DNA from: an uncultured Candidatus Saccharibacteria bacterium
Lineage (GTDB): Bacteria; Patescibacteriota; Minisyncoccia; SW-4-49-11
DNA: 64,000 nucleotides
Direction: 5' to 3'
Assembly: GCA_964585065.1 (NCBI GenBank)
Contig: CAZPCB010000002.1
Coordinates: 1,006 to 65,005 of the forward strand
How positions within the stretch are numbered: position 1 is the first letter of the stretch; each line of letters opens with the position of its first letter. The notes below the pieces were generated by a model. That model searched no databases, had not been told where the DNA came from, and saw nothing but the letters and a program-made list of their open reading frames with translations. Positions 1 through 64,000 of this stretch are shown here, one piece after another. Position numbers and translations under genes: made by a program.

Positions 1-1
1 G

Positions 2-229
2 TCCCTAACTACAGAACAAAAAGACCTTGCCATACAACATCTCAAACATAATCTAGATACTCATAGTGATTGGATTGTAATCAATACCACTATGGAGACA
101 TTATTCACTTGGAGTAAATCTGACACCACATTAGCTGAATGGCTTATTCCAAGACTTAAAAAATTCCAACAAGATACTCATAAATCAATATCCGGAAGAG
201 CAACTAAATACCTTATAGCCTTATCTTGA
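2..229 (+). CDS. C-terminal fragment of a CDS entering from the left edge (frame 2, stop TGA at 227-229); helical/HEAT-like tail, function unassigned
   Basis: Open frame from position 2 to the stop at 227-229 (75 codons); no start within the window; not in the ORF track because it is truncated. Confidence 0.25.
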   Translation, partial: SLTTEQKDLAIQHLKHNLDTHSDWIVINTTMETLFTWSKSDTTLAEWLIPRLKKFQQDTHKSISGRATKYLIALS

Positions 230-278
230 CTATATCTCTCTTATTCGGTACAATATACAAGTACCTTTCAAATCTAAT

Positions 279-353
279 TCCGCGATAGCTCAGCGGTAGA
301 GCAGTCGGCTGTTAACCGATTGGTCGTAGGTTCGAATCCTACTCGCGGAGCCA
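279..353 (+). tRNA. tRNA-Asn (anticodon GTT)
   Basis: Cloverleaf by eye: acceptor TCCGCGA/TCGCGGA (7 bp), D-arm GCTC..GAGC, anticodon stem GTCGG/CCGAT with loop CTGTTAA (GTT), T-arm GTAGG-TTCGAAT-CCTAC, discriminator G plus encoded CCA. Confidence 0.9.
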
Positions 354-717
354 AACAAGATAAAACCAGGGTAATTCCTGGTTTTATCTTTGTTATTACT
401 TTTGTAGAGAGTAGGATGAGAACCTGGGGAAGGGGTCGGGAAACTACTGTTTCCCGTGGTGGAGGGATTGGAACCGAGGGGTTCCAAGGAGTGAATCCCA
501 TTCACGACTGGTTTGCAATCCTACTCGCGGAGCCAAACAAGATAAAACCAGGGTAATTCCTGGTTTTATCTTTGTTATTACTTTTGTAGAGAGTAGGATG
601 AGAACCTGGGGAAGGGGTCGGGAAACTACTGTTTCCCGTGGTGGAGGGATTGGAACCGAGGGGTTCCAAGGAGTGAATCCCATTCACGACTGGTTTGCAA
701 TCCTACTCGCGGAGCCA
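354..717. repeat. Two perfect tandem copies of a 182-bp unit (354-535, 536-717) immediately 3' of tRNA-Asn. Each unit ends with a copy of the tRNA 3' end (..ggtttgcaatcctactcgcggagcca) and contains four hairpins.
   Basis: The string actcgcggagcca recurs at 341, 523 and 705 (period 182). Hairpins: aaaaccagg/cctggtttt, gggaaac/gtttccc, ttggaacc/ggttccaa, gtgaat/attcac. Outer stem agtaggat/atcctact. Confidence 0.9.
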
Positions 718-788
718 AACTCTAAAAAATAGCTAAATTATAAAAACATGGTACAATATAATAGTATATATAATACTAAAAGAATAAT

Positions 789-1331
789 ATGAAAAAAATT
801 GTTAAAATAATTGCATTAATAATAGGTATTGGTGTTTCTTCAATTTTATTAATAGGATTTATATTTACTATAACTGAAGACCCACTAGAAAAAAGCGTAA
901 AAATTATTGTTAAATCTCTAAATGAAAAAGATAGAGTAACATTTGATCAATATGTAGATCTCAAACAACTATCAGACAATATATCAAGGTCTGCTACAGA
1001 AGAGACTGCCCCAGATAGTTTGTCAGAATATAGCAAGAGACCTGATGTAGATGATGGAGATATAAGCTTTTTAAAAGATTTAATTTCAGAATATACTTCT
1101 GGAAAGTATACCGAGGTAGTTGATCTGTACTTCCAAGGTCAAGGAGAGATTAACGGCCCCCTTAAGTTTCTACTAGATATTGATGGGAAAGCAATTCGTA
1201 CAAAAATTACAAAAACTGAGACGAATGGGACTCTAACATATATACCTCCTTCTGGTGTAAATGATACGGAAAAATCTTATATTTTTGAGAAAAGGGGGGA
1301 ATATTGGGTTTTAGTAAATGCAATTAAGTAG
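789..1331 (+). CDS. hypothetical protein with N-terminal transmembrane anchor
   Basis: 180-aa ORF with a hydrophobic N-terminus (IIALIIGIGVSSILLIGFIF); no recognisable domain. Confidence 0.5.
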   Translation: MKKIVKIIALIIGIGVSSILLIGFIFTITEDPLEKSVKIIVKSLNEKDRVTFDQYVDLKQLSDNISRSATEETAPDSLSEYSKRPDVDDGDISFLKDLISEYTSGKYTEVVDLYFQGQGEINGPLKFLLDIDGKAIRTKITKTETNGTLTYIPPSGVNDTEKSYIFEKRGEYWVLVNAIK

Positions 1332-1353
1332 TTATATTACAACTATAATTTCC

Positions 1354-1393
1354 CCCACTCAAAGGTTCGAACATCCTCTAGCTCCCGGAGCCA
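1354..1393. repeat. pseudo-tRNA 3'-end fragment (ccactcaaaggttcgaacatcctctagctcccggagcca), degenerate copy of the tRNA-Asn T-loop/acceptor 3' half
   Basis: Contains ggttcgaa (T-loop) and ..cggagcca; the same fragment recurs at 3996-4036. Confidence 0.6.
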
Positions 1394-1573
1394 AACAAGA
1401 TAAAGCCAGGGTAATTCCTGGTTTTGTTTTTGTTATTGACTTTGAGAAAGTAGGATGAGAACCTGGGGAAGGGGTCGGGAAACGGAAGTTTCCCGTGGCG
1501 GAAATACCAAAACCGAGGGGTTTTGGGGAGTGAATCCCATTCACGACTGGTTTGCAATCCTACTCGCGGAGCA
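1394..1573. repeat. third, diverged copy (~90% identity) of the 182-bp tRNA-linked unit, followed by the same downstream flank (aactccctttaaatagc) as the array at 718
   Basis: Alignment by eye to 354-535. Hairpin 2 changed from ttggaacc/ggttccaa to ccaaaacc/ggttttgg (four compensatory pair changes). Hairpin 1 loop changed tact to ggaa. Confidence 0.85.
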
Positions 1574-1611
1574 AACTCCCTTTAAATAGCTTATTTTAGC
1601 TATTTTTTGGT

Positions 1612-2460
1612 TTATTTTTTCAACCACTTATTAAAGAATTCTCTTTGTAATGTATTACTCTCTTTTATAACTTGACTCAATCCATGATCAGCTTCATTGA
1701 AATAATGAAAATCAACACTATTATGACCCGCTTCTATAAGTTTATTGAAAAATTTTACTGCAATACTAGGAATTACTTGGACATCTTGCCCTCCTTGAAT
1801 AATTTGTAATGGAATAGTTTTATCTATCTCTTCTACATTCTGATAGGGAGATTTAGCTTTTATTAGCTCCTCTGAATTTGTATCATACATATCTGAATGC
1901 CATTCTTTCAAACCCGGTCTACTTATATATTCGCTTGCAATATCTAACAGGGAGCTTTGTATACTAACACATCGTATCCAATTTAGAGATTTACGTAATA
2001 TGTTCAAACTCATTAAACCACCTCTACTCATTCCCCTCATTCCAATTCTCGTAGAGTCTACATAGTCCAAGCTATCTATTACTGGTTTTAGATTAATAAT
2101 ATCCTCTAAATCCATACCTGAAAGCTCATCTTTTCCCTCACTACCCCCATTACCAGAGTATTGTGACGCAATTACCACATAGCCCCAAGAGGCAATAATA
2201 CATATAACTCCGATAAGCTTTTTACCAGTTATAACACCAAACTCTTTTGAGCCACCTCTATTGTAGATAATACATGGATATACACCATCTGCTTTTGGTT
2301 TTACAATATATCCTTTGATTTGTCGTCCATCTGAATCATAAGTAAGGTCATATAAATCCAACATGTCTAATGTATTCCAAGTCAATTTTTGCGTATCTAA
2401 AGGGAGAGCCTGCAATGTCTCTTGAACGATAGAATTCCAATCTATAGGTAATAACTTCAT
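1612..2460 (-). CDS. alpha/beta hydrolase, S9 prolyl-oligopeptidase/dienelactone-hydrolase-like catalytic domain
   Basis: 282 aa; nucleophile elbow GMSRGG, C-terminal ..GGQDVQV..ADHG arrangement typical of S9/DLH-fold serine hydrolases. Confidence 0.6.
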   Translation of the reverse strand: MKLLPIDWNSIVQETLQALPLDTQKLTWNTLDMLDLYDLTYDSDGRQIKGYIVKPKADGVYPCIIYNRGGSKEFGVITGKKLIGVICIIASWGYVVIASQYSGNGGSEGKDELSGMDLEDIINLKPVIDSLDYVDSTRIGMRGMSRGGLMSLNILRKSLNWIRCVSIQSSLLDIASEYISRPGLKEWHSDMYDTNSEELIKAKSPYQNVEEIDKTIPLQIIQGGQDVQVIPSIAVKFFNKLIEAGHNSVDFHYFNEADHGLSQVIKESNTLQREFFNKWLKK

Positions 2461-2467
2461 GAGATTA

Positions 2468-3685
2468 TTATATATACTTTTGAGCTTCTATCCACTCCTC
2501 CTCGGATAAATTTCCTTTAATCACAAGAGATTTAATATGAGATGATAGGAATTGTTTTGCTAGAGATATAACTTCTTCATAAGATATTGCTCTGACTTGC
2601 TCATAGAAATCTTCTAAGGTAAGATGTATTCCGTCATCATAACGCAACTGAAATCCATAAAAAGACTGTATGTCATATATGCTACCATCTTGAGTTTTTT
2701 CATCACTTATATAAATAGTTTTATATCTTTCTATATCTTGTGGCGTTATCAAAGACTCCAGATTATTAATAGAGTTATAGATAATTTGCAATGACTCTAA
2801 TAGCTTCTCTTTATCTATTTTATATTGAATCTGTATGTCTATACTATTAGGATGTACATTTGAATATGAATCAATCCAATATACTAAACCATTCTTAATT
2901 CGTAGTTCTTGTAATAATACTGAAGTCCAAAAATTAGCTAAAGTTGTTCGTAGAATTGATACAGCCGTGCTAGTTCTAAGGTTTATCGTATTGGGGATAG
3001 CATACCCAAATAAAACTTCTAATGTGTTATCTGATGTTGGAAGCAATCTATTAGTAGATTTTACACTTTCTAAAGCTCCAAGAGATAAAAATGGCTCTAT
3101 AGAATTTACTTCTGAATCTAATATAATCTCATTTATATCTGGAGTAATAATTAATAAATGTGCTTGGTTCTTTGTATAATGCTTTTCTGCATAATAAATA
3201 TACTCCTCATATGTAATGCTATCTAAATCCCCAAATACATTATACGCTAAAGATGTGTTAGAGTACAAAGTATCAGTAAAAATTTTATAGATATTATTTT
3301 GATCATTAGCTTTTTCTTGAGCAATAATATTTTTTTCCTTTTCAAAAGCCTCTCGAGATACTGGTTCTTGATCAAAGTTGTTTAATAATAGTTGTAAAGA
3401 AGGTAAAAGATTATCTAACTCTTGGACATGATAGTAATAGGTTAAATATGCTGTTGTATAAGCATTAGCTCTAATTCCATACTCTTCTAAAGTTTTGGCC
3501 TTAGTATACTCATCATCTCCTCCTGCCCAAAGATGTTCAAAAAAATGAGATAAGCCTTGAGCATTAACATCATCAAGTGCATATCCTCGAGCAAACCAAA
3601 GAGATACAGAAGACATAATTTGTTGCCTATCTTCTATTACTGTAGTCTTAATCCCTTGATATATCCCATGTTTAATAGTGGGCAT
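2468..3685 (-). CDS. M16 family (pitrilysin/insulinase-like) zinc peptidase
   Basis: 405 aa; inverted zinc-binding motif HFFEH (HxxEH) near the N-terminus followed by a downstream Glu region; sits 7 bp from the hydrolase gene, likely an operon. Confidence 0.75.
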   Translation of the reverse strand: MPTIKHGIYQGIKTTVIEDRQQIMSSVSLWFARGYALDDVNAQGLSHFFEHLWAGGDDEYTKAKTLEEYGIRANAYTTAYLTYYYHVQELDNLLPSLQLLLNNFDQEPVSREAFEKEKNIIAQEKANDQNNIYKIFTDTLYSNTSLAYNVFGDLDSITYEEYIYYAEKHYTKNQAHLLIITPDINEIILDSEVNSIEPFLSLGALESVKSTNRLLPTSDNTLEVLFGYAIPNTINLRTSTAVSILRTTLANFWTSVLLQELRIKNGLVYWIDSYSNVHPNSIDIQIQYKIDKEKLLESLQIIYNSINNLESLITPQDIERYKTIYISDEKTQDGSIYDIQSFYGFQLRYDDGIHLTLEDFYEQVRAISYEEVISLAKQFLSSHIKSLVIKGNLSEEEWIEAQKYI

Positions 3686-3716
3686 AATAATGTTGTTTAA
3701 ACTATACTCAGTATAT

Positions 3717-3751
3717 ATAAAATAATGAGGGAAGGCAACTTGTACCTTCCC
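3717..3751 (-). terminator. intrinsic terminator-like hairpin (minus orientation GGGAAGG-N9-CCTTCCC followed by tcattatttt) between a GC-rich leader/small ORF and the M16 peptidase start
   Basis: Plus-strand gggaaggcaacttgtaccttccc at 3729-3751, with a T-run on the minus strand. Confidence 0.45.
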
Positions 3752-3788
3752 TGTTTGGAACTTGGAGCCTAGTAGCTACCGTTGAGGA

Positions 3789-3869
3789 CTACTTGCTGGG
3801 ACGAGGGGTGGGACGGCCAGAGCCATTCCCCCAACCTTGCGAACCGCCACCACCATTGCTATTGGCCAT
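3789..3869 (-). CDS. possible 26-aa Gly-rich small peptide (MANSNGGGGSQGWGNGSGRPTPRPSK) in a GC-rich patch; could instead be a structured leader RNA
   Basis: ATG at 3869, TAG at 3789-3791, GGAG 11 nt upstream; codon usage is GC-rich and unlike its surroundings; has its own promoter-like element and a downstream hairpin. Confidence 0.2.
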   Translation of the reverse strand: MANSNGGGGSQGWGNGSGRPTPRPSK

Positions 3870-3922
3870 TGAAATGAATCTCCGAAACGAAGGGGTAGAG
3901 AGACATTACTGTCTCAAAACCA

Positions 3923-3961
3923 AATCTATCACAAATATTAATATTTGTCAATAACTGTCAA
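3923..3961 (-). promoter_or_regulatory. sigma70-like promoter on the minus strand: TTGACAgttaTTGACA, then 17 bp, then TAGATT
   Basis: Reverse complement of 3923-3961; -35 at 3946-3951, -10 at 3923-3928; nearly the same architecture recurs at 63443-63481. Confidence 0.45.
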
Positions 3962-3995
3962 TTATATTAATTCTTCCTGAAAACCTCCTAGATTA

Positions 3996-4052
3996 CCCAC
4001 TCAAAGGTTCGAACATCGTCTAGCTCGCGGAGCCAACTCTCTTTAAATAGCT
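3996..4052. repeat. solo copy of the pseudo-tRNA-3' fragment joined directly to the downstream-flank motif (..cgcggagcca|actctctttaaatagc), i.e. an empty-site/attR-like junction
   Basis: Same fragment and flank as at 1354-1393/1574-1590, without the 182-bp unit between them. Confidence 0.6.
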
Positions 4053-4106
4053 TGATCGTAATATTCTCAATTAATGCTATACTACATGTATATTTAACTC
4101 TATTAT

Positions 4107-5654
4107 ATGAAAGTTAGTAGAAAAATCTTTTTCATAGCCCCAGGGATTATATTGTTATGTGTAGTGATATTAAGTGGGTATATAATAATGAATAGTAATA
4201 CTCAATCAGCTACCTCTCCTAATACACCACCCTACTTAACGGAAGTAAGGGATTATACATTACATAATACTATTTCATTTATAAAACCAATTGATTATAC
4301 AAAATACCAGAATAATCAGGAAGATCTAGATATTGCTATGCAAAAAACCTATCTCGAGGGAGGAATAACTTTTGATGAATTTTTAGAACTGAATAGTATG
4401 GTAAATTTAATAGATAATAATCTTAAAGATATAGAGGCAACTCTATATTACAACTCAGAAACTGTGCTATCTGGAGTTATTTTGAGCTCTAATAAAGAAG
4501 TTTTTTACACAAATGCACGCCAAAAACTACAAGAGTTGAATATTAATTCCCCAGATCTCACCTCTCTCAAAATCACTGAGATATATTTCCGGACCACCTC
4601 TCAAGATTCTAGAGCTTTAGAGTTGGCTTATTTATTCAATATCAACACTGATGTTGAATTTAATAAAAATCTTAAAATAAAACTAGATAATGCTATTAAC
4701 TCTAATAATTACTCCGATTTAGAAAATACAGGGTTAAATATATCTAACCCTTATAATACCGATAATTATGGACTCAAAAGATTAAAAAGGGAGAATGAAG
4801 AAAAGACTAAGAGATTAGCACAAATTGAGTCCTGTATACTTGATTTATATATTCAAGAAGCCGATTTAAAGATTAGATTAAATCAACCTACATGGAGCAC
4901 CAAAAAAGGCCAGTATACAGAAACTATATCTAATCTGAGTAATAAAATTGGATCAATAAACTCACAAGGAGAAAGGACTATAATAGGATGTGAACAATAT
5001 CATTTCCACAATATCCAAATCAGATTCACAAAACCACTCTCTATTAGTGATATTCAGGAGATTGAGAATACCTTACCATTAATTTATCCCAAAAAATATA
5101 TAGCGGAATTAGATCCAGACTATAGGACTAACACTACTAGTACAGAAATAGATATATTAAATGCTCAATTTGATAACTATGAACCTGAAGACTATACTTA
5201 TCGTGATATAGATTTAATAACCACCACATCTACTGAAACTTCACAGTTATTTGCTTTATTTAATCCTGGGAAAAATTGGAAAGATATGAAAAATAATTAT
5301 TATCAAAATCGCACATACTTAAATATCCCTAAAGATAGTGTCGAGAAATATAGAAATGACCAGGATACAATCTATTACTTTACTAACAACCCTCAGTATA
5401 CTAATTTAAGTACTCAGTATATTGATGGTGTTACTCTCTTTACCACAACCCTAGACGATCAATATCTATGCTTACAACAATTATTAACATCAGATAACCA
5501 CTCATCTTGTAGTGTATTCTCTTTAAATCAAAGCCAGAAAAAGCTCTTACAATCCTACATAAAATTGATTGAAATTACCCCTGTAGCACCACATACCCAC
5601 ACAGACTTATATAAATTTGAGGCAAGCCCAACTTCTTCTTTTTGGGTAAAGTAA
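4107..5654 (+). CDS. hypothetical membrane-anchored protein (N/T/Y-rich, low complexity)
   Basis: 515-aa ORF; N-terminal TM (IFFIAPGIILLCVVILSGYII); no recognisable domain. Confidence 0.5.
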   Translation: MKVSRKIFFIAPGIILLCVVILSGYIIMNSNTQSATSPNTPPYLTEVRDYTLHNTISFIKPIDYTKYQNNQEDLDIAMQKTYLEGGITFDEFLELNSMVNLIDNNLKDIEATLYYNSETVLSGVILSSNKEVFYTNARQKLQELNINSPDLTSLKITEIYFRTTSQDSRALELAYLFNINTDVEFNKNLKIKLDNAINSNNYSDLENTGLNISNPYNTDNYGLKRLKRENEEKTKRLAQIESCILDLYIQEADLKIRLNQPTWSTKKGQYTETISNLSNKIGSINSQGERTIIGCEQYHFHNIQIRFTKPLSISDIQEIENTLPLIYPKKYIAELDPDYRTNTTSTEIDILNAQFDNYEPEDYTYRDIDLITTTSTETSQLFALFNPGKNWKDMKNNYYQNRTYLNIPKDSVEKYRNDQDTIYYFTNNPQYTNLSTQYIDGVTLFTTTLDDQYLCLQQLLTSDNHSSCSVFSLNQSQKKLLQSYIKLIEITPVAPHTHTDLYKFEASPTSSFWVK

Positions 5655-5666
5655 TCTCAAGACTAG

Positions 5667-6011
5667 CTACCTCATTAAAAGCCAAATGTCTATTGAGGTA
5701 ATAATTATTGCAGTAATTATGGCAAGTGCGACTATACTAGATCCAATATCTTTAATTCTTTTGATATGAATATTCCACTTAGGTTCCATAAAATCACAAA
5801 TTAACTCTATGGTAGTATTAATCAATTCTAAAATAATAATTGAAATACCAAATAATATCGTTTGCTTTATTAATTCCCAACTTTCCAAAAAAACTTCTAG
5901 TCCAACCAATACCAGAGTAATAATAATTGTTTGTATGATTAGGTTATTATCTCTAGAGAAAGCATATGATAAGCCTTCAACCCATAATTGATATTTTTTA
6001 AGCAGTTTCAT
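5667..6011 (-). CDS. dgkA: diacylglycerol kinase / undecaprenol kinase (DgkA family)
   Basis: 114 aa, 3 TM; motifs ELINTTIE and KDIGSSIVALAIIT match DgkA (E..N.AIE and KD.GSAAV.). Confidence 0.65.
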   Translation of the reverse strand: MKLLKKYQLWVEGLSYAFSRDNNLIIQTIIITLVLVGLEVFLESWELIKQTILFGISIIILELINTTIELICDFMEPKWNIHIKRIKDIGSSIVALAIITAIIITSIDIWLLMR

Positions 6012-6321
6012 AGGGTAGATTATCTTTTACCCTATGAAGCATCCCGACAGCACTATTGATTACATAAAAACCTTGTTTTTCCATAAGTAAAGAAGCTATT
6101 TGAGAGCGTTCACCACTTTTACAGTAGATAATATAGGTTTTCGATGGATCTAATCTTTTTATTTCCTGAACAATATCAGACCTACTAATATCAAAATTTA
6201 CCGCTCCCACTATATGCCCTTGATTAAACTCCTCTAAAGTCCGAACATCAAGTAATATTTCATTCTCTGGTAAATTTTGAGATTTAGATTGAAACTCTTG
6301 GGTTGTAGATATTATATTCAT
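5998..6321 (-). CDS. rhodanese-like sulfurtransferase domain protein
   Basis: 107 aa; active-site loop CKSGERS (Cys-x-S-G-x-R); overlaps dgkA by 14 nt. Confidence 0.75.
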   Translation of the reverse strand: MNIISTTQEFQSKSQNLPENEILLDVRTLEEFNQGHIVGAVNFDISRSDIVQEIKRLDPSKTYIIYCKSGERSQIASLLMEKQGFYVINSAVGMLHRVKDNLPYETA

Positions 6322-6488
6322 GCTATTATAGTAAGCTATATATATACTTTACTACATATATCTATCCATTTCAATTTGTAATCACTTCTCTCTTTTCAAA
6401 TTTATATACTTGTTAGCCATATAATACTTTAGTAGAGAACGTGTATTCTACTATACTAAAATAAAAGTGGATTAAGCACTACTGTCTA

Positions 6489-6517
6489 CCAGTCAAACAT
6501 CGTCTAGCTCCCGAATC
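6489..6517. repeat. short fragment of the pseudo-tRNA-3' repeat (aaacatcgtctagctcccgaatcc)
   Basis: Similarity by eye to 4012-4036. Confidence 0.35.
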
Positions 6518-6573
6518 CTAGATGATGTGGGCAACGTATTAATACAAATCTAATTACCAAATTATTATATTTA

Positions 6574-7302
6574 TCATCTATTTATCCAGGCAAAAATTCT
6601 GTTCAATTCCGATACAATATCCCGATCTAATATTTTTCCATGAGCTATTATAATTCTTTTTGGATTTAAAACTTTAACCCGATCAATTGATTTTTTTAAT
6701 AATTGATGATTACCCCAAAACAATGTTCTCTGGTCTCTCGTTGTGCCTCCATTTGGATGCAAAGCCCCACCTATATATGCTAAAGCTCGGAAAAATGGAT
6801 TGATTTTCTTTGCTTCAAAATTCTCTATAATATCAGTTACAATCCAAGATTTGCTAGGAATATGAAAAAAAGTGTATTCAGTCATAAATCGATTACCAAA
6901 CATAGGTAGAATCTCTAAATCTGGGAAATAATCCCGATCTATGTCTTTTAATTCCCTATCCCATCGTATTGATTGCCCTGCTTGCTGACTTCGCTTTTGA
7001 ACTCCATCACTAGCAAAAGTAATAGCTTCTGGATAGGCTTTTTGAAAATCCTGTATATACCAATAGTGAATTTTATTTGGAGAGATTAAATACTTTACAT
7101 TTCCCAACTCATCTAATTCTTTTTTCAAAGAACTCGTTAAACTAATTGGAGAGTGGATAAAAAGGTCATTATTAGAAAATCTTATTACTACCATTCTCGT
7201 AGTAAATGGCATTCCATAAAAATATATTATAGGACCATCTACAATCCATAGATTTTCACTAATTAATTTTAACGTATGTATTGGTTGATACAAATTATCC
7301 AT
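6574..7302 (-). CDS. conserved hypothetical protein (possibly DUF4336-like/MBL-fold related)
   Basis: 242-aa ORF; the family assignment is memory-based and weak. Confidence 0.5.
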   Translation of the reverse strand: MDNLYQPIHTLKLISENLWIVDGPIIYFYGMPFTTRMVVIRFSNNDLFIHSPISLTSSLKKELDELGNVKYLISPNKIHYWYIQDFQKAYPEAITFASDGVQKRSQQAGQSIRWDRELKDIDRDYFPDLEILPMFGNRFMTEYTFFHIPSKSWIVTDIIENFEAKKINPFFRALAYIGGALHPNGGTTRDQRTLFWGNHQLLKKSIDRVKVLNPKRIIIAHGKILDRDIVSELNRIFAWINR

Positions 7303-7430
7303 ATTATTTTTATGATTCTATTGTAATTATACACATTTATATATATTTTATCTACTTATAAAATTTATCTCCTCTCAAAACCATAGTGAGCCCCCTCTAG
7401 GGTAATGAGTGCTCTCTAACACTCATTTTT

Positions 7431-7460
7431 ATTATTGATTTTGAGAGAGTAGGATGAGAA
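7431..7460. repeat. fragment of the 182-bp unit (ttattgattttgagagagtaggatgagaa, matching 1436-1465)
   Basis: Similarity by eye; lies just left of the GC-rich island. Confidence 0.4.
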
Positions 7461-7541
7461 AAACTTAAGAATAAAGAATCCCCCCACTTAGGTGAGAGGA
7501 TTGTTGGAATTAGAGTTTACTTATCTTTCGTAGAGATTAAC

Positions 7542-8450
7542 TCAGTGATTTGCCTTTGCTAATAAAGCCTGTTTACTAGGAATCCGTAGCTGATAAGCCC
7601 AACCAAGACGCTCCAGAAATCGTATGAAGTAGTAGGTAGGGTCTGGTAGTGTTACTATCTTGTCCCCCCGTACTGTAAAACCCTGTCTTGCTGAATATTC
7701 GAAGCCATGATGTAGATTATGCCAACCCTCGCCAAGAGTGATAATAGCCACCCAAGTGTTGTTACGACTACCATCGCGGGTAATGAATGGCTGATCACCT
7801 ACTAAGTGGGCCACAGAGTTTACCGTAGCAACACCGTGGAACAAAAGAGTAGTGCTCAGACAAAATGCAACCAACCATTCTATACCACCGATATGCCAGG
7901 AGATCCAAGCTAATGCCAAAGCTGGCACTATATGTAGTCTATCGATCAAACGTAATACAGGATCAGACTCTATATCAGCTGGTAGGGTACTAGGATGAAA
8001 TCCAGGTGAAAGTATCCAACCTATCTGAGCATGCCAAAAACCATGCAGTCGATTTCTATACATCAGAGGGCTATGAGGATCATCCAAGGTATCAACATGA
8101 CGATGATGGGCCTTGTGATGAGCCTTCCACCAACTTGGTCCCATCTGGCCTGCTGAGGCTGTTATTATGGATCCGATCCACCATACTAGTCTAGGAGCCT
8201 TATAGCTACCATGAGTTATCAAGCGATGGTAAATGGCAGTAATTCCAAGCATCCGTACTAGGTATAATACTGTAGCCCAGAGTATGGCGCATAAGCCAAG
8301 TCTCTCCCGAAACAACAGTAGACAGCCTAGATGTGCAACCAGTATGAATACCGGTCCCATACCATGCAAAAACCGAAGGAGATGGGATTGGGAAATAGAA
8401 TGGGAAGATACTGCTGTGGAACTGATAGATTTTGAATTAAACATCAGCAT
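7542..8450 (-). CDS. membrane acyl-lipid/acyl-CoA delta-9 fatty acid desaturase (DesC-like)
   Basis: Three His boxes: HRLITH, HHKAHHRH..DPHSP, GEGWHNLHHGFEYSARQG. GC-rich codons. The ORF-track start (8513) is a TTG; the ATG at 8450 is more likely. Confidence 0.8.
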   Translation of the reverse strand: MLMFNSKSISSTAVSSHSISQSHLLRFLHGMGPVFILVAHLGCLLLFRERLGLCAILWATVLYLVRMLGITAIYHRLITHGSYKAPRLVWWIGSIITASAGQMGPSWWKAHHKAHHRHVDTLDDPHSPLMYRNRLHGFWHAQIGWILSPGFHPSTLPADIESDPVLRLIDRLHIVPALALAWISWHIGGIEWLVAFCLSTTLLFHGVATVNSVAHLVGDQPFITRDGSRNNTWVAIITLGEGWHNLHHGFEYSARQGFTVRGDKIVTLPDPTYYFIRFLERLGWAYQLRIPSKQALLAKANH

Positions 8451-8612
8451 ATTCCAGCCCAAACTGGACCATAAGGACATAAACACCTTAGCATACTTAT
8501 TATGTTTAATCAATATACAGAAATATATCTATTCTAGGATATGACACTTCTATCCTTCAAAGAAAAATCCCTCCAGCTGAGCCAAAGGGATTGAGTTAGA
8601 TTGAATTGTAGA

Positions 8613-9314
8613 TCAGATGAGAGCTGAGGCAGCCAGCTTGGCGATTTCACGGGTGGAGAATCCGATAGAGACCAAAGACTCCTGATACGCGATAAGGAAA
8701 TCCTCAATGAGGTCTTCCCTGTCCATTTGGAGGACGGCCGCGTCACCGGCTACCTGATCAAGCATAATGCGTACCAAGGGGAGATTGTCCCGATTGGCCT
8801 GCTCGAGCTCCTCACGACTGGCTTCAAAATTGGCTTTGAGCCATTCTTGGCCATAATTGAGATGAGTGTATTCATCCTTGACTACTCCCTCGGTGATTTT
8901 CCGCGCAAACGGATCGGCAACAGGTATATAGATGTGATAAGCTGCAATTGCAAAGGCCTCGATGAGAATCGCTTGAATCAGCAAACAGGTGACTACCTTC
9001 CTCTCTGTAAAAGCTTTTTGAAAATTGCCATGTAGGGGCAAGAAAAACTTTTTAGCAAAAGGTATATCTGCTTGCACTCCCAAGTTGCGGGCACAGGCAG
9101 TGAAACCCTTCATATGCCTCAGCTCCATACCCGCAAGGCGGGTAAGCTCTTCAGCCTGATCGGGTAGCAAGCTACCAAGGGAAATGTAATTGTCATAAGC
9201 TTCTTGCTCACCTTCAATCACAATGGCATTAATCCTACTATAGGCATCTTTGTAAATGGCGCTGGTGAAGTCAGGAAGAGAGATTTGTTCTTGAGAAAGA
9301 GCAGTTGTGTTCAT
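8613..9314 (-). CDS. aldehyde-deformylating oxygenase (cyanobacterial-type alkane-forming ADO, ferritin-like di-iron)
   Basis: The strings [71 protein letters not shown].. are close to the Synechococcus orf1593 family as recalled. ATG at 9314; the track start at 9338 is a TTG. Confidence 0.8.
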
Positions 9315-9446
9315 AATGGGTATTGGATAAAAATCCAAGAGGTCATTTTTATTATACGCCGCTTATTTTGCTTTGTATATATACACGAAATCATTGACAA
9401 TACCCCCTCAACACCCTATTATATACGTACTTTCTTTCATATCCTC

Positions 9447-9752
9447 ATGAAGCCAATTACAAGGAGTTCCAGAATTTCACTGATTGTGGGAACATTGATT
9501 AGAAAAAGATATCGTTATTATCATATAGAGAAAAAAGAGGCCATATTGCGTGGAGTAATATATGCTATACCTGGTCAAGTTCTTCCTCACTGCAATGGAG
9601 ATTGGACTGAATTAGAGCTGGGTTTATATGAATATTTTAGAACAAAGGGACAGCCTGGATCATTTAATGAGGAAGAGATGCAGACTCTTACTCGAGAGTA
9701 TTTCTCATCATTGCAAGCAACTATAGAATATATCACCCCCAAGGAAGACTAA
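9447..9752 (+). CDS. possible small hypothetical protein in the divergent ADO/CFA-synthase intergenic region
   Basis: ATG-initiated portion (101 aa) of track ORF 9204-9752; the upstream part overlaps ADO and is likely spurious. Confidence 0.15.
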   Translation: MKPITRSSRISLIVGTLIRKRYRYYHIEKKEAILRGVIYAIPGQVLPHCNGDWTELELGLYEYFRTKGQPGSFNEEEMQTLTREYFSSLQATIEYITPKED

Positions 9753-9865
9753 TCTCTTCCTTTTTTCTTTGCATAATTTGCTATAAATCCTCTTGGATAC
9801 TTGACTTTTACCTCATTTCCTGTTAGTGTTTCAAAGCATACTCTTCGGGGTATCGTTCTTTCACA

Positions 9866-11071
9866 ATGGAGCATTTAACCATGTCTGCTCAGACACGTGT
9901 TGAGAGATTTTTTGATAAAGCAGGAGTTGACCAAACCTTTATTACTGCAACTTCTAAGTTTTATAAAGCTTTCGATGGACGGTTCACCCTTGGAATGGGT
10001 GAATCTTATATCAATGGCAGTTTTGCGATTGGTGATGAGAATCTCATCGAAATGTTTACCAGAATTTTTGGAAGCTTAAATGGATTCTTGCGGGGAGATG
10101 ATTATGCTGGGTTTAGCTCACTGGGATTTTATCGGCTGTATCAGCTGATGAATGCCACCCAAATGATCAATTGGCAACACATCCGTGCAAAGTATTTTGC
10201 GGATATTCACTATGAGCTACCTCATCAGCTTTTTGTCCAGATGCTTGGCCCCTCTCGGGCTTATAGCTCTGGTTATTGGCCAGAGGGGGTGGAGACTCTA
10301 GACCAGGCTCAGGATGCCAAGTTTGACTTGATTATCCGCAAGCTTGGTCTCAAAGCCGGTGAAACCGTACTCGACTTCGGTTGTGGGGCGGGTAGTTTTG
10401 GCAGATATGCAGGATCTCGCGGTATTCGAGTCGTAGGACTCAATATCTGCCAGGAACAACTCGCTTATGCTCGAGCTCACAATGACCAAGAAGTTCCTGC
10501 AATTTACCTTGATTTTAATTTGGTAACACAAAGTGTTGCTGAGTTACAATCAATTCTCAAACCCTATGGGATTGAGAATTTCGATGCTGTTACCTTTATT
10601 GGCTCGATTGAGCATGTGGGTTGGAAGAACTATGCTTCTCTCTATCGCAAGCTCTATCAGCTTCTGAATCCTACGGGACGGATTCTCTGCCATGTTATTG
10701 GATCCTATATTCCATTACCGGTGGCCGATCCCTATATCATGACCAAGATTTTCCCTGACTCGCAGCTTGCTGTGATCAGTGAAATGACCAAGGCAACTGA
10801 GAAGACTGGCTTCCAGCTAATGGATTGGCACAACCTGGAAACAGGTGTTCACTCCTATGCCAAGACACTGAGAGCTTGGCTTAACAACTTCCAAACCAAC
10901 TGGGAAACTATCAAGCCCTCTATGCCTCACAAAGATAAGGAAGCCTTTTACCGAGAATGGGTATTCTACCTAATGCTCTGTATTGGAGCCTTCGAGTCTG
11001 ACTTTGTCAATGTTGGGCACTATGTGTTCCGCAAGACTGCAGACACTCACCCATTCACTCCAGTCCGCTAA
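9866..11071 (+). CDS. cyclopropane-fatty-acyl-phospholipid synthase family SAM-dependent methyltransferase
   Basis: 401 aa; SAM motif VLDFGCGAGSF; CMAS-like length and C-terminal region; GC-rich. Confidence 0.7.
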   Translation: MEHLTMSAQTRVERFFDKAGVDQTFITATSKFYKAFDGRFTLGMGESYINGSFAIGDENLIEMFTRIFGSLNGFLRGDDYAGFSSLGFYRLYQLMNATQMINWQHIRAKYFADIHYELPHQLFVQMLGPSRAYSSGYWPEGVETLDQAQDAKFDLIIRKLGLKAGETVLDFGCGAGSFGRYAGSRGIRVVGLNICQEQLAYARAHNDQEVPAIYLDFNLVTQSVAELQSILKPYGIENFDAVTFIGSIEHVGWKNYASLYRKLYQLLNPTGRILCHVIGSYIPLPVADPYIMTKIFPDSQLAVISEMTKATEKTGFQLMDWHNLETGVHSYAKTLRAWLNNFQTNWETIKPSMPHKDKEAFYREWVFYLMLCIGAFESDFVNVGHYVFRKTADTHPFTPVR

Positions 11072-11086
11072 GCCCTGAATACTCAC

Positions 11087-11113
11087 CGAGGGAAGCCCAG
11101 CTTCCCTCTTTTT
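11087..11113 (+). terminator. rho-independent terminator (gagggaagc-cca-gcttccctc + T6)
   Basis: Hairpin plus T-run directly after the CFA-synthase-like stop. Confidence 0.6.
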
Positions 11114-11184
11114 TATTACTCTTGTTATTTTCCTAATAATATACTATGATAAAGCGGTTGTGAAACTAATAATATACTAAATAT

Positions 11185-11544
11185 ATGAAGAATTTAGGTA
11201 TAGAGATTGTTGGAGATTTAAAAGGTATTGATAAAGAATTTTTAACCCATATTAATAGTGATGAAATTCAGGCTGAGATTTCTCGGCTTATCTCTCATTA
11301 TGGATTTCATGAGCTTGGAAACTATTATCATTCTTTTGAGCCAGGACTCACAGCTGCTGTCGCTCTTGCCGAATCTCATGTAACCTTTCATACTTGGCCT
11401 GAATTTGGGTATGTAAGTTTGAATGTTTTTACCTGTAATTATACCAAAGATAATGATGATAATGCCAAAGCTTTATTTGATGATATCGCCTCCCTATTCC
11501 GAGCAGAGAATATAGATAAACAAATCATTTTACGTAATCATTAG
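11185..11544 (+). CDS. speH: S-adenosylmethionine decarboxylase proenzyme (small bacterial/archaeal SpeH type)
   Basis: 119 aa; ESHVTFHTWPEFGYVSLNVFTC matches the AdoMetDC processing-site region (ESH.S.HTWPE). Confidence 0.7.
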   Translation: MKNLGIEIVGDLKGIDKEFLTHINSDEIQAEISRLISHYGFHELGNYYHSFEPGLTAAVALAESHVTFHTWPEFGYVSLNVFTCNYTKDNDDNAKALFDDIASLFRAENIDKQIILRNH

Positions 11545-11550
11545 AAATAA

Positions 11551-11580
11551 AAAAGCCCCCGACAAATGCTGGGGGCTGAG
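11551..11580. terminator. bidirectional terminator hairpin (gccccc-N10-gggggc) between convergent speH and the 11598-11864 ORF
   Basis: aaaagcccccgacaaatgctgggggct. Confidence 0.55.
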
Positions 11581-11597
11581 TGGAAGGGCAAAAGCCC

Positions 11598-11864
11598 TTA
11601 TTTGTGTACCTGTGAAGGCATTGGAGGGTTGGGGTCGGTCGGATCCACACCCAACAGCGCCGGCACAGTTAGGGCTGCAAGGCCCACAACCAAAAGACCT
11701 AGCAACACCTTCTTGAAGGGTGAGCGACGATCCTGACGTGGACGAGGGGGCAGAGGGGGATCGAGCACAACTCGATCCCCTTTGAAGTTACCCCCTTTGA
11801 GAAAAGCAGGAAGCTGAGGTTCCACTTGGCCAACATTGAGAAAGGCGGGGAGTTCAGGTGCCAT
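11598..11864 (-). CDS. hypothetical Pro-rich protein with a C-terminal hydrophobic segment; GC-rich
   Basis: 88 aa, ATG start; composition (~58% GC) is foreign relative to its flanks. Confidence 0.3.
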   Translation of the reverse strand: MAPELPAFLNVGQVEPQLPAFLKGGNFKGDRVVLDPPLPPRPRQDRRSPFKKVLLGLLVVGLAALTVPALLGVDPTDPNPPMPSQVHK

Positions 11865-11986
11865 TGAATGAACAAAACAATGTAGTTCGAAAAAAATTAT
11901 ACCACAAAAACCCTATTTTGTCAATATATAATAACACTATTTTAGCATATGCTTGCGAATTTTACTGAAAAAGGTATACTATCTCT

Positions 11987-13138
11987 ATGAATATATTATC
12001 CTCTTTTCGCTATATTAAATCACTATTCTTTCCCCGTATAAGCCCATTGATTACGGTACATATTGATGAGGCAGCTTTATTACATAATTTGAGAGAGTAT
12101 AGACAAGCCTATCCCGATATACAATTTGCGCCTGTACTCAAAAGCAATGCTTATGGACATGGGCTTATTCCTATTGCTCATATATTGGACTCCCCCAATA
12201 TCCCCTTCCTGATTGTAGACTCTTATTATGAGGCTTTAACCCTGCGGCAAAACGCTATCAAATCCCCCATTCTCATTATTGGGTATATTTTGCCTGAAAT
12301 TATCAAAAAATCTCGCCTCAAAAATGTATATTTTACCGTGACAAGTTTGGCGCAATTACAAGGAATTAATGATAGTATTCGGCGTCCTATCTCTATACAT
12401 CTCAAAATCGATACTGGTATGCATAGGCAGGGTTTATTACCGACTGAAATTCATCAAGCTATTACTATTATTAAAAAGAATTCTTCACTACAATTACAAG
12501 GTATATGCTCTCATCTTGCTGATGCGGATAATAAGATAAGTACATATAATCAAGCTCAATTAGATCAATGGGAACAAAGTATTCCGTTTTTTAAAACCGC
12601 CTTTCCTAATCTCAAGTATTATCATATATCAGCAAGCGCTGGGCTTATACATACCGATAAGTCTCATCATAATCTTGCTCGATTAGGTTTGGGATTATAT
12701 GGAATTAGTATTATTGAGAATAATAAACTTTCCCTGAAGCCCGTTATCTCACTTACTTCTATCATTAGTGGGATAAAAGTTATCAAAAAAGGTGATACCG
12801 TTGGATATAATAATACCTTTATTGCCAAAAATGATATGTTAATCGCGACTATACCCGCTGGTTATGCTGAGGGAGTCGATCGTAGATTATCTAATATTGG
12901 GCAAGTGGAGATAGCGGAAATATTATGCCCAATCATTGGGCGAGTAAGTATGAATATTACTACTATTGATATTACTCATATGCCGAATATTCAAATTGGA
13001 GATATTGTGACTCTTATCAGCAATGATCATTCCTCCCCTATTTCTGTTAGTGCTATTGCTAAAATGTGCGATACTATTCCTTATGAAATTCTGATACATA
13101 TTCCTGGATATTTGCGCCGAGAGATCAAAAAAGCATAA
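11987..13138 (+). CDS. alr: alanine racemase
   Basis: 383 aa; PLP-lysine motif AVLKSNAYGHG. Confidence 0.85.
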   Translation: MNILSSFRYIKSLFFPRISPLITVHIDEAALLHNLREYRQAYPDIQFAPVLKSNAYGHGLIPIAHILDSPNIPFLIVDSYYEALTLRQNAIKSPILIIGYILPEIIKKSRLKNVYFTVTSLAQLQGINDSIRRPISIHLKIDTGMHRQGLLPTEIHQAITIIKKNSSLQLQGICSHLADADNKISTYNQAQLDQWEQSIPFFKTAFPNLKYYHISASAGLIHTDKSHHNLARLGLGLYGISIIENNKLSLKPVISLTSIISGIKVIKKGDTVGYNNTFIAKNDMLIATIPAGYAEGVDRRLSNIGQVEIAEILCPIIGRVSMNITTIDITHMPNIQIGDIVTLISNDHSSPISVSAIAKMCDTIPYEILIHIPGYLRREIKKA

Positions 13139-13252
13139 AACTATTTGAGTATATCGAGTTCTAACTCTTGTATTATCAATGGGTTTAGGAGATAACTTGG
13201 TTTTAGCTTAGAATTATGATAATTTATAAGGGTTGTACATTTATTTAAAAAC

Positions 13253-13432
13253 ATGGTGGATTTTGATCCTTTTGTCTTATTGGGGATTTTTTCTACAGAA
13301 GAGGCTGAGAAAGCAATCAATAGCTGGGATCAATTTGAACAGAGACCATCTACTAATCCTGGTTATGTAGAGATATACGTATGTCCAGAAGAAAAAGCTT
13401 GGAGAGAATCACAATGTTCATCCGATATTTAA
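13253..13432 (+). CDS. possible 59-aa small protein (just below the ORF-track cutoff), followed by a hairpin terminator
   Basis: ATG 13253, TAA 13430-13432; hairpin aaagctccatcattgatggagcttt at 13462-13487. Confidence 0.2.
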   Translation: MVDFDPFVLLGIFSTEEAEKAINSWDQFEQRPSTNPGYVEIYVCPEEKAWRESQCSSDI

Positions 13433-13572
13433 AAAATTTTATTGATATAAATTCCCCCAACCTAAAGCTCCATCATTGATGGAGCTTTTCCACATTTTTA
13501 GGGCAATAGACAATTTTATATAGAGTATAGTATACTTGTTATATATTATATATAATATAAACAAAAAAAAAT

Positions 13573-14457
13573 ATGGCTACAGTAAAACCTAAGAGTTTAT
13601 CCAATAATTTACCTATTGTTATCACATTGATTTTAGTTCCTATTTTCTTTATATTTAGTACATTTTTAATATTCATACTCGTTAATAGCCGCAATAGAAT
13701 TAGTGATCAAGATATTAAGGTAAGCTTATTAGAAATTAAAAGTTATACCAGTGAAAGTGCTGAATTCTCTTTACGTGTTGATGGAGATCAATCAAAAATT
13801 ATTGAAAAAGGTTTTGTATACGACACCAATCCAGAACCATCTCTTCAAACTAAAAGTACTACTACCACTCCTTTCACTGAAATATTTGGGGGAAGTTCAT
13901 ATATAGAAACTGATCAAAGTGTCATATTGTCAGGAGATGAGACAAAGACTACTGCTAATAATTTATATCGAGATGATACCTATTTTGTGAGAGCTTATGC
14001 AAGGACATCATCAGGATTTATTTATAGTAATGAATTGTCTTTTGTAGTTGGGAAGGATAAAGTAGCTACGAGTTATTATGAAAGCCCTTCTGCAGGCACA
14101 ACTCCACAAAGTAGAGATGCTAGGAGGCTGGCAGATGCAAATTCTATCTTAAATGCTATATTAACACTTAAAGACCAGAATCCTAAAGCAATTCCTTCAT
14201 ATCCTAAACTTTCTCCCACTCCACAAAATTTAAGAATTGGTGGGGAAACGCCATGTACATACTCCATTTTACAAAATGCTGAAACCTCATTAACCAACTC
14301 CCTTAAAAAAATTGGATATACCATCCCAGAAGACCCACAATCAAGATCTGTTGGCTGTTCCGATTATGGTATAGCTTTGGAATCAAATCAAACCATAACC
14401 ATAACAGCTCCAAATGCTGAGATTTCTGTCGTAAAGGTAAATTCAGCTAACAGATAG
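13573..14457 (+). CDS. membrane-anchored secreted protein with an FN3-like beta-sandwich segment
   Basis: N-terminal TM; segment YFVRAYARTSSGFIYSNELSF resembles an FN3 C-terminal strand pattern. Confidence 0.5.
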   Translation: MATVKPKSLSNNLPIVITLILVPIFFIFSTFLIFILVNSRNRISDQDIKVSLLEIKSYTSESAEFSLRVDGDQSKIIEKGFVYDTNPEPSLQTKSTTTTPFTEIFGGSSYIETDQSVILSGDETKTTANNLYRDDTYFVRAYARTSSGFIYSNELSFVVGKDKVATSYYESPSAGTTPQSRDARRLADANSILNAILTLKDQNPKAIPSYPKLSPTPQNLRIGGETPCTYSILQNAETSLTNSLKKIGYTIPEDPQSRSVGCSDYGIALESNQTITITAPNAEISVVKVNSANR

Positions 14458-14531
14458 TTATCCACATTGACATAACAATAAACTTACATTACTATTAAAT
14501 TAGTTCTTATAAAATAATAATATATAAATCT

Positions 14532-15017
14532 ATGTTTGAAGAATTTAGTCCACGATTTGAATCAACTTTCCGTACTATATTTATTCTTTGGGTAGTAGGT
14601 TGGGCTTTCATCAATGGATTTGATGTTTTGCGTCAATATGCTGAATTTGGATATTCATCAGGTGGTAGTGATACCGCTCTCATAACATGGTTCTTTAGGC
14701 TAATTACATCTGTTTTAGCTTTCACGCTTGGTATTGTTTTATTATTTTGGTCATCTAATGTACCAAATAGAATTAAAAGATTAAGACCAATTAGCAATAT
14801 CCCCCTATTTACTGGACTCACAGTATTATACTATTTGTTTCCAACGGTAGCTAAAATAATTATTGATACTGCTGCTGCAACCAATGAAACATTTTTAAGA
14901 ACATTTATATTTAATTCTGCTTGGTTATTCCCTAGTATTATTATATTGGTATTCCATTTATTATATTATCTAAATATTGGTAAATATAATGAGACTTTAG
15001 AGGAATCTCAAAAATAA
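14532..15017 (+). CDS. hypothetical integral membrane protein (about 4 TM)
   Basis: 161-aa ORF with hydrophobic segments. Confidence 0.5.
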   Translation: MFEEFSPRFESTFRTIFILWVVGWAFINGFDVLRQYAEFGYSSGGSDTALITWFFRLITSVLAFTLGIVLLFWSSNVPNRIKRLRPISNIPLFTGLTVLYYLFPTVAKIIIDTAAATNETFLRTFIFNSAWLFPSIIILVFHLLYYLNIGKYNETLEESQK

Positions 15018-15072
15018 TGCTATTTCCTCTACACTGTAATATTGTACTTACAAATAATTATATATAATCGAT

Positions 15073-15876
15073 ATGAGTAGCACTAATTCACGCAAATGGA
15101 AATTGATACTTGGTATTCCTGTAACTCTTATTTTGCTTTGGCTACTTGCATCATTATATTTGACAAGCCAATCTACTGTGCTGATTTTTAATAACAAAGT
15201 TAGTTGGGCTCCCGTACCTAATTTTGGATATAAACTTGAATTCCTAAAAGATAAAGAAAATCGCTCTATTTCTCTGTGGACATTTGACCAAAACAAACAA
15301 TCTGATAAAGTTATTTTATATCTTCATGGAAATTCAGGAAGAATCAATGATTTCTTTGCTGATTTAGTGCAATATGGAACTGTGGTATCCCCTGCTTATC
15401 CTGGATATCATGAATCAGAAGGATCCCCTGATACTGATGGAGTATATGAAGCAGCTTTACTTGCTTATGATAATTTGGTTACTACAAAAGGTATTGATCC
15501 AAAAAATATTATTATATTAGGTCATTCTATGGGAGGGTCTCCAGCAGTATATGTTGCGAGTGAGAGACCAGAAACTCGTAAATTAATATTAATTAATACT
15601 TTTAGTAGTATTCAGAGTATGTGTCAAAGACAATATTCTATTCTTTGTGGATTTACTGGAGATATTCTTCCTACTACAACTTATGCTCCTAAAGTCACTA
15701 TTCCAGTACGACAATTTGTGTATAGAGGAGATCTTAGTGTCCCACCTGCAGAAGGAGACAAATTATTTGAAAATTTCACGGGAGCTAATGACAAAAAGAA
15801 ATTTGATTTAAATAAAAATACTCATACCTATCCTAATCTTAATGAAGTATTCACCCTAGCCGAGGAAGCTAATTAA
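15073..15876 (+). CDS. alpha/beta hydrolase fold protein
   Basis: N-terminal TM, GHSMGG nucleophile elbow, HG oxyanion motif (LYLHGNSG). Confidence 0.7.
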   Translation: MSSTNSRKWKLILGIPVTLILLWLLASLYLTSQSTVLIFNNKVSWAPVPNFGYKLEFLKDKENRSISLWTFDQNKQSDKVILYLHGNSGRINDFFADLVQYGTVVSPAYPGYHESEGSPDTDGVYEAALLAYDNLVTTKGIDPKNIIILGHSMGGSPAVYVASERPETRKLILINTFSSIQSMCQRQYSILCGFTGDILPTTTYAPKVTIPVRQFVYRGDLSVPPAEGDKLFENFTGANDKKKFDLNKNTHTYPNLNEVFTLAEEAN

Positions 15877-16544
15877 GACAATATTTCTAATAATTTTTGT
15901 TCACTGAGTTTACGATATCCTCCTTCTGGGATATCGTTTAATTCTATATGCCCAATGCGTATTCTCAGTAAATCTAATACATTATACCTCAGAGCCCTCG
16001 CCATACGCCGTATTTGCCTATTTTTGCCCTCAGTTAGGGTTATCTTGATTGTATCATTGCTCATACGCTTGATTCGACAAGGTTTGGTATGATAACCGGT
16101 GTCAATTTTGACCCCTTCTCTTAATTTTTCAATATCAGCTTGAGAAATAGGGCGATTCAATGTCACTATATAATCTTTTTCCATTTGGACTTTGGGCTCT
16201 AGGAGTTTTTTGGTAATACGCCCATCATTGGTAAGTATAATAAGTCCTCGTGAATCTTTATCTAATCTCCCAACTGGGAACACATCATCTCCAAAATCTG
16301 TAATATCTTGTATAGATTTTTCTCCTTCTTGGGGGCTGTGGGATACGATTCCCACGGGCTTATGATAGGCATAATATTTGTATTGCTTCTCATAACCTAT
16401 TACTTCCACCTTATCCCCTTCTTTGATATCCATACCAAGTTCAGCGAGAATTCCATTGACGAAAACCTTTCCTTCTTGAATTAATCTATCTGCCTCACGC
16501 CGAGAACAAATATCTTGATCGGCTAAATACTTATTAATTCGCAT
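15873..16544 (-). CDS. rsuA: pseudouridine synthase, RsuA/RluB family (S4 domain + catalytic domain)
   Basis: MRINKYLA..SRREAD (S4 domain); GRLDKDSRGLIILTNDG catalytic motif. Confidence 0.8.
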   Translation of the reverse strand: MRINKYLADQDICSRREADRLIQEGKVFVNGILAELGMDIKEGDKVEVIGYEKQYKYYAYHKPVGIVSHSPQEGEKSIQDITDFGDDVFPVGRLDKDSRGLIILTNDGRITKKLLEPKVQMEKDYIVTLNRPISQADIEKLREGVKIDTGYHTKPCRIKRMSNDTIKITLTEGKNRQIRRMARALRYNVLDLLRIRIGHIELNDIPEGGYRKLSEQKLLEILS

Positions 16545-16640
16545 ATATACTCTTATTATATGCCCTATACTAACATGCTTTTGAAGTTTACGGAATAGTA
16601 TGATAGATTATATACAGTATTAAATAAATATATACACTAT

Positions 16641-17513
16641 ATGCAAATTGAGCCTGGAACTTCTCCAAAACATCGCTATGAATTAATAAAAGCTACGCTT
16701 CTGGTTATTGTTGGTGCTCTTATTGCTATTACGATAGTATATGGTGTCCCCTATTTCTCTCCTAAGGAAGTAGCCGATCCTATTGAGCCTGTTGTTTCAG
16801 TTCCTGAAGTAAAGCCAACTCCTGTTGTAGAGAATACGCCCGCCCCTACTCAAGAGCCTGCTCCTAAAGAAAAAGTTTATACTCAAGATGAACTTAATAC
16901 TATCTTTGAGATGGATAAGAAAAAAGCTGGGACTAAGCTCTTTTATTCCTCCAAATTAGGTGTTGGATTTACTTATGCTCCTCTAGATAAAAAAGATGAT
17001 CCTAGTGGAAATCTAACCCTTAATACAGTAAAAGAGGTAGAGAATAAAATTTATCTTACCGATGGGACAGAAAAAGCTAATTCGAATCCATCCACTTGGG
17101 GTGGTCATAGTTTAGAATTATTTACTAAAACCTCCACAGATAGTCTTGATCAAGCTATTACCAAAGAGTTCTTAAGTGGTGTAGATCCTAAAAATTGTTC
17201 TGTTGTGCTAAATGGAGAAGAATATAATCCAGCCCCTTCCACTATAGATGTTGCTTATTTCAAATACTTAATTGATCCTAAAGCTAGCAAATCTGACATC
17301 GAAAACAATGGTAAATGGGGATATAATCTATGTCCTAAAAAAGCTCAGTCATATATACAGTCTACAGGAGCAGAATTTTTTATCGGAGGGAAAGACAAGT
17401 CAAACACCACCTATGGATTCTTAAGACTAGGAAATGGAGCTCAAAGAGCTGATTCAGGAATTAAAGGAGACACTGAAGGGTCTTGGGTTAATACAATACG
17501 CTTCTTAAAATAA
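16641..17513 (+). CDS. membrane-anchored secreted hypothetical protein
   Basis: 290 aa with N-terminal TM and a Pro/Thr-rich linker. Confidence 0.5.
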   Translation: MQIEPGTSPKHRYELIKATLLVIVGALIAITIVYGVPYFSPKEVADPIEPVVSVPEVKPTPVVENTPAPTQEPAPKEKVYTQDELNTIFEMDKKKAGTKLFYSSKLGVGFTYAPLDKKDDPSGNLTLNTVKEVENKIYLTDGTEKANSNPSTWGGHSLELFTKTSTDSLDQAITKEFLSGVDPKNCSVVLNGEEYNPAPSTIDVAYFKYLIDPKASKSDIENNGKWGYNLCPKKAQSYIQSTGAEFFIGGKDKSNTTYGFLRLGNGAQRADSGIKGDTEGSWVNTIRFLK

Positions 17514-17529
17514 TATCCCTACACCTACA

Positions 17530-17560
17530 AAAACACCTTATCAAAAAGGTGTTTTTGTTT
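17530..17560. terminator. bidirectional terminator (aaaaacacctt-atcaaaa-aggtgttttt) between convergent genes
   Basis: Perfect 10-bp stem flanked by A/T runs. Confidence 0.6.
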
Positions 17561-17583
17561 TCTCTTTATACTGTTACCTATAC

Positions 17584-19374
17584 CTAACTTCTCCCTTCTT
17601 GATTTTGTATTAAATTAAGGGCGGAGTCAAAATTTTCGGCTGGAGTTAATATTCCCCCACTGATAAAGAATATTTGATCGGCTTTTTTAATAGTATTAAG
17701 TCTATGAGCGATAATAACTTTGGTAGTTGTATCTGGTAATTGAGATAATATGGATTGGAGATTTTGCTCTGTTACAGTATCTATATTGGCGGTAGCTTCA
17801 TCGAGAATAAGGAGTTCAGGTTCTCTCAAAAGCGTACGAATAAAGGAGATAATTTGTTTTTGACCAATACTAATACCATTATTCTCTATAATAGTCTCTA
17901 TACCATTGTCAAAAGTATCCATAAGCTCAGTCAAATTATGAGATTTGAGTTTGTCTAATAATTCCTCATCACTACTATTGAGTAATTCGCTATTACCATA
18001 TCTAAGATTGTCTCCAATTGTCCCGGTGAATAAGAATGGTTCTTGTAGTATAAATCCTATAATCTTAGTTCTGTCCTCTTCGGTATAAGTCCTGATATCT
18101 TTATTATATAATTTGACTAAGCCTTGTTGAGGATCATATAATCTTGCCATCAATGAGGCTGTGGTACTTTTACCTCCTCCCGTTGGACCTACAAGGGCAT
18201 AGGTTTTTCCTTTTTCTAAAATAAAACTCATATTATGAATAATCATATCTTCATCATAGCCAAAAGATATATCTTTGAATGCTAATAATTCATTTGATTT
18301 TTTTTCACTATTATCATTCGCTTCTTCTATAATCAGATTAGATTCAAGTGAGATAATTTCTCTTACTCGAGCCCAAGCTGCCAGAGCCGATTGAAGGCTT
18401 CCTACAATAGAACCTAATATTCTTAATGGCTCAAAGAATTTCTGAGCATAGGCGAGAAATCCAATTAATAATCCTATGGTGATTGATCCTGCTAAAATAA
18501 ATCGGATACCCACTATTAATAGAATTATTTGCGCTATATTAGCAGTAAAATTATATAATGGTGCTATACCATCATTTAATATATTAGCTTTTATTTTAGA
18601 CTTATATACTCGCTCACTAATATTGGTAAAATGTTCTTTAAAATAATCTTGTATTTGAAAGGCTACCAAAGCATTAAAATTGGTTAATCCTTCTTGTATT
18701 TCAGATGATAAGGACCCCTGATCTACCAGGCTTCCTTTATTAATTCCTTCAATATACGGGGTTGCAATTCGGGTAATGATAATAATACCAGTGGTAAGCA
18801 AAAGCACTATACTCGCTAATTGCCAATTAAGATATAGCATAATAGCTGCGATTCCAATCAAGGAGAAAAACAGTGAGGTGAATCGTAATATACCCTCAGA
18901 TAAAAATTGATTAATTTTATTGGTATCATTATTAATACGAGAAATCAAATCCCCCGCTTTATTACGATTAAAGAAATCAATAGGTAAACTTTGTAGAGAT
19001 GAGAATACTATTCCTCTGAGTCGAAATAATACTCTTTGGGAAACATATCCCATAATTCTTGCCTGTCCATAGGCTGCAATGGCTGATATGATAAATAATA
19101 ATACTAATCCCCCAGACATTATACCTAGAGTTTGTATATCTTTATTAGCAATTGGCCCATCTATAGCTCTGGTTATAATATAAGGTGTAGCAACACTGGT
19201 TCCAATATTGATGAGTACGGTAAATACAATGATAACTATATTCCAGCCCTCTCCTATGAAAAGGGGTTTAATGGTTCTCCAAGTATCTGCCAGTGTTGAT
19301 GGTATTTTGCTTTCAGTGGAATTGAGTAAATTATATTGGTTCGACATATTTATGTGGTTTGTTGACTTTGCCAA
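17584..19374 (-). CDS. ABC transporter, fused permease/ATP-binding (MsbA-like exporter half-transporter)
   Basis: 596 aa; 6 TM N-terminal domain; Walker A GPTGGGKST; LSGGQ-like signature. Confidence 0.85.
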   Translation of the reverse strand: MAKSTNHINMSNQYNLLNSTESKIPSTLADTWRTIKPLFIGEGWNIVIIVFTVLINIGTSVATPYIITRAIDGPIANKDIQTLGIMSGGLVLLFIISAIAAYGQARIMGYVSQRVLFRLRGIVFSSLQSLPIDFFNRNKAGDLISRINNDTNKINQFLSEGILRFTSLFFSLIGIAAIMLYLNWQLASIVLLLTTGIIIITRIATPYIEGINKGSLVDQGSLSSEIQEGLTNFNALVAFQIQDYFKEHFTNISERVYKSKIKANILNDGIAPLYNFTANIAQIILLIVGIRFILAGSITIGLLIGFLAYAQKFFEPLRILGSIVGSLQSALAAWARVREIISLESNLIIEEANDNSEKKSNELLAFKDISFGYDEDMIIHNMSFILEKGKTYALVGPTGGGKSTTASLMARLYDPQQGLVKLYNKDIRTYTEEDRTKIIGFILQEPFLFTGTIGDNLRYGNSELLNSSDEELLDKLKSHNLTELMDTFDNGIETIIENNGISIGQKQIISFIRTLLREPELLILDEATANIDTVTEQNLQSILSQLPDTTTKVIIAHRLNTIKKADQIFFISGGILTPAENFDSALNLIQNQEGRS

Positions 19375-21077
19375 ATTTGAGTGTATTCAATAGAGGACTT
19401 CAATAATTCTGTGTGAATACCTGTCGCCAGAAGCTCTCCTTCCATAATTACAATGATTTGATCATAATCTTGAATTGGTTCAATTTTTTGGGTAATAGAT
19501 ATGAGGGTAATATCTGGATAATTGGTAAACAATGAGCTAATAATTTCTTTTTCTGTCTTCATATCCACTCGGGCTGTAAAATCATCCAATAAGAGTATTT
19601 TTGGACTTCTTACAAGGGCGCGAGCTAGCATTATACGTTGTTTTTGTCCTCCTGAGAGATTGGTTCCACGCTCACTGATTTGCGTCGCAAGCTTATTAGG
19701 AAGATTCTCTATAATTTCAGAAACATTGGTAGTATTTAATGCCTTTTGTAGTTCTTCTTCTGATATACTCTGGTTAAATACAATATTATCAGTAAGCGAA
19801 GAATTAAACAAAATACTTTCTTGAAATACTAATCCCATGGTTTTAAATATATATTTAGGATCCCATTGATTAAGCGGAATATCATCTATTAAAATCTGTC
19901 CTCCACTTGGCTGAATAAGACCTGTGAGAAGAGATAATATGAGGCTTTTACCGGATCCTGTTGGTCCAATTATAGCATTTTTGGTTTGAGAATTAATCGC
20001 AAATGAAATATCTTTTAATAATGACTTTCCATCAATTTCATAACATACCTTATCAAACACAATATTTCCTTTTACTTCTTGGCGGATTAAGGTTGACTCA
20101 TCAATAGCTGGGGCTTCAGGAGCTTGTAATACCTCTTGTATACGAGATAATGATACAAGTCCGCGAGATATAAAGCTACTTACAAATCCCAGTATAAAAA
20201 TTGGAGTAATCAAAAGATTAAAATAGGAAATAAAGGCACTAAATTCTCCTAAAGTTAAATCCTCTACCATTACCTGCCTCCCTCCAAACCAAATAATAGA
20301 TATAATAGCAAAATTTGAAACTAAATTAATAGCAGGAATAAGGCTTGCAAACAAATTGGTGATTTTAAATCCAATATCACGCCCTTTTGTATTTACCTCT
20401 TCAAATTTACTATTTTCATAACTTTGAGCATTTAATACTCGAATTAACATAGCCCCGAGAACACTTTCATTAATAACTTTATTAATATTACCGAGAATTT
20501 CCTGCGCCGCACGGAATAATGAGGAGATATTCTTAAAAATAAAAACAAATACTCCAATAATAAGTGGTAGTGAGAGTATTGCAATAAAGGCTAATTTTAC
20601 ATTAATACTAAATAGTAAGATAACACTTCCAATCAATATAATAATAGCTGAGAATACACTAGCAAATCCCTGGGAAATAATATCTTTAACCTGCTCAGTA
20701 TCTGATGTAATATTGGTGAATAAATCAGAAGATTCACGCTTATTTACAAAACTAATTGGTTGAGATACTATTTTTCGAATTAAATCTGCTCGTAAATCTT
20801 TAGCTACTCTCTCTGAGACATATACACTAATTATGATTTGTAGGAGAGTAAGAATTAATACCCCGACAGCAATTCCCGCCAAAAGCCATAAATCTCCGGT
20901 AATATTATAATTAGCTCCATTTTTACTAAAATTATCAATACTAGCTCCTAATATACGTGGAATTAGAAGAGTAGCCCCATTAGATAAAAATAAGAATATA
21001 ATTAATACTATTGTCCAACCTATATATGGCTTGAGAAAAGTAAAATCAATTTTTGGCTTTTGGGGAGCTTGTTTCAT
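19350..21077 (-). CDS. ABC transporter, fused permease/ATP-binding (heterodimer partner)
   Basis: 575 aa; GPTGSGKS Walker A; LSGGQKQR signature; 25-nt overlap with the downstream gene suggests translational coupling. Confidence 0.85.
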   Translation of the reverse strand: MKQAPQKPKIDFTFLKPYIGWTIVLIIFLFLSNGATLLIPRILGASIDNFSKNGANYNITGDLWLLAGIAVGVLILTLLQIIISVYVSERVAKDLRADLIRKIVSQPISFVNKRESSDLFTNITSDTEQVKDIISQGFASVFSAIIILIGSVILLFSINVKLAFIAILSLPLIIGVFVFIFKNISSLFRAAQEILGNINKVINESVLGAMLIRVLNAQSYENSKFEEVNTKGRDIGFKITNLFASLIPAINLVSNFAIISIIWFGGRQVMVEDLTLGEFSAFISYFNLLITPIFILGFVSSFISRGLVSLSRIQEVLQAPEAPAIDESTLIRQEVKGNIVFDKVCYEIDGKSLLKDISFAINSQTKNAIIGPTGSGKSLILSLLTGLIQPSGGQILIDDIPLNQWDPKYIFKTMGLVFQESILFNSSLTDNIVFNQSISEEELQKALNTTNVSEIIENLPNKLATQISERGTNLSGGQKQRIMLARALVRSPKILLLDDFTARVDMKTEKEIISSLFTNYPDITLISITQKIEPIQDYDQIIVIMEGELLATGIHTELLKSSIEYTQIWQSQQTT

Positions 21078-21115
21078 CTATTTAGTATACGCCTATTGTG
21101 GTTAAAAATCAAAAA

Positions 21116-22771
21116 CTAACTTCTATCAATAAATTCTTCTCTTGAGCTGGCATCTGGTTTTGTAATAGTATTAGGGATAAGAGCTGATAATAATGGTTCA
21201 CTTTCAGCCCCTATACGTGCTAGTTCATAGGCTAAATAGCGATAATTAATATGTCCTCCTGGTCGCACTCGAAGTTGTGTCATATAGCTGATTTCTTTTG
21301 GAGAGGCATGAAAAATACTGATAAAAATATGTCCAAAGGGTAATAATTGCGTCCAGAGATATTGAGGAAACCATGTATATTCACGAGTAAGTGCAACAAA
21401 GTCCTGCAATTTGACATAATACCCTTGTAAATCCTTCTCAAATTCCTCGCGAATAGAGGTGAATACAGGGTTATCAGTGAGATATAATGGTAAGGTATAG
21501 CCATTATATAATGATGCCTCATAATTCTCAGTGCTAAGAGTTGGAATATATCGTCCCCATGCACGATGACGATTCAAATCTCTAAGCTCGGAATTAGAGC
21601 TCATCAGTACAAAGCTATGAGTATTTACCCGAAACAAATTACCCATTTGCTTATGATGATTAAAGTCTTTGAATAGTATTTGAGATATAGTTTTTTCCTG
21701 CTCTTCTGTGAGTGTTTCAGTCCAATCTAGTACTGATTTAACACTTGCATTTGGATATAGGGTAAGAATATTCTGAAAGAGAATTTTAATCCCTGCACTT
21801 AAATTAATATCTAATAATTCAACATTGAGATTATGATAGCCAATAGTTTCTGATATCTCTAAATATTGCTCTATTTTTAATTCCTCATTAAGATATGTTT
21901 TAAGTTCACTAAGATTATTGCGTGTAATGGTATCTGCCTGAGTATGACGAATTAAATCAGGAGCTTCTGCAGTATAGTTAATTTCCTTTGCATAGGCTTC
22001 ATCTGGCGCAAATAATACTTCTAATTGCTCAGCTAAATATACTAATTCTTGTTCTGCAGAGGCTTTAAACACAGAGATTAATCGAGCCCATTCCCGAGCT
22101 GAGGTAATATAGGCAAGAGAAGTTTTATTCATAAGCCCTGAGGGGAGAAAATATCGGGTAGAGTCAAATACCCGAGCTGTAAGAGCTCCCGTCTCTGATT
22201 TATTATTCTCATCAATACCATAGCCTTTAATATAGGTACTGGTTAATTCAGCCTGCCAATATTTATATTTATCAAGAGCATATTGTTGTAAATCTAAGAG
22301 AGATTCATTCACCTTATCATAATTCTCTGCATCAGAATTAATACCGAGACTATTGAGTCCAAGTGGTTTACTATTCCCAAAATCTTGATATCGAGTTGAG
22401 CGCTGTTGCCCACCTCCTACACTGGTTTCATTAAAGAAAATTGTAGAATAATGATCGGGAATTTGCTCAATATAGGCAAATAGTTGAGCCATATCAGCTA
22501 CTGAAGAATGGCCATAATTACGAAATATATTGGCTAATTTTTCATTGGCATTACTTCCTGCAGCTTGAATTTCTTGGAATAATTCCTCTGCAGATAATGC
22601 TGAGCGAGAAAATCTTGCTCCAGCAAAAGCCATAATAGAGGCTGTTTGCTTACCCGCATTCGGAAGAGCGGTTCTGACAGTGTATCCTGTGCGAGTATCA
22701 GTCACTGAGACAATAACTAAATCGGTTTTATCTGGGTCTGAGACCGTGAATGTAAAATGCTCATATGCCAT
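21116..22771 (-). CDS. large conserved hypothetical protein (weak ThyX-like RHR..RY motif; unassigned)
   Basis: About 551 aa from the ATG at 22771; the RHRAWGRY segment is reminiscent of flavin-dependent thymidylate synthase but not diagnostic; immediately downstream of dcd. Confidence 0.5.
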   Translation of the reverse strand: MAYEHFTFTVSDPDKTDLVIVSVTDTRTGYTVRTALPNAGKQTASIMAFAGARFSRSALSAEELFQEIQAAGSNANEKLANIFRNYGHSSVADMAQLFAYIEQIPDHYSTIFFNETSVGGGQQRSTRYQDFGNSKPLGLNSLGINSDAENYDKVNESLLDLQQYALDKYKYWQAELTSTYIKGYGIDENNKSETGALTARVFDSTRYFLPSGLMNKTSLAYITSAREWARLISVFKASAEQELVYLAEQLEVLFAPDEAYAKEINYTAEAPDLIRHTQADTITRNNLSELKTYLNEELKIEQYLEISETIGYHNLNVELLDINLSAGIKILFQNILTLYPNASVKSVLDWTETLTEEQEKTISQILFKDFNHHKQMGNLFRVNTHSFVLMSSNSELRDLNRHRAWGRYIPTLSTENYEASLYNGYTLPLYLTDNPVFTSIREEFEKDLQGYYVKLQDFVALTREYTWFPQYLWTQLLPFGHIFISIFHASPKEISYMTQLRVRPGGHINYRYLAYELARIGAESEPLLSALIPNTITKPDASSREEFIDRS

Positions 22772-22772
22772 A

Positions 22773-23351
22773 TTATTCTTCTTTATTTTCAAAATTTTTA
22801 TGCATATCACTTGCTTGTACTCCTCTTGAGTCATAATATTTACTTCCTAGAGAGGCTGATCCATAAGAATTTTGGGCAGGAGTTTTGAGTTCATAAAAAG
22901 CAATTTGGGCTATTTTCATTTCTGGATAAAGCCGAATTGGTACGGTATTAGTATTTACAAATTCAAGGGTGGCATTGAGTTTATTCCCAGGATCAATAAA
23001 TCCAGCTGTGGTATGTACAATTAATCCGTATCGAGCTAGAGAGCTTTTTCCCATAATTTGACAGGCATATTTTTCATTGCATCCAAAATAATCTTTGGTT
23101 ACACCCAATACAAATTGACCTGGATGTATTACAAAATATTCATCCTTATCGGTTAATATAACTTTTTCCATAAATTCATGAACTGATTGCTTGGGGTCAA
23201 TATATTCAAATTTGTGACTATTAAAAATCATAAATTCATATCCGAGTAAAACATCATAACTAGCCGGCTGAAGACGAGCCTCATCAAAATCATTAATGAT
23301 AATATCTCCTAATTCGATTCCCTTCTTTATATCGACATCGGATAATTGCAT
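22773..23351 (-). CDS. dcd: dCTP deaminase
   Basis: 192 aa; N-terminal MQLSD..I..G..ARLQPASYDVLLG typical of Dcd. Confidence 0.8.
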   Translation of the reverse strand: MQLSDVDIKKGIELGDIIINDFDEARLQPASYDVLLGYEFMIFNSHKFEYIDPKQSVHEFMEKVILTDKDEYFVIHPGQFVLGVTKDYFGCNEKYACQIMGKSSLARYGLIVHTTAGFIDPGNKLNATLEFVNTNTVPIRLYPEMKIAQIAFYELKTPAQNSYGSASLGSKYYDSRGVQASDMHKNFENKEE

Positions 23352-23362
23352 AATGAAATAAA

Positions 23363-24292
23363 TTAAACTTTTAGATACCGATTAATAGCGATAAGACTAC
23401 TTCCAACCCCAAGAGCTATTCCAACAGCTAATTGAACCCCAATAATCATAAAGGCCTTACCAAGAACATAGCTACTTGGTGATTGAGCTCCATCTACAAA
23501 GGCAGTAATTGGTCCTGAGATAGCAAGAACTACAATAAACAGAATGAGGAAACTGATAAAGGTTCCAAATATACCGAATAATATACCCTCTACAAAAAAC
23601 GGACCTTTAATTTGAGAGTCACTAGCCCCAACCAAACGCATAATTTCAATTTCTTGACGATATGAATACAGTGTCAATCGAATAGTATTATAGGTAATTA
23701 ATACTGCAATGGTAGCAAGCACTACAATCACACTAATTCCTACATTACGGGTAACACTAATGATTTTATTTAATTTATCAATAATTTCTTTTGAGGTTGA
23801 TTTTTGGAAATCAGTTTCTTCAATAACAGTCTCCTTATATTGAGATTCTAGGAGATTATTATTAATTTTCTCATAAAATTTACTATCCTCGGCTTGTATT
23901 ACCAAGGTTACCGGAAGAGGATTAGTGTCTAACACCTGTAATGATTGTAAAATAGAAGGATTGTCCTTATAGGTTTCTTTGAACTTATCTAAAGCTTCTT
24001 CTTTGGTTACCAAATCAATTTCTCTTACCCCCTCAATACCTTTTACATAATTTTGGAACTCATCTATTTGAGTTTGTTCTATACCATCTTTTAGGTATAT
24101 ACTTATATTTACTTTATTTTGCACACTAGTCAAAGCATCACTACTAATTTGATTAATTACCATAAAAAATCCCAGCCCAAATAGAGTGAGCACCATAATA
24201 CTGGTAGTAGCAATAGAGAGGAATAGATTACGTCCAAAATTTTGAAATCCGTATGTAATGCTGCGTATGATATTAGTAAAGAGTGAGTCCAT
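23363..24292 (-). CDS. ftsX: cell-division ABC transporter permease FtsX
   Basis: 309 aa; N-terminal TM, periplasmic domain, 3 C-terminal TM; follows ftsE. Confidence 0.8.
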   Translation of the reverse strand: MDSLFTNIIRSITYGFQNFGRNLFLSIATTSIMVLTLFGLGFFMVINQISSDALTSVQNKVNISIYLKDGIEQTQIDEFQNYVKGIEGVREIDLVTKEEALDKFKETYKDNPSILQSLQVLDTNPLPVTLVIQAEDSKFYEKINNNLLESQYKETVIEETDFQKSTSKEIIDKLNKIISVTRNVGISVIVVLATIAVLITYNTIRLTLYSYRQEIEIMRLVGASDSQIKGPFFVEGILFGIFGTFISFLILFIVVLAISGPITAFVDGAQSPSSYVLGKAFMIIGVQLAVGIALGVGSSLIAINRYLKV

Positions 24293-24307
24293 AAATTTTA
24301 TATTGAT

Positions 24308-24994
24308 TTAGATAATATATTTTCCGTCTAGGCTATCACGAATAATTTTACCTTTATCGAGGCTAATAACACGTTTATTAATACTATTTACCACTTCTTT
24401 ATTATGTGTCGCAAAAATAATAGTAGTTTTCAATTGTTCATTAATTTTGAGTAGTAAATTCACAATATCCCAACTATTAAATACATCAAGATTTCCTGTT
24501 GGTTCATCAGCCAATAATACTGCTGGCTCATTGATAAGAGCTCGGGCAATAGCTATTCTTTGCCTTTCCCCCCCCGATAATTGATTTGGGAATTTATTAG
24601 CCTTAGCTCCCATACCCACAATATTCAAAAATCGTGGGACTTTACGGGCAATTTCATTACTATCTTTGCCCAATATTTCCATTGCAAAAGCAATATTTTC
24701 AAAAGCTGTTTTCTGAGCTAATAGCTTAAAGTCTTGAAAAATAATTCCTAAAGCTCTTCTATGTTGAGGTAAATCGCTATATATCAAATCATTAACTCGC
24801 GTCTTCCCTAAATACACCTCACCCTTATCTGGTTTCTGTTCTCCCGTAATTAGCTTCATCAAAGTAGATTTTCCCGCACCACTTTGCCCAACAAGAACTA
24901 CAAATTCTCCATCCTCTATTTTGAGATTAATATTTTCAATTGCAAAGGAGTCCTCCTCCCCATATGTTTTAGTTACATTTTTGAATAAAATCAT
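24308..24994 (-). CDS. ftsE: cell-division ATP-binding protein FtsE
   Basis: 228 aa; GQSGAGKST, LSGGERQR, LLADEPTGNLD. Confidence 0.85.
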   Translation of the reverse strand: MILFKNVTKTYGEEDSFAIENINLKIEDGEFVVLVGQSGAGKSTLMKLITGEQKPDKGEVYLGKTRVNDLIYSDLPQHRRALGIIFQDFKLLAQKTAFENIAFAMEILGKDSNEIARKVPRFLNIVGMGAKANKFPNQLSGGERQRIAIARALINEPAVLLADEPTGNLDVFNSWDIVNLLLKINEQLKTTIIFATHNKEVVNSINKRVISLDKGKIIRDSLDGKYII

Positions 24995-25009
24995 AGAACT
25001 TATTAATAT

Positions 25010-26083
25010 TTATTTAGATATCAGTACCGATGTAATAATTTCTTCTAAATTTCCTGCCAAAACACCATCTACATCTGTTGTTTCAAATCCACTACGCTGA
25101 TCTTTTACTAATTTATAGGGGTTCAGCACATAGGACCGAATATGATTCCCCCATGAAATAGACATATCTTCCGTATGGTCAGCTTGCTCTTGTTTTCTCT
25201 CAGCTTGTTTTAATTCCCATAATTTAGCTTTGAGTATACTCATTGCTAATGCTTTATTTTGCAATTGAGAGCGTTCCGTTTGAATTGCCACTACAATATT
25301 AGTCGGTATATGCGTTATTCGAACAGCCGAGTCAGTCGTATTAACACTTTGTCCCCCAGCTCCTTGAGATCGATATACATCAATCTTGAGGTCGCTTGGA
25401 TTAATAACAATATCATGAGAATGTATATCTTCCATTTCTGGCAAGGCTTGCACCATCACAAATGAGGTATGCCTAAGCCCCGCTGCATTGAATGGTGATA
25501 TTCTCACCAGACGATGAACACCTCGCTCTTGGCGAAAAATCCCATATGCATATTGACCTTTTATTTGTAGCAAGGAGCGTTTGATTCCGGCCTCTTGGCC
25601 TTGTATATATTCTATCACATTCACCTCAAAATTTCGAGACTTTGCATAGGAGATATACATTTTTGTTATCATTTCAGCAAAATCTTGAGCATCCACCCCT
25701 CCCGCTCCCGCTTGTATAAAGACTAATACATTCCCCGCATCATATTCAGAGTTAAAAAATAAACTTCTCCAATATTCATTAACAAGATTATTAAGAGCTT
25801 GTAATTCCTCTTCATAATCCAAATCCCCCTCAGATAGTATTTGCTCTATAAATTCTAACTGCTCAGGGATATTTTTGATATCTTGTATCTTTTTTTGAGT
25901 ATGAGACAAGTATTTGAGAATATTCTGAGCCTCATCTGGATTGTCCCATAATTGAGGGCTTTCTGATTTTTGCGTATATTCCTGTAAGTCTTCTTGTAGG
26001 TTATCAAGCTGTATTCCTAGTTCAACTTGCTTCCACTTCTCTTTTATTTCACCTAAAAGATTATAGGCTCGCTCCTGAGTCAT
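25010..26083 (-). CDS. prfB: peptide chain release factor 2
   Basis: GGQ motif (GAGGQSVNT) and the RF2-specific SPF tripeptide (RISPFNAAG); a single uninterrupted ORF, no programmed frameshift. Confidence 0.9.
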   Translation of the reverse strand: MTQERAYNLLGEIKEKWKQVELGIQLDNLQEDLQEYTQKSESPQLWDNPDEAQNILKYLSHTQKKIQDIKNIPEQLEFIEQILSEGDLDYEEELQALNNLVNEYWRSLFFNSEYDAGNVLVFIQAGAGGVDAQDFAEMITKMYISYAKSRNFEVNVIEYIQGQEAGIKRSLLQIKGQYAYGIFRQERGVHRLVRISPFNAAGLRHTSFVMVQALPEMEDIHSHDIVINPSDLKIDVYRSQGAGGQSVNTTDSAVRITHIPTNIVVAIQTERSQLQNKALAMSILKAKLWELKQAERKQEQADHTEDMSISWGNHIRSYVLNPYKLVKDQRSGFETTDVDGVLAGNLEEIITSVLISK

Positions 26084-26087
26084 TATA

Positions 26088-26324
26088 TTATTTCTTTAAT
26101 GTACTGGAAAGATGGGGAATTACTCTACGAGCAAGATGAGCATCAGCATTGTACATATTTATTTCAATATTACGACGATATCGAGTTAAACTCTCCTCAG
26201 TAACAGGCTTATATTTTCCTCCCATAATACCATAAATAGCATCATGAACTACTTTTTCATCTGGATGACCTCTATGTATACCTGCACTTTTAGTAACCTC
26301 TTTGGCATAATCTTCTGCAATCAT
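26088..26324 (-). CDS. hypothetical small protein
   Basis: 78-aa ORF in the operon between ychF and prfB. Confidence 0.4.
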   Translation of the reverse strand: MIAEDYAKEVTKSAGIHRGHPDEKVVHDAIYGIMGGKYKPVTEESLTRYRRNIEINMYNADAHLARRVIPHLSSTLKK

Positions 26325-26329
26325 ATAAT

Positions 26330-26629
26330 TTATGTTAATTCTTCTTCAATTGCTTTAGCGAGTATTTCTATATCTTTTTCTGAGATAATATCTTTTTTAT
26401 TCTCAAGTAAATGAACCTTTATCTCGTTCCACTCTTCTAGAGATACCAGATCTCTATCCTTACCATAGCGATCAAAAGCATCATCAAATACGGCTTTAAT
26501 ATATTCTTTTTTCTGATCGCTAGTAGCTCCAGATGAGAGAAACCCACCCCCACTAAAATAGGCTCTTTTTATTATTTCCTCAAATCGATATTTAGATAAA
26601 TACATATATTTATACCTTATATATCTCAA
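26330..26629 (-). CDS. hypothetical small protein
   Basis: 99-aa ORF. Confidence 0.4.
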   Translation of the reverse strand: MRYIRYKYMYLSKYRFEEIIKRAYFSGGGFLSSGATSDQKKEYIKAVFDDAFDRYGKDRDLVSLEEWNEIKVHLLENKKDIISEKDIEILAKAIEEELT

Positions 26630-26656
26630 TTATATCACAAAGTCCCTTTATTTCAA

Positions 26657-27727
26657 TTATACATTGAATTTAAAATGACATATATCCCCATCCTGGATTA
26701 TATAGGATTTCCCCTCTTGCCTGAGTTTACCTTGTTGCCTGGTACCAGACTCACCCCCACAATCAATAAAGTCCTGATAGGATATAATATCTGCCATAAT
26801 AAAACCTCTTTCAATATCTGAGTGAATTACTCCACCAGCCTGAGGAGCTAAAGTTCCTCGCTCTACAGTCCAAGCTCGAGTTTCTTGTGGTCCCGTAGTC
26901 AAAAATGATATTAAGTTAAGTAAATCATATCCCGCTCGAATCAGTATATCAAGTCCACTTATATCTCGACCAAGCATATTGAGATATTCTTTTTGCTCTT
27001 CCTCTTCCATTAAACTAATTTCTGATTCAATTTTAATAGATAATGGGATAATAGATTTACCTAAGTTATTTACTAAATCATCATCTAGGGTATATGTCTC
27101 ATCTGTATTTACTACATAAAGCATTGGCTTAGCGGTAAGAAAACTATATGACTTGATAGCGAATAATTCTTCTACCTCTAGCCCAGCATCTCGAATAGCA
27201 GTTCCTGATTCAATTAGGGGCAGAATTTTTTGTAATATTGGCAATACTTCCAGGGATAAAGCATCTTTTGACTTAGCTTTTTTCTCTACTTGTGGGAGAG
27301 CCTTGGTAATCTGGTCTAAATCAGCCAATAATAGTTCGGTATTAATTATATCAGCGTCCTCCAAAGGATGTATTCTATTCTCTACATGCGTAATGTCATC
27401 ATTATGAAAACTTCTAATAACATGACAAATAGCGTCTACTGATCGGATATTTGCTAAAAAGGCATTCCCAAGCCCCTCACCCTTAGAAGCCCCTCTTACC
27501 AGCCCCGCAATATCAATAAATTCTATAGTAGTGGGTAAAACCTTGAGAGATTTAGAAATATCAGCTAAAGCCTGAAGGCGACTATCTGGAACAGGAACTG
27601 TACCAATATTAGGTTCTATAGTACAAAAAGGATAATTCTCGGCTGAGACTTGTTTTTTAGTTAAGGTTTGGAATAAGGTCGATTTCCCTACATTAGGGAG
27701 CCCCACTATTCCAATAGATAAAGACAT
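26657..27727 (-). CDS. ychF: ribosome-binding ATPase YchF (Obg family GTPase with TGS domain)
   Basis: GIVGLPNVGKSTLF P-loop; C-terminal TGS-like segment. Confidence 0.9.
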   Translation of the reverse strand: MSLSIGIVGLPNVGKSTLFQTLTKKQVSAENYPFCTIEPNIGTVPVPDSRLQALADISKSLKVLPTTIEFIDIAGLVRGASKGEGLGNAFLANIRSVDAICHVIRSFHNDDITHVENRIHPLEDADIINTELLLADLDQITKALPQVEKKAKSKDALSLEVLPILQKILPLIESGTAIRDAGLEVEELFAIKSYSFLTAKPMLYVVNTDETYTLDDDLVNNLGKSIIPLSIKIESEISLMEEEEQKEYLNMLGRDISGLDILIRAGYDLLNLISFLTTGPQETRAWTVERGTLAPQAGGVIHSDIERGFIMADIISYQDFIDCGGESGTRQQGKLRQEGKSYIIQDGDICHFKFNV

Positions 27728-27830
27728 AGTTATAATTATTAACTCTTATATAGCCCCCAGTATACTATATATTCAGCTTTTTTACTAGAGATATGATACA
27801 ATAAAAGCATTCCTCTGCACCTTATTAATC

Positions 27831-28202
27831 ATGTCTCAATCCTGGTTCCTTTTTCAGCCTCAACAAACTACTCTTTCCCATAATCCCAAGAATATCATCA
27901 GAGAACATCTCTTGATTTTTAGCCGTAGGAATTTAGAAGATCCAGTAACTGAAGAGGTGTTAAGTCTTCTTGAGGAACTTCATCAGAATGTTTTAAAGCC
28001 TATGCATATAGGAAAATATACCCTTCATTCCTTACCATTGAATGAGAGTGAATTTCATCTAGTCCTTGGCCAACTCAGGCGCATCAATGAATTGTTCACA
28101 CTTCATTATGATGAGTTAGGTACGCTGACAGGAAGACAAGAAAGGCATTATGCAGTTATTCAGAGATATCTTGATCTGATAATATCGCACAATTCTCATT
28201 AG
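27831..28202 (+). CDS. hypothetical protein
   Basis: 123-aa ORF followed by a terminator. Confidence 0.4.
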   Translation: MSQSWFLFQPQQTTLSHNPKNIIREHLLIFSRRNLEDPVTEEVLSLLEELHQNVLKPMHIGKYTLHSLPLNESEFHLVLGQLRRINELFTLHYDELGTLTGRQERHYAVIQRYLDLIISHNSH

Positions 28203-28207
28203 CAACC

Positions 28208-28236
28208 CTCCCCATACTTGGAGGGTTTTTTCTTTA
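28208..28236 (+). terminator. rho-independent terminator (ccctcc-N9-ggaggg + T-run)
   Basis: caaccctccccatacttggagggtttttt. Confidence 0.6.
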
Positions 28237-28353
28237 CTATTGCTAAATATCCAATTTTATGCTATAATAACAACAAACTTCGCAAGTTCTTTCAACTTCA
28301 CAATGTCTGAGTATCTACAGACAAATGTCCATTTATTAGTATTGTATAGAATA

Positions 28354-28749
28354 ATGTTATACGAAATCACCTATATCCTAAAGCCTGAGCTTACTAATGA
28401 GGAGCAAATTGCTATCAATTCCGTAGTATCAGAGCAGATCAAATCCCTTGAGGGAAAGCCCAATGAGACCGAGAGAACATTTTCAGCCGAAAGAGGTGGT
28501 ACCGATGAAAATAATCTTCGAAAATTCGCTTATCCAATTAAGCATTATAGACAAGGTTATTATTACACAACTACTTTTGAATTAGACCCCAGCAAACTCA
28601 GTACTCTTGAGAGCTCTTTGTCTCGAGAAGCTGCTATACTACGATTCTTAATCGTAAAAGATTTTCTTAAATTAAGCGAAATCCCCGTAGAAGCTATTGC
28701 TGAGAAAGCAAAAGAAGAAACTCCTACCGAAGCTCCTAAAGTTGAATAA
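28354..28749 (+). CDS. rpsF: 30S ribosomal protein S6
   Basis: The sequence from MLYEITYILKPEL onward matches the S6 pattern (M..YE..., KFAYPI ~ RLAYPI). The track start at 28240 is probably too far upstream. Confidence 0.75.
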   Translation: MLYEITYILKPELTNEEQIAINSVVSEQIKSLEGKPNETERTFSAERGGTDENNLRKFAYPIKHYRQGYYYTTTFELDPSKLSTLESSLSREAAILRFLIVKDFLKLSEIPVEAIAEKAKEETPTEAPKVE

Positions 28750-28768
28750 ACATTAATATAATTACTGT

Positions 28769-29245
28769 ATGTATTTAAATAAAGTCTATCTTATTGGAAA
28801 TCTTACTCAAGATCCTGAGTTCAAAGCTTTACCAAATGGATCATCTGTATCAAGTTTTAGCCTCGCCACCAATCGCACATGGGTTGATAAGCAAGGACAA
28901 AAGCAAGAAACAGCTGAATATCACAATGTAGTAGCTTATGGAAAGCAGGCTGATACTATTAGCCAATATCTCAGAAAAGGTTCTCTCATCCTTGTAGAAG
29001 GACGATTACAAACCCGATCTTGGGAAGCTCAAGATGGACAAAAAAAATATCGCACAGAAATTATCATTGAGTCATTTCAATTTGGACCAAAAGGATCATC
29101 AGGAGCAGGAGCTGCTTCAAGTCCAGCATCTAGGTCAAGCGCTCCTAAGCCTGCCGCTTCAAAACCAGTCGCTAACATTCAGGAAGAACTTCCTACTGTC
29201 AACCTAGATGAGGATGAAATCGACTTAGAAGAAATTCCATTTTAA
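28769..29245 (+). CDS. ssb: single-stranded DNA-binding protein
   Basis: OB-fold N-terminus (NKV.LIGNL..DPE), acidic C-terminal tail [12 protein letters not shown]. Confidence 0.85.
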
Positions 29246-29259
29246 TTAATTTACCACGT

Positions 29260-29484
29260 ATGAGAACGAACAATAAGAAGAAAGTCCCTAAGGTATGCTA
29301 TTTTAGCACTAATAATGTTGCAATAGACTATAAGGATGCAGTTACCTTGAAGATGTTTTTAACTCCTCAAGCTAAAATCGTAGCCTCACGCCGAACAGGA
29401 ACTCGAGCAAATCATCAGAGAAATCTATCTAAGGCTATGAAAAGAGCTCGATTTTTATCAATTATCCCTTATGTAACAAGATAA
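29260..29484 (+). CDS. rpsR: 30S ribosomal protein S18
   Basis: 74 aa; conserved S18 core; rpsF-ssb-rpsR gene order. Confidence 0.8.
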
Positions 29485-29488
29485 ATCT

Positions 29489-29758
29489 ATGCCTATTACA
29501 CAATCAGCTATCAAAGCACATCGACAATCTCTTAAAAAGAATGCCGAGAATACCATTGTAAAGAAAAGACTAAAAGCTTCTGTAAAGGAGTTTATAGGAT
29601 ATCTTTCAACTGATATTACAAAAGCCAAGGAATTCATCCCTAATGTCTATAAAGCAATTGATAAGACTGCTAAGCGAGGAATCTTAAAAAAGAACTCTGC
29701 AGCCCGTAAAAAATCACGTCTTATGACCAAGCTTAATCAAGCATTAACTGAGAAATAG
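29489..29758 (+). CDS. rpsT: 30S ribosomal protein S20
   Basis: 89 aa; basic helical protein with N-terminal ..SAIKAHRQS.. Confidence 0.7.
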   Translation: MPITQSAIKAHRQSLKKNAENTIVKKRLKASVKEFIGYLSTDITKAKEFIPNVYKAIDKTAKRGILKKNSAARKKSRLMTKLNQALTEK

Positions 29759-29802
29759 ACACAATATATTTACTAGTATATATATTGTTGTGTGCTAAAC
29801 TA

Positions 29803-29831
29803 AAAAGCCCCTGATTTAAAGGGGTTTTTTA
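29803..29831. terminator. bidirectional terminator (aaaaagcccctgatttaaaggggtttttt)
   Basis: Stem gcccct/aggggt with A/T runs on both sides, between convergent rpsT and 29833-30948. Confidence 0.65.
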
Positions 29832-29832
29832 G

Positions 29833-30948
29833 TTATCTGTTAGCAGGTATTGGACTACCTATAGAATACTGTTTTATTAATCTATCTGGTATGGTTATTA
29901 CAAGGTCCGGTCTAAATGCATAAGAAGTTAATATGTCTAGACTATTTACAGGTCTTATGATATTTCCTTCAAAAACATATATTTGTGAAGAGTTTTGAGA
30001 CTTGACAAGAGTATATAATGCAGGAACCCTTGTATTTTTACCTATATTACTAGAGTTATTAGTTGGGATATTGTTCATATCAAAAGTACTAGCAGGCTTT
30101 ACTTGCCCCCAAGAAAGTCCTAGGCTCTCAAAAATTTCTGGGCTATATATTGGTACTTTTTTATTATTTTCAGTTACCCATACTGTACCCTCTCCTGATA
30201 TCAAAACACCATCTCGAATAGTAACATCTCCTTTTTCACTTGGATTATATACAGGTGCTACAGGAAGAGATAAATCTACCGTTTCATTCCACTTAAACCT
30301 CGATTCAAATACTAAAGGAGATGGTATGTATCTTCTCTTATCATCCTCAACTAAATACATTTTACCTCCTCCTGTTTTAATCACCACTCCATCTGGATAA
30401 TTAGATGTAATAGTTACGAGTTCTCCTAGTGGATGAAGATTGAGTTCAGCATCAGATACAGCTTTAATATTACTCCACTTAAAGCCTAATCTGAGAAAAG
30501 CAGCTGGAGAAGCTATAGGCCTTCTAAGTCCATTTGAGATAATATAAACTGTACCTTTATTAGACAATAAAGACCCATCTCTAAATTTTAATTGCTCTCC
30601 ATCAGGAATAGAAGCTATATCCTCTCTAGAAGTTACAATTAAACTATTCCAGTTTAATCCTCTAGATTCTACTATAGCTGGGGACTCTATTGGTCTTTTT
30701 TTAAAATTATCTAGATAATAAACTTTTGGATTAGTGTTTGATTTAATTAGATTTCCGTTAGGAAAAGCCTTACCTGCTATTTCATTATATTCTGCAATAT
30801 CTACTAAATTTTCAGGGTCTGCACAGCCAGGTACATCATCAGCTCTAAATATTGTACAGGTTGCAGTGACTGCCTCACCATAAGGTACAAAAACAAAAAA
30901 TATCCCGATAAATATTGAGCTTAATAATAATTCTTTCTTTAATTTCAT
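29833..30948 (-). CDS. secreted protein with four internal ~50-aa repeats
   Basis: Signal peptide/TM (LLLSSIFIGIFFVFVPYGEA); repeated motif G.(V/M)Y....(N/D)..RPI.SP..F.S.G..W..V occurs four times. Confidence 0.5.
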   Translation of the reverse strand: MKLKKELLLSSIFIGIFFVFVPYGEAVTATCTIFRADDVPGCADPENLVDIAEYNEIAGKAFPNGNLIKSNTNPKVYYLDNFKKRPIESPAIVESRGLNWNSLIVTSREDIASIPDGEQLKFRDGSLLSNKGTVYIISNGLRRPIASPAAFLRLGFKWSNIKAVSDAELNLHPLGELVTITSNYPDGVVIKTGGGKMYLVEDDKRRYIPSPLVFESRFKWNETVDLSLPVAPVYNPSEKGDVTIRDGVLISGEGTVWVTENNKKVPIYSPEIFESLGLSWGQVKPASTFDMNNIPTNNSSNIGKNTRVPALYTLVKSQNSSQIYVFEGNIIRPVNSLDILTSYAFRPDLVITIPDRLIKQYSIGSPIPANR

Positions 30949-30981
30949 ATTATTGTATTATATTTTATATACTTATATTAT

Positions 30982-30993
30982 CCCCCCCCCCCC
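30982..30993. repeat. homopolymeric C12 tract (G12 on the coding strand) 34 bp upstream of the 29833-30948 start
   Basis: tta-tcccccccccccc-gattttg; unique in this AT-rich window. Confidence 0.9.
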
Positions 30994-31049
30994 GATTTTG
31001 TATAGACTAGTTATCCACAATTTAAATAGTTGTTATAATATAATCCTAG

Positions 31050-32072
31050 CTACATATTCATTTGTAGGACAATCGATTTCAATTTTTCATAAGAATCCTT
31101 ACCTTCAAATTTAATTTCATAGTCTCCTTGTATTAGATTTAAATATATTTTTTTGAGGTCTTTAGAGTTCCAAGACTGAATATTCTGAGCAGTTATTTTG
31201 AGTATATAGGGATGACCTTTTACATAATCGATATATTGTTTTTGGCTTTCCTGAGACATTTTGATAATAAGTGCTGTCTTGATTTGGGATAATAATAATC
31301 CATATACTTTTATCCCTTCTATACCTTGTTTTTGAAGAAAGTTTAATGTTGCAATATATGTGCCATAATTCCTTGCATATATTGATTCAGCTAAAGAAAA
31401 TATACTATATGATTGCTCTTGTGGGAGTATTACTTTGAGCATTTCAACCGTAATAGGCTTATTTTCATAGTAGTTATATAATGTATTTAAGAGCAATTCT
31501 ATTGCATATAAATCTATTTGAAAGGCATTGGCTTTTGATTTTGACCTATTATCTGATTTTTCTTGAGCTAATGTATACTGCGCTTTTTGATAAGAAATAA
31601 GATATATAATACCATCTCTTTTGATATCTATACCCTGCTCTACACTCATTTGATGAATATAAGCTATTACTTTTTGCTCTGATAAAAAAGTATATTCTGT
31701 GTTTTTTGCTTTTACTTGATCTAGAGTTTTTGTTAGTGGATGGGTTTTGAGTATACTTACTGTATCATAAAATAATACAATAATATCTGCATTATCTTTG
31801 AGTATGGATAAACTTTTTTTGATTGTGGTATATAATGCTTTAGGCAGGGAAGCTAATCCTCGAATAATAAGTAATCTTTTTTCAGTAAATAAAGAACTCG
31901 TATTGAGACTTTGTTTTAATCGAGACAATACCATTTCCGGAGTTTCTGGTAATACAATTTCAGTAAAATCAAAGACTTCTTGTTTTGCCTGTTTCTGAAT
32001 TCCTAATTCTTGTATAGAATAAAGTTTTTCTCTTGAACGATACGTATCTGGTCCAGAAATTGATATAATCAC
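31050..32072 (-). CDS. holA: DNA polymerase III delta subunit (HolA-like)
   Basis: 340 aa; SSLFTEKRLLIIRG motif typical of delta; C-terminal helical domain. Confidence 0.55.
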   Translation of the reverse strand: MIISISGPDTYRSREKLYSIQELGIQKQAKQEVFDFTEIVLPETPEMVLSRLKQSLNTSSLFTEKRLLIIRGLASLPKALYTTIKKSLSILKDNADIIVLFYDTVSILKTHPLTKTLDQVKAKNTEYTFLSEQKVIAYIHQMSVEQGIDIKRDGIIYLISYQKAQYTLAQEKSDNRSKSKANAFQIDLYAIELLLNTLYNYYENKPITVEMLKVILPQEQSYSIFSLAESIYARNYGTYIATLNFLQKQGIEGIKVYGLLLSQIKTALIIKMSQESQKQYIDYVKGHPYILKITAQNIQSWNSKDLKKIYLNLIQGDYEIKFEGKDSYEKLKSIVLQMNM

Positions 32073-32091
32073 GATTGTCGCAAGCTAATCA

Positions 32092-33228
32092 CTAATTAAG
32101 CTCCCATTTCAAACTTTGATTTGGTTCGAGAACTTGAATAAAAGTTGATCCCGGAACAAGTGCAATTTCTTCCCCTGCTTCATTATAGAATCTCAAAGTT
32201 CCTTTGAAGCCATCTTTTTTCCAAGTGATAGTCTTTTCTTGACCATTTTGATATATTTTCCCCTCTCCTTTACCATAAAGACTAACCTCATTATATTGTC
32301 CCTCAATTTGTCGAGACTCTGCTCTGATAACAACAATATTTTTAGGGGTAATATCTGCATTATTATTCCCTCTATCAGTATCTTTTTGTCCAGCCCAATA
32401 TCGAGTATAACTATTAGTATCTTTATTATATTGCCAACGAGTTGCGAATACTCCTCCAAACCCTACATATAAAGTTCCATTTTTTGCATTTGCTTTTTCA
32501 GAGTCAATATTTTGATTACTTTGAAAATTATATCCCTCAAAGTCAGTAGTAAGAGAATAACCTCGAGATTTTGCTAAATCTAGAACTTTTGGCAAGGAAG
32601 CAAATCCATTATGAGGAGCTGGGGCTGTGCTTTTACGGAAAAATGGTCCGCTTGATGACATCGCATCAATATCTGATATTTTTCCTAAATCTTCACCAGA
32701 ATATCTCTTCCCGGTTTTGAGCTCATCAAGAGCAAAATGTGATCCTCCCCAATGCACATAAATAGCATCCCAACCTCTAACCAAACTAATATAATCATGT
32801 CTAGCACTGCGAATTGAACCAACTTCTTGTGGTAAATTACATACAAAAACCCCCATTAATCTTGTTACACTACCAGTTATTACAGGCATTTCTACCACAA
32901 TATCTGCCTGACTAAGACCAGATAATGGCCTTGCTACAGCGTCTCCCGCCATCATTACAGCCACAGGTCTTTGTTTATAATTATCACATTGAATACCACT
33001 CAGTGGACTAGCATTGGTAATTTTCTCTTCACTTGACTTTAATATATTCCCAGCCTCATCAGTTTTTACGTCTTGTGTACTCGTAACTGTATCTGAAGAA
33101 ATATCTGGATTTCTTGTAAAGGCATATGCTCCCAAACTAATACCTCCAATTATAATAGTGAGGAATCCATAGACAATATATTTTTGTTTGGTAGTTAATG
33201 TATTCCAACGCTTAAGAAAAGTTTTCAT
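32092..33228 (-). CDS. DUF3048 (YerB-like) family membrane-anchored protein
   Basis: N-terminal TM; RPVAVMMAGD..ARPLSGLSQADIVVEMP resembles the DUF3048 N-terminal domain signature. Confidence 0.45.
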   Translation of the reverse strand: MKTFLKRWNTLTTKQKYIVYGFLTIIIGGISLGAYAFTRNPDISSDTVTSTQDVKTDEAGNILKSSEEKITNASPLSGIQCDNYKQRPVAVMMAGDAVARPLSGLSQADIVVEMPVITGSVTRLMGVFVCNLPQEVGSIRSARHDYISLVRGWDAIYVHWGGSHFALDELKTGKRYSGEDLGKISDIDAMSSSGPFFRKSTAPAPHNGFASLPKVLDLAKSRGYSLTTDFEGYNFQSNQNIDSEKANAKNGTLYVGFGGVFATRWQYNKDTNSYTRYWAGQKDTDRGNNNADITPKNIVVIRAESRQIEGQYNEVSLYGKGEGKIYQNGQEKTITWKKDGFKGTLRFYNEAGEEIALVPGSTFIQVLEPNQSLKWELN

Positions 33229-33229
33229 A

Positions 33230-33610
33230 TTATTGTAATAATTGATTAATCTTTGCTACTATTTCAGTGGGGGAATAATGTGCTTTAATAACATAATCGA
33301 TTGCACCCAATTTTAAAGCTTTGGTAATATAGTTTTGTTCATTAAGATTACTCATTATTACAATTTTAGAATTAATAGTATCTGGCTTTTTTTTCTTATA
33401 TTCTTCTAATACTTCAAAGCCCGTCTTGATCGGAAGCATAATATCCAAAAGAACAATGTCATATTCTTGAGTTAATAATTTTTTCAGCCCCTCTTCACCA
33501 TTTGAAGCCTCGGTTACCTGATATTTAGAATCACGTAATTTGATACCAACTAATTCTCGGAGAAAGATATCATCTTCTATGAGTAATACTGTTTTTTTAT
33601 TTTCTGCCAT
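33230..33610 (-). CDS. stand-alone response-regulator receiver (CheY-like) domain protein
   Basis: 126 aa; VLLIEDD, DIVLLDIMLP, K near the C-terminus; no output domain. Confidence 0.75.
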   Translation of the reverse strand: MAENKKTVLLIEDDIFLRELVGIKLRDSKYQVTEASNGEEGLKKLLTQEYDIVLLDIMLPIKTGFEVLEEYKKKKPDTINSKIVIMSNLNEQNYITKALKLGAIDYVIKAHYSPTEIVAKINQLLQ

Positions 33611-33715
33611 ATTGAGTATATTCTAAGTTAACTTTATTATATCATATATATTTCATTTGGTGAATATATTTTTATGAGCATTGCTATCATAATATTTAAT
33701 GCTATACTAATAGGT

Positions 33716-35749
33716 ATGAAGTTTAAAATTTCCTCACATTATGAGCCGAAAGGTGATCAACCTCAAGCTATCGACAAATTAAGTCGAGGGCTAGCTGAAG
33801 GGCGAGCACATCAAACCTTGCTAGGAGTAACGGGTTCAGGAAAAACCTTTACTATGGCTCATTTGATTGAAAAAAATCAAAAACCAACTTTAATTATTTC
33901 TCATAATAAAACTCTCGCGGCTCAATTATACCAGGAGTTTCGTGATTTTTTTCCGGAGAACAATGTTCATTACTTTGTATCCTATTATGATTATTATCAA
34001 CCTGAAAGTTATCTTCCCTCTTCTGACACCTATATTGAAAAGGAGTCTATGACCAATGATCAGGTAGAGCGCTTACGGCATGCAGCTACGCAAAGCCTAT
34101 TATCTAATCCTGATACTATTATTATTTCCTCCGTATCTTGTATTTATGGTATTGGGTCACCTGAAGATTATGGAAATTTATCGGTAATTATTGAGATAGG
34201 CCAAAAAATTCAAAGAGATGATTTTATTCGCTCTTTAATTAGTATTCAATATAGCCGTAATGATATTGATTTTAAACCAGGATGTTTTCGTATTAAAGGA
34301 GATGTGGTAGAAATTCATGAGCCCGGGGAAAAGCGTTTAGTTAAAATTAGTTTTTGGGGAGATACTATTGAAACCATTTCTTATAATGAATATCAGGACA
34401 GTATTCTAGAACAACTCCCAGCAAAATATCTCGATAGCTATAGAATATTCCCCGCTACTCATTGGATTTCAACCCGAGCTAAAGTAGATAATATGATTCC
34501 TCTTATTAAGGAAGAGATGGCTATAAGAGTAGATTTTTTTAAAAAGCACAATAAATTAGTAGAGGCTCAGCGTATCGAAGAGAGGGTTAACTATGATGCA
34601 GAAATGTTATCTGAAGTCGGTTTCACTAAAGGAATTGAGAATTATTCTCGCTATTTAACTGGTAGGGCCCCCGGAGAACCGCCTTATACCCTTATTGATT
34701 ATTTTCTTGAATCAGATAGTGAATTTCTTACCCTTGTTGATGAATCTCATATTACCCTACCTCAAATTAGAGGTATGCATAATGGTGATGCTGCTCGCAA
34801 AAAAAACCTGATTGATTTTGGGTTTAGATTACCTTCTGCGGCGGACAATAGGCCTTTAAAATTTTATGAATTTGAGGCTAAAATACCTCGTATTGTGTAT
34901 GTGTCAGCAACTCCTGGAGAATATGAGCTTGCTCATTCTACTAATGATATTGTGCATTCTATTATTGAGTTACAACAATATAAAGAAAGTCCCGATGGTA
35001 TTGCAGAACAAATTATTCGCCCTACCGGACTTTTAGAACCCATTATTGAAATTAGGCCTACAGATAATCAAATTCAAGATATTATTACAGAAATCGGTAC
35101 CATTATTACTAAAGATGAGAGAGTATTAATATTAACTCTTACGAAAAGAATGGCTGAAGATATCACCGACTATCTCAAAGAACGTGGTATTAAAACTGAA
35201 TATTTGCATTCTGATATTGATACCCTAGATAGGCCTGAAATTCTTACCAAATTACGCCAAGGGGAATTTGATGTTTTAGTTGGTATTAATTTACTCCGAG
35301 AAGGACTGGATTTACCAGAGGTATCATTAGTTGCCATTCTGGATGCCGATAAAGAAGGCTTTTTACGTAATGAAACCTCTCTTATTCAAACTATTGGAAG
35401 AGCCGCTCGACATCAAAATGGTAAAGTTATTCTATATGCTAATAAAAGAACCAAATCTATTGAGAGAGCTATTGCTGAGACAAATCGCCGTCGAGATATT
35501 CAAGAAGCTTATAATACCGAGCATGGTATTACTCCACAGGGTATTAAAAAAGATATTCGCTCTAGTATTATAAAAGATAAGAAAAAAGAGCTATTAGAAC
35601 AAAAAATTTCTTCTCTGGATATCTCTGAACGAGAATTTATTATAGAAGAATTAACAAAGCAAATGAATATAGCAGCTCAAGCATTAGATTTTGAAAAGGC
35701 AAAAGATTTACGAGATGAAATTGCCTTAATTAAAGATTTACAGGAATAA
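33716..35749 (+). CDS. uvrB: excinuclease ABC subunit B
   Basis: The sequence from the ATG at 33716 (MKFKISSHYEPKGDQPQAI) matches the UvrB N-terminus; GVTGSGKTFT Walker A; C-terminal UVR domain (DFEKAKDLRDEI). Confidence 0.95.
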   Translation: MKFKISSHYEPKGDQPQAIDKLSRGLAEGRAHQTLLGVTGSGKTFTMAHLIEKNQKPTLIISHNKTLAAQLYQEFRDFFPENNVHYFVSYYDYYQPESYLPSSDTYIEKESMTNDQVERLRHAATQSLLSNPDTIIISSVSCIYGIGSPEDYGNLSVIIEIGQKIQRDDFIRSLISIQYSRNDIDFKPGCFRIKGDVVEIHEPGEKRLVKISFWGDTIETISYNEYQDSILEQLPAKYLDSYRIFPATHWISTRAKVDNMIPLIKEEMAIRVDFFKKHNKLVEAQRIEERVNYDAEMLSEVGFTKGIENYSRYLTGRAPGEPPYTLIDYFLESDSEFLTLVDESHITLPQIRGMHNGDAARKKNLIDFGFRLPSAADNRPLKFYEFEAKIPRIVYVSATPGEYELAHSTNDIVHSIIELQQYKESPDGIAEQIIRPTGLLEPIIEIRPTDNQIQDIITEIGTIITKDERVLILTLTKRMAEDITDYLKERGIKTEYLHSDIDTLDRPEILTKLRQGEFDVLVGINLLREGLDLPEVSLVAILDADKEGFLRNETSLIQTIGRAARHQNGKVILYANKRTKSIERAIAETNRRRDIQEAYNTEHGITPQGIKKDIRSSIIKDKKKELLEQKISSLDISEREFIIEELTKQMNIAAQALDFEKAKDLRDEIALIKDLQE

Positions 35750-36880
35750 ACTTAATATTCCAAAACTAAATATCACAATCATACTAATACCAACCCATTT
35801 TAAATGTCCCAGGCTATAAGCTGGACTTATTTTACTGGTAACTTTTGATCGCCAAAACATTAATACAATTAGTATAGATATTATACTAATTCCTATTCCT
35901 CCCGCATAGCGAATAATAGTATCAAACTCAGCCCAATCTAAGGTAAGTATAGCAATAGGTGGTATTACTGTAATAATGGTAGCTGTTAGTCTTGATATAT
36001 TACCAAAAGAAATATAAGAATCTATTAAAGCAATTCCCATAGTAATAAATGAGGTTATCATGGCTAAAAGTGCAAACACAGTAATAATACCGAGTACCTG
36101 TGGTCCCATTTTTTCTCCAAGAGCTATAGTGGCAACTTTTGTAATATCTGATCCCGCCACACCTATTACCAAAGTAACAAATATACTATACACTAAAACT
36201 GGTATTAATACCCCGAGCTGTATGACTGACTTCATTTGAATAGTTTGTTTTCCTAATATTTTTTTGACCTGTGGGATAGTAATTAGCCCAAAATAAGAAA
36301 ATAGTATTATCCCATATGGAGCAATAGTATCTGTAAATGAAGTCATTGGTTGAATAGAAAATTGAGACCAATCAATACTCTGAGTATATAGAGCTTTTAA
36401 CCATATAGTAATAACAATAAGAACCATACCTATACCAAATACTAATTCCCATTTACTCACTATTTTTAAACTCTTTACAATTAAATAACTTCCAATACTA
36501 AAGAAAACAATTGACCAAGCAAAAGAATTTGCTGGAATAATAGCATTCACTATGTCTCCTGCAGCTCTGATATAGGCTGTCATAGCTCCATATATTACAA
36601 TCATAGTTGCTGTCAGAGATAATAAATACCCTTTTTTTCCAAGATATTTTTTGATCAGTTCGGGTATTTGTAAAAATCCCTTTGTTCTTAAACTCACCTC
36701 TCCAAGCATCAAATGTAGTATCATCATCACCACTCCTAATATCACCAAATATAATATCCCCGTCCAATACCCTGCATAATAAATAGTATATGGAATAGCA
36801 AGGGTTCCAGCACCAATAATAGTACCCGATAATATTGCTACAGCTCTAATAAACTGATATTGTTTTATATTTTTTGTCAT
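35738..36880 (-). CDS. amino-acid permease-like transporter (about 11 TM)
   Basis: 380 aa, polytopic; N-terminal G.GTLAIPY pattern as in HAAAP/amino-acid permeases. Confidence 0.45.
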   Translation of the reverse strand: MTKNIKQYQFIRAVAILSGTIIGAGTLAIPYTIYYAGYWTGILYLVILGVVMMILHLMLGEVSLRTKGFLQIPELIKKYLGKKGYLLSLTATMIVIYGAMTAYIRAAGDIVNAIIPANSFAWSIVFFSIGSYLIVKSLKIVSKWELVFGIGMVLIVITIWLKALYTQSIDWSQFSIQPMTSFTDTIAPYGIILFSYFGLITIPQVKKILGKQTIQMKSVIQLGVLIPVLVYSIFVTLVIGVAGSDITKVATIALGEKMGPQVLGIITVFALLAMITSFITMGIALIDSYISFGNISRLTATIITVIPPIAILTLDWAEFDTIIRYAGGIGISIISILIVLMFWRSKVTSKISPAYSLGHLKWVGISMIVIFSFGILSLFL

Positions 36881-36913
36881 TGTATTTTGTTTATCTGTTT
36901 TTAGTATAACATA

Positions 36914-37582
36914 TCAATCTAAATAGCAATATATGACTAAATTAGGATGGCCCACAATATATTGTAAAGGAAATTCTTTAGGTATATGATTTTGATTAAG
37001 AGAATTAATCAGATAATTATGTTTGTATTCTCCTTTTAATAATACAATTATGAACTCCGAATTAAATATATATTCAGGGCTAAGACTTAATCTCTCCTGA
37101 GTTATATAATTATCAGGAGCATCCGTTATCAGAGCTTTATTATTGGATATATTATCCCAATATTCTCCTCCTGCAAAAAGTGATGCAAAATGTCCGTCTA
37201 ATCCCATACCTAATATTGTTACTCCCAATTGAGTGGGTAATTGCTGTTCTAATTTAATTAATGATTGCTCAATAGTATCCCGATATTGAAATCGTATAAT
37301 ATTGTGTGGATTTATTGTTTGAAAACTTTTTTGTATACTTTTCCAATTTGATTCATCTGTGTTCTCCGGTACATATCTTTCATCTACCTCCACAAGATTT
37401 ACTTTATCCCATTGAATAACTTGTTGAGCTAAAGCTTCATAAATGGGAAATGGAGTAGTGCCTCCTGATACTGCTAAAGAGGTTATTTGATGTTCTTGAA
37501 TACCAATGCTGAGATTTTCTTGAATCCAATTAACACTTGCTTCAATCCATTCTTTTTCACTCGTAAATGTTTGTATATCCAT
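36914..37582 (-). CDS. pgl: 6-phosphogluconolactonase / NagB-fold sugar-phosphate isomerase family
   Basis: LAVSGGTTP and GMGLDGHFASLF motifs; start taken at MDIQTF (ATG at 37582) rather than the track start. Confidence 0.6.
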   Translation of the reverse strand: MDIQTFTSEKEWIEASVNWIQENLSIGIQEHQITSLAVSGGTTPFPIYEALAQQVIQWDKVNLVEVDERYVPENTDESNWKSIQKSFQTINPHNIIRFQYRDTIEQSLIKLEQQLPTQLGVTILGMGLDGHFASLFAGGEYWDNISNNKALITDAPDNYITQERLSLSPEYIFNSEFIIVLLKGEYKHNYLINSLNQNHIPKEFPLQYIVGHPNLVIYCYLD

Positions 37583-37654
37583 ATATATCAGTATAGCATA
37601 AGACCCATAAACTCTATTATATGATATACTATATATACTAAGAAAATTTCCTCT

Positions 37655-40600
37655 ATGCAAGAATTTGTCCATCTTAATACTCGCTCTCATTACAGCATAC
37701 TTGAGGCCATAGGTTCTATTGATGACATTATCGCAAGGGCTCAGTTATTAAAATTTGATACCGTAACCCTTGCCGATAAGGATAATATGTTTGGGGCTAT
37801 TGAGTTTTATGAAAAAGCAAAAAAAGCTAATATAAAACCAATATTAGGAATATGTCTATCTGTTGGAAGCTTTGATGCAGGAGATAATAAAAGCTATTCC
37901 TTAACCCTACTTGCTAAATCCTATGCTGGATATATGAATTTGATTGAGCTTGCCTCTCTGGTTCGACTTAATACTCATAAATATGTTTCTTTTGAGGAAT
38001 TATCCCAATATTCTGATGATATTATTTGTCTTACTGGTAATTATACTGGGGAAATCGCCTCTTATCTTATTCATACTCCTTCCAAAGTTTCAGCTTGGGT
38101 AAAATCCTATAAAGATATTTTTAAAGAAAACCTTTATTTTGAAGTTTTACCACTTATCAATACCCCTGACCAATTAAAAGCAAATACCCTATTAACTGAG
38201 CTTGGGGTATCTGCTCAAATTCCTCTTGTTCTGACAGCTCAAAGTATGTATCTCACTTCTGAGCAAAAAACAGCTCACGATATTATGCTTGCCATTAAGT
38301 ATAAAACAAATATTCAAAATCCTGATCGTATTAGCTTTGCTTATGAAGATTATTCTCTCAAATCAGCTGAGGAAATGTATACTTTAGCTCAAGGACTCAA
38401 TATTCCAGAAGAGGCTATTCTTAATACCAGAATTATTGCTGATACTTGTAATGTAGAAATACCTCTCTATCAAATACAGCTACCTGCCTTTGAGGTGCCC
38501 ATACTTGAATCAGGAGAGAAATTATCAAATGAAAATTATCTTCGACACCTTTGTGAGGATGGAATACTAAAGCGTTATCCGGGAAAAGATCAAAAACCTA
38601 TACGAGAACGCCTCGAATATGAGTTTGATGTTATAAAAACTGCTGGATATATTGACTATTTTCTCATTGTATCTGATTTTATTAATTGGGCTAAAAGTAA
38701 TAACATATTGGTAGGACCGGGGAGAGGTTCTGCAGCTGGAAGTTTGGTTGCTTATTTACTTGCTATAACCGATCTTGACCCTCTCGAATATCAGCTTTTG
38801 TTTGAGCGATTCTTGAACCCTGCTCGTGTTTCTATGCCTGATATTGATATTGATTTTCAGGACAATAAGAGAGAATTAGTATTACAATATGTAGCTCAAA
38901 AATATGGTCAGGATCATGTGGCTCAAATTTGTACTTTTGGAACTATGGCAGCTAAAGCCGCGATTCGAGATACAGGGAGGGCTCTCGGGTATTCTTATGG
39001 GCTATGTGATTCTATTGCAAAGCTTATCGAACAAAAAACTATTGCTAAATCTATAGTCAATTCTCGAGAACTCAAAGCTCGCTATGAGCAAGAAGAAAAG
39101 GTAACAACTCTTATTGATGCTGCTCAAGAATTAGAAGGGTCGGTGAGGCATACTTCCACACATGCTTGTGCTGTAGTGATATCTCCCAAAAAACTCACCT
39201 CTTATACTCCCCTACAAATTTCTGAATCTGGAGGAAAAACATCTATTACTACTCAATACGAAATGCATGCTATTGAAGATTTAGGACTTCTTAAAATGGA
39301 TTTTTTGGGATTATCTAACCTCTCAACTATTGAGTCTACTCTTGAGTTAATACAATCTCAGACAGGAACTATTATTGATATCAATAATCTTCCCATCAAA
39401 GATGCGTTAACCTATAAATTATTCCAAAAAGGACAAACCACTGGGGTATTCCAATTCGAATCTCAGGGAATGAAAAAAGCTCTTATTGGATTAAAACCAT
39501 CAGACTTTAATGATCTTATTGCTATGGTTTCCCTGTATAGACCGGGTCCTATGGAGCTTATACCAACTTATATAGCTCGTAAACATGGTAAGGAGGAGGT
39601 TTCTTATTTACACCCTAATCTGGAGCCTATTTTGAAACCAACTTATGGAATTATGATTTACCAAGAGCAGCTGATGCAAGCCTCACAAGCGGTGGCAGGA
39701 TTTTCGCTACCAGAAGCCGATACCTTGCGTAAAGCTGTGGGAAAAAAGATTAAAGAGTTAATGGATGAGCAGAAAACGAATATTATTGAAGGTACTGTTA
39801 AACAAGGTATAGAGAGACAAGTTGGGGAAAAATTATGGGAATTAATTGAGCCTTTTGGAGATTATGGATTCAATAAATCGCATGCCGCTTGTTATGCTTT
39901 TATCGCCTATCAGACAGCCTATCTCAAAGCACATTATCCTCTACAATTTATGGTAGCTCTCCTCAATAGTGATGCCAAAGATATGACGCGTATTGCTATT
40001 GATATTACAGAATCTCGACAATTAGGGCTCAAGATTCAAGCCCCTCATGTAAATAATAGCAAAGCTCAATTTTCTGGCATTGATTCTACAATTTTCTATG
40101 GTCTTGCGAGTATCAAGAATATGAGTTCCCATTTAGCAGAATATATTGAGCAAGAGCGAATAGATAATGGCCCATTTAGCTCTTTAGAAGATTTTTTCAA
40201 AAGAATACCAGCAAAAGAATTAAATAAGAAAAATTTAGAAGCCTTAATCAAAGGGGGAGCTTTAGATGAATTAGAGAAAAGACATATACTTATCACAAAT
40301 ATCGATACTATTAGTTTATATATCAAAAAACTTTCTGATATCAATACCATAGTCCCAACCAATTCTTTATTTGGAAATACTGCCCCTACTGCACCTGTAT
40401 TAGATTTAGTAGATAGCCCGATTTCTCCAACAGAACAATTAAATCAAATTTTGGAATTAGAAAATCATTATCTTGGCTTATGGATTTCAGCTCATCCAAT
40501 CGATGAGTATAAAACAATTATAGAAGATTTAGCATTTCCAAGTATAAAAGAGCTCAAAGAATCTAAAAGAAAAACGGGGATGATTTTAGCTGGTATCATC

Positions 40601-41173
40601 AAAGAAAATAAAATTATTATGACGAAAAGTGGCTCCAAAATGGCATTTATAACACTAGAAGATTATAATGATAGCATTGAGGCTATTATATTCCCAAGTA
40701 TTTATGGACCTATATCTGATGCTATTGTCCCTGGTAAAGGTTTTGCTCTCAAAGGAAAGCGCCAAGATAAAGATGGAAGTTCTCAGTTTATTGTATCAGA
40801 GGTCAAATCTCTCTCTGATACTGATATAAATACTTGGATTACCACAAAAGAAAAGAAAGATAATGGTAATTCGGTTGAGGATATTGGAGCTAGTATACCC
40901 GAGCCTGATGAGAGTATACCAAATACTATCCCCACAACTCCTGAAGGACAGGAAATTGTAGGTGTTAATATTATTATCCCCCCACATACCTCTAAAGATT
41001 CCTTGGAAAAAGTAAGAGATATATTAAATCGAGAGCCTCGAGGTAATTGTCCGGTATATCTAGTTGCTAATTATAATAGCCCAAATGTACAAATCAAATC
41101 CACTAATTTTGCAATTCAGTATTCCGAGGAACTTATATCCAGAATAAAATATATTCTCAATAATCCGGAATAA
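37655..41173 (+). CDS. dnaE: DNA polymerase III alpha subunit
   Basis: 1172 aa; PHP N-terminus (FVHLNTRSHYSILEA), PDIDIDF, palm/fingers region, OB-fold near the C-terminus. Confidence 0.95.
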   Translation: MQEFVHLNTRSHYSILEAIGSIDDIIARAQLLKFDTVTLADKDNMFGAIEFYEKAKKANIKPILGICLSVGSFDAGDNKSYSLTLLAKSYAGYMNLIELASLVRLNTHKYVSFEELSQYSDDIICLTGNYTGEIASYLIHTPSKVSAWVKSYKDIFKENLYFEVLPLINTPDQLKANTLLTELGVSAQIPLVLTAQSMYLTSEQKTAHDIMLAIKYKTNIQNPDRISFAYEDYSLKSAEEMYTLAQGLNIPEEAILNTRIIADTCNVEIPLYQIQLPAFEVPILESGEKLSNENYLRHLCEDGILKRYPGKDQKPIRERLEYEFDVIKTAGYIDYFLIVSDFINWAKSNNILVGPGRGSAAGSLVAYLLAITDLDPLEYQLLFERFLNPARVSMPDIDIDFQDNKRELVLQYVAQKYGQDHVAQICTFGTMAAKAAIRDTGRALGYSYGLCDSIAKLIEQKTIAKSIVNSRELKARYEQEEKVTTLIDAAQELEGSVRHTSTHACAVVISPKKLTSYTPLQISESGGKTSITTQYEMHAIEDLGLLKMDFLGLSNLSTIESTLELIQSQTGTIIDINNLPIKDALTYKLFQKGQTTGVFQFESQGMKKALIGLKPSDFNDLIAMVSLYRPGPMELIPTYIARKHGKEEVSYLHPNLEPILKPTYGIMIYQEQLMQASQAVAGFSLPEADTLRKAVGKKIKELMDEQKTNIIEGTVKQGIERQVGEKLWELIEPFGDYGFNKSHAACYAFIAYQTAYLKAHYPLQFMVALLNSDAKDMTRIAIDITESRQLGLKIQAPHVNNSKAQFSGIDSTIFYGLASIKNMSSHLAEYIEQERIDNGPFSSLEDFFKRIPAKELNKKNLEALIKGGALDELEKRHILITNIDTISLYIKKLSDINTIVPTNSLFGNTAPTAPVLDLVDSPISPTEQLNQILELENHYLGLWISAHPIDEYKTIIEDLAFPSIKELKESKRKTGMILAGIIKENKIIMTKSGSKMAFITLEDYNDSIEAIIFPSIYGPISDAIVPGKGFALKGKRQDKDGSSQFIVSEVKSLSDTDINTWITTKEKKDNGNSVEDIGASIPEPDESIPNTIPTTPEGQEIVGVNIIIPPHTSKDSLEKVRDILNREPRGNCPVYLVANYNSPNVQIKSTNFAIQYSEELISRIKYILNNPE

Positions 41174-41707
41174 CTACTCCTCCAGCTGAGCTTTACCAGC
41201 TTTTAGGTCCTTATATTTTCCTTCCCTGAGAAAAATTAGAAAGTTTTTATCCCATAACAATATACTATATGGTAATATTATGGCGGTAAGAAAAATTACG
41301 AGAAGAAAACTAAATGTAATAAAAAAATATAAGCCTATATAATAAGCTATGTCAGCCCCTTGTTGAATTGCTTGTTCAATATTTATAGGTTCTTGTAATG
41401 GCCAATTATTTGAAGTGTTATTTACTAAAAACGCAATACTTAAAAGCCCAATAACTCCTATTGCTATTATAGTGTTCAATGTGATTTCATTTACTTTTGT
41501 ATAAATATTTAGTTCTTCTTGAGTAAACTTTTTTGAATTAATAAATAACCTTACTTTTTGGAAAGCAGGGTTTTGTTTCTTTAGTTTACGTACAATAATA
41601 ATATAGAAAGAGGTGATAAGTAATATCCCTATACCTAAATTGATATTGAATATATTGTCTAATCCATAACCCAATACCTCTGGTAAGAATAATAAAGCTG
41701 ATGACAA
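41174..41707 (-). CDS. hypothetical integral membrane protein
   Basis: 177 aa with 4 hydrophobic segments. Confidence 0.4.
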   Translation of the reverse strand: MSSALLFLPEVLGYGLDNIFNINLGIGILLITSFYIIIVRKLKKQNPAFQKVRLFINSKKFTQEELNIYTKVNEITLNTIIAIGVIGLLSIAFLVNNTSNNWPLQEPINIEQAIQQGADIAYYIGLYFFITFSFLLVIFLTAIILPYSILLWDKNFLIFLREGKYKDLKAGKAQLEE

Positions 41708-41863
41708 CAGTCCTATGTATAGGATAACACTATAAAATCTACGATAATTAAGATCGTATATAATAGCATTAATAATAGTAGTATTAATTATTTGATATTA
41801 GTCTATGTATTTTAATAATACCTCTTTTTCAGATTTTATCAAATATCTGTAATTGTGGATAAA

Positions 41864-42496
41864 TCACTCCTCAATAAACGGAAATATTTTGATATCATTA
41901 ATTGATGATGTGTGTAAATTTAACGTTTTGTATAGGGGGAAGAATATGTTTTTTACATATGTGTCTTTACTCCCGAGTAATCCAATAGATATATGTCTTC
42001 TAATCAAAATGAGAGACCATAAAGCTTGATCCCAATAACAGTACAGATTTATCAATTTTATCTCTTTTTTTTGTAACTTTGCTTGTAAATATTCTGGGAA
42101 CAACCTATTCCGTGAAATATTACTTTGAATAAATACAATTTTTTTCAAAGAAGGGGGTAATGTGTGATTGGTAAGATAGTTTAATAACAAAGAACTTCCT
42201 GCTGAATGACAAACTATTATTTCTGGTTTTGTTAACTCCAACTCTTTTTGCAATCTATGATATACTTTTTGATTCTCCGTCTTTAACATTTCAATATCAT
42301 ATTGTTTTATACTTGTTTTTACATTAATAGTTTCCCAAAAATTCAATTTACGAGACATTTCCCAACGAAACACTTTAGCCTCCCCCGCCTCAATTAAATC
42401 ATCAAAAGCTCCAAAGCCAGCATTTTCTCCTTCTGCTGATTTAAAAAAAGAATATTGTAAACCAATACCATATCCATGTATAAGTAAATATTTCAT
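41864..42496 (-). CDS. putative alpha/beta hydrolase (esterase-like)
   Basis: N-terminal LLIHGYG; nucleophile elbow CHSAGS. Confidence 0.4.
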   Translation of the reverse strand: MKYLLIHGYGIGLQYSFFKSAEGENAGFGAFDDLIEAGEAKVFRWEMSRKLNFWETINVKTSIKQYDIEMLKTENQKVYHRLQKELELTKPEIIVCHSAGSSLLLNYLTNHTLPPSLKKIVFIQSNISRNRLFPEYLQAKLQKKEIKLINLYCYWDQALWSLILIRRHISIGLLGSKDTYVKNIFFPLYKTLNLHTSSINDIKIFPFIEE

Positions 42497-42641
42497 ATAT
42501 CTATATTATACATTTTTGAAAGCTATTATGCTATACTATATATACTTCTGTATTATTTTCATGGATTCAAATCTCCCAAACAACCTAGAAGCTCCTATTT
42601 GGAAACTTCTACTGCAAGACTTCAATGCACTGTACTCAGAC

Positions 42642-42787
42642 CAACAAATTCCTCCAGAAGTACTGAGAGATCATCCTGTACTTCGCCACCCTAACCCAAC
42701 TCCCCTTACACAAGCAACAAACTCCTCCAGAAGTGCTGAGAAATCATCCTGTACTTCACCACCCTAACCCAACTCCCCTTACAGATT
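42642..42787. repeat. two tandem copies of a 73-bp direct repeat (about 93% identical), GC-richer than the surroundings, upstream of 42867
   Basis: caacaaattcctccagaagtactgagagatcatcctgtacttcgccaccctaacccaactccccttaca versus the next 73 bp. Confidence 0.85.
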
Positions 42788-42866
42788 AGTAGGTGGGAGT
42801 TTTTCTTGTTTTGCAAAAAATGTATATTTAGTCTATAATACTTAAGTCTAAAAATAACTGTTATTT

Positions 42867-43922
42867 GTGTTGGGCCAAGCCCTATTATTTCCCTTATATA
42901 TGTCTAGAATATCTTCTCTTGGCACACTTCTTAGTTTGCCTACCCAAATTATATCTTCAAAGGATTCTGTTGAGAATTCTTGTGAGAATTATCGTACTAT
43001 TGAATGGGGAAAATATTCTCGGTCCTATCATAATCTTTTATCCGCTCAATTTACCGCGCTTTTATCTAATCATAGAGGATTTAGTTATATAAATAACTCT
43101 ATTTATCATAATAATTCTAAAAACTCTCTTAACTTAGAGAATTTAGTACAGCAAAGTCTCATTCATCGTCCTAAAATTATATGGCTTCCTTGTATGGACG
43201 AGAGAATACAATATCTCACAGCCTCTCATCATGCTTTATCTCTTGGAATGCCGGGATGTGAATGTCTTATGACTTATACAAATAAAGCCAAAATGATAGA
43301 TGATATTATTGATATTTGCAAAAATAGTCCAAGCATACAAGAAATTATTACTACCTCTCATTCTGACTGTGGAGCTGTTGATTATGCGATAAAAAAATAT
43401 GATAAGGCCCATATAGTAAGTCGTATTACTCATAAATTAAAAAAGAGAGCGGCTCTCATTGATAAAGAGGGAGAAAAATATGCCCTCCATTTTACTCACT
43501 TATTAGAAAATGCTCTCCAAGAAAATAATCTCAATATTTCCGTAAGAACTCATCATTTTCAACAACAAGAATTACATTCCCAAAATCTACATAATGCCTT
43601 TGGGGCAATTATTAATTTCAACCCTCTTCTTAATAGTGCTGAATTAGAGGAAAATCTAGAATTACCGATGTTTAATATTTATGCTGGTGGCCAAAAGCCG
43701 ACACAAATACTCAAAAATATTGAGTTAGCTTTACGTATATCTGCAGGGGAGAATGGATTCGGTAATATCTATTTCAATAAAGAGAATCCTTTCATCTTAT
43801 TCTTCACCCTTAATCAAAACCAATCCCCCGATTCAATCAAATTCACTCAATCTATTATCAAAAAATTACAAGAAAAAGACCTCCCACTTGAAGTTGTGTA
43901 CACTATATTAGAGACAGCCTAA
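42867..43922 (+). CDS. hypothetical protein with a divergent beta-carbonic-anhydrase-like zinc-site arrangement
   Basis: C-x-D-x-R (LPCMDER), then 56 residues, then H-x-x-C-G (SHSDCGA, compare GHSxCGA in beta-CA); the intervening RNAGN-type motif is not seen, so the assignment is tentative. Confidence 0.3.
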   Translation: MLGQALLFPLYMSRISSLGTLLSLPTQIISSKDSVENSCENYRTIEWGKYSRSYHNLLSAQFTALLSNHRGFSYINNSIYHNNSKNSLNLENLVQQSLIHRPKIIWLPCMDERIQYLTASHHALSLGMPGCECLMTYTNKAKMIDDIIDICKNSPSIQEIITTSHSDCGAVDYAIKKYDKAHIVSRITHKLKKRAALIDKEGEKYALHFTHLLENALQENNLNISVRTHHFQQQELHSQNLHNAFGAIINFNPLLNSAELEENLELPMFNIYAGGQKPTQILKNIELALRISAGENGFGNIYFNKENPFILFFTLNQNQSPDSIKFTQSIIKKLQEKDLPLEVVYTILETA

Positions 43923-43929
43923 TTTTTAT

Positions 43930-45822
43930 TTGACGATATTCTTTAGAATTGTTAATCTAACATATATACATCAAAAAAAATATACTATGTTTAGATCACG
44001 CAAATCTCTGTTTATCTTTTTAGGATTTGCTATTATATTAAGTTTTGCTATAGGATACAGTATTCCAAATAATTTTATTCAATCACCACAAATAAATCCT
44101 TCAGATACCATTCCCACAGAATCTTTTTCTGAGCAAAATCTTCATTATTCCTATCTTAATGATAAAAACTATTTTGAAGAAGCCTTTCAAAATTTACCTC
44201 AACCGACAAATTCCAAGAGTGAGGATATAAAAGGTCTTATTATACCTCATCATCTGGTCGCAAAAAAACTTATTGCTAATGCCTTTAATCAAGTTACATC
44301 TGATAAACCTCTTACAGTATTTCTTATTAGTCCTAATCACTTTAATACTGGTCGAGGGCAAATCATCACATCTCAATATGACTGGAGTACTCCCTATGGT
44401 ATTATTGAGCCCAATACTCAAATAATTGATAAGCTGATTGAAATTAATACTACTATAAAAATAGATGAATCTCCATTTACTAATGAACATGGAATATCAA
44501 ATGAAGTTTCTTTTATCAAAAAAACTCTTCCTCAGGCTCAAATTGTCCCCCTTATTATTAAAGATACAATATCACAGAATCAAATTAATACTTTTGTTGA
44601 TAATTTAACTCAAAATCTTCCAGAAAATTATCTTTTCGTTGCTTCCCTAGACTTTTGTCATAATAAAGGAGTTACCATATGTAATCAAAATGATAAAAAA
44701 AGTCTTTCTATTCTCTCCAAATTTGACTATAAAGACACTAAAAGTGTTGATGTAGACTCTCCAGCAGGATTACAAATACTATTACAAAGTCTCAATAAAC
44801 TTGGCTATTCTCAATTTAATCTTCTAGAAAATACTAATTCTGTAAATATTATAGGAGAAGCACCTAATGATGAAATGGTCAGTTATATTACAGGATATAT
44901 CACCAAAAAATCTGAGAGCAAAAAAGTAGATATATTATCTTTTGGGGATATGATGCTTGATAGATATATGCGTAATGCCATTAATTCTAGAGGTTTTGAT
45001 GCTATTTTTGAGAATATGAGAAGTATTATTAAGGATAAAAATATTATTTTAGTTAATTTAGAAGGAAGTTTCACCTCCTTTACCCCAAAACCCCTTAATC
45101 CTAATAATGTACAATTTACTTTTGACCCTGCCATTGTACCTAAATTAAAAGACTTGGGATTTACTCATTTTGGACTTGCTAATAATCATTCTCTTGATTT
45201 TGGATTGGCTGGGCTTAATCAAAACAAAGATTTTCTCAGTAAATCAGGTATAGACTATTTTGGAGAACCCAATAATAAAGATGCTATTTCCTTTATTCAA
45301 TCAGTTAATGATATGAATATTGGACTTATTGGATATCATGAATTTAATAATCCTGATACCAGTTCTGTAATACAAGAAATCAAATCTCTCAAGGATAAAA
45401 CTGATTTTATTATAGTATATCCACATTGGGGTATTGAATATCAAACTCAATTCTCTAGAGGGCAGCAAGTTAAGGCTTATCAATTTATTGATGCGGGGGC
45501 AGATGCCGTAATTGGAGCTCATCCACATGTTATACAACCAATAGAAATATATCAAAATAAACCTATATTCTACTCCTTAGGAAATTTTATATTTGACCAA
45601 ACATTTTCAAAAAACACCCAACAAGGATTAGCTCTTAATATTACCCTACAAGATAATAGTGCTACTTATACACTAATCCCTCTTGAGTCTCGTAACTTAA
45701 TTCCTTATATTGCAGAGGATAATTCTCGTAAAACAACACTCTCAAATCTTGCTGAGAATTCATCTGTTTCAGAAGATATAAAATCTCAGTTAGAATTGGG
45801 GATAATTAATTTGAATCGATAA
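43930..45822 (+). CDS. fusion protein: N-terminal Memo-like (AmmeMemoRadiSam system protein B-type) domain + C-terminal CapA/PgsA metallophosphatase-fold domain
   Basis: The N-terminal half has IIPHH...FLISPNH...TNEHGISNEVSFI (Memo/LigB-like). The C-terminal half has FGDMMLDR..NLE..LANNHSLDFG..IVYPHWGIEY..GADAVIGAHPHVIQPIE..YSLGNFIF, the canonical CapA pattern. Confidence 0.6.
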   Translation: MTIFFRIVNLTYIHQKKYTMFRSRKSLFIFLGFAIILSFAIGYSIPNNFIQSPQINPSDTIPTESFSEQNLHYSYLNDKNYFEEAFQNLPQPTNSKSEDIKGLIIPHHLVAKKLIANAFNQVTSDKPLTVFLISPNHFNTGRGQIITSQYDWSTPYGIIEPNTQIIDKLIEINTTIKIDESPFTNEHGISNEVSFIKKTLPQAQIVPLIIKDTISQNQINTFVDNLTQNLPENYLFVASLDFCHNKGVTICNQNDKKSLSILSKFDYKDTKSVDVDSPAGLQILLQSLNKLGYSQFNLLENTNSVNIIGEAPNDEMVSYITGYITKKSESKKVDILSFGDMMLDRYMRNAINSRGFDAIFENMRSIIKDKNIILVNLEGSFTSFTPKPLNPNNVQFTFDPAIVPKLKDLGFTHFGLANNHSLDFGLAGLNQNKDFLSKSGIDYFGEPNNKDAISFIQSVNDMNIGLIGYHEFNNPDTSSVIQEIKSLKDKTDFIIVYPHWGIEYQTQFSRGQQVKAYQFIDAGADAVIGAHPHVIQPIEIYQNKPIFYSLGNFIFDQTFSKNTQQGLALNITLQDNSATYTLIPLESRNLIPYIAEDNSRKTTLSNLAENSSVSEDIKSQLELGIINLNR

Positions 45823-45868
45823 AATACTGTGTTACTATTAGTATATAATTAATATAAAAACCTATTTT

Positions 45869-47653
45869 ATGGCTGATAATATTGACCCTATCAATACATC
45901 CACAACTCCTGAACCTACCCAAACTCCAATAACTCCACCCGTACAAAATCCTAAAAAAAATTCAAAGAAAACACTTCTTATTATTCTATTTGCTCTTCTC
46001 CTACTCGGAGCCGCTGGAGCAAGTGGATATTTTTTGTCTCAAAAAATAAATCCTTCTAGTCCTACAAATACCACTCCAGCAGAAACAACTAATACCACTA
46101 CAGAGCCAACACCGACTCCAGAACCAGTAACACCTTTTATATCTTGGATAGAGCCTCAAAAAATAGCTTCTCTAGGATTATTTGATACAAAAAAAGATGA
46201 AAATGGAGATGGATTGTCTGAGAGTGATATTAATTATTATAAAGTTGGTACTATTAATAAAGATACCTATCAAGGAGCTGAGATTATACTCGTAAGAAGA
46301 GCTCCTTTTAATCTAATTCCTTTTTCCTCCTATCGTTTTATAAAGAACAAAGATAATATAATATTTCTCCCTTCCTATTCCGATGAAAGGTTTGAAGAAG
46401 ATAAATTAATAAATAGTAAATTCACTGAAGATAAAAGTTTCGTAATATCAGATCTTGATTTTCCAAAAACTATTATAGGAGATTCTCCTCGAAAAGTATT
46501 AACCAAGACTATAGAAGGAGATGGTATAAAATATATTCCTTTTGATAAAACTAATTTAACCAAAGCATTTACTGATACTAAGCTTGGAGACGTATATATT
46601 TCAAAAGATAATACCCCCTCTGTCAATGATACTTTAGCTTTTAGTCAAAATGGAGAAGAAGGTTTAAATAAATTATTTAATAAAAATGGATTTTATATTA
46701 AATCTCCGGATGGTGGAACTGTAATTTATAATCTCGATATTGATTTTATCAAAGGTAAAAGCACTCCTGAAATCACGTATCTTGATGGGAAGAAGAATAC
46801 AAAAGAATTCCTCTCTACTGATATTGGTGGCTGTGGTAGTACTAATTTTATATCTGTAGTTAATGATATTAATGTTTCAACTGATCTTGAGAAAATTGGA
46901 ATAAATTCCAAAGGAGATGATATATATAAGCTCAAAGACCCTAATAATGCTCTCTTGAAAGACTTTTATGATAATAATTATTTCCCCGAAGGTAAAAAAA
47001 TAGCCTATAAAGATTTTGTAGCAAAAAACCCTCTTATTTTCTGGGTTGATCCCTTTAATCGTGTAATTAAGTTTACTGATGTTACCTATATTCCTGCCGC
47101 TGAATGTGGAAAGCCTGTGATTTATTTATATCCAAAAGAGACAACTAAAGTAAATGTACAGGTTGAGCCACAAGGAGGATTTACCTATACCGATCCGGTA
47201 TATCCTGAAGGTGGGTGGAATGTACTTGCAACTCCTCAAGGTAAATTGACATATCTTCTTGATAATAAGCCTTATCCTTATCTCTTCTGGGAAGGTCGTG
47301 GAGGTTTATATGAAAAGCCCAAGAAAGGTTTTGTCGTAAAAAAAGCAGAAGTATATTCTTTCTTACAACAAAAATTAGCTGAGTTAGGACTTAATACACA
47401 AGAAGCGGCAGATTTCCTAGAATTCTGGTATCCTCGTATGCAAGCAAAGCCTTATTACTTCATTAGTTTCCTTGGTAATCAGGTTATGGATAAACTCGCT
47501 CCTCTTAATATAACTCCAAAGCCCGATACGGTAATTCGTGTACTTATGGATTATACTCCTCTTGATCAACCTATTGAAGTAGAAGGATTTAAAATTAAAA
47601 CTCCTGAGCGAAAAGGCTTCACCGTCGTAGAATGGGGTGGAGTAATCCAATAG
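45869..47653 (+). CDS. membrane-anchored secreted hypothetical protein (Pro/Thr-rich linker after the TM)
   Basis: 594-aa ORF; TM at ~35-55; no recognisable domain. Confidence 0.5.
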   Translation: MADNIDPINTSTTPEPTQTPITPPVQNPKKNSKKTLLIILFALLLLGAAGASGYFLSQKINPSSPTNTTPAETTNTTTEPTPTPEPVTPFISWIEPQKIASLGLFDTKKDENGDGLSESDINYYKVGTINKDTYQGAEIILVRRAPFNLIPFSSYRFIKNKDNIIFLPSYSDERFEEDKLINSKFTEDKSFVISDLDFPKTIIGDSPRKVLTKTIEGDGIKYIPFDKTNLTKAFTDTKLGDVYISKDNTPSVNDTLAFSQNGEEGLNKLFNKNGFYIKSPDGGTVIYNLDIDFIKGKSTPEITYLDGKKNTKEFLSTDIGGCGSTNFISVVNDINVSTDLEKIGINSKGDDIYKLKDPNNALLKDFYDNNYFPEGKKIAYKDFVAKNPLIFWVDPFNRVIKFTDVTYIPAAECGKPVIYLYPKETTKVNVQVEPQGGFTYTDPVYPEGGWNVLATPQGKLTYLLDNKPYPYLFWEGRGGLYEKPKKGFVVKKAEVYSFLQQKLAELGLNTQEAADFLEFWYPRMQAKPYYFISFLGNQVMDKLAPLNITPKPDTVIRVLMDYTPLDQPIEVEGFKIKTPERKGFTVVEWGGVIQ

Positions 47654-47681
47654 AATAGTCTTAATCCCTTCTTATTGAACT

Positions 47682-47758
47682 ATATCCCTTAGACCTATTA
47701 GGCTAAGGGATATAATTTTATCTTAAAGTATAGAAAAAAGCCCGAGCTGAGTAGCACG
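47682..47758. terminator. two hairpins between convergent genes: a perfect 12-bp palindrome tatatcccttag..ctaagggatata, then gcccg-N12-cgggc
   Basis: Seen directly in the sequence; a bidirectional terminator is likely. Confidence 0.5.
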
Positions 47759-47781
47759 GGCGGGTTTAGTAGAGATGTCAA

Positions 47782-48051
47782 TCAATCCTTGAGATAGGGA
47801 CGAGATGTTTGGTAACGAGGATTGATGATATTTTCACCCTTCACACTGTAAGGGAGTTTATCTGTATCATTTGTATCAATGAGCTCATAGGACTCATCAG
47901 GGTTGATTTCTCTCGTTTGAGAATCAAATCTAAATGTAAGAGTTTTGTTTTTTTTCTTATCAAAATATTCTCCTAAAAAAATATAAACTAGTCTCTTTGA
48001 TGCTCGTGTGGTGGTTGTCATGTGATAAATTGAAAACACCTTAAACACCAT
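47782..48051 (-). CDS. hypothetical small protein
   Basis: 89-aa ORF. Confidence 0.35.
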   Translation of the reverse strand: MVFKVFSIYHMTTTTRASKRLVYIFLGEYFDKKKNKTLTFRFDSQTREINPDESYELIDTNDTDKLPYSVKGENIINPRYQTSRPYLKD

Positions 48052-48118
48052 ACTATATTTTCACTTCTTTGTAAAGATAATATACTCTGATATACTATAT
48101 ATAATAATTATTACTCTT

Positions 48119-48394
48119 ATGTCTAATATCAATCTAAAAGAGTCTTTATCTGAATTAAACTCTAATTGGATATTATCCGAAAATCAAGATTTATTATCTC
48201 GTCGTTTTGAACTTAATACTTTTGCAGAAGCTTTAGATTTAGTAAATAAAATTGGAAAACTTGCTGAAGAGCAAGGACATCATCCAGATATTAATCTTGG
48301 TTGGGGTTATGTAGAAATTTATCTTAGTACTCATGATATTGGGGGAATTTCTGAGAAAGATATAGTCTTAGCTAAAGCCATTGATAATTTATAG
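48119..48394 (+). CDS. pterin-4-alpha-carbinolamine dehydratase (PCD/DCoH)
   Basis: EEQGHHPDI and STHDIGGISEKD motifs. Confidence 0.8.
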   Translation: MSNINLKESLSELNSNWILSENQDLLSRRFELNTFAEALDLVNKIGKLAEEQGHHPDINLGWGYVEIYLSTHDIGGISEKDIVLAKAIDNL

Positions 48395-48398
48395 GTAT

Positions 48399-49610
48399 TT
48401 AATTCATTTCACAAGCAATACCATCTTCATCTCTGTCCCGACTAAGTCGATAATTAGGGTCATTTTTAGGGAAATTACCCAGTCCCTTTTCATTTAATGT
48501 ATCACAACTTCCAGGAATATATTCACTAGCTGACTTAGTACTTTGTTTTTTTTCAGTTATAGGTTCTATATTTGGTGGTGTGGGTATGCTTGGTTTTTGG
48601 GGTTTATTTATTTGAGCTTGTAACCTTTCAGCTACAGCCTTACTTGTATCACCATTACAGGTGTTTGGTGACCATAAGCCTTTATTATTATCTCTAGACT
48701 CTTTTTGATATTGATTAAATTCTTCCAGTTTTGGATGAGGAAATTTAGTATAAGAATTAGCATATCCCTGTTTTACCATCTCCGCATTATAGAATAGTCC
48801 ATCTTTACGATATACATAGGCGAGAGTTCTCCCATATTTATCTATGCGATTAGCTGGATCAAATTCCAAATACACTTCTTGATTATCTAGTAGCTCTTTT
48901 GCCTTATTACTCGCTTCCTCACCGTAGCATTGCACAGGTTTACGAGGATCTTTCGTTTCTGGAGTATCTATACCAATTAATCGTATTGTTCCTAAATCAT
49001 TTACTTTTATTGTATCTCCATCCACCACTGCAGTAACGGTAAATAATTTAGTATCTTGGGTATTATTATCATTTCCTAGAATTAATTTATTAACTTCTAT
49101 TGTCTTATTTATATCTTGAGCCTCTTTATCATCCCCTGTATCATAATCAGGATTAGCAATAATATTCAGGTTTGGAGAATTTTTTTCTTCTGAAGAAGTA
49201 GTGTTATCTATTGATACCGTTTTAGTACTATTAATAGTATTAAATGGAATAATACTATTAGAATAGGCAATTGCAGCAATACTAAATAAAACATAAATAC
49301 TAATAAATAGTATACTTATTGATAATAATCTCCTTAATTTTGGCCTATCTTTATTTTTCTTTTTTATATACGGTATATTACGAATACCCCATATCCATAA
49401 AGGAAGTACAATTAAGCATATTAATAAGGATATATAGGGTATAAAGAATGAAGTTATAAGTATAATACTACTAATAACAATAATCTTATGTTTACGCCAT
49501 AAGATAGCTATTAGCTGTTGTAGTTCCGATCCCATCGATTCATTTTGAACTAATTTTTCCTGCTGCTTTTCTTCTTTTTCTATCATACAGTTATATATTT
49601 CTTTATTCAT
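48399..49610 (-). CDS. membrane-anchored thermonuclease (SNase-like) with a C-terminal Excalibur Ca-binding motif
   Basis: VVDGDTIKV..IRLIGIDTPE..YGR..AYVY (SNase fold); C-terminal DRDEDGIACE; N-terminal TMs. Confidence 0.8.
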   Translation of the reverse strand: MNKEIYNCMIEKEEKQQEKLVQNESMGSELQQLIAILWRKHKIIVISSIILITSFFIPYISLLICLIVLPLWIWGIRNIPYIKKKNKDRPKLRRLLSISILFISIYVLFSIAAIAYSNSIIPFNTINSTKTVSIDNTTSSEEKNSPNLNIIANPDYDTGDDKEAQDINKTIEVNKLILGNDNNTQDTKLFTVTAVVDGDTIKVNDLGTIRLIGIDTPETKDPRKPVQCYGEEASNKAKELLDNQEVYLEFDPANRIDKYGRTLAYVYRKDGLFYNAEMVKQGYANSYTKFPHPKLEEFNQYQKESRDNNKGLWSPNTCNGDTSKAVAERLQAQINKPQKPSIPTPPNIEPITEKKQSTKSASEYIPGSCDTLNEKGLGNFPKNDPNYRLSRDRDEDGIACEMN

Positions 49611-49787
49611 TGTATCATATATATAATATTAGAGTAGATAATTTGTTATATATAAGCCAAAATATAGTATTTTTATTGACAAATTTACCTATTTATTATA
49701 TACTATTTTTGAATCTAAAATCATTAGACAAGGTTGATTTTGAATCAAGACATTAGTCTGTTTATTCCGTTTTGAAGTTCGAATTCC

Positions 49788-50924
49788 TTGTATTTAGTTA
49801 AGAATCCTATTAGTACGTCTGTTTTTCAATTATCCAAAAACCAGGTGACACGATTCATAAAAAATGCCACAAGGCATAGCCAAGATAAAATAAGTTGGAT
49901 TATTCTTACCCTCGTAGTAGGATTAGTCGTATTCAGTAATATAGCCTATGCAGGAAAGCTTCCTCTTGGGTCAACTCTTCTTGCTAATAATAATTTAGGA
50001 GGTCCCCTTGATGCATCTCTTGGATCTGTTGGTGTTCTTCAAGGAAATGGAATTCTTGGACTTCCAAGTGATGAAGAGTCTAATACTGATATTCCTGTTG
50101 TTGATACTAATATTATCAATGGTCTTAATGCACCTGAAGGATATACAAAGGAGGCCTCTACTCCTGTAGTTAGAGAATATGTGGTGCAGCAAGGTGATAC
50201 TATTGATAGTATTGCACAAAAATTTGGTATTTCATCCGAAACTGTCGCTATTGCAAATGATATTAAAGACTTAAAACAAAATCCTGCTATTAATACTAAT
50301 TTAGATATTCTTCCAGAAAATGGTGTTGAGGTTGAATTAAAAGAGGGACAATCTTTAGCTGATTTAGCTTCAAGGTATAATGTTTCTGAGCAAACTATAC
50401 GAGATTATAATAATATTGGAGATAATTTAGCTCTTGGAACTACCATTATTATCCCAAATGCAGTTGTTCCTAATGAGGAAAAGCCTTTCCCTACGGCTGA
50501 GCCTGTACAACCCAAGAAAGTTGCTACAAAAAAGTCAATTCCTGCTACCAATGTACAATCAGCTAATCTTCCTAGTAATGATGGGTATTTTGCATTCCCT
50601 ACAACAGGAAATAATTACGGAAGAATTCACTCAAATAATGGTGTAGATATTAGTAATTCTTGTGGTACACCTATTTATGCTTCTGCTGAAGGAGTTATAA
50701 CTACATCTCAAGATGGATGGAATGGTGGATATGGAAATTATATTAAAATCACTCATCCTAATGGAGTTGTAACTCTTTATGGCCATCTTAGCAGTAGAGC
50801 TTTACAAACTGGTGCTTCTGTAACCAAGGGTCAATATCTTGGAGCTATGGGAACTACTGGTAATTCAAGTGGATGTCATCTTCATTTTGAAGTAAGAGGA
50901 GGACGAAATCCTTTAGCTCGATAA
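49788..50924 (+). CDS. LysM-domain M23 family metallopeptidase
   Basis: Two LysM repeats (YVVQQGDTIDSIAQKFGIS; ..LADLASRYNVSEQTIRDYN) and a C-terminal M23 domain (H..G.D, GGYGNYIKI.H, HLHFE). Confidence 0.85.
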   Translation: MYLVKNPISTSVFQLSKNQVTRFIKNATRHSQDKISWIILTLVVGLVVFSNIAYAGKLPLGSTLLANNNLGGPLDASLGSVGVLQGNGILGLPSDEESNTDIPVVDTNIINGLNAPEGYTKEASTPVVREYVVQQGDTIDSIAQKFGISSETVAIANDIKDLKQNPAINTNLDILPENGVEVELKEGQSLADLASRYNVSEQTIRDYNNIGDNLALGTTIIIPNAVVPNEEKPFPTAEPVQPKKVATKKSIPATNVQSANLPSNDGYFAFPTTGNNYGRIHSNNGVDISNSCGTPIYASAEGVITTSQDGWNGGYGNYIKITHPNGVVTLYGHLSSRALQTGASVTKGQYLGAMGTTGNSSGCHLHFEVRGGRNPLAR

Positions 50925-50990
50925 TTTTTATTCCCCTATACAAATAGTACTATTAGGAATATACTGAACGTATATATTAACATTACTATT

Positions 50991-51347
50991 ATGAGTGAAG
51001 AAAAGAAGACCTCTAAAAAAGTAACCATAGTCCCAACTGATAGACAAAAAAATATTGCCGCTATTAGCTATATATTCTTTATTATTGGATATTTTACCGT
51101 AGAAAAAGACTCTCCTTTTGTGAAATTTCATATGAAACAATCTCTCACTTTATTAATTTTTGCTGCTGCTATTAGTTTTACTCTAAGTATTTTTGGGATT
51201 ATACCTATATTAGGTTGGTTAATTGCTTTTTTGGGTGGTATTCTTTCTCTTATTTTATTTGTTATTGGAATTATTAATGCCTTATCTGGAGAAGAAAAAG
51301 AGCTTCCTCTTATTGGTAAATATACTGAAAATTTATTCAGTTTTTAA
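50991..51347 (+). CDS. small multi-TM membrane protein (DUF4870-like)
   Basis: 118 aa; FVKFHMKQSL motif and 3 TMs. Confidence 0.4.
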   Translation: MSEEKKTSKKVTIVPTDRQKNIAAISYIFFIIGYFTVEKDSPFVKFHMKQSLTLLIFAAAISFTLSIFGIIPILGWLIAFLGGILSLILFVIGIINALSGEEKELPLIGKYTENLFSF

Positions 51348-52867
51348 GCTACTTTTTCGCGATATTGTAAGGCTTCTGCAATATGAGTTATTTGAATATT
51401 CTCTGAATGAGCGATATCCGCAATGGTGCGGGATAATTTGAGAATTCTATTATAGGCTCTGGCGGATAAATTCATTTTCGTGACAGCTTGGGTTAGAAGA
51501 TGTTGTGAGGCTTTATCTAATATACAAATTTCTTGAATTTGTTTTATATTCATTTCACTATTGGTTTTAATTCCCATATGTTGAAATCGTTCTTTTTGTA
51601 TTGCACGAGCTTTTTCTACTCTATTACGAATTGACTCTGATGATTCTTCTAATACTTCTGAAGGCTTAATTAATTCTTCAGTTTTGACTTTTTCTACCTG
51701 AATAATCATATCTATTCTGTCGAGTAATGGCCCGGATATTTTTTGCTGATAGCGTACAATTTGAGCTTGAGAACAAATACATTCTCTATCATTATCAGTA
51801 AGATAGCCACAAGGGCAAGGATTTTGGCTAGCAATAAGCATAAAGTCAGCAGGAAAGGTTAGAGATCCCTGTGCTCTGGATATTGTCACTATTCTATCTT
51901 CTAATGGTTGCCGTAAACTTTCTAATACTAATCGAGGAAACTCCGGAAATTCATCCATATAGAGCACTCCGCGATGAGCGAGACTAATTTCACCTGGTTT
52001 AGGAAAACTCCCGCCTCCGATTAAAGAAATGGACGATGCGGTATGATGTGGTGCTCGAAAGGGTCTACTAATTATGAGTGGGTTATCTGAACTCAGATTT
52101 CCTGCAATACTATATAATTGAGAAACTTCTAATACTTCTTCCCTATCCATTATCGGTAATATGGTGGGTATGGTTCGAGATAATAATGTTTTACCAGCCC
52201 CTGGAGGTCCTGTCATTAATATATTATGCGCTCCCGCGGCTGCGATTTCTAAAGCTCTTTTGGCGAGCTTTTGTCCTCGTATATAAGACATATCTATATC
52301 AGATATATGAGGTTTGGGTATAAAATGATAGGGAGGAGTAGCTTGAATTTGTGTATGTACTTTATTATCAAAATGATCAATTAATTCCTGTATATGACTA
52401 ATGGCTAAAATGGTTATGCCCTCTACAAGAGAAGCTTCTTTGGCATTATCTGCTGGTATAATAATAAAGGGTATATGTTGTTGTTTGGCATATATTGCAA
52501 TTGGTAATATACCTTGTACACCTCGTATTGATCCATCTAATCCCATTTCTCCAAGAATAATATATTCTTTTTCTGGAAATTGAATAAGTTCTAAAGCTTT
52601 TAAGATAGCTACCGCCATTGGTAAATCATAGGCTGTTCCAATTTTCTTTACTTCAGCTGGAGCTAAATTAAGTACAAATCGTTTTTGGGGTAAAACAATG
52701 CCACTATTTTTAAGCCCTAAGCGCATACGCTCTTTAGCTTCATTGATAGCAGTATCGGGTAATCCAACTATTGTAATACCTGGTAATCCCTGAGTCATAT
52801 CAACTTCAATCTCTATTCTTTGCCCATTTAGTCCTAGAGTTGCTGCTGATTGTACTCGGGATAACAT
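51344..52867 (-). CDS. comM: Mg-chelatase-like AAA+ protein YifB/ComM
   Basis: 507 aa; N-terminal ChlI-like subdomain, Walker A GPPGAGKT, C-terminal domain. Confidence 0.85.
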   Translation of the reverse strand: MLSRVQSAATLGLNGQRIEIEVDMTQGLPGITIVGLPDTAINEAKERMRLGLKNSGIVLPQKRFVLNLAPAEVKKIGTAYDLPMAVAILKALELIQFPEKEYIILGEMGLDGSIRGVQGILPIAIYAKQQHIPFIIIPADNAKEASLVEGITILAISHIQELIDHFDNKVHTQIQATPPYHFIPKPHISDIDMSYIRGQKLAKRALEIAAAGAHNILMTGPPGAGKTLLSRTIPTILPIMDREEVLEVSQLYSIAGNLSSDNPLIISRPFRAPHHTASSISLIGGGSFPKPGEISLAHRGVLYMDEFPEFPRLVLESLRQPLEDRIVTISRAQGSLTFPADFMLIASQNPCPCGYLTDNDRECICSQAQIVRYQQKISGPLLDRIDMIIQVEKVKTEELIKPSEVLEESSESIRNRVEKARAIQKERFQHMGIKTNSEMNIKQIQEICILDKASQHLLTQAVTKMNLSARAYNRILKLSRTIADIAHSENIQITHIAEALQYREKVA

Positions 52868-52871
52868 ATAT

Positions 52872-53981
52872 TTAATCTCGAATTGGCATTATAAGATAAA
52901 AGAAATCTGGAATATCAGGACTTTTGAGAATAACAGGAGAATCCGTATCATTAAGGTTGAATTGTATTGGCTTATCTTGGAATAATTGTATACCGTCCAA
53001 AAGATAATTATAATTAAAGGCTACAGCCAAATTAATTTCACCCGTACTATGTATAGGTAATTTAGTGGTATTAGCTCCAACTTGAGAATCTGAAGAACTA
53101 ATGCTCAAAGTACTATCATCTTGAATAGTTAATTTGACATCATGAACCGTATTCTGAGAGAATACTGAAGCTAATTTTATAGCCTGTACTAATTCCTGAC
53201 TATCTATATCAAATAATGTATTGAATTTTTGAGGAATAAGTCCTTCATATTGAGGAAAATTCCCTTCAATTAATTTTGATACTATTTCTACCGTATCAGC
53301 AATAATATGTATTTGAGAAGCTCCAAATTGTAATGTCACTTCTACTTCTTCTAGGGCGTCCAATACTCGAATAATTTCTGCTACTGTTTTACTTGGAATA
53401 ATAAGAGAAAAATTTTCTTCAGCAGGACTTGATAAAGTAATTCTCTTTTCACTAAGTCGAAATCCATCAGTTCCAACAAAAATTAATTGCTGATCTTTTT
53501 TTGCAATATATACTCCGGAAATTTCTGGGCGAAAATCATTTTTAGGTAAAGCACCATATACTGTCTTGAGAGCTTGCTTCAATTCTATACTTCCTACCAC
53601 TAATTGCTTATTTGCTTCTATTTGGGGAAGTTGTGGGAATTCATCTGCAATAATACCTTTGAATTCAGCAGTAATATCTTTTCCTTGTTCTATAGTAAGT
53701 TTATCATCTACAACCGTTAAATCTAATTTATCTTGTGGTAAATTTCGAATATAGGCAAGTAAAGTATCTTGAGGAATACAAATAGCCCCTTCAGCTTCTT
53801 CTTTTCCTCTAATATGTACCCGTATTCCAATTTCTAAATTGGTGGAGCTAATTGTGAGTGATCCTTTATCTCCTTGTAATAAAAAGGTTTGTAAAACTGG
53901 TAATGTTGTAGCTCGTGAAGAACTTTGCCGAGCTATACTCAGTCCCTTTAAAAGATTTTCTTGCAAACAGGTGAATTTCAT
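52872..53981 (-). CDS. dnaN: DNA polymerase III beta sliding clamp
   Basis: 369 aa, three-domain architecture, N-terminal MKF.C....L; immediately downstream of dnaA. Confidence 0.85.
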   Translation of the reverse strand: MKFTCLQENLLKGLSIARQSSSRATTLPVLQTFLLQGDKGSLTISSTNLEIGIRVHIRGKEEAEGAICIPQDTLLAYIRNLPQDKLDLTVVDDKLTIEQGKDITAEFKGIIADEFPQLPQIEANKQLVVGSIELKQALKTVYGALPKNDFRPEISGVYIAKKDQQLIFVGTDGFRLSEKRITLSSPAEENFSLIIPSKTVAEIIRVLDALEEVEVTLQFGASQIHIIADTVEIVSKLIEGNFPQYEGLIPQKFNTLFDIDSQELVQAIKLASVFSQNTVHDVKLTIQDDSTLSISSSDSQVGANTTKLPIHSTGEINLAVAFNYNYLLDGIQLFQDKPIQFNLNDTDSPVILKSPDIPDFFYLIMPIRD

Positions 53982-54331
53982 ATCTTCTCTATCTTACTCT
54001 ATTTCTATATATGTATTATACCTTGAATAATTCCTTTTTTCTAGTTTATTTGTTTTCTTGTCCTTTATTTATATAAAGTATAATAGTAGATAGTAGTATG
54101 TGTGGAAAAGCTGAAAACTGGTTTTTGACCGCATAAATACTGTGTGTCAAGTGGGGATATCATTTGGGATAAGTCTCTTATAACTTTGGGGATAAAACAG
54201 AGTGGGAAAAATCTCTGTGGATTAAGTCCTATTTATACACAATAGTATTCACAGAAATCTAGTGATTTTATATAAGTTATACACAACTTATTAACAATAG
54301 TTAAGGAATTACAAAGGAGGTTTTTTCTGTA
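53982..54331. promoter_or_regulatory. AT-rich dnaA-dnaN intergenic region with a cluster of DnaA-box-like 9-mers (each one mismatch from TTATCCACA/TGTGGATAA): candidate oriC segment
   Basis: tgtggaaaa (54099), tggggataa (54186), tgtggatta (54217), ttatacaca (54233 and 54267). Confidence 0.5.
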
Positions 54332-55774
54332 TTATGAAGATGCGGGATTTTCCTCATTATATAATTTATTTTTTAATAACGTAATATCTTGCTCAAGACT
54401 GTAATTGGTTACAATATCCTTTTTTACCTTATTCCAAGCATGCATAACTGTGCTATGATCTTTACCCCCTAATAATTCTCCAATATTAGGAAAAGTAAGC
54501 TTTAATTCTTCTCGAATTAAGTACATCGCAATTTGCCTTGGTATTGCGATATCTTTTTTACGGCTTTTAGACAATAAATCTTCTTTGGTAATATGAAAAT
54601 GTTCAGCCACGGTATCGAGAATCATATCAGTGTTCACAATACGTTGAGAATGAATTTGTCCCCCTTCAATTAACTTATCTACTAATTCAGGAGTAACTTT
54701 GGCTCCTAGAAGTTGTACTCGTCCAATAATTTTATTTAGAGCCCCCTCTAATTCACGCACATTGCTTCGTATGCGCTCAGCAATGACATAAATAATATCA
54801 TCATCAAGATGAAAATTCTTTTGAATACATTTACTTTTAAGAATAGCTACACGAGTTTCAAATTCTGGAATAGCTACATCCACAATCATACCTCCTTCAA
54901 ATCGAGACTTTAATCTATCATTTAAAGTCTTTATAGCACTTGGTGGTCTATCACTTGTGAATACAATTTGCTTATTATGAGCATAAAGTTCATTAAAGGT
55001 ATTAAAAACCTCATATTGAGTAGCCTCTTTACCCCCAATAAATTGAATATCGTCAATAATCAAGAGATCAACAGCTCTATGCCGAGCTTTAAAATCTTCC
55101 ATACGTCCATTTTTGAGAGAATTCATTAAATCTGAGATGAATACATCTGAGGTAACATACAGGATATTCTTATTCTTTTTATTGAGACTATTCGCAATAG
55201 CTTGAATAAGATGAGTTTTCCCTAATCCCACACCTCCATAAATAAATAAGGGATTATAACGAGTTCCAGGCTCATTTGCAACTGATTGAGCAGCAGCATG
55301 GGCAAGTTCATTGGATGATCCCACAATAAAATTTTCAAAAGTATAATTCTCTTTTAAGAGAGCAGTTCCACTGGGCTTAGCAGGGATAATAGTAGGCTCA
55401 GCATATTGATAATTGGGATCCGTATTCTCATTATTCTGCTTTTCCTCTATTTTAGACTTTTTCTCCTTTAATTCTTTATCTTTGAGGTTAATAACAGATT
55501 GAATAGCTTTAGGAGATTGTTTTTGGGTATTTTGAACTACATATTTTACCCGTTTTATAGAACCGGTAATCTTTTGAATGGAGTTTAGAATAGTAACATT
55601 AAATTTATTCTCAAGCCAATCCCGTGTAAAGGCGCTTGGTACGCAAATTACAATTTCTTTATCATCCATACTTATGGGATAAGTATTTTTGATCCACGTA
55701 TTAAACTGAGGTTTACTGATATTGAGTTCTATCTCACCTAATACTGAGTTCCAAACTCTTTGTTTCTCGTCCAT
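54332..55774 (-). CDS. dnaA: chromosomal replication initiator DnaA
   Basis: 480 aa; AAA+ GGVGLGKTHL; C-terminal DNA-binding domain. Confidence 0.95.
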   Translation of the reverse strand: MDEKQRVWNSVLGEIELNISKPQFNTWIKNTYPISMDDKEIVICVPSAFTRDWLENKFNVTILNSIQKITGSIKRVKYVVQNTQKQSPKAIQSVINLKDKELKEKKSKIEEKQNNENTDPNYQYAEPTIIPAKPSGTALLKENYTFENFIVGSSNELAHAAAQSVANEPGTRYNPLFIYGGVGLGKTHLIQAIANSLNKKNKNILYVTSDVFISDLMNSLKNGRMEDFKARHRAVDLLIIDDIQFIGGKEATQYEVFNTFNELYAHNKQIVFTSDRPPSAIKTLNDRLKSRFEGGMIVDVAIPEFETRVAILKSKCIQKNFHLDDDIIYVIAERIRSNVRELEGALNKIIGRVQLLGAKVTPELVDKLIEGGQIHSQRIVNTDMILDTVAEHFHITKEDLLSKSRKKDIAIPRQIAMYLIREELKLTFPNIGELLGGKDHSTVMHAWNKVKKDIVTNYSLEQDITLLKNKLYNEENPASS

Positions 55775-55997
55775 TGCAATCGTCTAAATTGATGATGTTG
55801 ATAATCTGTGGATAAGTTGATTTTATTATACGCTATTGCAGGATTTTTGCAAAGATATCCCCATTAAAGATTGAGTATAAGCTATAATTCACTTTGAATT
55901 CACTTTCAAAAATAACCCTCCCTCAACAATACGGTATTATATCTTGACTTTCTCTTAATAATAAGCTATAATATGCAACAAGTCTATCGTTATATAT
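55775..55997. promoter_or_regulatory. dnaA/rpmH divergent region: one perfect DnaA box and a consensus sigma70 promoter for rpmH
   Basis: TGTGGATAA at 55807-55815; TTGACT at 55944-55949, 17-bp spacer, TATAAT at 55967-55972. Confidence 0.55.
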
Positions 55998-56132
55998 ATG
56001 ATCAAAGGAGCAGCAAGTAAGAATCGTAAAAGAAATCGCCGACATGGTTTTTTGTCTCGTATGGCAACAAAGTCGGGACGAGCTTTAATTAATCGACGCC
56101 GAGCAAGAGGACGAGCAAAATTATCCGTCTAA
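55998..56132 (+). CDS. rpmH: 50S ribosomal protein L34
   Basis: 44 aa, [44 protein letters not shown]; below the ORF-track cutoff, found by eye. Confidence 0.85.
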
Positions 56133-56154
56133 TTTACTTTATATAAAAAACACA

Positions 56155-56475
56155 ATGGAGCGGCTGCATGAATCATCAGATATAGCCTCTATATTTGCTG
56201 AGATTAAGCCTCAATATCTTGATATATTTCAGATATATACTCGCCCGAGTGACAAAGATATTACTCGATTGGGTATTATTATTTCAAAAAAACATATACC
56301 ACTTGCTGTCAACCGCAATAGATTCAAAAGACAAGTCCGAGAATTATTTCGCAAGCAAATTGATACAAAAACTAGACATTATGATATACTTGTACTAGTG
56401 CGCAATCGTCCAAAACAAGAGAACAAAACTCAAGTATTTGAGCAATTAACTCAATATATTAATACCTTAATCTAA
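56155..56475 (+). CDS. rnpA: ribonuclease P protein component
   Basis: RLGIIISKKHIPLAVNRNRFKRQVRELFR (RnpA RNR motif); classic rpmH-rnpA-yidC synteny. Confidence 0.8.
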   Translation: MERLHESSDIASIFAEIKPQYLDIFQIYTRPSDKDITRLGIIISKKHIPLAVNRNRFKRQVRELFRKQIDTKTRHYDILVLVRNRPKQENKTQVFEQLTQYINTLI

Positions 56476-56484
56476 ACAATCTGT

Positions 56485-57243
56485 ATGGGATGGCTATTCA
56501 ATGAATTATTATATCGACCATTATTCAACTCAATGGTATTCTTCTATGATATTATACCAGGAGCTAATCTTGGTTTAGCAATTATACTTACCACCCTTAT
56601 TGTGCGAGTATTAATGATACCTTTGTATAGGGCTAGTATAAAAAGTCAGCGAGAAATTACTATTATACAACCTATAATTAAGGAAATACAGACTAAGTAT
56701 AAAGATGATAAGCAAAAGCTTTCTGAGGAGTTAATGAAAGCCTATAAAGAGCATAATGTTAATCCATTTGCGGGAATAGTATTATTATTAGTACAACTCC
56801 CTATACTTATTGCTATTTATCAGGTATCTCTCAATTTATTCAAGCCTGAAACCTATCCTGCGCTTTATTCTTTTGTAACTTTGCCAGAGAATGGGTTTAA
56901 CAATATGTCATTCTTTTCTTTAAATATAGCTGAGCCAAACAATATTATACTCGCCTTACTAGTTGGAATTTCACAGTATTATCAGATTCGACTTATTATG
57001 AAGAGAACTCAACCAAAAAAAGTTGAAGATAAGAAAAAGAAAAAATCAGATAAGCCAGAAGCACCAGATTTTGCAACTATTCTCAATAAACAAATGTTAT
57101 TCTTAATGCCAATACTAGTCACAGTATTTGCTTATACATTACCAGCATCTATGAGTTTGTATTGGATTACTACAACCGTATTCACTATAGTACAAGAGTT
57201 TTTCCTTATCAGACAAGTTGATAAAGCAGAGGGGGTAAAATAA
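56485..57243 (+). CDS. yidC: membrane protein insertase YidC (short Oxa1-like form)
   Basis: 252 aa, 5 TM, basic C-terminal tail; follows rnpA. Confidence 0.8.
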   Translation: MGWLFNELLYRPLFNSMVFFYDIIPGANLGLAIILTTLIVRVLMIPLYRASIKSQREITIIQPIIKEIQTKYKDDKQKLSEELMKAYKEHNVNPFAGIVLLLVQLPILIAIYQVSLNLFKPETYPALYSFVTLPENGFNNMSFFSLNIAEPNNIILALLVGISQYYQIRLIMKRTQPKKVEDKKKKKSDKPEAPDFATILNKQMLFLMPILVTVFAYTLPASMSLYWITTTVFTIVQEFFLIRQVDKAEGVK

Positions 57244-57252
57244 TACTCATCT

Positions 57253-58683
57253 ATGACATTAAATAAGAAATTAGCCCTGAATAGTATTATCCAAATTTTA
57301 GGTAAATTTGTGATGATAGTAGTTGGGTTTATTTCTATACGTATACTCACCACCACATTGGGAGTAGAAGGATTTGGAGCTTATATTACTATTACTAGTT
57401 ATCTCATTATCGCGAGCGTAATCGCTGAATATGGATTTAATGCCTTACTCACCACCGAAATCGCCGGTAAAAATGAGGAAGAAGCAGGACATATTGTAAA
57501 TAATCTATTCACTGCCCGCCTGTTAATGGCAATATCCATAATTGGTATATTTGCCTCTTTGGCTGTATGGCTTATCCCATCCTATTCTACAGAGGTGAAA
57601 TGGCTAGTTGCTCTTGGGGCTATAGGAACAATAGGATCATCATTATCTCAGGTTTTGGTAGGAGTATTTCAGACCAAATTACGCACAGATAAAATCACTA
57701 TAGGAGATTTTATTGCCCGAATCACATTAACTGTAGGAGTTATTCTTCTTGCCCTACTTGGTACGGTGAATTTATTCTGGGTAATGGTAGTATATAGCAT
57801 AGCAGGAATTGCTCAGGCTATTTTTGTCATATCCGCCACTTATAAATATTATCCTCTCAAACTCACTATCGATTGGCCTTATTGGAAATATATATTCAAA
57901 AAAGCCTTTCCCCTCTTTATTATTATTACCTTTAATCTCATCTATTATCGAATAGATGTCATTATGTTATCCATAATGAAAGATCAAAGCGCAGTGGGAT
58001 TATATGGAGCTGCTTACAAAATCCTTGAAGTTTTAATTGCTCTACCTGGAATGTTTATGGGATTATTATTACCCCTATTTGCAAAATATTATAAACAAGA
58101 CCGAGAGAGATTCAAACATGTATTCCAGCAAGCTTTTAATATCCTACTCACTATCGCAATACCATTAACCGTAGGAGGAATACTATTATCTGGTAAAATA
58201 CTGGAACTTATTGCAGGAGCAGAATTCCTCCCTGCTACCGCTACATTACAAATCTTATTTGTAGGAATAGGGTTTATATTTATGGGGAATCTTATGGGGC
58301 ATATCTTAATAGGAGCTGAGTTTCAGAATAAAAGTATGTATATTGCTATTATTGGGGCATTCTTTAATGTAGGGCTTAATCTCTATCTTATACCCCGATA
58401 CTCCTATTTTGGAGCTGCAGCAGCAACCGCTATAACAGAGGGATTGGTCCTTATTAGCTATATTTATCTGGTTAGGCGATATGTAAAATGGTTCCCACGC
58501 TTCCAATGGATACATATACTGACACTTGTCGCCACTGCAATAATGGGAATAGTATTATATGTAATACATGATTGGAATATATTTCTTCAATCGGTGATAG
58601 CGGTATTAGTATTTGGGCTTACTCTTCTTCCCCTTGGAATTAATCGACTAAAACAGTATTATGCCATCAATATTCAAGAATAA
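57253..58683 (+). CDS. MOP-superfamily polysaccharide/lipid-linked-oligosaccharide flippase (Wzx/MurJ-like)
   Basis: 476 aa, ~14 TM; N-terminal ..LNSIIQILGKF.. Confidence 0.6.
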   Translation: MTLNKKLALNSIIQILGKFVMIVVGFISIRILTTTLGVEGFGAYITITSYLIIASVIAEYGFNALLTTEIAGKNEEEAGHIVNNLFTARLLMAISIIGIFASLAVWLIPSYSTEVKWLVALGAIGTIGSSLSQVLVGVFQTKLRTDKITIGDFIARITLTVGVILLALLGTVNLFWVMVVYSIAGIAQAIFVISATYKYYPLKLTIDWPYWKYIFKKAFPLFIIITFNLIYYRIDVIMLSIMKDQSAVGLYGAAYKILEVLIALPGMFMGLLLPLFAKYYKQDRERFKHVFQQAFNILLTIAIPLTVGGILLSGKILELIAGAEFLPATATLQILFVGIGFIFMGNLMGHILIGAEFQNKSMYIAIIGAFFNVGLNLYLIPRYSYFGAAAATAITEGLVLISYIYLVRRYVKWFPRFQWIHILTLVATAIMGIVLYVIHDWNIFLQSVIAVLVFGLTLLPLGINRLKQYYAINIQE

Positions 58684-59452
58684 AACCATATCATTCATTA
58701 TAGTCTCATATAAGACGAAACATTATCTAGAAGATTGTATCAAAGCTATTATCTCATCTACCACAGGAGATTATGAGATAATAGTAGTCGAGAATAATTC
58801 AAGAGAGAATTTAGATAGCCTCCAAGACTTATCCACAGAAAGAATACATATTGTGTATTCAGATAAAAATGCTGGATTTGGAGCCGGAGTAAATATAGGA
58901 GCCACTAAAGCTACAGGTTACTGGCTATGCTTTATTAATCCCGACACCAGAATACAAGGAGATATCCACACTTTATCCACAATGAGTGAAAATACGGGGA
59001 TAATTGGACTGGCTCTTGTGGATAACAATAATCATATACAAGATTATCAGTATGGAGCTTTCCCCACACCACAAAGTATAATCACCAATACTGCTAAAAA
59101 GACTTGGCAAATGCCCACAGATCAGACGATTTCTACCGATTGGGTAAGTGGAGGGTCACTATGTATAGAGACTGCTTTATTCCGCGAACTTGGAGGTTTT
59201 GATGAGCAATTCTTTATGTATTATGAAGATATAGATTTATGCCAGCGAGCTAAACAAATAGACAGAGACATAGAATGGACACAACAAATAACTGTCTGGC
59301 ATCAAGAAGGTGGATCTGAGAGTAATATCAAGAGAACCAAGGAGAGATATTATACTGCCCAGAGAAAATATATCGCAAAATGGTATAGTGATTATTGGAA
59401 TCTCCTCCTAATGCCAATACATTTGGGATTATTAATCAGAGGAAAGTTTTAA
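58661..59452 (+). CDS. family 2 glycosyltransferase
   Basis: FIIVSYKT..YEIIVVENNS, DxD region (YYEDIDL); overlaps the flippase gene by 23 nt. Confidence 0.75.
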   Translation: MPSIFKNKTISFIIVSYKTKHYLEDCIKAIISSTTGDYEIIVVENNSRENLDSLQDLSTERIHIVYSDKNAGFGAGVNIGATKATGYWLCFINPDTRIQGDIHTLSTMSENTGIIGLALVDNNNHIQDYQYGAFPTPQSIITNTAKKTWQMPTDQTISTDWVSGGSLCIETALFRELGGFDEQFFMYYEDIDLCQRAKQIDRDIEWTQQITVWHQEGGSESNIKRTKERYYTAQRKYIAKWYSDYWNLLLMPIHLGLLIRGKF

Positions 59453-59510
59453 AACTTAGATTTTAAAGGTATAATATAGCAAGTAGTCGTAATAATGTAT
59501 AAATCTGGGT

Positions 59511-60377
59511 ATGAATTTAGAAGATAATGTAAATAAACATAATAATTATGTCATTAACCCCCTAACTAATGAGGAGTTAAATGGTTTTTTAGATGATAAA
59601 TCAAGAGATATTATTAAATATTTTATTGTTAAGTCATTATTTTCTCAGCCTGAACCAAAATTAGATCAAAATCAAATCCCCATACAGATACCTAAAGAAC
59701 ATGTTGAACAATGGTTTACACAAGCTCTCAATGTTCACTCTGTTGGTGCTGGTTCATACCCTATTGATATATATAACTTGGAACAAAAATGGGGTGCAGA
59801 TATTAAGATGTTAAATATTAAAGTAGATAAATTTGGAAATATTACAAATAGTAGTAGTGGTGAAGCTTCTCTAGGTCAAAAATTTACAGGACCAGGCATT
59901 GATCTAGATACTTGGTTTGCTCAAAAAGAATATAAAAAAATTAAAGATAGTTGGGTTAATCTATACAATGAGAAATATAACTCAATTAAAGATAAATATG
60001 AAATTAATAAAATCTATTACTTTTTTATACTAAGACCAGGTACTCAGGTAGAGGGGGCAGATTTCTATTTTACAGGAGCTATTATTGATTTAGATAATCT
60101 TCATAAGATTGAAGTTAATAAGAAAAAAACAACGAGTAAATCTGTATTTCTAAATCATTTTATCGATAATGATTATGGGAACATAAAGATTTATAAAGCA
60201 AAGAAAAGACTTGAGCTGAGACTAAATCCAAAGAAATGGATAGAAAATGGATTTTCTCTTAAAATATCTACTTCATTTCAAAATAAACCTATTAATCTAA
60301 GAGACGACTATACAGATAGTTATCTAGATGATCGTATAGATCAATTAAAAAATGTCACTATTAACTTTATAGAATAA
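59511..60377 (+). CDS. hypothetical protein; candidate partner (restriction endonuclease?) of the convergent LexA-methyltransferase
   Basis: 288-aa ORF ending 6 bp from the methyltransferase stop codon; no recognisable motif, so the assignment is positional only. Confidence 0.25.
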   Translation: MNLEDNVNKHNNYVINPLTNEELNGFLDDKSRDIIKYFIVKSLFSQPEPKLDQNQIPIQIPKEHVEQWFTQALNVHSVGAGSYPIDIYNLEQKWGADIKMLNIKVDKFGNITNSSSGEASLGQKFTGPGIDLDTWFAQKEYKKIKDSWVNLYNEKYNSIKDKYEINKIYYFFILRPGTQVEGADFYFTGAIIDLDNLHKIEVNKKKTTSKSVFLNHFIDNDYGNIKIYKAKKRLELRLNPKKWIENGFSLKISTSFQNKPINLRDDYTDSYLDDRIDQLKNVTINFIE

Positions 60378-60383
60378 CTAAAT

Positions 60384-61952
60384 CTATTTCATTGCTTTCA
60401 TCATTTGTTTAGCAACAGCTTCAATAACGGGTACACTAACTGAATTCCCCGCTTGTTTATATAATGCAGAATCTGAAATATTTGGCAAAACATAATTCTT
60501 AGGAAATCCTTGAATTCTAAAGCACTCCAAAGGGGTTAACTTTCTAATACCTTTAGAATCCTTAATTATAGGTACATTATGTCCACCCATACCCATATTT
60601 GCAGTTAGTGTTGGACAAACCCCACTTTTATTTTCTCTAACATATTGTCTACGCCACTGGTAAACCTTTCCTTCTTCAACTACAAAATCTTTAAGTCTCT
60701 CAAATAGAGGTTTATTATTGTAATAATATTTTTCAGGAACATCTTTTTCCAGAAGATTAATAATATTTGTGGTTAGCTTTACTGGAGTAGGAAATTCAAA
60801 CTTATCAAAATAATATTTATTTTTAAAGCCTACAATATAAATCCGCTCTCTATTTTGTGGAATATTCCCATACTCCATGGTATTTAGAACCTTAGACCTT
60901 ACATAATAACCTAGTGATCTAAGAGTTTCCTCAATTACTTTGAATGTATTTCCCCCATCATGACTTTTTAGATTTTTAACATTTTCAAGCATAAATCCTT
61001 CTGGTTTTCTAGCTTCAATAATTTTTGCTATATCAAAAAATAAGTTACCTCTATTTTTGGGATCATCAAAACCTTTTCTATAGCCAGCAATTGAAAATGC
61101 CTGACAAGGAAATCCCCCTAAAATAAAGTCAAATTTGGGTAAATCATCTATTCCAACCTTTCGAATATCTTCTACAACAAGTTTAGATTTTTTAAAGTTT
61201 ACATCATAGGTATCTTTACATTTCGCATCAAAATCATTTGCAAATACCGTTTCAAATCCAGCATTTTCAAAACCAAGACGAATCCCCCCTACTCCAGCAA
61301 AAAGATCAATAGTCCTAAATCTAGGTATATTTTTTTGAATTTCTGGATGTATAGATTGATTAACAATATTGCTAATTACTTGAACTACAACACCTCTCAC
61401 CTCAACTTCTTTTCTATAAAATGGTAAAAGGTTTTGATTTCTAGGCTCAAGTCTAAACCTATCTTTTTCCCGATAGATTTTTTTTAGTGTGGCTTCATTA
61501 TCATCTATGATAGCAACCACAGTCTGCCCATTTTCTGCAACAGACTGCTTTTTAATAATAACAATATCACCATCAAAAATACCCTCATCAACCATACTAT
61601 CACCAGCTACTTTTAAAGCATAATAACCTTCAGAGGATCTAATACTAGGATTTACAATTGAAACCGTATTATCAATATTTTCTATTGCTTCGATAGGGCT
61701 TCCTGCAGCGATAATCCCAATAATAGGTATCTCTAGTATAGATTTTACATTTATTTGTGGAGACAAGGTTCTTGCTGAGTTTGAGAGATAACCTTTTAAT
61801 TTTAAGGTATTAATATGCTCATGAACTGTCGATACAGCCTTAAGATTTAAGTGTTTACGAATCTCTTCTATGGTAGGAGCTACACCAACCTCATTGATAT
61901 ATGAAGTTATGAAATCAAATACCTCTTTTTGTTTTTTTGTTAGTGTTGACAT
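60384..61952 (-). CDS. fusion protein: complete LexA-like repressor (wHTH + S24 autopeptidase) fused to a C5-cytosine DNA methyltransferase
   Basis: Residues 1-~195 carry LexA features: an N-terminal HTH, an AAG cleavage site (GIIAAGSP), Ser (GDSM) and Lys (ATLKK). Residues ~205-522 carry methyltransferase motifs I DLFAGVGG, IV GGFPCQAFS, VI ENV, VIII QNRERIYIVG, X GNSV. It is a single stop-free frame with an ATG start. Confidence 0.75.
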   Translation of the reverse strand: MSTLTKKQKEVFDFITSYINEVGVAPTIEEIRKHLNLKAVSTVHEHINTLKLKGYLSNSARTLSPQINVKSILEIPIIGIIAAGSPIEAIENIDNTVSIVNPSIRSSEGYYALKVAGDSMVDEGIFDGDIVIIKKQSVAENGQTVVAIIDDNEATLKKIYREKDRFRLEPRNQNLLPFYRKEVEVRGVVVQVISNIVNQSIHPEIQKNIPRFRTIDLFAGVGGIRLGFENAGFETVFANDFDAKCKDTYDVNFKKSKLVVEDIRKVGIDDLPKFDFILGGFPCQAFSIAGYRKGFDDPKNRGNLFFDIAKIIEARKPEGFMLENVKNLKSHDGGNTFKVIEETLRSLGYYVRSKVLNTMEYGNIPQNRERIYIVGFKNKYYFDKFEFPTPVKLTTNIINLLEKDVPEKYYYNNKPLFERLKDFVVEEGKVYQWRRQYVRENKSGVCPTLTANMGMGGHNVPIIKDSKGIRKLTPLECFRIQGFPKNYVLPNISDSALYKQAGNSVSVPVIEAVAKQMMKAMK

Positions 61953-62033
61953 ATTGACAATATTATTTATTTTCGCTACAATTATATTATATCCGAAAAA
62001 TAACCGAAATGTAAAGCTTAGTTATCCACAATT

Positions 62034-62222
62034 ATGGACAGAGATAAAAAAATTAAATATTGGATAGATAGATTAATAATAAAAAATGCTGGAGTGCATT
62101 TATTTATATTCATTACGATATGTGCAATTCCATTAGCAGGATTTGAGATATTATTGAATGGTTATTATCAATTAGCATTTGTATCAACTGTAATTATAGA
62201 AGCATTAAATCCGACAAAATAG
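62034..62222 (+). CDS. possible small membrane protein
   Basis: 62-aa ORF with one hydrophobic segment. Confidence 0.25.
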   Translation: MDRDKKIKYWIDRLIIKNAGVHLFIFITICAIPLAGFEILLNGYYQLAFVSTVIIEALNPTK

Positions 62223-62266
62223 AGTAGTTAATAAGGCCTAATCAATAGAAGAGACAATCGAGTAGT

Positions 62267-62509
62267 ATGACAAAAGATGAGGTGATACGTAAATTAAAGA
62301 ATAAAATAGCTGAACTTCAATTAGAGCCCGATACATTGATTGAAAGCACAACTGATAATACCGATATATTATCTTTGGTAGATAAATATAATCTTATGGT
62401 ACATATGATGAATAAAGCTGTTGATACTCAATTGGAATATATCCCTTATGAGCCTACTATACAGGAAATAGATGATATAATAGCTAGAAATAATACTCTG
62501 AGTAATTAG
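62267..62509 (+). CDS. hypothetical small protein
   Basis: 80-aa ORF. Confidence 0.35.
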   Translation: MTKDEVIRKLKNKIAELQLEPDTLIESTTDNTDILSLVDKYNLMVHMMNKAVDTQLEYIPYEPTIQEIDDIIARNNTLSN

Positions 62510-63042
62510 AGCTTTAAAAACTTTTGTATAAAAATATAATCTCTCATAATATTAAAAGCAGTATTATAAAATTTCACTTCTCCACGCAATAGCTGGGCTT
62601 TTTGTTCTTCAAAAAGCTGTATTACTTTATCTAAAGGTAAAACAAGAGTATAAAGTCCATTTTTTGACTCACTATCTGTTAATTGAGGCTTATCTTTGTC
62701 TCCAATTATATGAGCTGTATAGCAGTAATTGATATTATGTCTATTATCTCGAGTACGATAATCATCTACTACTCCTATTTCTTTACCAATCTCAACAGTA
62801 TAGCCAGTTTCTTCTCTACATTCTCGAATAATACCGTCAATAATTGATTCATTTTTCTCTATTCCACCACCAGGGAGAATAAAGAAAGAGTTTATTGTGT
62901 TTCCAATTAATACAATTTCATGAGAATTGTTTAATATAATAGCTTTCCCTGTAATACGATCTTTAAAAGTCTGATTTTCATTCACAGATGGTTGTTTATC
63001 AGGGAAAATATCTTTTTCTGTAAATGTTTTTAGATGTTCCAT
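62506..63042 (-). CDS. NUDIX hydrolase
   Basis: Nudix box GGGIEKNESIIDGIIRECREETGY. Confidence 0.85.
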   Translation of the reverse strand: MEHLKTFTEKDIFPDKQPSVNENQTFKDRITGKAIILNNSHEIVLIGNTINSFFILPGGGIEKNESIIDGIIRECREETGYTVEIGKEIGVVDDYRTRDNRHNINYCYTAHIIGDKDKPQLTDSESKNGLYTLVLPLDKVIQLFEEQKAQLLRGEVKFYNTAFNIMRDYIFIQKFLKL

Positions 63043-63103
63043 AAGGTTGAAAATAATTATTTGTATAATAACATAGGATTAAGAATAGAACTATTTATCA
63101 AAC

Positions 63104-63130
63104 AAAAAAGCCCCGCGATGTACGGGGCTG
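63104..63130 (-). terminator. rho-independent terminator in minus orientation (agccccg-tacatcg-cggggct + T6)
   Basis: Plus strand aaaaaagccccgcgatgtacggggct; terminates the GC-rich minus-strand mini-locus above it. Confidence 0.65.
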
Positions 63131-63222
63131 GGTGTGTGAGGTGAGGATTTGGAGGGATTAGCCGTCTTCCTCTGGATCTTCATCAAAGAAGGTATCTCTC
63201 AATACGGGATTTGTCCTCCCTA

Positions 63223-63414
63223 TCATCTCCAGGATAACTCCAACATAATGGGAGTTGTCATCTGTATGAGATGGGGGGGGATGGTGTCTCCTTCTACCCA
63301 TAAGGGGTCAGTGACCTCTACAACTTCTCCTGGTGTGGGAGTTGTGTAGAGATAGGCTGATCCACCCCAGAGAGCTTTTCGGCTCTCCGAAAAGTAACCA
63401 TGAAAAGGTGTCAT
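63223..63414 (-). CDS. small GC-rich ORF (~63 aa from the ATG) containing a C8 homopolymer
   Basis: The track ORF 63223-63429 starts at a TTG; ATG at 63414. About 50% GC versus ~30% in the flanks. Coding-strand C8 at 63273-63280. Confidence 0.3.
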   Translation of the reverse strand: MTPFHGYFSESRKALWGGSAYLYTTPTPGEVVEVTDPLWVEGDTIPPHLIQMTTPIMLELSWR

Positions 63415-63442
63415 TGTAGTTGTGAACAATCAAAACAGTAAT

Positions 63443-63481
63443 ACCCTAACATATTTTTTGGTGTTTGTCAATAACTATCAA
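63443..63481 (-). promoter_or_regulatory. promoter-like element on the minus strand: TTGATAgttaTTGACA, then 17 bp, then TAGGGT; same architecture as 3923-3961
   Basis: Plus-strand ttgtcaataactatcaa at 63465-63481. Confidence 0.35.
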
Positions 63482-63510
63482 CAAACACAATGGTGATATA
63501 GCGTAATATA

Positions 63511-63834
63511 TTATTCTCCTCCTTCAGATTCTCCTTCGCCTCCTCCAATAGTAAAGGTAGAGATAATTTGTTCTCGAACTGCAGAGATATTAGCTTGAAT
63601 AATTTCGGAAATAATATTCTGGGATTCTTGTTTTCCTTGCTCTATTCCTTCTTGTGCAATTTGTTCTCCTTCTTCAATAATAGGAGCAGATATATTAGCG
63701 ACAGGTTCAGAAAGATTGGCAATATTGGGCTTAATAAGGGTATTAAATGCTATAGCTCCTCCAACAAATCCTATAATAAGAAATATTCCAAGACCTATAA
63801 GGGTAAATAGTATGAATTTAGGTATTTTAGACAT
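63511..63834 (-). CDS. small membrane-anchored protein with an acidic C-terminal tail
   Basis: From the ATG at 63834 (MSKIPKFILFTLIGLGIFLIIGF...GGGEGESEGGE). Confidence 0.4.
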   Translation of the reverse strand: MSKIPKFILFTLIGLGIFLIIGFVGGAIAFNTLIKPNIANLSEPVANISAPIIEEGEQIAQEGIEQGKQESQNIISEIIQANISAVREQIISTFTIGGGEGESEGGE

Positions 63835-64000
63835 ATTGAAATAATTAATTATGTTCATATAGTATAGCATAATTATAGAATAGAAAACACTTACATATAG
63901 CACAATTCTGGACAAAAGAGTATAATGAATCTATATAATCTGAATATATGATAGGATATTGGATATTAATAGCTAGCGTTATCACAGGGCAAATTACCCG

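What the first reader, a model, noticed from the sequence alone, without database searches (positions are those of the whole stretch)
279..717. tRNA-Asn followed by two tandem 182-bp structured repeats that each regenerate the tRNA 3' end
Immediately after the CCA of tRNA-Asn come two perfect 182-bp copies. Each starts with a terminator-like hairpin (aaaaccagg/cctggtttt). It then forms a cloverleaf-like multibranch: an outer stem agtaggat/atcctact encloses three hairpins. Each unit ends in ..aatcctactcgcggagcca, a copy of the tRNA T-arm/acceptor 3' strand plus CCA. These are not CRISPR repeats: there are no spacers. The pattern fits iterative site-specific insertion of a tiny tRNA-3'-targeting element, or a tRNA-linked structured RNA family (tRNA-like 3' end, possibly processed by RNase P/Z). 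I do not recognise it as a described element.
Basis: seen in the sequence. Interest (0 to 1): 0.7.

Follow-up and report, generated by a model that had tools for sequence, protein, structure and literature searches.

The report
tRNA-linked repeat array after tRNA-Asn
The two perfect 182-bp units after tRNA-Asn are real and are the Patescibacteria counterpart of E. coli's little-studied "tRNA-linked repeats": structured RNA elements that each end in a copy of the neighbouring tRNA's 3' end, here from a widespread family that Rfam does not hold.

Summary
tRNA-Asn(GTT) lies at 279-353 and is followed by two 100%-identical 182-bp units. A third diverged unit lies at 1394-1575 and a truncated one at about 7420-7460.

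Each unit has three parts:
- a terminator-like hairpin;
- a ~127-nt multibranched RNA;
- a copy of the last 19 nt of the tRNA, CCA included.

It is not an orphan. The core 19-mer recurs in Patescibacteria genomes and about 50 metagenome loci. It usually sits 27-73 nt downstream of a tRNA of many different identities. Each copy ends in the 3' end of its own upstream tRNA. In many loci the 5' strand is a decayed reverse complement of that same 3' end. Hairpin H2 covaries strongly, and G-U pairs put the structure on the tRNA strand.

No Rfam 15 family reaches threshold. The only suggestive hit is E. coli RtT, at 18.8 bits against a cut-off of 45.

This architecture has been described: E. coli "tRNA-linked repeats" (TLRs; tyrT 178-bp repeats/RttR; rrA/B/F). 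Their function is still unknown.

Verdict: a new sequence family of a known kind. The perfect pair is most likely an in-situ duplication.

The parts
226..254 (+). Promoter-like site TTGACT-17-TACAAT upstream of tRNA-Asn; presumed promoter of the whole tRNA + repeat transcript
   Evidence: Consensus scan, 10/12 matches. It is the only promoter-like site upstream of the array; none lies between the hairpins and the RNA modules.
279..353 (+). tRNA-Asn(GTT) with encoded CCA. Its 3' part X1 (335-353 exact; about 328-353 including the T-loop) is the repeated sequence
   Evidence: ARAGORN; Rfam tRNA 73.5 bits.
354..535 (+). Unit 1. Hairpin 354-394 (core 357-390). X' 409-424 GAGTAGGATGAGAACC. Purine bulge GGGGAAGGG 426-434. 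H1 437-456. H2 468-487. H3 491-505. GAC 506-508. Degenerate T-loop copy 510-516. X2 517-535.
   Evidence: Sequence, TRF, fold, family alignments.
536..717 (+). Unit 2, 100% identical to unit 1 (hairpin core 539-572; X' 591-606; core 608-690; X 699-717). Followed by AAC and a degraded remnant of the downstream terminator.
   Evidence: TRF 100% matches; the repeat finder family D1.
1354..1394 (+). Xb1: a variant tRNA-Asn 3'-end-like repeat (CCCACTCAAAGGTTCGAACATCCTCTAGCTCCCGGAGCCAA) that closes the cassette carrying ORF 789-1331
   Evidence: the repeat finder family D3; pattern search, + strand only. The same motif precedes units in relatives L004, L005 and L054.
1394..1575 (+). Unit 3, diverged. 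It has a GNRA H1 loop (GGAA) and the other H2 allele (CCAAAACC/GGTTTTGG, four compensatory pairs relative to units 1/2). It ends AATCCTACTCGCGGAGCA.
1584..1608 (+). Intrinsic terminator AAATAGCT-tatttt-AGCTATTTTTT just after unit 3, conserved after the element in relatives
   Evidence: Sequence. My own terminator scan finds such a site in 19/47 loci against 28/490 random windows.
3996..4036 (+). Xb2: second copy of the variant tRNA 3'-end-like repeat, followed by the same AACTCTCTTTAAATAGCTT flank. It closes the cassette holding the S9 and M16 peptidase genes and a 26-aa ORF.
   Evidence: the repeat finder families D3 and D5.
7420..7460 (+). Truncated fourth copy: hairpin plus TTATTATTGATTTTGAGAGAGTAGGATGAGAA, broken off after X'
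   Evidence: the repeat finder family D10; sequence.

Best explanation
What it is. The units are tRNA-linked repeats (TLR-type elements) of a Patescibacteria genome. Each unit encodes a structured RNA of about 127 nt that lies behind a first, leaky terminator hairpin in the tRNA-Asn operon.

Structure of the RNA:
- A four-way junction holds a conserved purine bulge (GGGGAAGGG).
- H1 is an invariant hairpin, GNRA-capped in every other family member.
- H2 is a covarying hairpin.
- H3 is a variable hairpin.
- Helix P1 closes the junction. Its 3' strand (X) copies the last ~19-24 nt of the upstream tRNA, CCA included. Its 5' strand (X') is a decayed reverse complement of that sequence.

How it most likely works (inferred).
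1. Transcription from the tRNA promoter at 226-254 reads through the hairpin.
2. The cut that makes the tRNA 3' end creates the 5' end of the RNA.
3. The copied tRNA 3' end recruits the same 3'-processing enzymes, so discrete ~180-nt RNAs with tRNA-like CCA ends are released.

This matches what has been mapped in E. coli. The 171-nt RttR runs from 8 nt after tyrV to the CCA of the first repeat. RrB lies between rrnB terminators T1 and T2.

Function. The cellular role of the released RNA is unknown, as it is for E. coli TLRs. The deep conservation of the core argues for a bound partner.

Origin of the pair (inferred). The two perfect copies arose in place, by unequal recombination or slippage between the 22-bp direct repeats (tRNA 3' end + AAC).
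For: Shown by tools:
- Anatomy and perfect duplication.
- Family breadth. The core 22-mer hits 5 GTDB genomes; 4 are named Patescibacteria/CPR. The 19-mer hits 71 metagenome loci, 58 core copies pass the hairpin test, and 46 of those are non-redundant with enough upstream sequence.
- tRNA linkage. 22 of those 46 have a same-strand tRNA within 200 nt upstream; the linked tRNAs span 14 amino-acid identities.
- Tailoring of X. 14 of 20 copies share at least 10 exact nt with the last 16 nt of their own tRNA gene. None of 370 non-cognate comparisons does (alignments).
- Two copies on one contig follow two different tRNAs, and each carries its own tRNA's 3' end: L043 (Asp and Arg) and L072 (Val and Gly).
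- H2 covariation. 98.6% and 98.1% of cells are paired, with 28 and 20 double-change cells; 0/500 shuffles reach this, and slid controls give at most 65% paired.
- Strand. The G-U pairs in H1 and H2 fit the tRNA strand only.
- Terminator-like sites within 90 nt downstream occur in 19/47 loci against 28/490 random windows.
- There is no promoter-like site between hairpin and RNA.
- Units 1 and 2 share a loop (TACT) seen in no other member.

E. coli comparison:
- RttR ends exactly at the CCA of repeat 1, and each repeat carries X' (GGGGAAGGAT) and X.
- The Rfam RtT model aligns end to end with the window units and shares GGAUGAGAACCU.
- The TLR hallmark and the read-through and processing model come from PMC8144298.
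Against: - There are no expression or end-mapping data for this organism.
- The hairpin between tRNA and RNA looks like a competent intrinsic terminator, so read-through may be rare.
- In the window subfamily the acceptor part of P1 has decayed (only GAGTAGGAT/ATCCTACTC pairs). Units 1 and 2 have also lost the GNRA loop, so these particular copies may be decaying.
- The sequence link to E. coli TLRs is weak. RtT scores 18.8 bits against a gathering score of 45. A profile of the Patescibacteria core finds nothing at the E. coli tyrT locus.
- About half of the non-redundant copies have no detectable tRNA within 200 nt upstream. Some of these are secondary copies in arrays, and some sit behind intron-containing tRNAs that ARAGORN misses.
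- The model does not explain how a copy acquires both X and X' of a new tRNA.
Confidence: 0.6

Rival explanations
1. Miniature integrative element. Each unit, and each Xb-bounded gene cassette, was inserted by a T-loop-specific tyrosine recombinase acting in trans. The tRNA 3' end copies are attL/attR cores, as in tRNA-targeting genomic islands and integrase-less, cis-mobilizable derivatives of integrative elements (the latter from my own knowledge).
For: - Direct repeats run from the T-loop (position ~53-60) to the tRNA 3' end, and sometimes 25-33 nt beyond it (L076, second copy in L043). That is typical of att identity blocks.
- The region 279-4036 is a series of cassettes, all ending in same-orientation tRNA-Asn 3'-end-like repeats.
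- Relatives differ in cassette content at these boundaries: L002 has one unit directly followed by the M16 gene.
- Several copies per contig sit at different tRNAs.
Against: - No integrase or recombinase was found among the 30 window ORFs scanned, nor among recurrent neighbours in about 45 loci, which are housekeeping-type genes (annotated by eye).
- A 182-bp circle is implausibly small for a recombination substrate.
- Integration into a new tRNA species would create a chimeric tRNA on the left. The left copies are intact.
- It does not explain X' or the deeply conserved, covarying core.
- Units 1 and 2 share a private mutation.
Confidence: 0.12
2. Cis-acting switch on tRNA maturation. X' can pair either with the tRNA's own 3' strand (X1), extending the hairpin into a ~35-bp duplex that misfolds the pre-tRNA, or with the decoy copy X2, forming P1. 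The conserved core would sense a ligand or protein and set the balance, like a riboswitch aptamer closed by P1.
For: - In most tRNA-linked loci the whole segment from the tRNA T-loop to the start of the core is one long inverted repeat with the hairpin at its centre: X1 - hairpin - X' - core - X2. This is the 1-2-3 layout of attenuators.
- P1 closes a conserved multi-helix junction with invariant purine-rich joining strands.
- In the window, X' matches X1 better (2x2 GA/GA internal loop) than X2 (3x4 loop).
Against: - No ligand, no conserved gene context, and no expression data.
- The linked tRNA identity varies freely, and many copies lack a nearby tRNA or have a decayed X'.
- The minimum-energy fold of 279-535 keeps the T-arm and anticodon arm and forms P1.
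- The inverted repeat may be only a footprint of how the element formed.
Confidence: 0.1
3. Structural by-product with no RNA function. The X1 - X' - X2 layout would be a tandem inversion duplication made by snap-back template switching at the terminator and T-arm palindromes (a mechanism known from Salmonella; my own knowledge). The units would persist neutrally.
For: - The arrangement is direct-inverted-direct, with short loops at the symmetry centre.
- X' and the acceptor part of P1 decay with time.
- Tandem and partial X copies occur elsewhere (L041, L049, L067).
Against: - A 19-nt core string is identical across distant lineages.
- H2 covaries, and H1 is invariant apart from a few G-U changes, in 38 sequences.
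- A pure inversion duplication leaves no room for a conserved ~100-nt core at the second junction.
- The mechanism may explain how copies form, but not why the core is kept.
Confidence: 0.08
4. The second perfect unit is an assembly artefact: a repeat loop traversed once too often. The real locus would have one unit, as in relatives L002 and L066.
For: - The identity is 100% over 182 bp.
- Close relatives L002 and L066 carry a single unit after tRNA-Asn.
- The source is probably a metagenome assembly.
Against: - Assemblers usually collapse tandem repeats rather than expand them.
- E. coli carries 3.14 such units, and L067 shows a tandem restart, so arrays are a normal state of this kind of element.
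- This rival affects copy number only, not the nature of the element.
Confidence: 0.07
5. Retroelement-like RNA. X' would be a primer-binding site for the 3' end of the neighbouring tRNA, as in LTR retroelements, and X a copied primer.
For: - X is 18-19 nt and starts at T-loop position 58-59, the same length and boundary as retroviral primer-binding sites (boundary from my own knowledge).
- At its best, X' is a perfect complement of the tRNA's last ~22 nt (L049, L009, L010).
Against: - No reverse transcriptase was seen among recurrent neighbours.
- tRNA genes without an encoded CCA keep lacking it next to the element (L049, L038, L062), which argues against a passage through mature tRNA.
- Identity sometimes extends into the DNA flank beyond the tRNA.
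Confidence: 0.03

Closest known systems
E. coli tRNA-linked repeats (TLRs; Egan & Landy 1978; Rudd 1999; reviewed in Stenum et al. 2021, PMC8144298)
   Same: - They lie in stable-RNA operons immediately downstream of a tRNA or rRNA gene.
- There are 1-5 copies per locus, often in tandem.
- Units are about 100-180 bp.
- The last 18-19 bp are identical to the 3' end of the upstream gene.
- There are several loci per genome, each copy tailored to its own upstream gene.
- No function is known.
(window; family)
   Different: - Phylum: Patescibacteria rather than Enterobacteria.
- The conserved core is different (GGGGAAGGG bulge, H1 GGGAAAC-GNRA-GUUUCCC, H2 ..AACC-loop-GGUU..) and does not align with the E. 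coli core (GUUGC-NNN-GCAAC-GNCCCGRAGGG).
- Here the 5' strand often includes a full reverse complement of the tRNA 3' end, with a palindromic hairpin at the symmetry centre.
RtT RNA / RttR (Rfam RF00391), the tyrT-tyrV 178-bp repeats
   Same: - A tRNA is followed by 2-3 tandem ~180-bp units ending in the last 19 nt of the tRNA including CCA.
- The annotated 171-nt RNA ends exactly at that CCA.
- X' is present (GGGGAAGGAT pairs with ATCCTTCCCC).
- Both carry the same GGAU-GA-GAACC variant of the T-loop complement.
- Both carry a GGAG-(GCGAAGC)-GACGA module just before X; a 15-nt string is identical between E. coli and locus L012.
   Different: - The score is 18.8 bits against a gathering score of 45.
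- The match rests on the ends, and partly on the shared T-arm of tRNA-Tyr and tRNA-Asn.
- The middle parts are unrelated.
- There is no terminator-like hairpin between tRNA and unit in E. coli.
- Other Patescibacteria subfamilies give no RtT hit at E<=5.
rrA/rrB/rrF sRNAs between the dual terminators of E. coli rrnA/B/D
   Same: - The layout is the same: stable RNA gene, first terminator, structured RNA ending in a copy of the upstream gene's 3' end, second terminator (window).
- The model is read-through transcription with ends made by the stable-RNA processing enzymes.
   Different: - The upstream gene is 5S rRNA.
- Hfq and CsrA binding were shown in vitro. No such partner can be tested here.
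- RNase E is the proposed enzyme there. Which enzymes act in Patescibacteria is unknown.
att repeats of tRNA-targeting integrative elements / genomic islands
   Same: Same-orientation partial copies of a tRNA 3' end (T-loop to CCA) bound variable gene cassettes next to the tRNA.
   Different: - No integrase was found.
- The smallest 'cassette' is a 182-bp non-coding unit with a conserved RNA structure and an inverted copy of the target.

Membership tests
tRNA-linked repeats (TLR class, as defined for E. coli) | Located in a tRNA or rRNA operon, immediately downstream of the stable-RNA gene, on the same strand | tested here: met
   Unit 1 starts at the base after the CCA of tRNA-Asn. In the family, 22 of 46 non-redundant copies have a same-strand tRNA within 200 nt upstream.
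tRNA-linked repeats (TLR class, as defined for E. coli) | 18-19 bp at the 3' end identical to the 3' end of the upstream tRNA/rRNA gene | tested here: met
   The 19-nt AATCCTACTCGCGGAGCCA closes units 1 and 2; unit 3 has 18/19 with one C missing. In the family, 14 of 20 cognate pairs share at least 10 exact nt with the last 16 nt of the tRNA gene, against 0 of 370 non-cognate pairs.
tRNA-linked repeats (TLR class, as defined for E. coli) | One to five copies per locus, several loci per genome | tested here: met
   The window has 2 tandem + 1 + 1 truncated copies. Contigs L043, L072, L054, L055 and L005 carry two copies each.
tRNA-linked repeats (TLR class, as defined for E. coli) | Sequence similarity to the E. 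coli TLR consensus | tested here: inconclusive
   There is end-to-end alignment to RtT but only 18.8 bits. Short modules are shared (GGAUGAGAACCU; GGAGCGAAGCGACGA). The Patescibacteria core profile gives no hit at the tyrT locus.
tRNA-linked repeats (TLR class, as defined for E. coli) | Transcribed with the stable RNA and processed to a discrete RNA | not testable with these tools
   Indirect support only: no promoter of its own, a downstream terminator, and strand-specific G-U pairs.
Rfam RF00391 (RtT) | Score at or above the curated gathering score (45 bits) | tested here: not met
   18.8 bits, E = 3.4 over 4 kb and 0.14 over 161 nt.
Any other Rfam 15 family (tmRNA, RNase P RNA, SRP RNA, 6S, riboswitches, ribozymes, Y RNA-like) | Covariance-model match | tested here: not met
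   The gathering scan of the window finds only the tRNA. E-value scans of the window region and of 18 related loci give nothing at the element except weak ylbH, RtT and sroE hits. A gathering scan of 20 further loci finds only tRNAs. L073 has a normal tmRNA elsewhere.
tRNA-targeting integrative element (island with att repeats) | Integrase/recombinase gene within or next to the repeat-bounded segment | tested here: not met
   Pfam on 30 window ORFs gives none. Recurrent neighbours in about 45 loci look like housekeeping genes (annotated by eye).
tRNA-targeting integrative element (island with att repeats) | Same-orientation partial tRNA 3' copies flanking inserted DNA | tested here: met
   X at 335, 517, 699 and 1556; Xb at 1364 and 4006; all on the + strand.
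CRISPR array | Short repeats separated by unique spacers of similar length | tested here: not met
   The units abut head to tail with no spacers.

The most novel reading that the evidence does not exclude
TLR-type elements would be an ancient, widespread class of stable-RNA-operon trailer RNAs rather than an enterobacterial oddity.

- The Patescibacteria family would be a functional RNA whose conserved four-way-junction core binds a cellular partner.
- Its X' strand would toggle between the tRNA's own 3' strand and the decoy copy X2, coupling maturation or decay of the linked tRNA to that partner.
- The way each copy acquires both the sense and the antisense copy of a new tRNA's 3' end would reveal an undescribed copy mechanism targeted at tRNA T-arms.
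Probability: 0.15. Interest if true: 0.85.

Novelty: new variant of a known kind. Interest (0 to 1): 0.58.

Why it matters
E. coli TLRs have been known since 1978 and still have no function. In the searchable library they appear in only two papers.

This finding adds three things:
- The same architecture exists in Patescibacteria, a very distant phylum of reduced genomes.
- It comes as a large family with a deeply conserved core, one hairpin of which is supported by covariation.
- Each copy is tailored to its own tRNA.

That turns a single-organism curiosity into a comparative problem. Hundreds of independent copies could show how the tRNA 3' end, and its inverse complement, are captured. They could also show which positions of the core are constrained, and therefore what the RNA binds.

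There is a practical point too. These elements explain many 'partial tRNA' hits and tandem repeats next to tRNA genes in genomes of the candidate phyla radiation (CPR). They should not be read as integration scars by default.

Tried and rejected
1. Prochlorococcus genomic island or tycheposon remnant. Low GC and an aldehyde-decarbonylase gene suggested it. Rejected because every named genome holding the core string is Patescibacteria/CPR, and the tycheposon preprint describes no such unit.
2. tmRNA, RNase P RNA, SRP RNA, 6S, a riboswitch or a small ribozyme. No Rfam match. ARAGORN finds no tmRNA. L073 has a normal tmRNA elsewhere.
3. Phage origin. The 19-mer has 0 hits in IMG/VR.
4. Protein-coding explanation. 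ORFs of 30-79 aa cross the units on both strands, but relatives differ by a 1-nt indel and by compensatory stem changes.
5. tRNA 'minihelix' with an insertion in the T-loop. Rejected because X' carries the reverse complement of asymmetric T-loops (AATCGAAC for TTCGATT in L049, L020 and L028), not the loop itself.
6. Conserved protein partner in the neighbourhood. All-against-all BLAST of 751 neighbouring ORFs shows only local synteny.
7. Automatic detection of P1 and H2 by simple scripts and regular expressions was noisy or failed. MAFFT misaligned H2 because loop lengths differ, so RNAalifold saw only H1. I therefore split H2 into two ungapped alignments.
8. The 1991 RtT paper is not held. 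Its claim of a stringent-response role was later withdrawn, according to PMC8144298.
Full report
**1. Observation**

- tRNA-Asn(GTT) lies at 279-353 with an encoded CCA (ARAGORN; Rfam tRNA 73.5 bits).
- From 335 to 720, Tandem Repeats Finder reports a period of 182, 2.1 copies, 100% matches and no indels.
- Each unit begins with a 15-bp A/U-rich hairpin followed by a T-rich tail (357-390 and 539-572).
- Each unit then folds into a multibranched structure closed by GAGTAGGAT/ATCCTACTC. The whole unit has z = -6.6 against dinucleotide shuffles, and the RNA part alone z = -4.7.
- Each unit ends in AATCCTACTCGCGGAGCCA, the last 19 nt of the tRNA. This 3' end occurs four times in the window, all on the + strand (335, 517, 699, 1556), against 0.04 expected.

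- a diverged third unit at 1394-1575;
- a copy truncated after its 5' strand at about 7420-7460.

**2. The unit belongs to a large family**

No Rfam 15 family reaches its threshold anywhere in the window except the tRNA.

Exact-match searches with strings from the core gave these results:
- The 22-mer CCTGGGGAAGGGGTCGGGAAAC matches five species-representative genomes. Four are named Patescibacteria, Paceibacterota, Saccharibacteria or Parcubacteria, and one is unnamed.
- The 19-mer GGGGAAGGGGTCGGGAAAC matches 71 metagenome loci. 58 core copies pass a hairpin test; the rest are chance hits in G+C-rich coding DNA.
- The same 19-mer matches no viral contig.

Locus L002 shares the tRNA-Asn, one unit and the adjacent M16 peptidase gene with the window. 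I therefore take the window to be a Patescibacteria chromosome. It carries ordinary housekeeping genes: alanine racemase, a release factor, FtsX, YchF, UvrB, DnaE and HolA.

A profile of the core (nhmmer) found additional copies that lack the exact 19-mer. Several contigs carry two copies.

**3. Anatomy of the family** (alignments; folds)

Read 5' to 3', a member contains:
1. X', the 5' strand of closing helix P1, typically ending ...TTCGAAC.
2. An invariant purine bulge, GGGGAAGGG.
3. GUC.
4. H1: (C)GGGAAAC - GNRA - GUUUCCC(G).
5. The joining strand G-UGG-AGGAA.
6. An optional inserted hairpin (H1b).
7. H2: NNN(A/G)AACC - 3-5 nt loop - GGUU(U/C)NNN.
8. (A/G)GAG.
9. H3, a variable hairpin that is often the mini-hairpin GCGAAGC.
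10. GAC.
11. X, the 3' strand of P1.

Evidence for the pairings and the strand:
- H2 is supported by covariation. In two ungapped alignments (16 and 13 distinct sequences), 98.6% and 98.1% of cells form pairs. 28 and 20 cells have changes on both sides. None of 500 shuffles reaches the observed covariation score, and structures slid by one column pair at only 57-65%.
- Inside the window itself, units 1/2 and unit 3 differ by four compensatory pairs in H2: TTGGAACC/GGTTCCAA against CCAAAACC/GGTTTTGG.
- H1 never varies except for six G-U changes. These, and the G-U pairs in H2, would be A-C mismatches on the other strand. The structured strand is therefore the tRNA strand.

**4. The link to tRNAs is specific and tailored**

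- Of 46 non-redundant copies with at least 200 nt of upstream sequence, 22 have a same-strand tRNA within 200 nt. The core usually starts 27-73 nt after the tRNA end.
- The linked tRNAs span 14 amino-acid identities: Asn, Thr, Met, Val, Glu, Gln, Phe, Ser, Leu, Asp, Gly, Ile, Arg and Lys.
- The 3' strand X copies the 3' end of that particular tRNA. In 14 of 20 loci it shares at least 10 exact nt with the last 16 nt of the cognate tRNA gene, a region beyond the universally conserved T-loop. None of 370 non-cognate comparisons does (alignments).
- The copy begins in the T-loop (positions ~53-60, usually with one or two changes at 56-58). It normally ends at or near the tRNA 3' end, but runs 25-33 nt further into the flank in L076 and in the second copy of L043.
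- On single contigs, two copies follow two different tRNAs and each carries its own tRNA's end: L043 (Asp and Arg-TCT) and L072 (Val and Gly).
- The 5' strand X' is a reverse complement of the same tRNA segment, T-loop included. It is perfect or nearly so in L049, L009, L010 and L025, and decayed elsewhere.
- Asymmetric T-loops are informative here: AATCGAAC stands opposite TTCGATT. X' is therefore an inverted copy, not the 5' half of a tRNA minihelix.
- In most tRNA-linked loci the whole stretch from the tRNA T-loop to the core is one long inverted repeat centred on the 'terminator' hairpin. The layout is X1 (in the tRNA) - hairpin - X' - core - X2.
- No protein gene is consistently nearby, and no integrase was seen.

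**5. What is known**

The only suggestive Rfam hit is RtT (RF00391). It aligns end to end with 395-535 and 577-717, but at 18.8 bits against a gathering score of 45.

I read the E. coli K-12 tyrT-tyrV locus:
- tyrV is followed by 3.14 repeats of 178 bp.
- Each repeat ends in AATCCTTCCCCCACCACCA, the last 19 nt of tRNA-Tyr.
- Each repeat carries GGGGAAGGAT, the complement of ATCCTTCCCC, near its 5' side.
- The annotated 171-nt sRNA RttR runs from 8 nt after the tRNA to exactly the CCA of the first repeat.

Stenum et al. 2021 (PMC8144298) place these in a class called tRNA-linked repeats (TLRs):
- There are 22 copies at ten loci in E. coli K-12 tRNA and rRNA operons, one to five per locus.
- The hallmark is that 18-19 bp at their 3' end are identical to the 3' end of the gene immediately upstream.
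- No function is known. The early stringent-response claim for RtT was withdrawn.
- Their 5' end is at the RNase E site 3 nt after 5S rRNA. Their 3' end lies 3 nt after the repeat.
- The authors propose that the repeat exists to recruit the same processing enzyme.

I read that layout in rrnB as well.

The window element meets every architectural criterion of a TLR. It fails membership of the E. coli sequence family:
- The cores do not align, and the Patescibacteria core profile finds nothing at tyrT.
- Some end modules are shared. Both carry the same GGAU-GA-GAACC variant of the T-loop complement. A 15-nt string, GGAGCGAAGCGACGA, lies just before X in both E. coli and locus L012.
- Whether this reflects common descent or convergence is open.

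**6. How it most likely works** (inferred, by analogy and from anatomy)

- The only promoter-like site is upstream of the tRNA (226-254). None lies between hairpin and RNA.
- Unit 3, and the element in relatives, is followed by a strong intrinsic terminator. Such sites occur within 90 nt downstream in 19/47 loci against 28/490 random windows.
- The RNA 5' end would come from the cut that matures the tRNA 3' end. The copied X...CCA would make the 3' end a substrate for the same tRNA 3'-processing enzymes.
- This would release ~180-nt RNAs (or ~130-nt RNAs, if the hairpin is removed).
- The released RNA's job is unknown. Conservation of the purine bulge, H1 and the inner four pairs of H2 suggests a bound partner.

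The two perfect copies most likely arose in place, by unequal recombination or slippage between the 22-bp direct repeats. They share an H1 loop (TACT) that replaces the GNRA loop of every other member sampled. The same observation hints that these two copies may be functionally relaxed.

**7. What remains unexplained**

The main gap is how a copy at a new tRNA obtains both the sense and the antisense copy of that tRNA's 3' end.
- Integrase-mediated insertion explains the direct repeats and the Xb-bounded gene cassettes at 789-1394 and 1612-4036. It does not explain X', the tiny size, the intact left-hand tRNAs or the absence of integrases.
- A snap-back (tandem inversion duplication) mechanism explains the direct-inverted-direct layout, but not the conserved core at the second junction.
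- A tRNA-primed retroelement is disfavoured, because CCA-less tRNA genes stay CCA-less next to the element and identity can extend into the flank.
- The 1-2-3 layout also allows a regulatory reading, in which X' chooses between the tRNA and the decoy. I keep this as the novel case.

TLR-like layouts with other cores also exist in these contigs (L062 tRNA-Met; L049/L059 tRNA-Arg). Of 58 non-E. coli tRNAs in the held loci, 20 have their last 12-16 nt repeated within 400 nt downstream. The sample is biased, because the loci were selected for the core.

**8. Verdict**

The feature is real and non-random. It is a member of a large, apparently unannotated Patescibacteria RNA/element family. In kind it is the same as the E. 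coli tRNA-linked repeats, so it is a new variant of a known but poorly understood kind, not a categorically new element.

Interest is moderate to fairly high. The comparative data could finally make the origin and function of TLRs tractable. Nothing here shows function, and the perfect duplication itself is ordinary repeat dynamics.

Noticed in passing
L003:5748-6046 (+) and L005:3583-3821 (-): The tRNA-Asn genes of close relatives carry a group I intron in the anticodon loop (Rfam 86.5 and 73.3 bits), so ARAGORN misses them. The window's tRNA-Asn has no intron. This agrees with the recent report of group I introns in Patescibacteria tRNA-Asn/Asp genes (PMC13011429).
   Followed up: partly
window 1354-1394, 3996-4036, degenerate 6480-6520: A second kind of tRNA-Asn 3'-end-like repeat ('Xb', CCCACTCAAAGGTTCGAACATCSTCTAGCTCSCGGAGCCA), on the + strand only. 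At 4036 it is followed by the flank AACTCTCTTTAAATAGCTT, versions of which also follow units 2 and 3. It bounds gene cassettes next to the tRNA, and relatives (L004, L005, L054) have it directly before a unit. Its origin is not worked out.
   Followed up: partly
window 1612-3960 (- strand): A 26-aa glycine-rich ORF (3789-3869, MANSNGGGGSQGWGNGSGRPTPRPSK) has a good promoter-like TTGACA...TAGATT upstream. It sits directly upstream of an M16 (insulinase-type) peptidase gene (2468-3685) and an S9 prolyl-oligopeptidase-type gene (1612-2460). L004 has the same arrangement. It looks like a small precursor-peptide plus protease cassette.
   Followed up: no
window 7542-11071: A cyanobacterial-type aldehyde decarbonylase (Pfam Ald_deCOase, E = 5e-117, 8613-9338), a fatty-acid desaturase and a cyclopropane-fatty-acid synthase sit in a stretch of 39-46% G+C, in a ~33% G+C genome. 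This is unusual cargo for a Patescibacteria genome and is probably horizontally acquired. It lies just past the truncated repeat copy.
   Followed up: no
L025 / L039, between tRNA-Lys(TTT) and the element (~390 nt): A small ORF that looks GIY-YIG-like by eye (MYYAYLLKLSNGDFYAGSTANIQRRLSSHQKG...) is inserted between the tRNA and X'. In these loci the repeat-bounded segment therefore contains a nuclease-like gene plus the RNA. Not scanned against Pfam.
   Followed up: no
L005, around 3300-3490 (- strand): A second unit in L005 carries a ~100-nt nested insertion between GGGGU and H1. The insertion itself resembles the H1b-H2 part of the core (..GGAAGGCAG-hairpin-..GTCGGAAACCGTAGGTGTCCGAG..).
   Followed up: no
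L041:5200-5345 (- strand): Just after tRNA-Arg(TCG) lies a partial second copy of the tRNA (D-arm 3' part onwards). It has a 36-nt insertion in the T-loop and an encoded CCA. It is either a pseudo-tRNA or a T-loop-interrupted tRNA.
   Followed up: no
L062:3354-3545; L049:10782-11040: TLR-like elements with other, only loosely similar cores: tRNA, hairpin, partial inverted copy, structured stretch containing GAGTGACGACGA / GAGCGACGGCGA, then a copy of the tRNA 3' end. In L049 three partial X copies follow in series.
   Followed up: partly
window 42642-42783: Two 69-nt direct repeats (94% identical, 73 nt apart) rich in CCN/ACN. Not examined.
   Followed up: no
L001:2810-3235: In this more distant member, tRNA-Arg(CCG) is embedded between complementary flanks (TTCTAACATACC ... 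GGTATGTTAG). The 14-nt anticodon stem-loop GGTTTCCGGAACCT is repeated directly in front of the core. The upstream 115 nt are also highly structured.
   Followed up: no

What the first reader, a model, noticed from the sequence alone, without database searches (positions are those of the whole stretch)
1354..1590. Third, diverged copy of the 182-bp unit shows fully compensatory base-pair changes, arguing for a selected RNA structure
Relative to the copies at 354-717, the copy at 1394-1573 keeps the outer stem and hairpin 3 identical but changes hairpin 2 from ttggaacc/ggttccaa to ccaaaacc/ggttttgg. That is four paired positions changed on both strands with pairing preserved. It also swaps the hairpin-1 loop tact for a GNRA-like ggaa. 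The downstream flank aactccctttaaatagc is the same flank that follows the tandem array at the tRNA.
Basis: seen in the sequence. Interest (0 to 1): 0.65.

Follow-up and report, generated by a model that had tools for sequence, protein, structure and literature searches.

The report
RtT-like structured RNA module behind tRNA-Asn
The diverged third copy belongs to a conserved, strongly folded 130-180-nt module that sits directly behind tRNA genes in Patescibacteria (candidate phyla radiation bacteria) and ends in a copy of the tRNA's last 19 bases, an arrangement known so far only from the poorly understood RtT RNA of E. coli.

Summary
Copy 3 (1394-1573) differs from the tandem copies (354-717) at 20 of 133 domain positions. 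Eight of these lie in stems and form four fully compensated pairs in hairpin 2; no stem change is uncompensated.

A covariance model found 18 copies (16 distinct sequences) in related Patescibacteria contigs. Of the pair cells, 95% form a standard pair, and compensatory changes occur in all three hairpins. In one lineage hairpin 2 is a broken recombinant.

Each unit consists of:
- a terminator-like hairpin;
- a GC-rich five-helix domain;
- the last 19 nt (A58-A76) of the upstream tRNA.

The closing helix pairs that tRNA copy with an antisense copy of it. A relative behind tRNA-Trp ends in the tRNA-Trp 3' end instead. Orthologous tRNA-Asn loci carry 0, 1 or 2 units, inserted exactly between CCA and the terminator.

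The closest known thing is E. coli RtT. It has the same position, the same 19-nt tRNA end, tandem units, and a closing helix containing GGAUGAGAA. The interior differs, and the Rfam score is 18.8 bits against a threshold of 45.

Best reading: an RtT-like RNA carried in the tRNA trailer, whose copy number varies. Function is unknown and expression is untested.

The parts
279..353 (+). tRNA-Asn(GUU) gene with encoded CCA. Its last 19 nt (335-353, A58-A76) is the sequence repeated at the end of every unit. A sigma-70-like promoter (TTGACT-17-TACAAT) lies at 226-254.
   Evidence: ARAGORN; Rfam tRNA 73.5 bits; promoter scan
354..535 (+). Unit 1 (182 bp). Terminator-like hairpin 357-390; domain 403-535. 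Helices: P1 409-417/518-526, P2 420-424/510-514, hairpin 1 437-444/449-456, hairpin 2 468-475/480-487, hairpin 3 491-496/500-505. Copy of the tRNA 3' end 517-535.
   Evidence: CM R1, 157.5 bits
536..717 (+). Unit 2, 100% identical to unit 1 (domain 585-717). It is followed by the flank AACTCTAAAAAATAGCTA.
1354..1393 (+). tRNA-3'-like pseudo-site CCCACTCAAAGGTTCGAACATCCTCTAGCTCCCGGAGCCA, standing where a tRNA 3' end would stand in front of copy 3. It is conserved in several related genomes.
   Evidence: (D3)
1394..1574 (+). Unit 3, the finding. Terminator-like hairpin 1397-1430; domain 1442-1574. Helices: P1 1449-1456/1557-1564, P2 1459-1463/1549-1553, hairpin 1 1476-1483/1488-1495 (GGAA loop), hairpin 2 1507-1514/1519-1526 (type B, CCAAAACC/GGUUUUGG), hairpin 3 1530-1535/1539-1544. 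The tRNA-like end 1556-1573 reads ...GGAGCA instead of GGAGCCA.
   Evidence: (163.2 bits)
1575..1608 (+). Flank ACTCCCTTTAAATAGCT-TATTTT-AGCTATTTTTT. This is the intrinsic-terminator module that directly follows unit-free tRNA-Asn genes in related genomes.
3996..4053 (+). 'Empty' site: the same pseudo-site (95% identical to 1354-1394) joined directly to the ACTCTCTTTAAATAGCTT flank, with no unit between.
   Evidence: (D2, D3)
7426..7461 (+). Truncated unit: only the 5' part is present (..TTATTATTGATTTTGAGAGAGTAGGATGAGAA) before it breaks off. It is preceded by a hairpin at 7403-7430.

Best explanation
The 182-bp unit is a non-coding module in the 3' trailer of tRNA-Asn. It carries a selected, compact five-helix RNA domain of about 115-130 nt, built on the same plan as the E. 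coli RtT RNA.

**Shown**
- The module always lies on the tRNA strand, immediately after a tRNA 3' end or after a tRNA-3'-like pseudo-site.
- It ends with an exact copy of tRNA positions A58-A76.
- Its closing helix pairs that copy with an antisense copy of the T-loop, T-stem and acceptor segment.
- Three internal hairpins are maintained by compensatory change.
- Copy number at orthologous tRNA-Asn loci is 0, 1 or 2.

**Inferred**
- The module is read through from the strong tRNA promoter.
- It is cut away from the tRNA by the normal tRNA 3'-end machinery.
- The tRNA-type 3' end and the closing helix protect it, as happens for RtT, whose annotated 3' end is the CCA of the first repeat.
- The 19-nt direct repeats let units be gained, lost and multiplied. 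This would occur by recombination or slippage at the tRNA 3' end, or by a recombinase acting in trans.

The cellular role of the RNA is not known. By analogy with RtT it may be linked to tRNA supply or the starvation response.
For: **Structure**
- Fold z-scores are -6.6 and -5.2.
- 95.2% of pair cells form a standard pair and 14 of 35 pairs covary; 0 of 500 shuffles reach this, and slid controls give 2-6. The alignment-independent check is.
- Copy 1 and copy 3 differ by 8 substitutions in the modelled stems, all compensated and all transitions.
- A roughly 100-nt insertion in L009a forms its own stem in a junction and leaves the rest of the fold intact.
- The domain is 53-55% G+C in a genome of about 33% G+C.

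**Family and context**
- CM R1 finds copies in Paceibacterota, Parcubacteria and Saccharibacteria MAGs and in metagenome contigs.
- Each copy follows tRNA-Asn (with or without a group I intron) or the pseudo-site.
- The copy behind tRNA-Trp (L029) ends in the tRNA-Trp 3' end.
- The domain is 92-95% identical between genomes whose neighbouring M16 peptidases are only 57-59% identical.

**Presence and absence**
- tRNA-Asn is joined directly to the terminator in L036, L037, L030 and L042. One unit is present in L004, L033, L006 and L009; L040 holds at least the 3' end of one at the contig edge; two are present here.

**RtT parallel**
- RtT is the top Rfam hit for the isolated domain, end to end (18.8 bits). 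It shares the closing helix and GGAUGAGAAcCU.
- R1 ranks the three E. coli tyrT repeats as the top three hits in the 3-kb tyrT locus, in register and 178 nt apart.
- Each tyrT repeat ends with the last 19 nt of tRNA-Tyr, and rttR ends at that CCA.
- RtT-family RNAs next to tRNA-Asn and tRNA-Lys genes are expressed in Actinobacillus (PMC4986893).
Against: - No expression data exist for this module.
- A good intrinsic-terminator-like hairpin lies between the tRNA and the domain, and it occurs in three unrelated sequence versions across copies. No promoter-like site lies in front of the domain. Transcription would therefore depend on read-through.
- The last 9 nt (GCGGAGCCA) are not needed for the predicted fold, yet CUCGCGGAG is invariant. 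That fits a recombination core as well as it fits an RNA function.
- The L008/L030a copy has a recombinant hairpin 2 with four broken pairs and still persists.
- The strand test by G-U versus A-C pairs is mixed. There is an invariant G-U in P2 and a few others on the + strand, but six A-C cells occur in the two decayed copies.
- Similarity to RtT is confined to the closing helix. The interiors do not align, the scores are far below threshold, and RtT itself is not significantly stable (z = -1.06).
Confidence: 0.55

Rival explanations
1. The unit is a miniature integrative (cis-mobilisable) DNA element that targets the tRNA-Asn 3' end. A 182-bp circle carrying an attP-like copy of the tRNA end would integrate by site-specific recombination using a recombinase supplied in trans. 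In this reading the hairpins are recombination or architectural sites, or folded single-stranded DNA, rather than a functional RNA.
For: - The unit is flanked by exact 19-nt direct repeats that start in the T-loop (A58), a classical crossover location. Just upstream of the identity block the similarity to the tRNA decays (GGTTTGCA versus GGTTCGA).
- Orthologous sites are precisely filled or empty.
- Units occur in tandem.
- Each unit brings a terminator for the reconstituted tRNA.
- Further tRNA-3'-like pseudo-sites, each with a terminator, separate small gene blocks downstream of tRNA-Asn in the same orientation, like accreted islets.
- A truncated unit sits at 7426-7461, next to a block of different G+C content.
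Against: - No integrase, transposase or reverse transcriptase appears among the 25 listed of 51 Pfam families matched by 36 neighbouring ORFs of 220 aa or more in ten loci.
- There are no matches in phage or plasmid collections or in IMG/VR.
- Compensatory, transition-only changes in three GC-rich hairpins, and a stem-forming insertion in a junction, are what a folded strand predicts, not duplex protein-binding sites.
- The core is almost invariant across distant lineages and different tRNAs.
Confidence: 0.22
2. The unit is an anti-tRNA or tRNA-mimic riboregulator. Its 17-nt antisense segment would toggle between pairing with the unit's own tRNA-like 3' strand and pairing with the T-arm/acceptor 3' strand of (pre-)tRNA-Asn. 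The conserved G-rich junction domain would act as the sensor or protein-binding platform.
For: - The antisense segment 409-425 pairs with the real tRNA region 328-344 at -23.2 kcal/mol, forming 15 Watson-Crick pairs plus a tandem G-A. With its own 3' strand it pairs at -19.9 kcal/mol ([I14], 97).
- GGAUGAGAACC, rather than the exact antisense GGAUUCGAACC, is shared with the RtT consensus.
- The junction strands (CCUGGGGAAGGGGUC, GUGGYGGA) are the most conserved part of the family across the Asn-, Trp- and Arg-linked versions.
Against: - The idea is purely thermodynamic and sequence-based.
- The tRNA folds before the antisense segment is transcribed.
- One copy (L030b) has the exact antisense sequence, so the G-A feature is not universal.
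- No ligand or protein partner has been identified.
Confidence: 0.1
3. The unit is decaying repetitive DNA with no selected function: duplicated tRNA 3' fragments and palindromes. The hairpin-2 difference would result from one recombination or template-switch event.
For: - The four hairpin-2 changes form one contiguous block. A half-and-half recombinant exists, which shows that whole arms are exchanged between copies.
- Several copies are truncated or interrupted.
Against: - Domain identity of 92-95% across genomes with 57-59% identical neighbouring proteins is far above neutral expectation.
- No uncompensated change in the modelled stems separates copies 1 and 3, against 12 changes in unpaired positions.
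- Independent compensatory variants occur in three hairpins.
- Folding z-scores are extreme.
Confidence: 0.06
4. The unit is a cis-regulatory leader or riboswitch for the gene downstream, as the weak ylbH-leader match might suggest.
For: The Rfam ylbH leader scores 27 and 24 bits (E = 0.007-0.04 in 4 kb) over the terminator hairpin and hairpin 1.
Against: - The score is below the threshold of 50 bits, and many positions in the alignment are non-canonical pairs.
- Downstream genes differ from locus to locus or are convergent; copy 3 is followed by a terminator and then the 3' end of a minus-strand gene.
- The unit's constant partner is the upstream tRNA end, not a downstream ORF.
Confidence: 0.02

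Closest known systems
RtT RNA (rttR; Rfam RF00391) of the E. coli tyrT-tyrV operon and RtT-family RNAs next to other tRNA genes in Gammaproteobacteria
   Same: - It lies immediately 3' of a tRNA gene on the same strand.
- The repeat unit is of similar size (178 versus 182 bp) and occurs in tandem.
- Every unit ends with exactly the last 19 nt (A58-A76) of the tRNA.
- The closing helix is formed by that copy and an antisense copy.
- GGAUGAGAAcCU is shared at the base of the helix.
- Each is the other's best weak match in covariance-model searches.
- RtT-family members also occur beside tRNA-Asn (PMC4986893).
   Different: - The interior (three GC-rich hairpins plus G-rich junctions) does not align with RtT.
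- Scores are 18.8 bits against a gathering threshold of 45, and 9-11 bits in the reverse direction.
- The Patescibacteria domain is far more stable (z about -6, against -1).
- A terminator-like hairpin precedes the domain.
- The host phylum is Patescibacteria, not Enterobacteria or Pasteurellaceae.
- No counterpart of the tpr mini-ORF was looked for.
sRNAs derived from tRNA 3' external transcribed spacers (for example 3'ETS-leuZ of E. coli; from my own knowledge, not checked here)
   Same: A stable small RNA is released from the trailer of a tRNA transcript by tRNA-processing nucleases.
   Different: Those are short and largely unstructured sponges for sRNAs. They have no tRNA-end copy, no tandem units and no conserved multi-helix fold.
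Integrative elements and cis-mobilisable elements (CIMEs) accreted at tRNA genes (general knowledge of tRNA-gene integration sites)
   Same: - Direct repeats of the tRNA 3' end flank the insert.
- The identity block starts in the T-loop.
- The insert restores the tRNA end and supplies a terminator.
- Orthologous sites are filled or empty.
- Accretion occurs in tandem, with att-like pseudo-sites further downstream.
   Different: - The insert is only 163 bp between repeats and has no coding capacity.
- No integrase is found nearby.
- The insert is a conserved folded domain with covariation.

Membership tests
RtT RNA (RF00391) | Lies directly downstream of a tRNA gene on the same strand | tested here: met
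   Units start at the base after the CCA of tRNA-Asn (354). The same holds in L004, L033, L006, L009 and L029.
RtT RNA (RF00391) | Each unit ends with a copy of the tRNA's 3'-terminal 19 nt including CCA; units are tandem | tested here: met
   AATCCTACTCGCGGAGCCA occurs at 335-353, 517-535 and 699-717; the copy at 1556-1573 reads ...GGAGCA. There are two identical tandem units. E. coli has AATCCTTCCCCCACCACCA at 178-nt spacing.
RtT RNA (RF00391) | Closing helix between an antisense copy and the tRNA 3' copy, with conserved GGAUGAGAA | tested here: met
   The cmscan alignment matches AGGAUGAGAACCU and AAUCCU...CCA to the consensus. One family member (L030b) has GGAUUCGAACC instead.
RtT RNA (RF00391) | Score at or above Rfam's gathering threshold (45 bits), with an alignable interior | tested here: not met
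   The score is 18.8 bits. The interior is skipped in both directions (57 versus 69 nt; 84 versus 75 nt).
RtT RNA (RF00391) | Released as a stable RNA from the tRNA primary transcript | not testable with these tools
   No transcript data are available. A terminator-like hairpin precedes the domain.
tRNA-gene integrative or cis-mobilisable element | Insert flanked by direct repeats of the tRNA 3' end, with filled and empty orthologous sites | tested here: met
   There are 19-nt repeats. L036, L037, L030 and L042 have tRNA-Asn joined directly to the terminator.
tRNA-gene integrative or cis-mobilisable element | Cognate integrase in the element or nearby; circular excised form | tested here: inconclusive
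   No recombinase family appears among the 25 listed of 51 Pfam families from 36 neighbouring ORFs. Only 8-14 kb per locus was examined, and circular forms cannot be tested.
MITE (miniature inverted-repeat transposable element) | Family-specific terminal inverted repeats, short target-site duplication, dispersal to many unrelated sites | tested here: not met
   The inverted terminal segments change with the adjacent tRNA (Asn versus Trp). The 'duplication' is 19 nt. All copies sit at tRNA ends or tRNA-like pseudo-sites.
tRNA / tmRNA / tRNA-like gene | Cloverleaf or tmRNA recognised by ARAGORN or by the Rfam tRNA clan | tested here: not met
   Only tRNA-Asn 279-353 is detected, and nothing in the units. 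The unit lacks a 5' acceptor strand.
ylbH leader (RF00516) or other cis-regulatory leader | Score above threshold and a conserved downstream gene | tested here: not met
   The score is 27 bits against 50, with many non-canonical pairs. Downstream genes vary or are convergent.

The most novel reading that the evidence does not exclude
The module is a two-faced element. It would be a self-propagating 182-bp mini-insertion that exploits the tRNA 3' end as its attachment site without encoding any protein. Its RNA would be an anti-tRNA switch: a conserved G-rich four-way-junction sensor decides whether a 17-nt antisense segment pairs with the module's own tRNA-like tail or with the T-arm/acceptor strand of (pre-)tRNA-Asn. 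That choice would tune maturation or availability of that tRNA. On this reading E. coli RtT is a degenerate cousin, which would finally give that 35-year-old orphan RNA a mechanism.
Probability: 0.1. Interest if true: 0.8.

Novelty: new variant of a known kind. Interest (0 to 1): 0.55.

Why it matters
Patescibacteria have tiny genomes and few known regulatory RNAs. Against that background, a strongly conserved, highly structured RNA-like module tied to tRNA genes, absent from Rfam, is a good candidate for a new functional RNA class in that phylum.

Its ground plan matches E. coli RtT, whose function is still unknown. A deep or convergent link between the two would suggest that "tRNA trailer modules ending in a tRNA 3' copy" are a general bacterial device.

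The much better-defined fold found here would make that device easier to test, by structure probing, processing assays and comparative genomics. The variation from 0 to 2 units at orthologous loci also gives a natural handle for studying how such modules spread.

Tried and rejected
- **Rfam.** At gathering thresholds on the window and six loci, only tRNA and group I introns were found. Sub-threshold ylbH, sroE and miRNA hits were rejected as chance.
- **tRNA or tmRNA reading of the unit and the pseudo-site.** ARAGORN finds nothing there, and the acceptor 5' strand is absent.
- **Phage or plasmid origin.** No blastn match was found in the phage or plasmid collections. The 16-mer gave only chance hits in IMG/VR.
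- **Mobility genes nearby.** None appears among the 25 listed of 51 Pfam families matched by the 36 ORFs of 220 aa or more that were scanned.
- **GC-rich stretch at 3793-3900.** I first suspected a related RNA. It is a 26-aa glycine-rich ORF on the minus strand with its own promoter and terminator.
- **IS200/IS605-type omega-RNA or guide reading.** The "left-end hairpin" exists in three unrelated versions, the putative guide is sequestered in the closing helix, and no TnpB was seen among the listed families. This rests on inference, not a dedicated test.
- **MITE reading.** The terminal segments track the tRNA.
- **Strand assignment from G-U versus A-C counts.** The result was ambiguous.
- **Literature.** Full-text searches found no description of such a module in Patescibacteria. 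A 2026 paper on tRNA group I introns in this phylum does not mention it. Bosl and Kersten 1991 is not held.

Full report
**Observation.** The window starts with a tRNA-Asn(GUU) gene (279-353). It is followed by two identical 182-bp units (354-535 and 536-717). A third, diverged unit lies at 1394-1573.
- Hairpin 2 is TTGGAACC/GGTTCCAA in the tandem copies and CCAAAACC/GGTTTTGG in copy 3.
- The hairpin 1 loop changes from TACT to GGAA.
- The inner stem and hairpin 3 are identical, and 8 of the 9 outer-stem pairs are kept. The outermost pair, G409-C526, is A1448/C1565 in copy 3; that column lies outside the 35-pair model.

Over the 133-nt domain the copies differ at 20 columns. Twelve are in 63 unpaired positions and 8 in 70 paired positions. 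All 8 form four compensated pairs, and no change in the modelled stems is uncompensated. All eight substitutions are transitions, so each pair could have passed through a G-U intermediate. Both copies fold far better than dinucleotide shuffles (z = -6.6 and -5.2).

One detail is imprecise. The flank after copy 3 is only 70% identical to the flank after the tandem array. It is 93% identical to the flank of a unit-free site at 4024-4053.

**Anatomy.** Each unit has three parts.
1. A hairpin of about 14-15 pairs with flanking A and U tracts, which looks like an intrinsic terminator (357-390).
2. A GC-rich domain (53-55% G+C in a genome of about 33% G+C). It has a closing helix P1 (409-417/518-526), an internal loop, P2 (420-424/510-514) and three hairpins (437-456, 468-487, 491-505). 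These are joined by purine-rich strands (UGGGGAAGGGGU and UGGUGGAGGGA).
3. An exact copy of the last 19 nt of the tRNA, A58 to A76 (517-535).

The 3' strand of P1 is part of that tRNA copy. The 5' strand (GAGUAGGAUGAGAACCU) is an antisense copy of the tRNA's T-loop, T-stem and acceptor segment (pair I14). The last nine bases (GCGGAGCCA) are unpaired in the predicted fold.

**The family.** I made one scan of species-representative genomes and one of JGI metagenomes with the conserved junction sequence. I then looked up contigs that encode homologues of the neighbouring M16 peptidase. Together these gave 18 matches to a covariance model built here (R1), comprising 16 distinct sequences.

The source records are MAGs labelled Paceibacterota, Parcubacteria, Saccharibacteria, Uhrbacteria and Patescibacteria. 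The window itself is 94.6% identical over 314 nt to a Parcubacteria MAG, so it most likely comes from this phylum.

In every case the module is on the tRNA strand. It directly follows one of these:
- tRNA-Asn (L004, L033);
- tRNA-Asn with a group I intron in the anticodon loop (L006, L009);
- a conserved tRNA-3'-like pseudo-site, CCCACTCAAAGGTTCGAACATCxTCTAGCTCxCGGAGCCA (copy 3 here, L008, L009b, L030).

A relative behind tRNA-Trp (L029) keeps the core at about 85% identity but ends in the tRNA-Trp 3' end. Partial or interrupted relatives follow tRNA-Arg (L003) and tRNA-Trp (L007).

**Is the structure selected?**
- **Model-fitted alignment.** 95.2% of pair cells form a standard pair, and 14 of 35 pairs have changes on both sides. 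No shuffle out of 500 reaches the observed values. Sliding the partners by 1-3 columns leaves only 2-6 covarying pairs and 30-56% pairing.
- **Independent MAFFT alignment of nine full copies.** This gives 7 covarying pairs spread over hairpins 1, 2 and 3.
- **Hairpin 2 states.** There are four compatible states: UUGGAACC/GGUUCCAA; CCAAAACC/GGUUUUGG (copy 3 and L031); UUCAAACC/GGUUUGAA (L029); and CUGAAACC/GGUGUCAG (L003, one mismatch).
- **Other hairpins.** Hairpin 3 is GUGAAU/AUUCAC or GUCGC/GCGAC. Hairpin 1 is CGGGAAAC/GUUUCCCG or CGGGGAAC/GUUCCCCG.
- **Junction insertion.** A roughly 100-nt insertion in L009a forms its own stem inside a junction and leaves the rest of the fold intact.
- **Conservation.** The domain is 92-95% identical between genomes whose adjacent M16 peptidases are only 57-59% identical. 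By contrast, the hairpin in front of the domain occurs in three unrelated versions.

Caveats apply:
- The variation comes from only three or four lineages.
- L008/L030a carries the left arm of one hairpin-2 type and the right arm of the other, breaking four pairs. Arms are therefore exchanged by recombination between copies, and that copy is probably decaying.
- The G-U versus A-C strand test is mixed.
- Folded single-stranded DNA cannot be excluded.

**Gain and loss.** Orthologous tRNA-Asn loci, with the same promoter and the same neighbouring genes, have the tRNA joined directly to the terminator module ACyCCCTTTAAACAGCT...AGCTGTTTTTTGG in L037 and L030. L036 and L042 carry a second terminator version in the same position. 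One unit lies between CCA and that terminator in L004, L033, L006 and L009; L040 holds at least the 3' end of one at the contig edge; two lie there in this window.

The unit is therefore a precise 182-bp insertion bounded by 19-nt direct repeats, and the flank after copy 3 is simply the tRNA-type terminator.

Pseudo-sites followed by the same terminator recur downstream of tRNA-Asn in the same orientation. They separate small gene blocks (window 1354 and 3996; L036 and L037, two each), like displaced tRNA ends after serial insertions. A truncated unit lies at 7426-7461.

No integrase, transposase or reverse transcriptase appeared among the 25 listed of 51 Pfam families matched by 36 neighbouring ORFs. 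The unit has no match in phage, plasmid or IMG/VR collections.

**Comparison with RtT.** For the isolated domain, the best Rfam match is RtT (RF00391). It aligns end to end at 18.8 bits, against a threshold of 45. In the wider 4-kb search the ylbH leader scored higher (27 bits) over the terminator hairpin and hairpin 1, but that match is not credible.

The match reflects a shared ground plan:
- In E. coli the tyrT-tyrV tRNA genes are followed by 178-bp tandem units.
- Each unit ends with the last 19 nt of tRNA-Tyr.
- The annotated small RNA RttR ends at the CCA of the first unit.
- The RtT consensus closes with GgGaaGGAUGAGAAcCU...aAUCCuuCcC. That is an antisense and a sense copy of the tRNA end, with the T-loop complement changed from GGAUUCGAA to GGAUGAGAA, exactly as in the Asn-linked units here.

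In the reverse direction, model R1 ranks the three tyrT repeats as its top three hits in that 3-kb locus, in register (9.4-10.8 bits, E = 0.06-0.13).

The interiors do not align in either direction, and RtT is not notably stable (z = -1.06). RtT-family RNAs beside tRNA-Asn and tRNA-Lys genes are expressed in Actinobacillus (PMC4986893). Their function remains unclear; a role in the stringent response has been proposed.

I therefore treat the module as organised like RtT, and possibly distantly related to it. It is not a member of RF00391.

**Most likely mechanism.**

*Shown:*
- a conserved fold maintained by compensation;
- strict linkage to tRNA 3' ends;
- a terminal copy of the cognate tRNA end;
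- variable copy number at orthologous sites.

*Inferred:*
- The module is transcribed by read-through from the tRNA promoter (TTGACT-17-TACAAT at 226-254).
- It is separated from the tRNA by the tRNA 3'-processing machinery.
- It is stabilised by the closing helix and the tRNA-type end, as RtT is.
- The 19-nt repeats mediate duplication, loss and transfer to other tRNA-like ends.

The main weakness is the terminator-like hairpin in front of the domain, together with the lack of any expression data.

The chief rival is a protein-less mini-integrative DNA element. The two readings are not exclusive.

A more speculative reading notes that the antisense segment pairs better with the real tRNA (-23.2 kcal/mol) than with the unit's own tail (-19.9 kcal/mol). 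That would allow an anti-tRNA switch.

**Verdict.** The finding is real, and its interpretation (a selected structure) is supported. The element is a new, well-folded Patescibacteria variant of the RtT type of tRNA-trailer module. Its function is unknown.

Noticed in passing
L006 5748-6046 (+); L009 3583-3821 (-); L030 about 8330-8700 (-): The tRNA-Asn genes of these related genomes carry a group I intron in the anticodon loop (Rfam RF00028, 73-87 bits), so ARAGORN misses them. The window's tRNA-Asn has no intron. This matches a 2026 report on tRNA introns in Patescibacteria (PMC13011429).
   Followed up: partly
window 1354-1393 and 3996-4035; L036 about 5632 and 4251; L037 about 5640 and 4818; L030 and L009, several: A conserved 40-nt tRNA-3'-like pseudo-site, followed by the same terminator as tRNA-Asn, recurs in the tRNA's orientation between small gene blocks. 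It looks like displaced tRNA ends left by serial insertions at tRNA-Asn. It is not a tRNA by ARAGORN or Rfam.
   Followed up: partly
window 3789-3869 (-), promoter 3951->3923, terminator 3752-3728: A 26-aa glycine-rich ORF (MANSNGGGGSQGWGNGSGRPTPRPSK) has a Shine-Dalgarno sequence, a sigma-70-like promoter (TTGACA-17-TAGATT) and a terminator. It explains the GC-rich patch here. A 37-aa Gly-rich counterpart lies at the same place in L036.
   Followed up: partly
window 7426-7461, and the 8-12 kb block: A truncated unit (5' part only) sits at 7426-7461, just upstream (in window coordinates) of a fatty-acid desaturase gene that opens a higher-GC block (about 42% against 33%). The block encodes the desaturase, aldehyde decarbonylase (Ald_deCOase), a CMAS-type methyltransferase and AdoMet decarboxylase. 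These are unusual genes for Patescibacteria, yet most of the block is also present in relatives L036 and L037.
   Followed up: partly
L009 about 3290-3450 (-): The unit behind this intron-containing tRNA-Asn has a roughly 100-nt GC-rich insertion in the junction between P2 and hairpin 1. The insertion folds as a self-contained stem.
   Followed up: partly
L007 about 3010-3200 (-), identical in L028 and L034: The tRNA-Trp-linked relative in an Uhrbacteria MAG is interrupted after hairpin 1 by a long hairpin of roughly 170 nt (arms of about 55-60 nt). This may be a nested palindromic insertion.
   Followed up: no
L001 (Logan contig SRR8942238_50479), end at 10531: An independent assembly of the same genome region breaks exactly inside copy 3, as expected for a repeat that assemblers cannot resolve. 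Copy numbers of this module in short-read MAGs are probably underestimated.
   Followed up: no

What the first reader, a model, noticed from the sequence alone, without database searches (positions are those of the whole stretch)
1354..7470. String of pseudo-tRNA-Asn 3' fragments to the right of the tRNA suggests serial integrations at this tRNA (attR-like scars) with no integrase in view
Degenerate copies of the tRNA-Asn 3' half (..ggttcgaaca-tc-tctagctc-cggagcca) joined to the native downstream flank (aact..aaatagc) occur at 1354-1393 and 3996-4052. Shorter pieces occur at 6489-6517 and 7431-7460. This is the footprint expected when integrative elements repeatedly insert into the 3' end of a tRNA and leave duplicated att cores. 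The segments between them (a peptidase pair, dgkA, rhodanese, then the GC-rich island) would then be nested islands. No integrase or recombinase gene is recognisable between 1 and 11 kb.
Basis: partly seen in the sequence, partly recalled or inferred. Interest (0 to 1): 0.55.

Follow-up and report, generated by a model that had tools for sequence, protein, structure and literature searches.

The report
Serine-recombinase integration scars beside tRNA-Asn
The tRNA-like fragments are leftover right-end junctions of mobile elements that a large serine recombinase inserts at the very end of the tRNA-Asn gene in this group of ultra-small (CPR/Patescibacteria) bacteria, so this is an ordinary kind of genomic island with a few unusual details.

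Summary
The fragments are real and far above chance. Three are copies of a ~50-nt 'pseudo1' piece (1343-1393, 3988-4035, degenerate 6480-6520). The fourth (7426-7460) is a truncated piece of a separate 182-nt repeat unit, not of the tRNA 3' half. Close relatives (95-96% nt identity) settle the interpretation. Six independent contigs carry a 532-552-aa large serine recombinase (LSR) element inserted exactly at the tRNA-Asn 3' end. In the two contigs that reach the far end (about 11.3 kb and 10.4 kb) the right junction is pseudo1. It is joined to the terminator (T2) that follows empty tRNA-Asn sites in one contig, and to terminator T1a in the other. Pseudo1 is the element's own attP arm. Its reverse complement encodes the recombinase tail (LRELDDVRTFEWGI*), and copies differ largely by synonymous codons. 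Gene blocks between scars come and go among relatives; the upstream flank is conserved and the downstream flank largely so. No recombinase is found in the window. The 182-nt unit has the architecture of E. coli RtT repeats and is only partly explained.

The parts
279..353 (+). tRNA-Asn(GTT). Its last ~20 nt (335-353, AATCCTACTCGCGGAGCCA) form the left arm of the integration site (attB).
   Evidence: ARAGORN; Rfam tRNA 73.5 bits. In relatives the recombinase ORF abuts or overlaps this end.
354..717 (+). Two identical 182-nt units (354-535, 536-717). Each has a terminator hairpin T1a, a spacer, an inverted copy of the T-arm/acceptor (GAGAGTAGGATGAGAACC), about 80 nt of GC-rich hairpins, and a T-arm-like stretch ending in an exact 19-nt copy of the tRNA 3' end.
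   Evidence: TRF period 182, 2.1 copies, 100%. Fold z = -6.6. T1a scored as terminator-like. Weak full-length RtT hit of 18.8 bits. Copy number at the tRNA is 0, 1 or 2 in relatives.
718..745 (+). Degenerate T2'-type post-tRNA flank (aactctaaaaaatagc...).
   Evidence: Read by eye against the T2' form in L009, L014 and L018.
789..1331 (+). 180-aa ORF with no Pfam hit; cargo block 1, not found in any related locus searched by tblastn.
   Evidence: no tblastn hit in the loci searched.
1343..1393 (+). pseudo1 copy 1 (scar). The reverse complement reads LRELEDVRTFEWGKL-stop, a recombinase tail remnant.
1394..1574 (+). Third, diverged copy of the 182-nt unit (P4 hairpin of the alternative type). It was displaced to the right of scar 1.
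1575..1610 (+). T2: the AT-rich hairpin flank that follows empty tRNA-Asn sites in relatives (the right side of attB).
   Evidence: Motif map. The same sequence follows the tRNA directly in L013 and L025.
1612..3961 (-). Cargo block 2: Peptidase_S9 (1612-2460), Peptidase_M16 (2468-3685), a 26-aa Gly-rich ORF (3789-3869) and their promoter-like site (3923-3961).
   Evidence: Pfam; promoter scan. M16 is present in L002, L007, L013, L022 and L025, and S9 only in some.
3988..4060 (+). pseudo1 copy 2 (3988-4035; reverse complement LRELDDVRTFEWVI-stop) joined directly to a T2-like flank (4036-4060). This is the same join as the attR of the intact element in L034.
4107..6321 (.). Cargo block 3: 515-aa ORF (+), dgkA (-) and rhodanese (-). 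Present only in L022 among relatives.
   Evidence: Pfam.
6480..6520 (+). pseudo1 copy 3, degenerate (27 of 41 positions; exact 18-mer AACATCGTCTAGCTCCCG); the reading frame is broken.
6574..7302 (-). DUF4336 gene (block 4). Present in L022, L029, L034 and L004; absent in L025 and L026.
7380..7460 (+). Oldest scar: a remnant of the element-end motif (ccatagtgag), a T1-like hairpin, and the first ~35 nt of a unit (7426-7460) truncated against the FA-desaturase terminator. L025 and L026 keep pseudo1 + T1b + the same truncated unit here.
   Evidence: D2; L025 17600-17900; window 7439-7986 = L025 17772-18316, 89%.
7542..11071 (.). Largely conserved far flank: FA desaturase, aldehyde decarbonylase (ADO), CMAS. 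It is GC-richer (0.39-0.455 over 8-11 kb) than the surrounding sequence (about 0.33). It is the boundary of the variable region, not part of it.

Best explanation
Window 354-7470 is the variable region of an integration hotspot at the 3' end of tRNA-Asn in a CPR/Patescibacteria lineage.

Mobile elements of about 10-11 kb integrate at ...CTCGCGGAGC^(C)A. In the contigs that cover them they carry a large serine recombinase (LSR), conserved core genes including DUF5659, and restriction-modification cargo. The recombinase gene lies at the element's left end and reads toward the tRNA, and its ORF crosses the junction. In the integrated state it ends ...LLRE-stop, with the stop codon inside the tRNA T-arm. 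In the attP state it would continue through the element's other end, the 'pseudo1' arm, which encodes ...LRELDDVRTFEWGI-stop.

After integration pseudo1 sits at the right junction (attR), joined to whatever followed the tRNA at that time. That is either the T2 terminator or T1 plus the 182-nt unit. Successive integrations, followed by loss of the recombinase and core genes, leave cargo blocks separated by pseudo1 scars. The window has three such scars plus an older one shared with relatives.

What is shown: the junction anatomy, the intact elements, the empty sites, the strain-to-strain variation and the codon pattern of pseudo1. What is inferred: the order of events, that decay rather than trans-mobilised mini-cassettes produced the small blocks, and any regulatory effect of the tail swap.

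The 182-nt unit is a separate feature native to the site. It is a tandemly amplifiable duplication of the tRNA 3' end plus trailer, with RtT-like architecture. Integration at the tRNA splits it off to the attR side.
For: - Six independent contigs with LSRs (70-100% identical to one another; Resolvase + Recombinase + Zn_ribbon_recom; N-terminal YARKSS motif) lie directly at the tRNA-Asn 3' end: L021/L034/L023/L035, L027, L028/L032, L036, L039 and L040.
- The intact element in L034 runs tRNA | GGAGC^AACTCAGG... LSR ... type III R-M ... | CACCCATTCAGAGGTTCGAACATTGTCCAACTCGCGGAGCC | T2, about 11.3 kb. In L036 the far end is pseudo1 + T1a.
- Empty sites, with the tRNA followed directly by T2, occur in L013, L025 and L026.
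- An LSR C-terminal fragment in L015 reads straight through pseudo1.
- In 20 distinct pseudo1 copies the Leu codon is TTG, CTA, TTA or CTG and the Arg codon is CGC or CGG. Pairwise synonymous:nonsynonymous codon differences are 293:286 in that frame against 19:560 and 187:401 in the other two frames.
- Block-wise presence and absence between strains that are 88-96% identical in shared DNA.
- All copies lie within 7.5 kb downstream of the tRNA, and none elsewhere in the 64 kb.
Against: - No recombinase, core gene or recognisable element remnant other than the scars is left in the window. The element origin of each cargo block is therefore inferred from its position.
- Simple serial integration at the tRNA predicts scars joined to the previous element's left arm. 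That is seen only once (L015). Most scars are joined to T2 or to T1 + unit, so extra steps are needed: deletion, unequal crossover, homologous exchange, or mini-cassettes carrying the unit.
- No excised circular form (an attP junction) was recovered.
- No integration at a unit's 3' end was seen (0 of 6).
Confidence: 0.8

Rival explanations
1. The blocks were not delivered by serial site-specific integration. They were shuffled by homologous recombination, after DNA uptake or by unequal crossover. The conserved modules (tRNA, 182-nt unit, T2, pseudo1) act only as portable homology, and only one or a few true integrations ever occurred.
For: - Free reassortment of T1a/T1b with the two P4 types, and a hybrid P4 in L004.
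- Perfect tandem units in the window, and a 794-bp [unit + gene + pseudo1] tandem in L005.
- The M16 allele is 57% identical at the amino-acid level inside flanks that are 96% identical at the nucleotide level.
- L022 carries a plain deletion from the T1a hairpin into S9.
Against: - Each scar still needs an integration to create it. There are at least 20 distinct pseudo1 versions that keep the recombinase reading frame, which argues for many independent element copies.
- Intact elements are common in the population (6 contigs).
Confidence: 0.3
2. Small recombinase-less cassettes of the form [T1 - unit - 19-nt core - T2 - gene - motif - pseudo1] are themselves mobile. LSRs encoded elsewhere excise and insert them in trans, as miniature integrative elements whose attP is pseudo1 joined to T1.
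For: The same periodic order recurs in the window (354-1393), L005, L029 and L034. This would explain how a unit comes to lie next to the tRNA again after an integration.
Against: - No circular junction was seen.
- T1 + unit shows no significant similarity to the left arm of LSR elements (z below 2).
- Tandem duplication explains L005 equally well.
Confidence: 0.15
3. A tyrosine-recombinase or tycheposon-like element leaves true duplications of the tRNA 3' end, which is the classical picture the first reader implied.
For: Partial tRNA-like direct repeats next to a tRNA are the hallmark of such elements (bioRxiv 10.1101/2020.12.28.424599).
Against: - No Phage_integrase hit in the ~30 window ORFs scanned or in the island-side ORFs of 11 loci.
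- The only recombinase found at the site is a serine recombinase.
- The fragments differ from the tRNA by indels, are conserved in that form as codons, and share only about 12 bp with the tRNA around the crossover.
Confidence: 0.03
4. The fragments and the unit are parts of one structured non-coding RNA or regulatory repeat family (RtT-like), unrelated to mobile DNA.
For: Stable folds (z = -6.6 and -5.5). One four-base-pair compensatory swap in hairpin P4. The architecture is shared with E. coli RtT.
Against: - This cannot explain pseudo1 at the end of intact LSR elements or its codon pattern.
- The other helices show as many disruptions as wobble changes.
- No promoter is predicted, and a terminator lies upstream.
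- The Rfam score is far below gathering (18.8 against 45).
Confidence: 0.05

Closest known systems
Serine-integrase (large serine recombinase) prophages and integrative elements, e.g. phiC31, Bxb1, TP901-1 (established knowledge; PMC1470463)
   Same: - A recombinase of about 530 aa with Resolvase, Recombinase and zinc-ribbon domains.
- Short att sites with a small common core.
- The element is flanked by hybrid attL and attR with no long target duplication.
- The recombinase gene lies next to attP.
   Different: - The target is the extreme 3' end of a tRNA gene, whereas the textbook serine integrases named here are known for targeting protein-coding genes.
- attP lies inside the recombinase's own 3' coding end, so integration exchanges its last ~12-16 residues.
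- The host is a CPR bacterium.
- Recombination activity is untested.
tRNA-linked genomic islands with strings of partial tRNAs, e.g. Prochlorococcus tycheposon islands (bioRxiv 10.1101/2020.12.28.424599)
   Same: - Repeated integrations at one tRNA push older elements inward.
- Islands hold degenerate elements and scattered partial tRNAs.
- Most strains carry no intact element.
   Different: The recombinase there is a tyrosine recombinase, and the partial tRNAs are att duplications. Here it is a serine recombinase, and the fragments are diverged element arms that also code for protein.
E. coli tyrT/tyrV RtT repeats (Rfam RF00391; locus read)
   Same: For the 182-nt unit only:
- A tandem unit of nearly the same size (178 against 182 nt) directly after a tRNA.
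- Each unit ends in the last 19 nt of that tRNA.
- Each holds an inverted copy of the T-arm/acceptor about 100 nt upstream, with the same TC-to-GA change (GGATTCGAACC to GGATGAGAA(C/G)C).
- Copy number varies between strains (1-4 in E. coli; 0-2 here).
   Different: - The score is 18.8 bits against a gathering threshold of 45.
- The tRNA, the phylum and the interior sequence all differ.
- The unit here starts with a terminator hairpin.
- The tpr-like small ORF is not conserved here: the ATG is lost in L013, and about 88 nt are inserted in L005 and L029.
- Most of the shared motif follows from both being inverted copies of the universal T-loop.
Integration-dependent switches where attP lies inside a gene (mycobacteriophage BPs-type immunity, PMC4557955 and PMC3694055; SSV1-type integrases, from own knowledge)
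   Same: Integration changes the C-terminus of an element protein because the crossover lies inside its coding sequence.
   Different: In the BPs type the gene is the repressor and the enzyme a tyrosine integrase. Here it is the serine recombinase itself. No functional consequence has been shown.

Membership tests
Large serine recombinase integrative element | Recombinase with Resolvase + Recombinase + Zn_ribbon_recom domains and a catalytic-serine motif | tested here: met
   Met in relatives only (L021, L027, L028, L039, L040; Pfam families; N-terminal YARKSSEAEDRQ). L036 is included on its junction sequence alone; no LSR gene was called there. No such gene or fragment is in the window (tblastn; Pfam).
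Large serine recombinase integrative element | Element bounded by hybrid junctions at a specific site, with an empty site in relatives | tested here: met
   attL and attR of the elements in L034 and L036. Empty tRNA + T2 in L013, L025 and L026.
Large serine recombinase integrative element | Recombination between attP and attB catalysed by the enzyme; an excised circle | not testable with these tools
   No attP junction contig was recovered. L015 holds an attP-like arrangement (an LSR fragment reading through pseudo1) inside an island.
tRNA-linked island built by serial integration (array of attR scars) | Direct-orientation att-like fragments downstream of the tRNA, with variable gene blocks between them | tested here: met
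   block-wise presence and absence.
tRNA-linked island built by serial integration (array of attR scars) | Each scar joined to the left arm of the previously integrated element | tested here: inconclusive
   Seen once (L015). Elsewhere scars are joined to T2 or to T1 + unit.
Tyrosine-recombinase islands / tycheposons | Tyrosine recombinase (Phage_integrase) in or near the island | tested here: not met
   No such Pfam hit in the ~30 window ORFs scanned or in the island ORFs of 11 loci.
RtT RNA (RF00391) | Score at or above the Rfam gathering threshold | tested here: not met
   18.8 bits against 45.
RtT RNA (RF00391) | Tandem ~180-nt unit after a tRNA, ending in its last 19 nt, with an inverted T-arm copy | tested here: met
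Integron cassette array (attC) | R''/R' core sites (RYYYAAC ... GTTRRRY), co-oriented promoterless cassettes, IntI | tested here: not met
   Read from the sequence: the unit arms do not fit the core consensus, cassettes lie on both strands with their own promoters, and there is no IntI.

The most novel reading that the evidence does not exclude
Two linked ideas that the data allow but do not show.

1. The 182-nt unit and the E. coli RtT repeats belong to one cross-phylum class of tRNA-3'-end repeat modules. Each copy recreates the recombinase's attB arm, including the stop-codon context. Such modules would then act as spare landing pads, or as buffers that keep integrations off the tRNA gene. 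That would give RtT a rationale after about 45 years.

2. The exchange of the recombinase's C-terminal tail on integration (...LRELDDVRTFEWGI against ...LLRE) is a built-in switch. It would tell the enzyme whether the element is integrated or free, and so control directionality or stability.
Probability: 0.12. Interest if true: 0.6.

Novelty: new member of a known kind. Interest (0 to 1): 0.4.

Why it matters
- It shows that the tiny, supposedly static genomes of CPR/Patescibacteria have an active integration hotspot, and it names the enzyme, the site and the element ends.
- Those elements deliver restriction-modification systems, and strain-specific accessory genes sit in the variable region between the scars.
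- It gives a defined serine-integrase attP/attB pair with a tRNA target.
- It is a worked example that 'degenerate tRNA halves' can be coding element arms rather than decayed host DNA.
- The RtT-like unit is a lead on an old unexplained E. coli repeat.

Tried and rejected
- **Prochlorococcus or tycheposon origin.** Suggested by the aldehyde decarbonylase gene and low GC. Rejected because the motif scans hit CPR MAGs and no tyrosine recombinase was found.
- **Known RNA family for the unit.** Nothing at gathering; only weak RtT and ylbH hits.
- **Other mechanisms read off the sequence.** Hammerhead-like CUGAUGA, a TnpB omega-RNA guide, an IS110 bridge RNA and an integron attC were each considered and dropped: the core motifs do not fit and no partner protein is present.
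- **A small protein in the unit.** There is a 46-codon ORF starting at GGATGAGAACC, like tpr in E. coli. Rejected because the ATG is lost in L013, about 88 nt are inserted in L005 and L029, and the P4 changes are non-conservative but base-pair-preserving.
- **Exceptional conservation of the unit.** Withdrawn. The genomes are simply close relatives (88-96% nt), and the 57% M16 identity reflects a swapped allele.
- **Unit derived from the element's left arm.** Local alignment z = 0.7-1.9, not significant.
- **The unit's 3' end used as a second attB.** 0 of 6 LSR contigs.
- **Viral contig scans.** Zero hits for the unit core and for pseudo1.
- **E. coli side check.** The tRNA-Tyr/RtT locus is also variable, but no integrase was seen at the one replaced locus inspected.

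Full report
**1. The observation**

The window holds one tRNA, tRNA-Asn(GTT), at 279-353.
- A 41-nt family lies at 1354-1394, 3996-4036 (95%) and 6480-6520 (66%, with an exact 18-mer).
- A second family links 7426-7460 to a spacer inside a larger repeat.
- The 17-nt core with up to 3 mismatches matches 6 times against 0.11 expected. None of these repeats occurs elsewhere in the 64 kb.

Three details differ from the description.
- The 1354 copy is followed by a terminator hairpin and a 182-nt repeat unit, not directly by the flank.
- The 7426-7460 piece is the 5' part of that unit, not a tRNA 3' half.
- Directly after the tRNA lies a perfect tandem of the same 182-nt unit (TRF 335-720, 2.1 copies, 100%), which the finding left out.

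**2. Anatomy of the repeats**

I distinguish four modules.
- **core19:** the last 19 nt of the tRNA, AATCCTACTCGCGGAGCCA.
- **Hairpins that can follow ...GGAGCCA:** T1a and T1b (T1a scores as a terminator), and T2/T2' (AT-rich, ACTCCCTTTAAACAGCT...AGCTGTTTTTT).
- **The unit:** T1, a spacer, GAGAGTAGGATGAGAACC, three GC-rich hairpins, GGTTTGC and core19.
- **pseudo1:** (CTATAT)CCCCCACTCAAAGGTTCGAACATCNTCNAGCTCNCGGAGCCA.

The window reads as follows:

tRNA | unit | unit | T2' | ORF180 | pseudo1 | unit | T2 | S9, M16 and a 26-aa ORF (all on the minus strand) | pseudo1 | T2-like | ORF515, dgkA, rhodanese | degenerate pseudo1 | DUF4336 | motif remnant + truncated unit | FA desaturase, ADO, CMAS.

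No recombinase is found in the ORFs of 1-14 kb (Pfam). None was found in the ten further ORFs beyond 14 kb that I scanned. The remaining ORFs I only read by eye in translation.

**3. Where it comes from**

A 20-mer from the unit hits only CPR/Patescibacteria MAGs in the species-representative genome set: Ca. Paceibacterota, Parcubacteria, and one labelled Saccharibacteria. Two Streptomyces-type hits are chance. A gapped pattern finds seven more metagenome contigs. Viral contigs give nothing. The window is 95-96% identical in shared DNA to L021 and L022, and 88-95% to L029.

**4.

Upstream of tRNA-Asn the gene order is conserved: HisRS, an AhpC/TSA-type peroxiredoxin, a YgjP-like protein, then a 174-aa HEAT-like protein. 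Downstream it differs in almost every locus.

| Block | Present in | Absent in |
|---|---|---|
| ORF180 | window only | all loci searched |
| S9 + M16 | L025, L026 (M16 alone also in L002, L007, L013, L022) | |
| ORF515, dgkA, rhodanese | L022 | other loci searched |
| DUF4336 | L022, L029, L034, L004 | L025, L026 |

Among the relatives that reach the far side, FA desaturase and CMAS recur in L022, L025 and L026. ADO recurs in those three and in L029. The GC-richer block is therefore largely conserved flank, and the variable region runs from the tRNA to about 7.5 kb. The truncated unit at 7426-7460 is shared with L025 and L026, which still have pseudo1 + T1b in front of it. That makes it the oldest scar.

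**5. The recombinase**

I fetched contigs through the HEAT-like gene and then through recombinase homologues. Six independent contigs have a 532-552-aa large serine recombinase immediately 3' of tRNA-Asn: L021/L034/L023/L035, L027, L028/L032, L036, L039 and L040. Where the gene was called it has Resolvase + Recombinase + Zn_ribbon_recom domains, and the N-terminus reads YARKSS. For L036 the gene was not called and the evidence is the junction sequence. The gene reads toward the tRNA, and its ORF ends ...P(E/N/K)LLRE-stop, with the stop codon inside the T-arm. The left junction is ...CTCGCGGAGC^AA(C/G)T(C/T)(A/G/T)GGAA... in all six.

L034 contains a whole element of about 11.3 kb. In order from the tRNA it holds the LSR, genes of 393, 48, 81 (DUF5659), 234 and 387 aa, a type III restriction-modification pair, and a 193-aa gene. 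A 28-nt motif (AAACTATAGTGAGAG..GTGTGGGGTAA) follows. Then comes CACCCATTCAGAGGTTCGAACATTGTCCAACTCGCGGAGCC, joined to CACTCCCCTTAAACAGCTTATTTTAGCTGTTTTTTGG. That is pseudo1 joined to T2. L036 shows an element of about 10.4 kb with different cargo (a C5 methylase) whose far end is pseudo1 + T1a.

Empty sites, with the tRNA followed directly by T2, occur in L013, L025 and L026. The same 28-nt motif precedes pseudo1 in island scars of L005, L013, L025, L029 and L034, and a remnant lies at window 7383-7393.

**6. Why pseudo1 keeps its odd form**

In L015 a C-terminal LSR fragment reads straight through pseudo1 on the opposite strand. Read that way, every good pseudo1 copy encodes L-R-(E/K/L)-L-(D/E)-(D/N)-V-R-T-F-E-W-(G/V)-(I/K)-stop. 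The conserved CTATAT at its left edge supplies the stop codon.

Among 20 distinct copies, one Leu is written TTG, CTA, TTA or CTG, and one Arg is written CGC or CGG. Pairwise codon differences are 293 synonymous to 286 nonsynonymous in this frame. The other two frames give 19:560 and 187:401.

So pseudo1 is the element's attP arm and at the same time the 3' end of the recombinase gene in the free form. It resembles the tRNA because attP and attB share ...C(G/C)CGGAGC.A(A)CTC plus T-loop-like bases. It is not decayed host tRNA.

Window copies 1 and 2 still read LRELEDVRTFEWGKL-stop and LRELDDVRTFEWVI-stop. Copy 3 is broken.

**7. How the array arises**

What is shown:
- Integration at the tRNA puts pseudo1 to the left of whatever followed the tRNA. 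That is T2 in L034 and window 3988-4060. It is T1 + unit in window 1343-1574, and T1a in L036, whose contig ends before any unit.

What is inferred:
- Repeated integrations plus deletion of the recombinase and core genes leave cargo and scars.

What does not fit simply:
- After an integration the tRNA is followed by the element's left arm, so later scars should be joined to such arms. I saw that only in L015.
- The recurring order [T1 - unit - core19 - T2 - small gene - motif - pseudo1] in the window, L005, L029 and L034 therefore needs an additional process.

Candidates for that process are unequal crossover or deletion between the 19-nt and longer repeats, homologous exchange between strains, and trans-mobilised mini-cassettes. 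Unit number at the tRNA is 0, 1 or 2, and L022 shows a plain deletion, which fits the first. The swapped M16 allele and the reassorted T1/P4 types fit the second. I could not decide among them (see the rival explanations).

**8. The 182-nt unit**

It folds stably (z = -6.6 and -5.5). Its base stem is formed by an inverted copy of the tRNA T-arm/acceptor pairing with core19. One L013 copy even keeps GTAGGATTCGAACCT unchanged.

Across 16 distinct copies (94% mean identity) only hairpin P4 shows compensatory change: four pairs, one event, and one hybrid copy that breaks it. The other helices show both wobble changes and disruptions. That is too little to call it a functional RNA.

No promoter is predicted in front of it, and T1a scores as a terminator.

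Its only Rfam resemblance is a weak full-length match to RtT (18.8 bits against a gathering score of 45). Reading the E. coli tyrT/tyrV locus shows the same architecture. The unit there is 178 nt, ends in the last 19 nt of tRNA-Tyr, and has an inverted T-arm copy with the same TC-to-GA change. Copy number varies between E. coli strains (1-4 annotated RtT per locus).

Most of the shared motif follows from both being inverted copies of the universal T-loop. I treat this as the closest known architecture, not as membership.

The unit's 3' end plus T2 reproduces attB almost perfectly. None of the six elements sits there, however, so the landing-pad idea is untested.

**9. Comparison and verdict**

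This is a tRNA-linked integration hotspot with scars, which is a known kind of system. Its particular features are:
- a serine rather than a tyrosine recombinase;
- a target at the extreme 3' end of a tRNA;
- attP inside the recombinase's own coding end, recalling integration-dependent systems where attP lies in a gene (PMC4557955, PMC3694055);
- a CPR host.

The 182-nt unit is the one part that remains only partly explained.

Noticed in passing
window 354-717 and 1394-1574: A 182-nt unit, in perfect tandem x2 plus one diverged copy. It has the architecture of the E. coli tyrT RtT repeats: an inverted T-arm copy, GC-rich hairpins, and an exact 19-nt copy of the tRNA 3' end. Its function and origin are unresolved.
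   Followed up: yes
L013 8335-8563 (-); also L003, L005, L027, L029, L039: In several relatives tRNA-Asn carries an insertion in the anticodon loop. In L013 it is a confirmed group I intron (Rfam 85 bits) with an HNH-type ORF; in L029 the inserted ORF is GIY-YIG. The window's tRNA has no intron.
   Followed up: partly
window 7542-11071: FA desaturase, a cyanobacterial-type aldehyde decarbonylase (Pfam Ald_deCOase, E = 5e-117) and a cyclopropane-fatty-acid-synthase-like methyltransferase form a GC-richer block (0.39-0.455 against about 0.33) in a CPR genome. ADO is kept in four relatives, FA desaturase and CMAS in three. No acyl-ACP reductase was seen next to ADO.
   Followed up: partly
window 60384-61952 (-): A single 522-aa ORF fuses a LexA DNA-binding domain and an S24 peptidase domain to a C5 cytosine DNA methyltransferase. 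It lies next to an unannotated 288-aa ORF (59511-60377) that may be the cognate nuclease.
   Followed up: partly
window 2468-3961 (-): A 26-aa Gly-rich ORF (MANSNGGGGSQGWGNGSGRPTPRPSK, 3789-3869) with its own promoter heads an operon with M16 and S9 peptidases, which looks like a peptide-precursor-plus-protease set. The M16 allele is only 57% identical (aa) to that of L022, although the flanks are 96% identical (nt).
   Followed up: no
L005 about 3380-3470 (-) and L029 about 11910-12000 (+): An ~88-nt GC-rich insertion sits in hairpin P3 of the unit, identical in two contigs. It may be a further small nested element.
   Followed up: no
L021 12404-12431 and 16254-16281; L027 201-228 and 7978-8005; upstream of pseudo1 in L005, L013, L025, L029, L034; remnant at window 7383-7393: A 28-nt motif AAACTATAGTGAGAGGGGTGTGGGGTAA recurs in intergenic regions of the LSR elements. 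Its reverse complement contains CTCACTATAG, reminiscent of single-subunit phage RNA polymerase promoters. I used it here only as a marker of element DNA.
   Followed up: partly
L019 (E. coli K-12 1285500-1288500); L037/L038 (E. coli AVS0151): RtT copy number differs between E. coli strains (1-4). In AVS0151 the RtT array and tyrV are replaced by a 7-kb lipid-modification gene cluster between tRNA-Tyr and narI, with no integrase. About a third of E. coli genomes lack a contiguous K-12-like locus.
   Followed up: partly
L021 2910-3746, L022 585-1421, L025 3183-4019: A heliorhodopsin gene lies about 7 kb upstream of tRNA-Asn in the relatives. That region lies outside the window.
   Followed up: no
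window 51344-58683: A replication-origin neighbourhood (a ComM/YifB-like gene, dnaN, dnaA, rnpA, yidC, identified by reading the translations) lies about 50 kb from the hotspot. A 73-nt tandem repeat is at 42642-42783.
   Followed up: no
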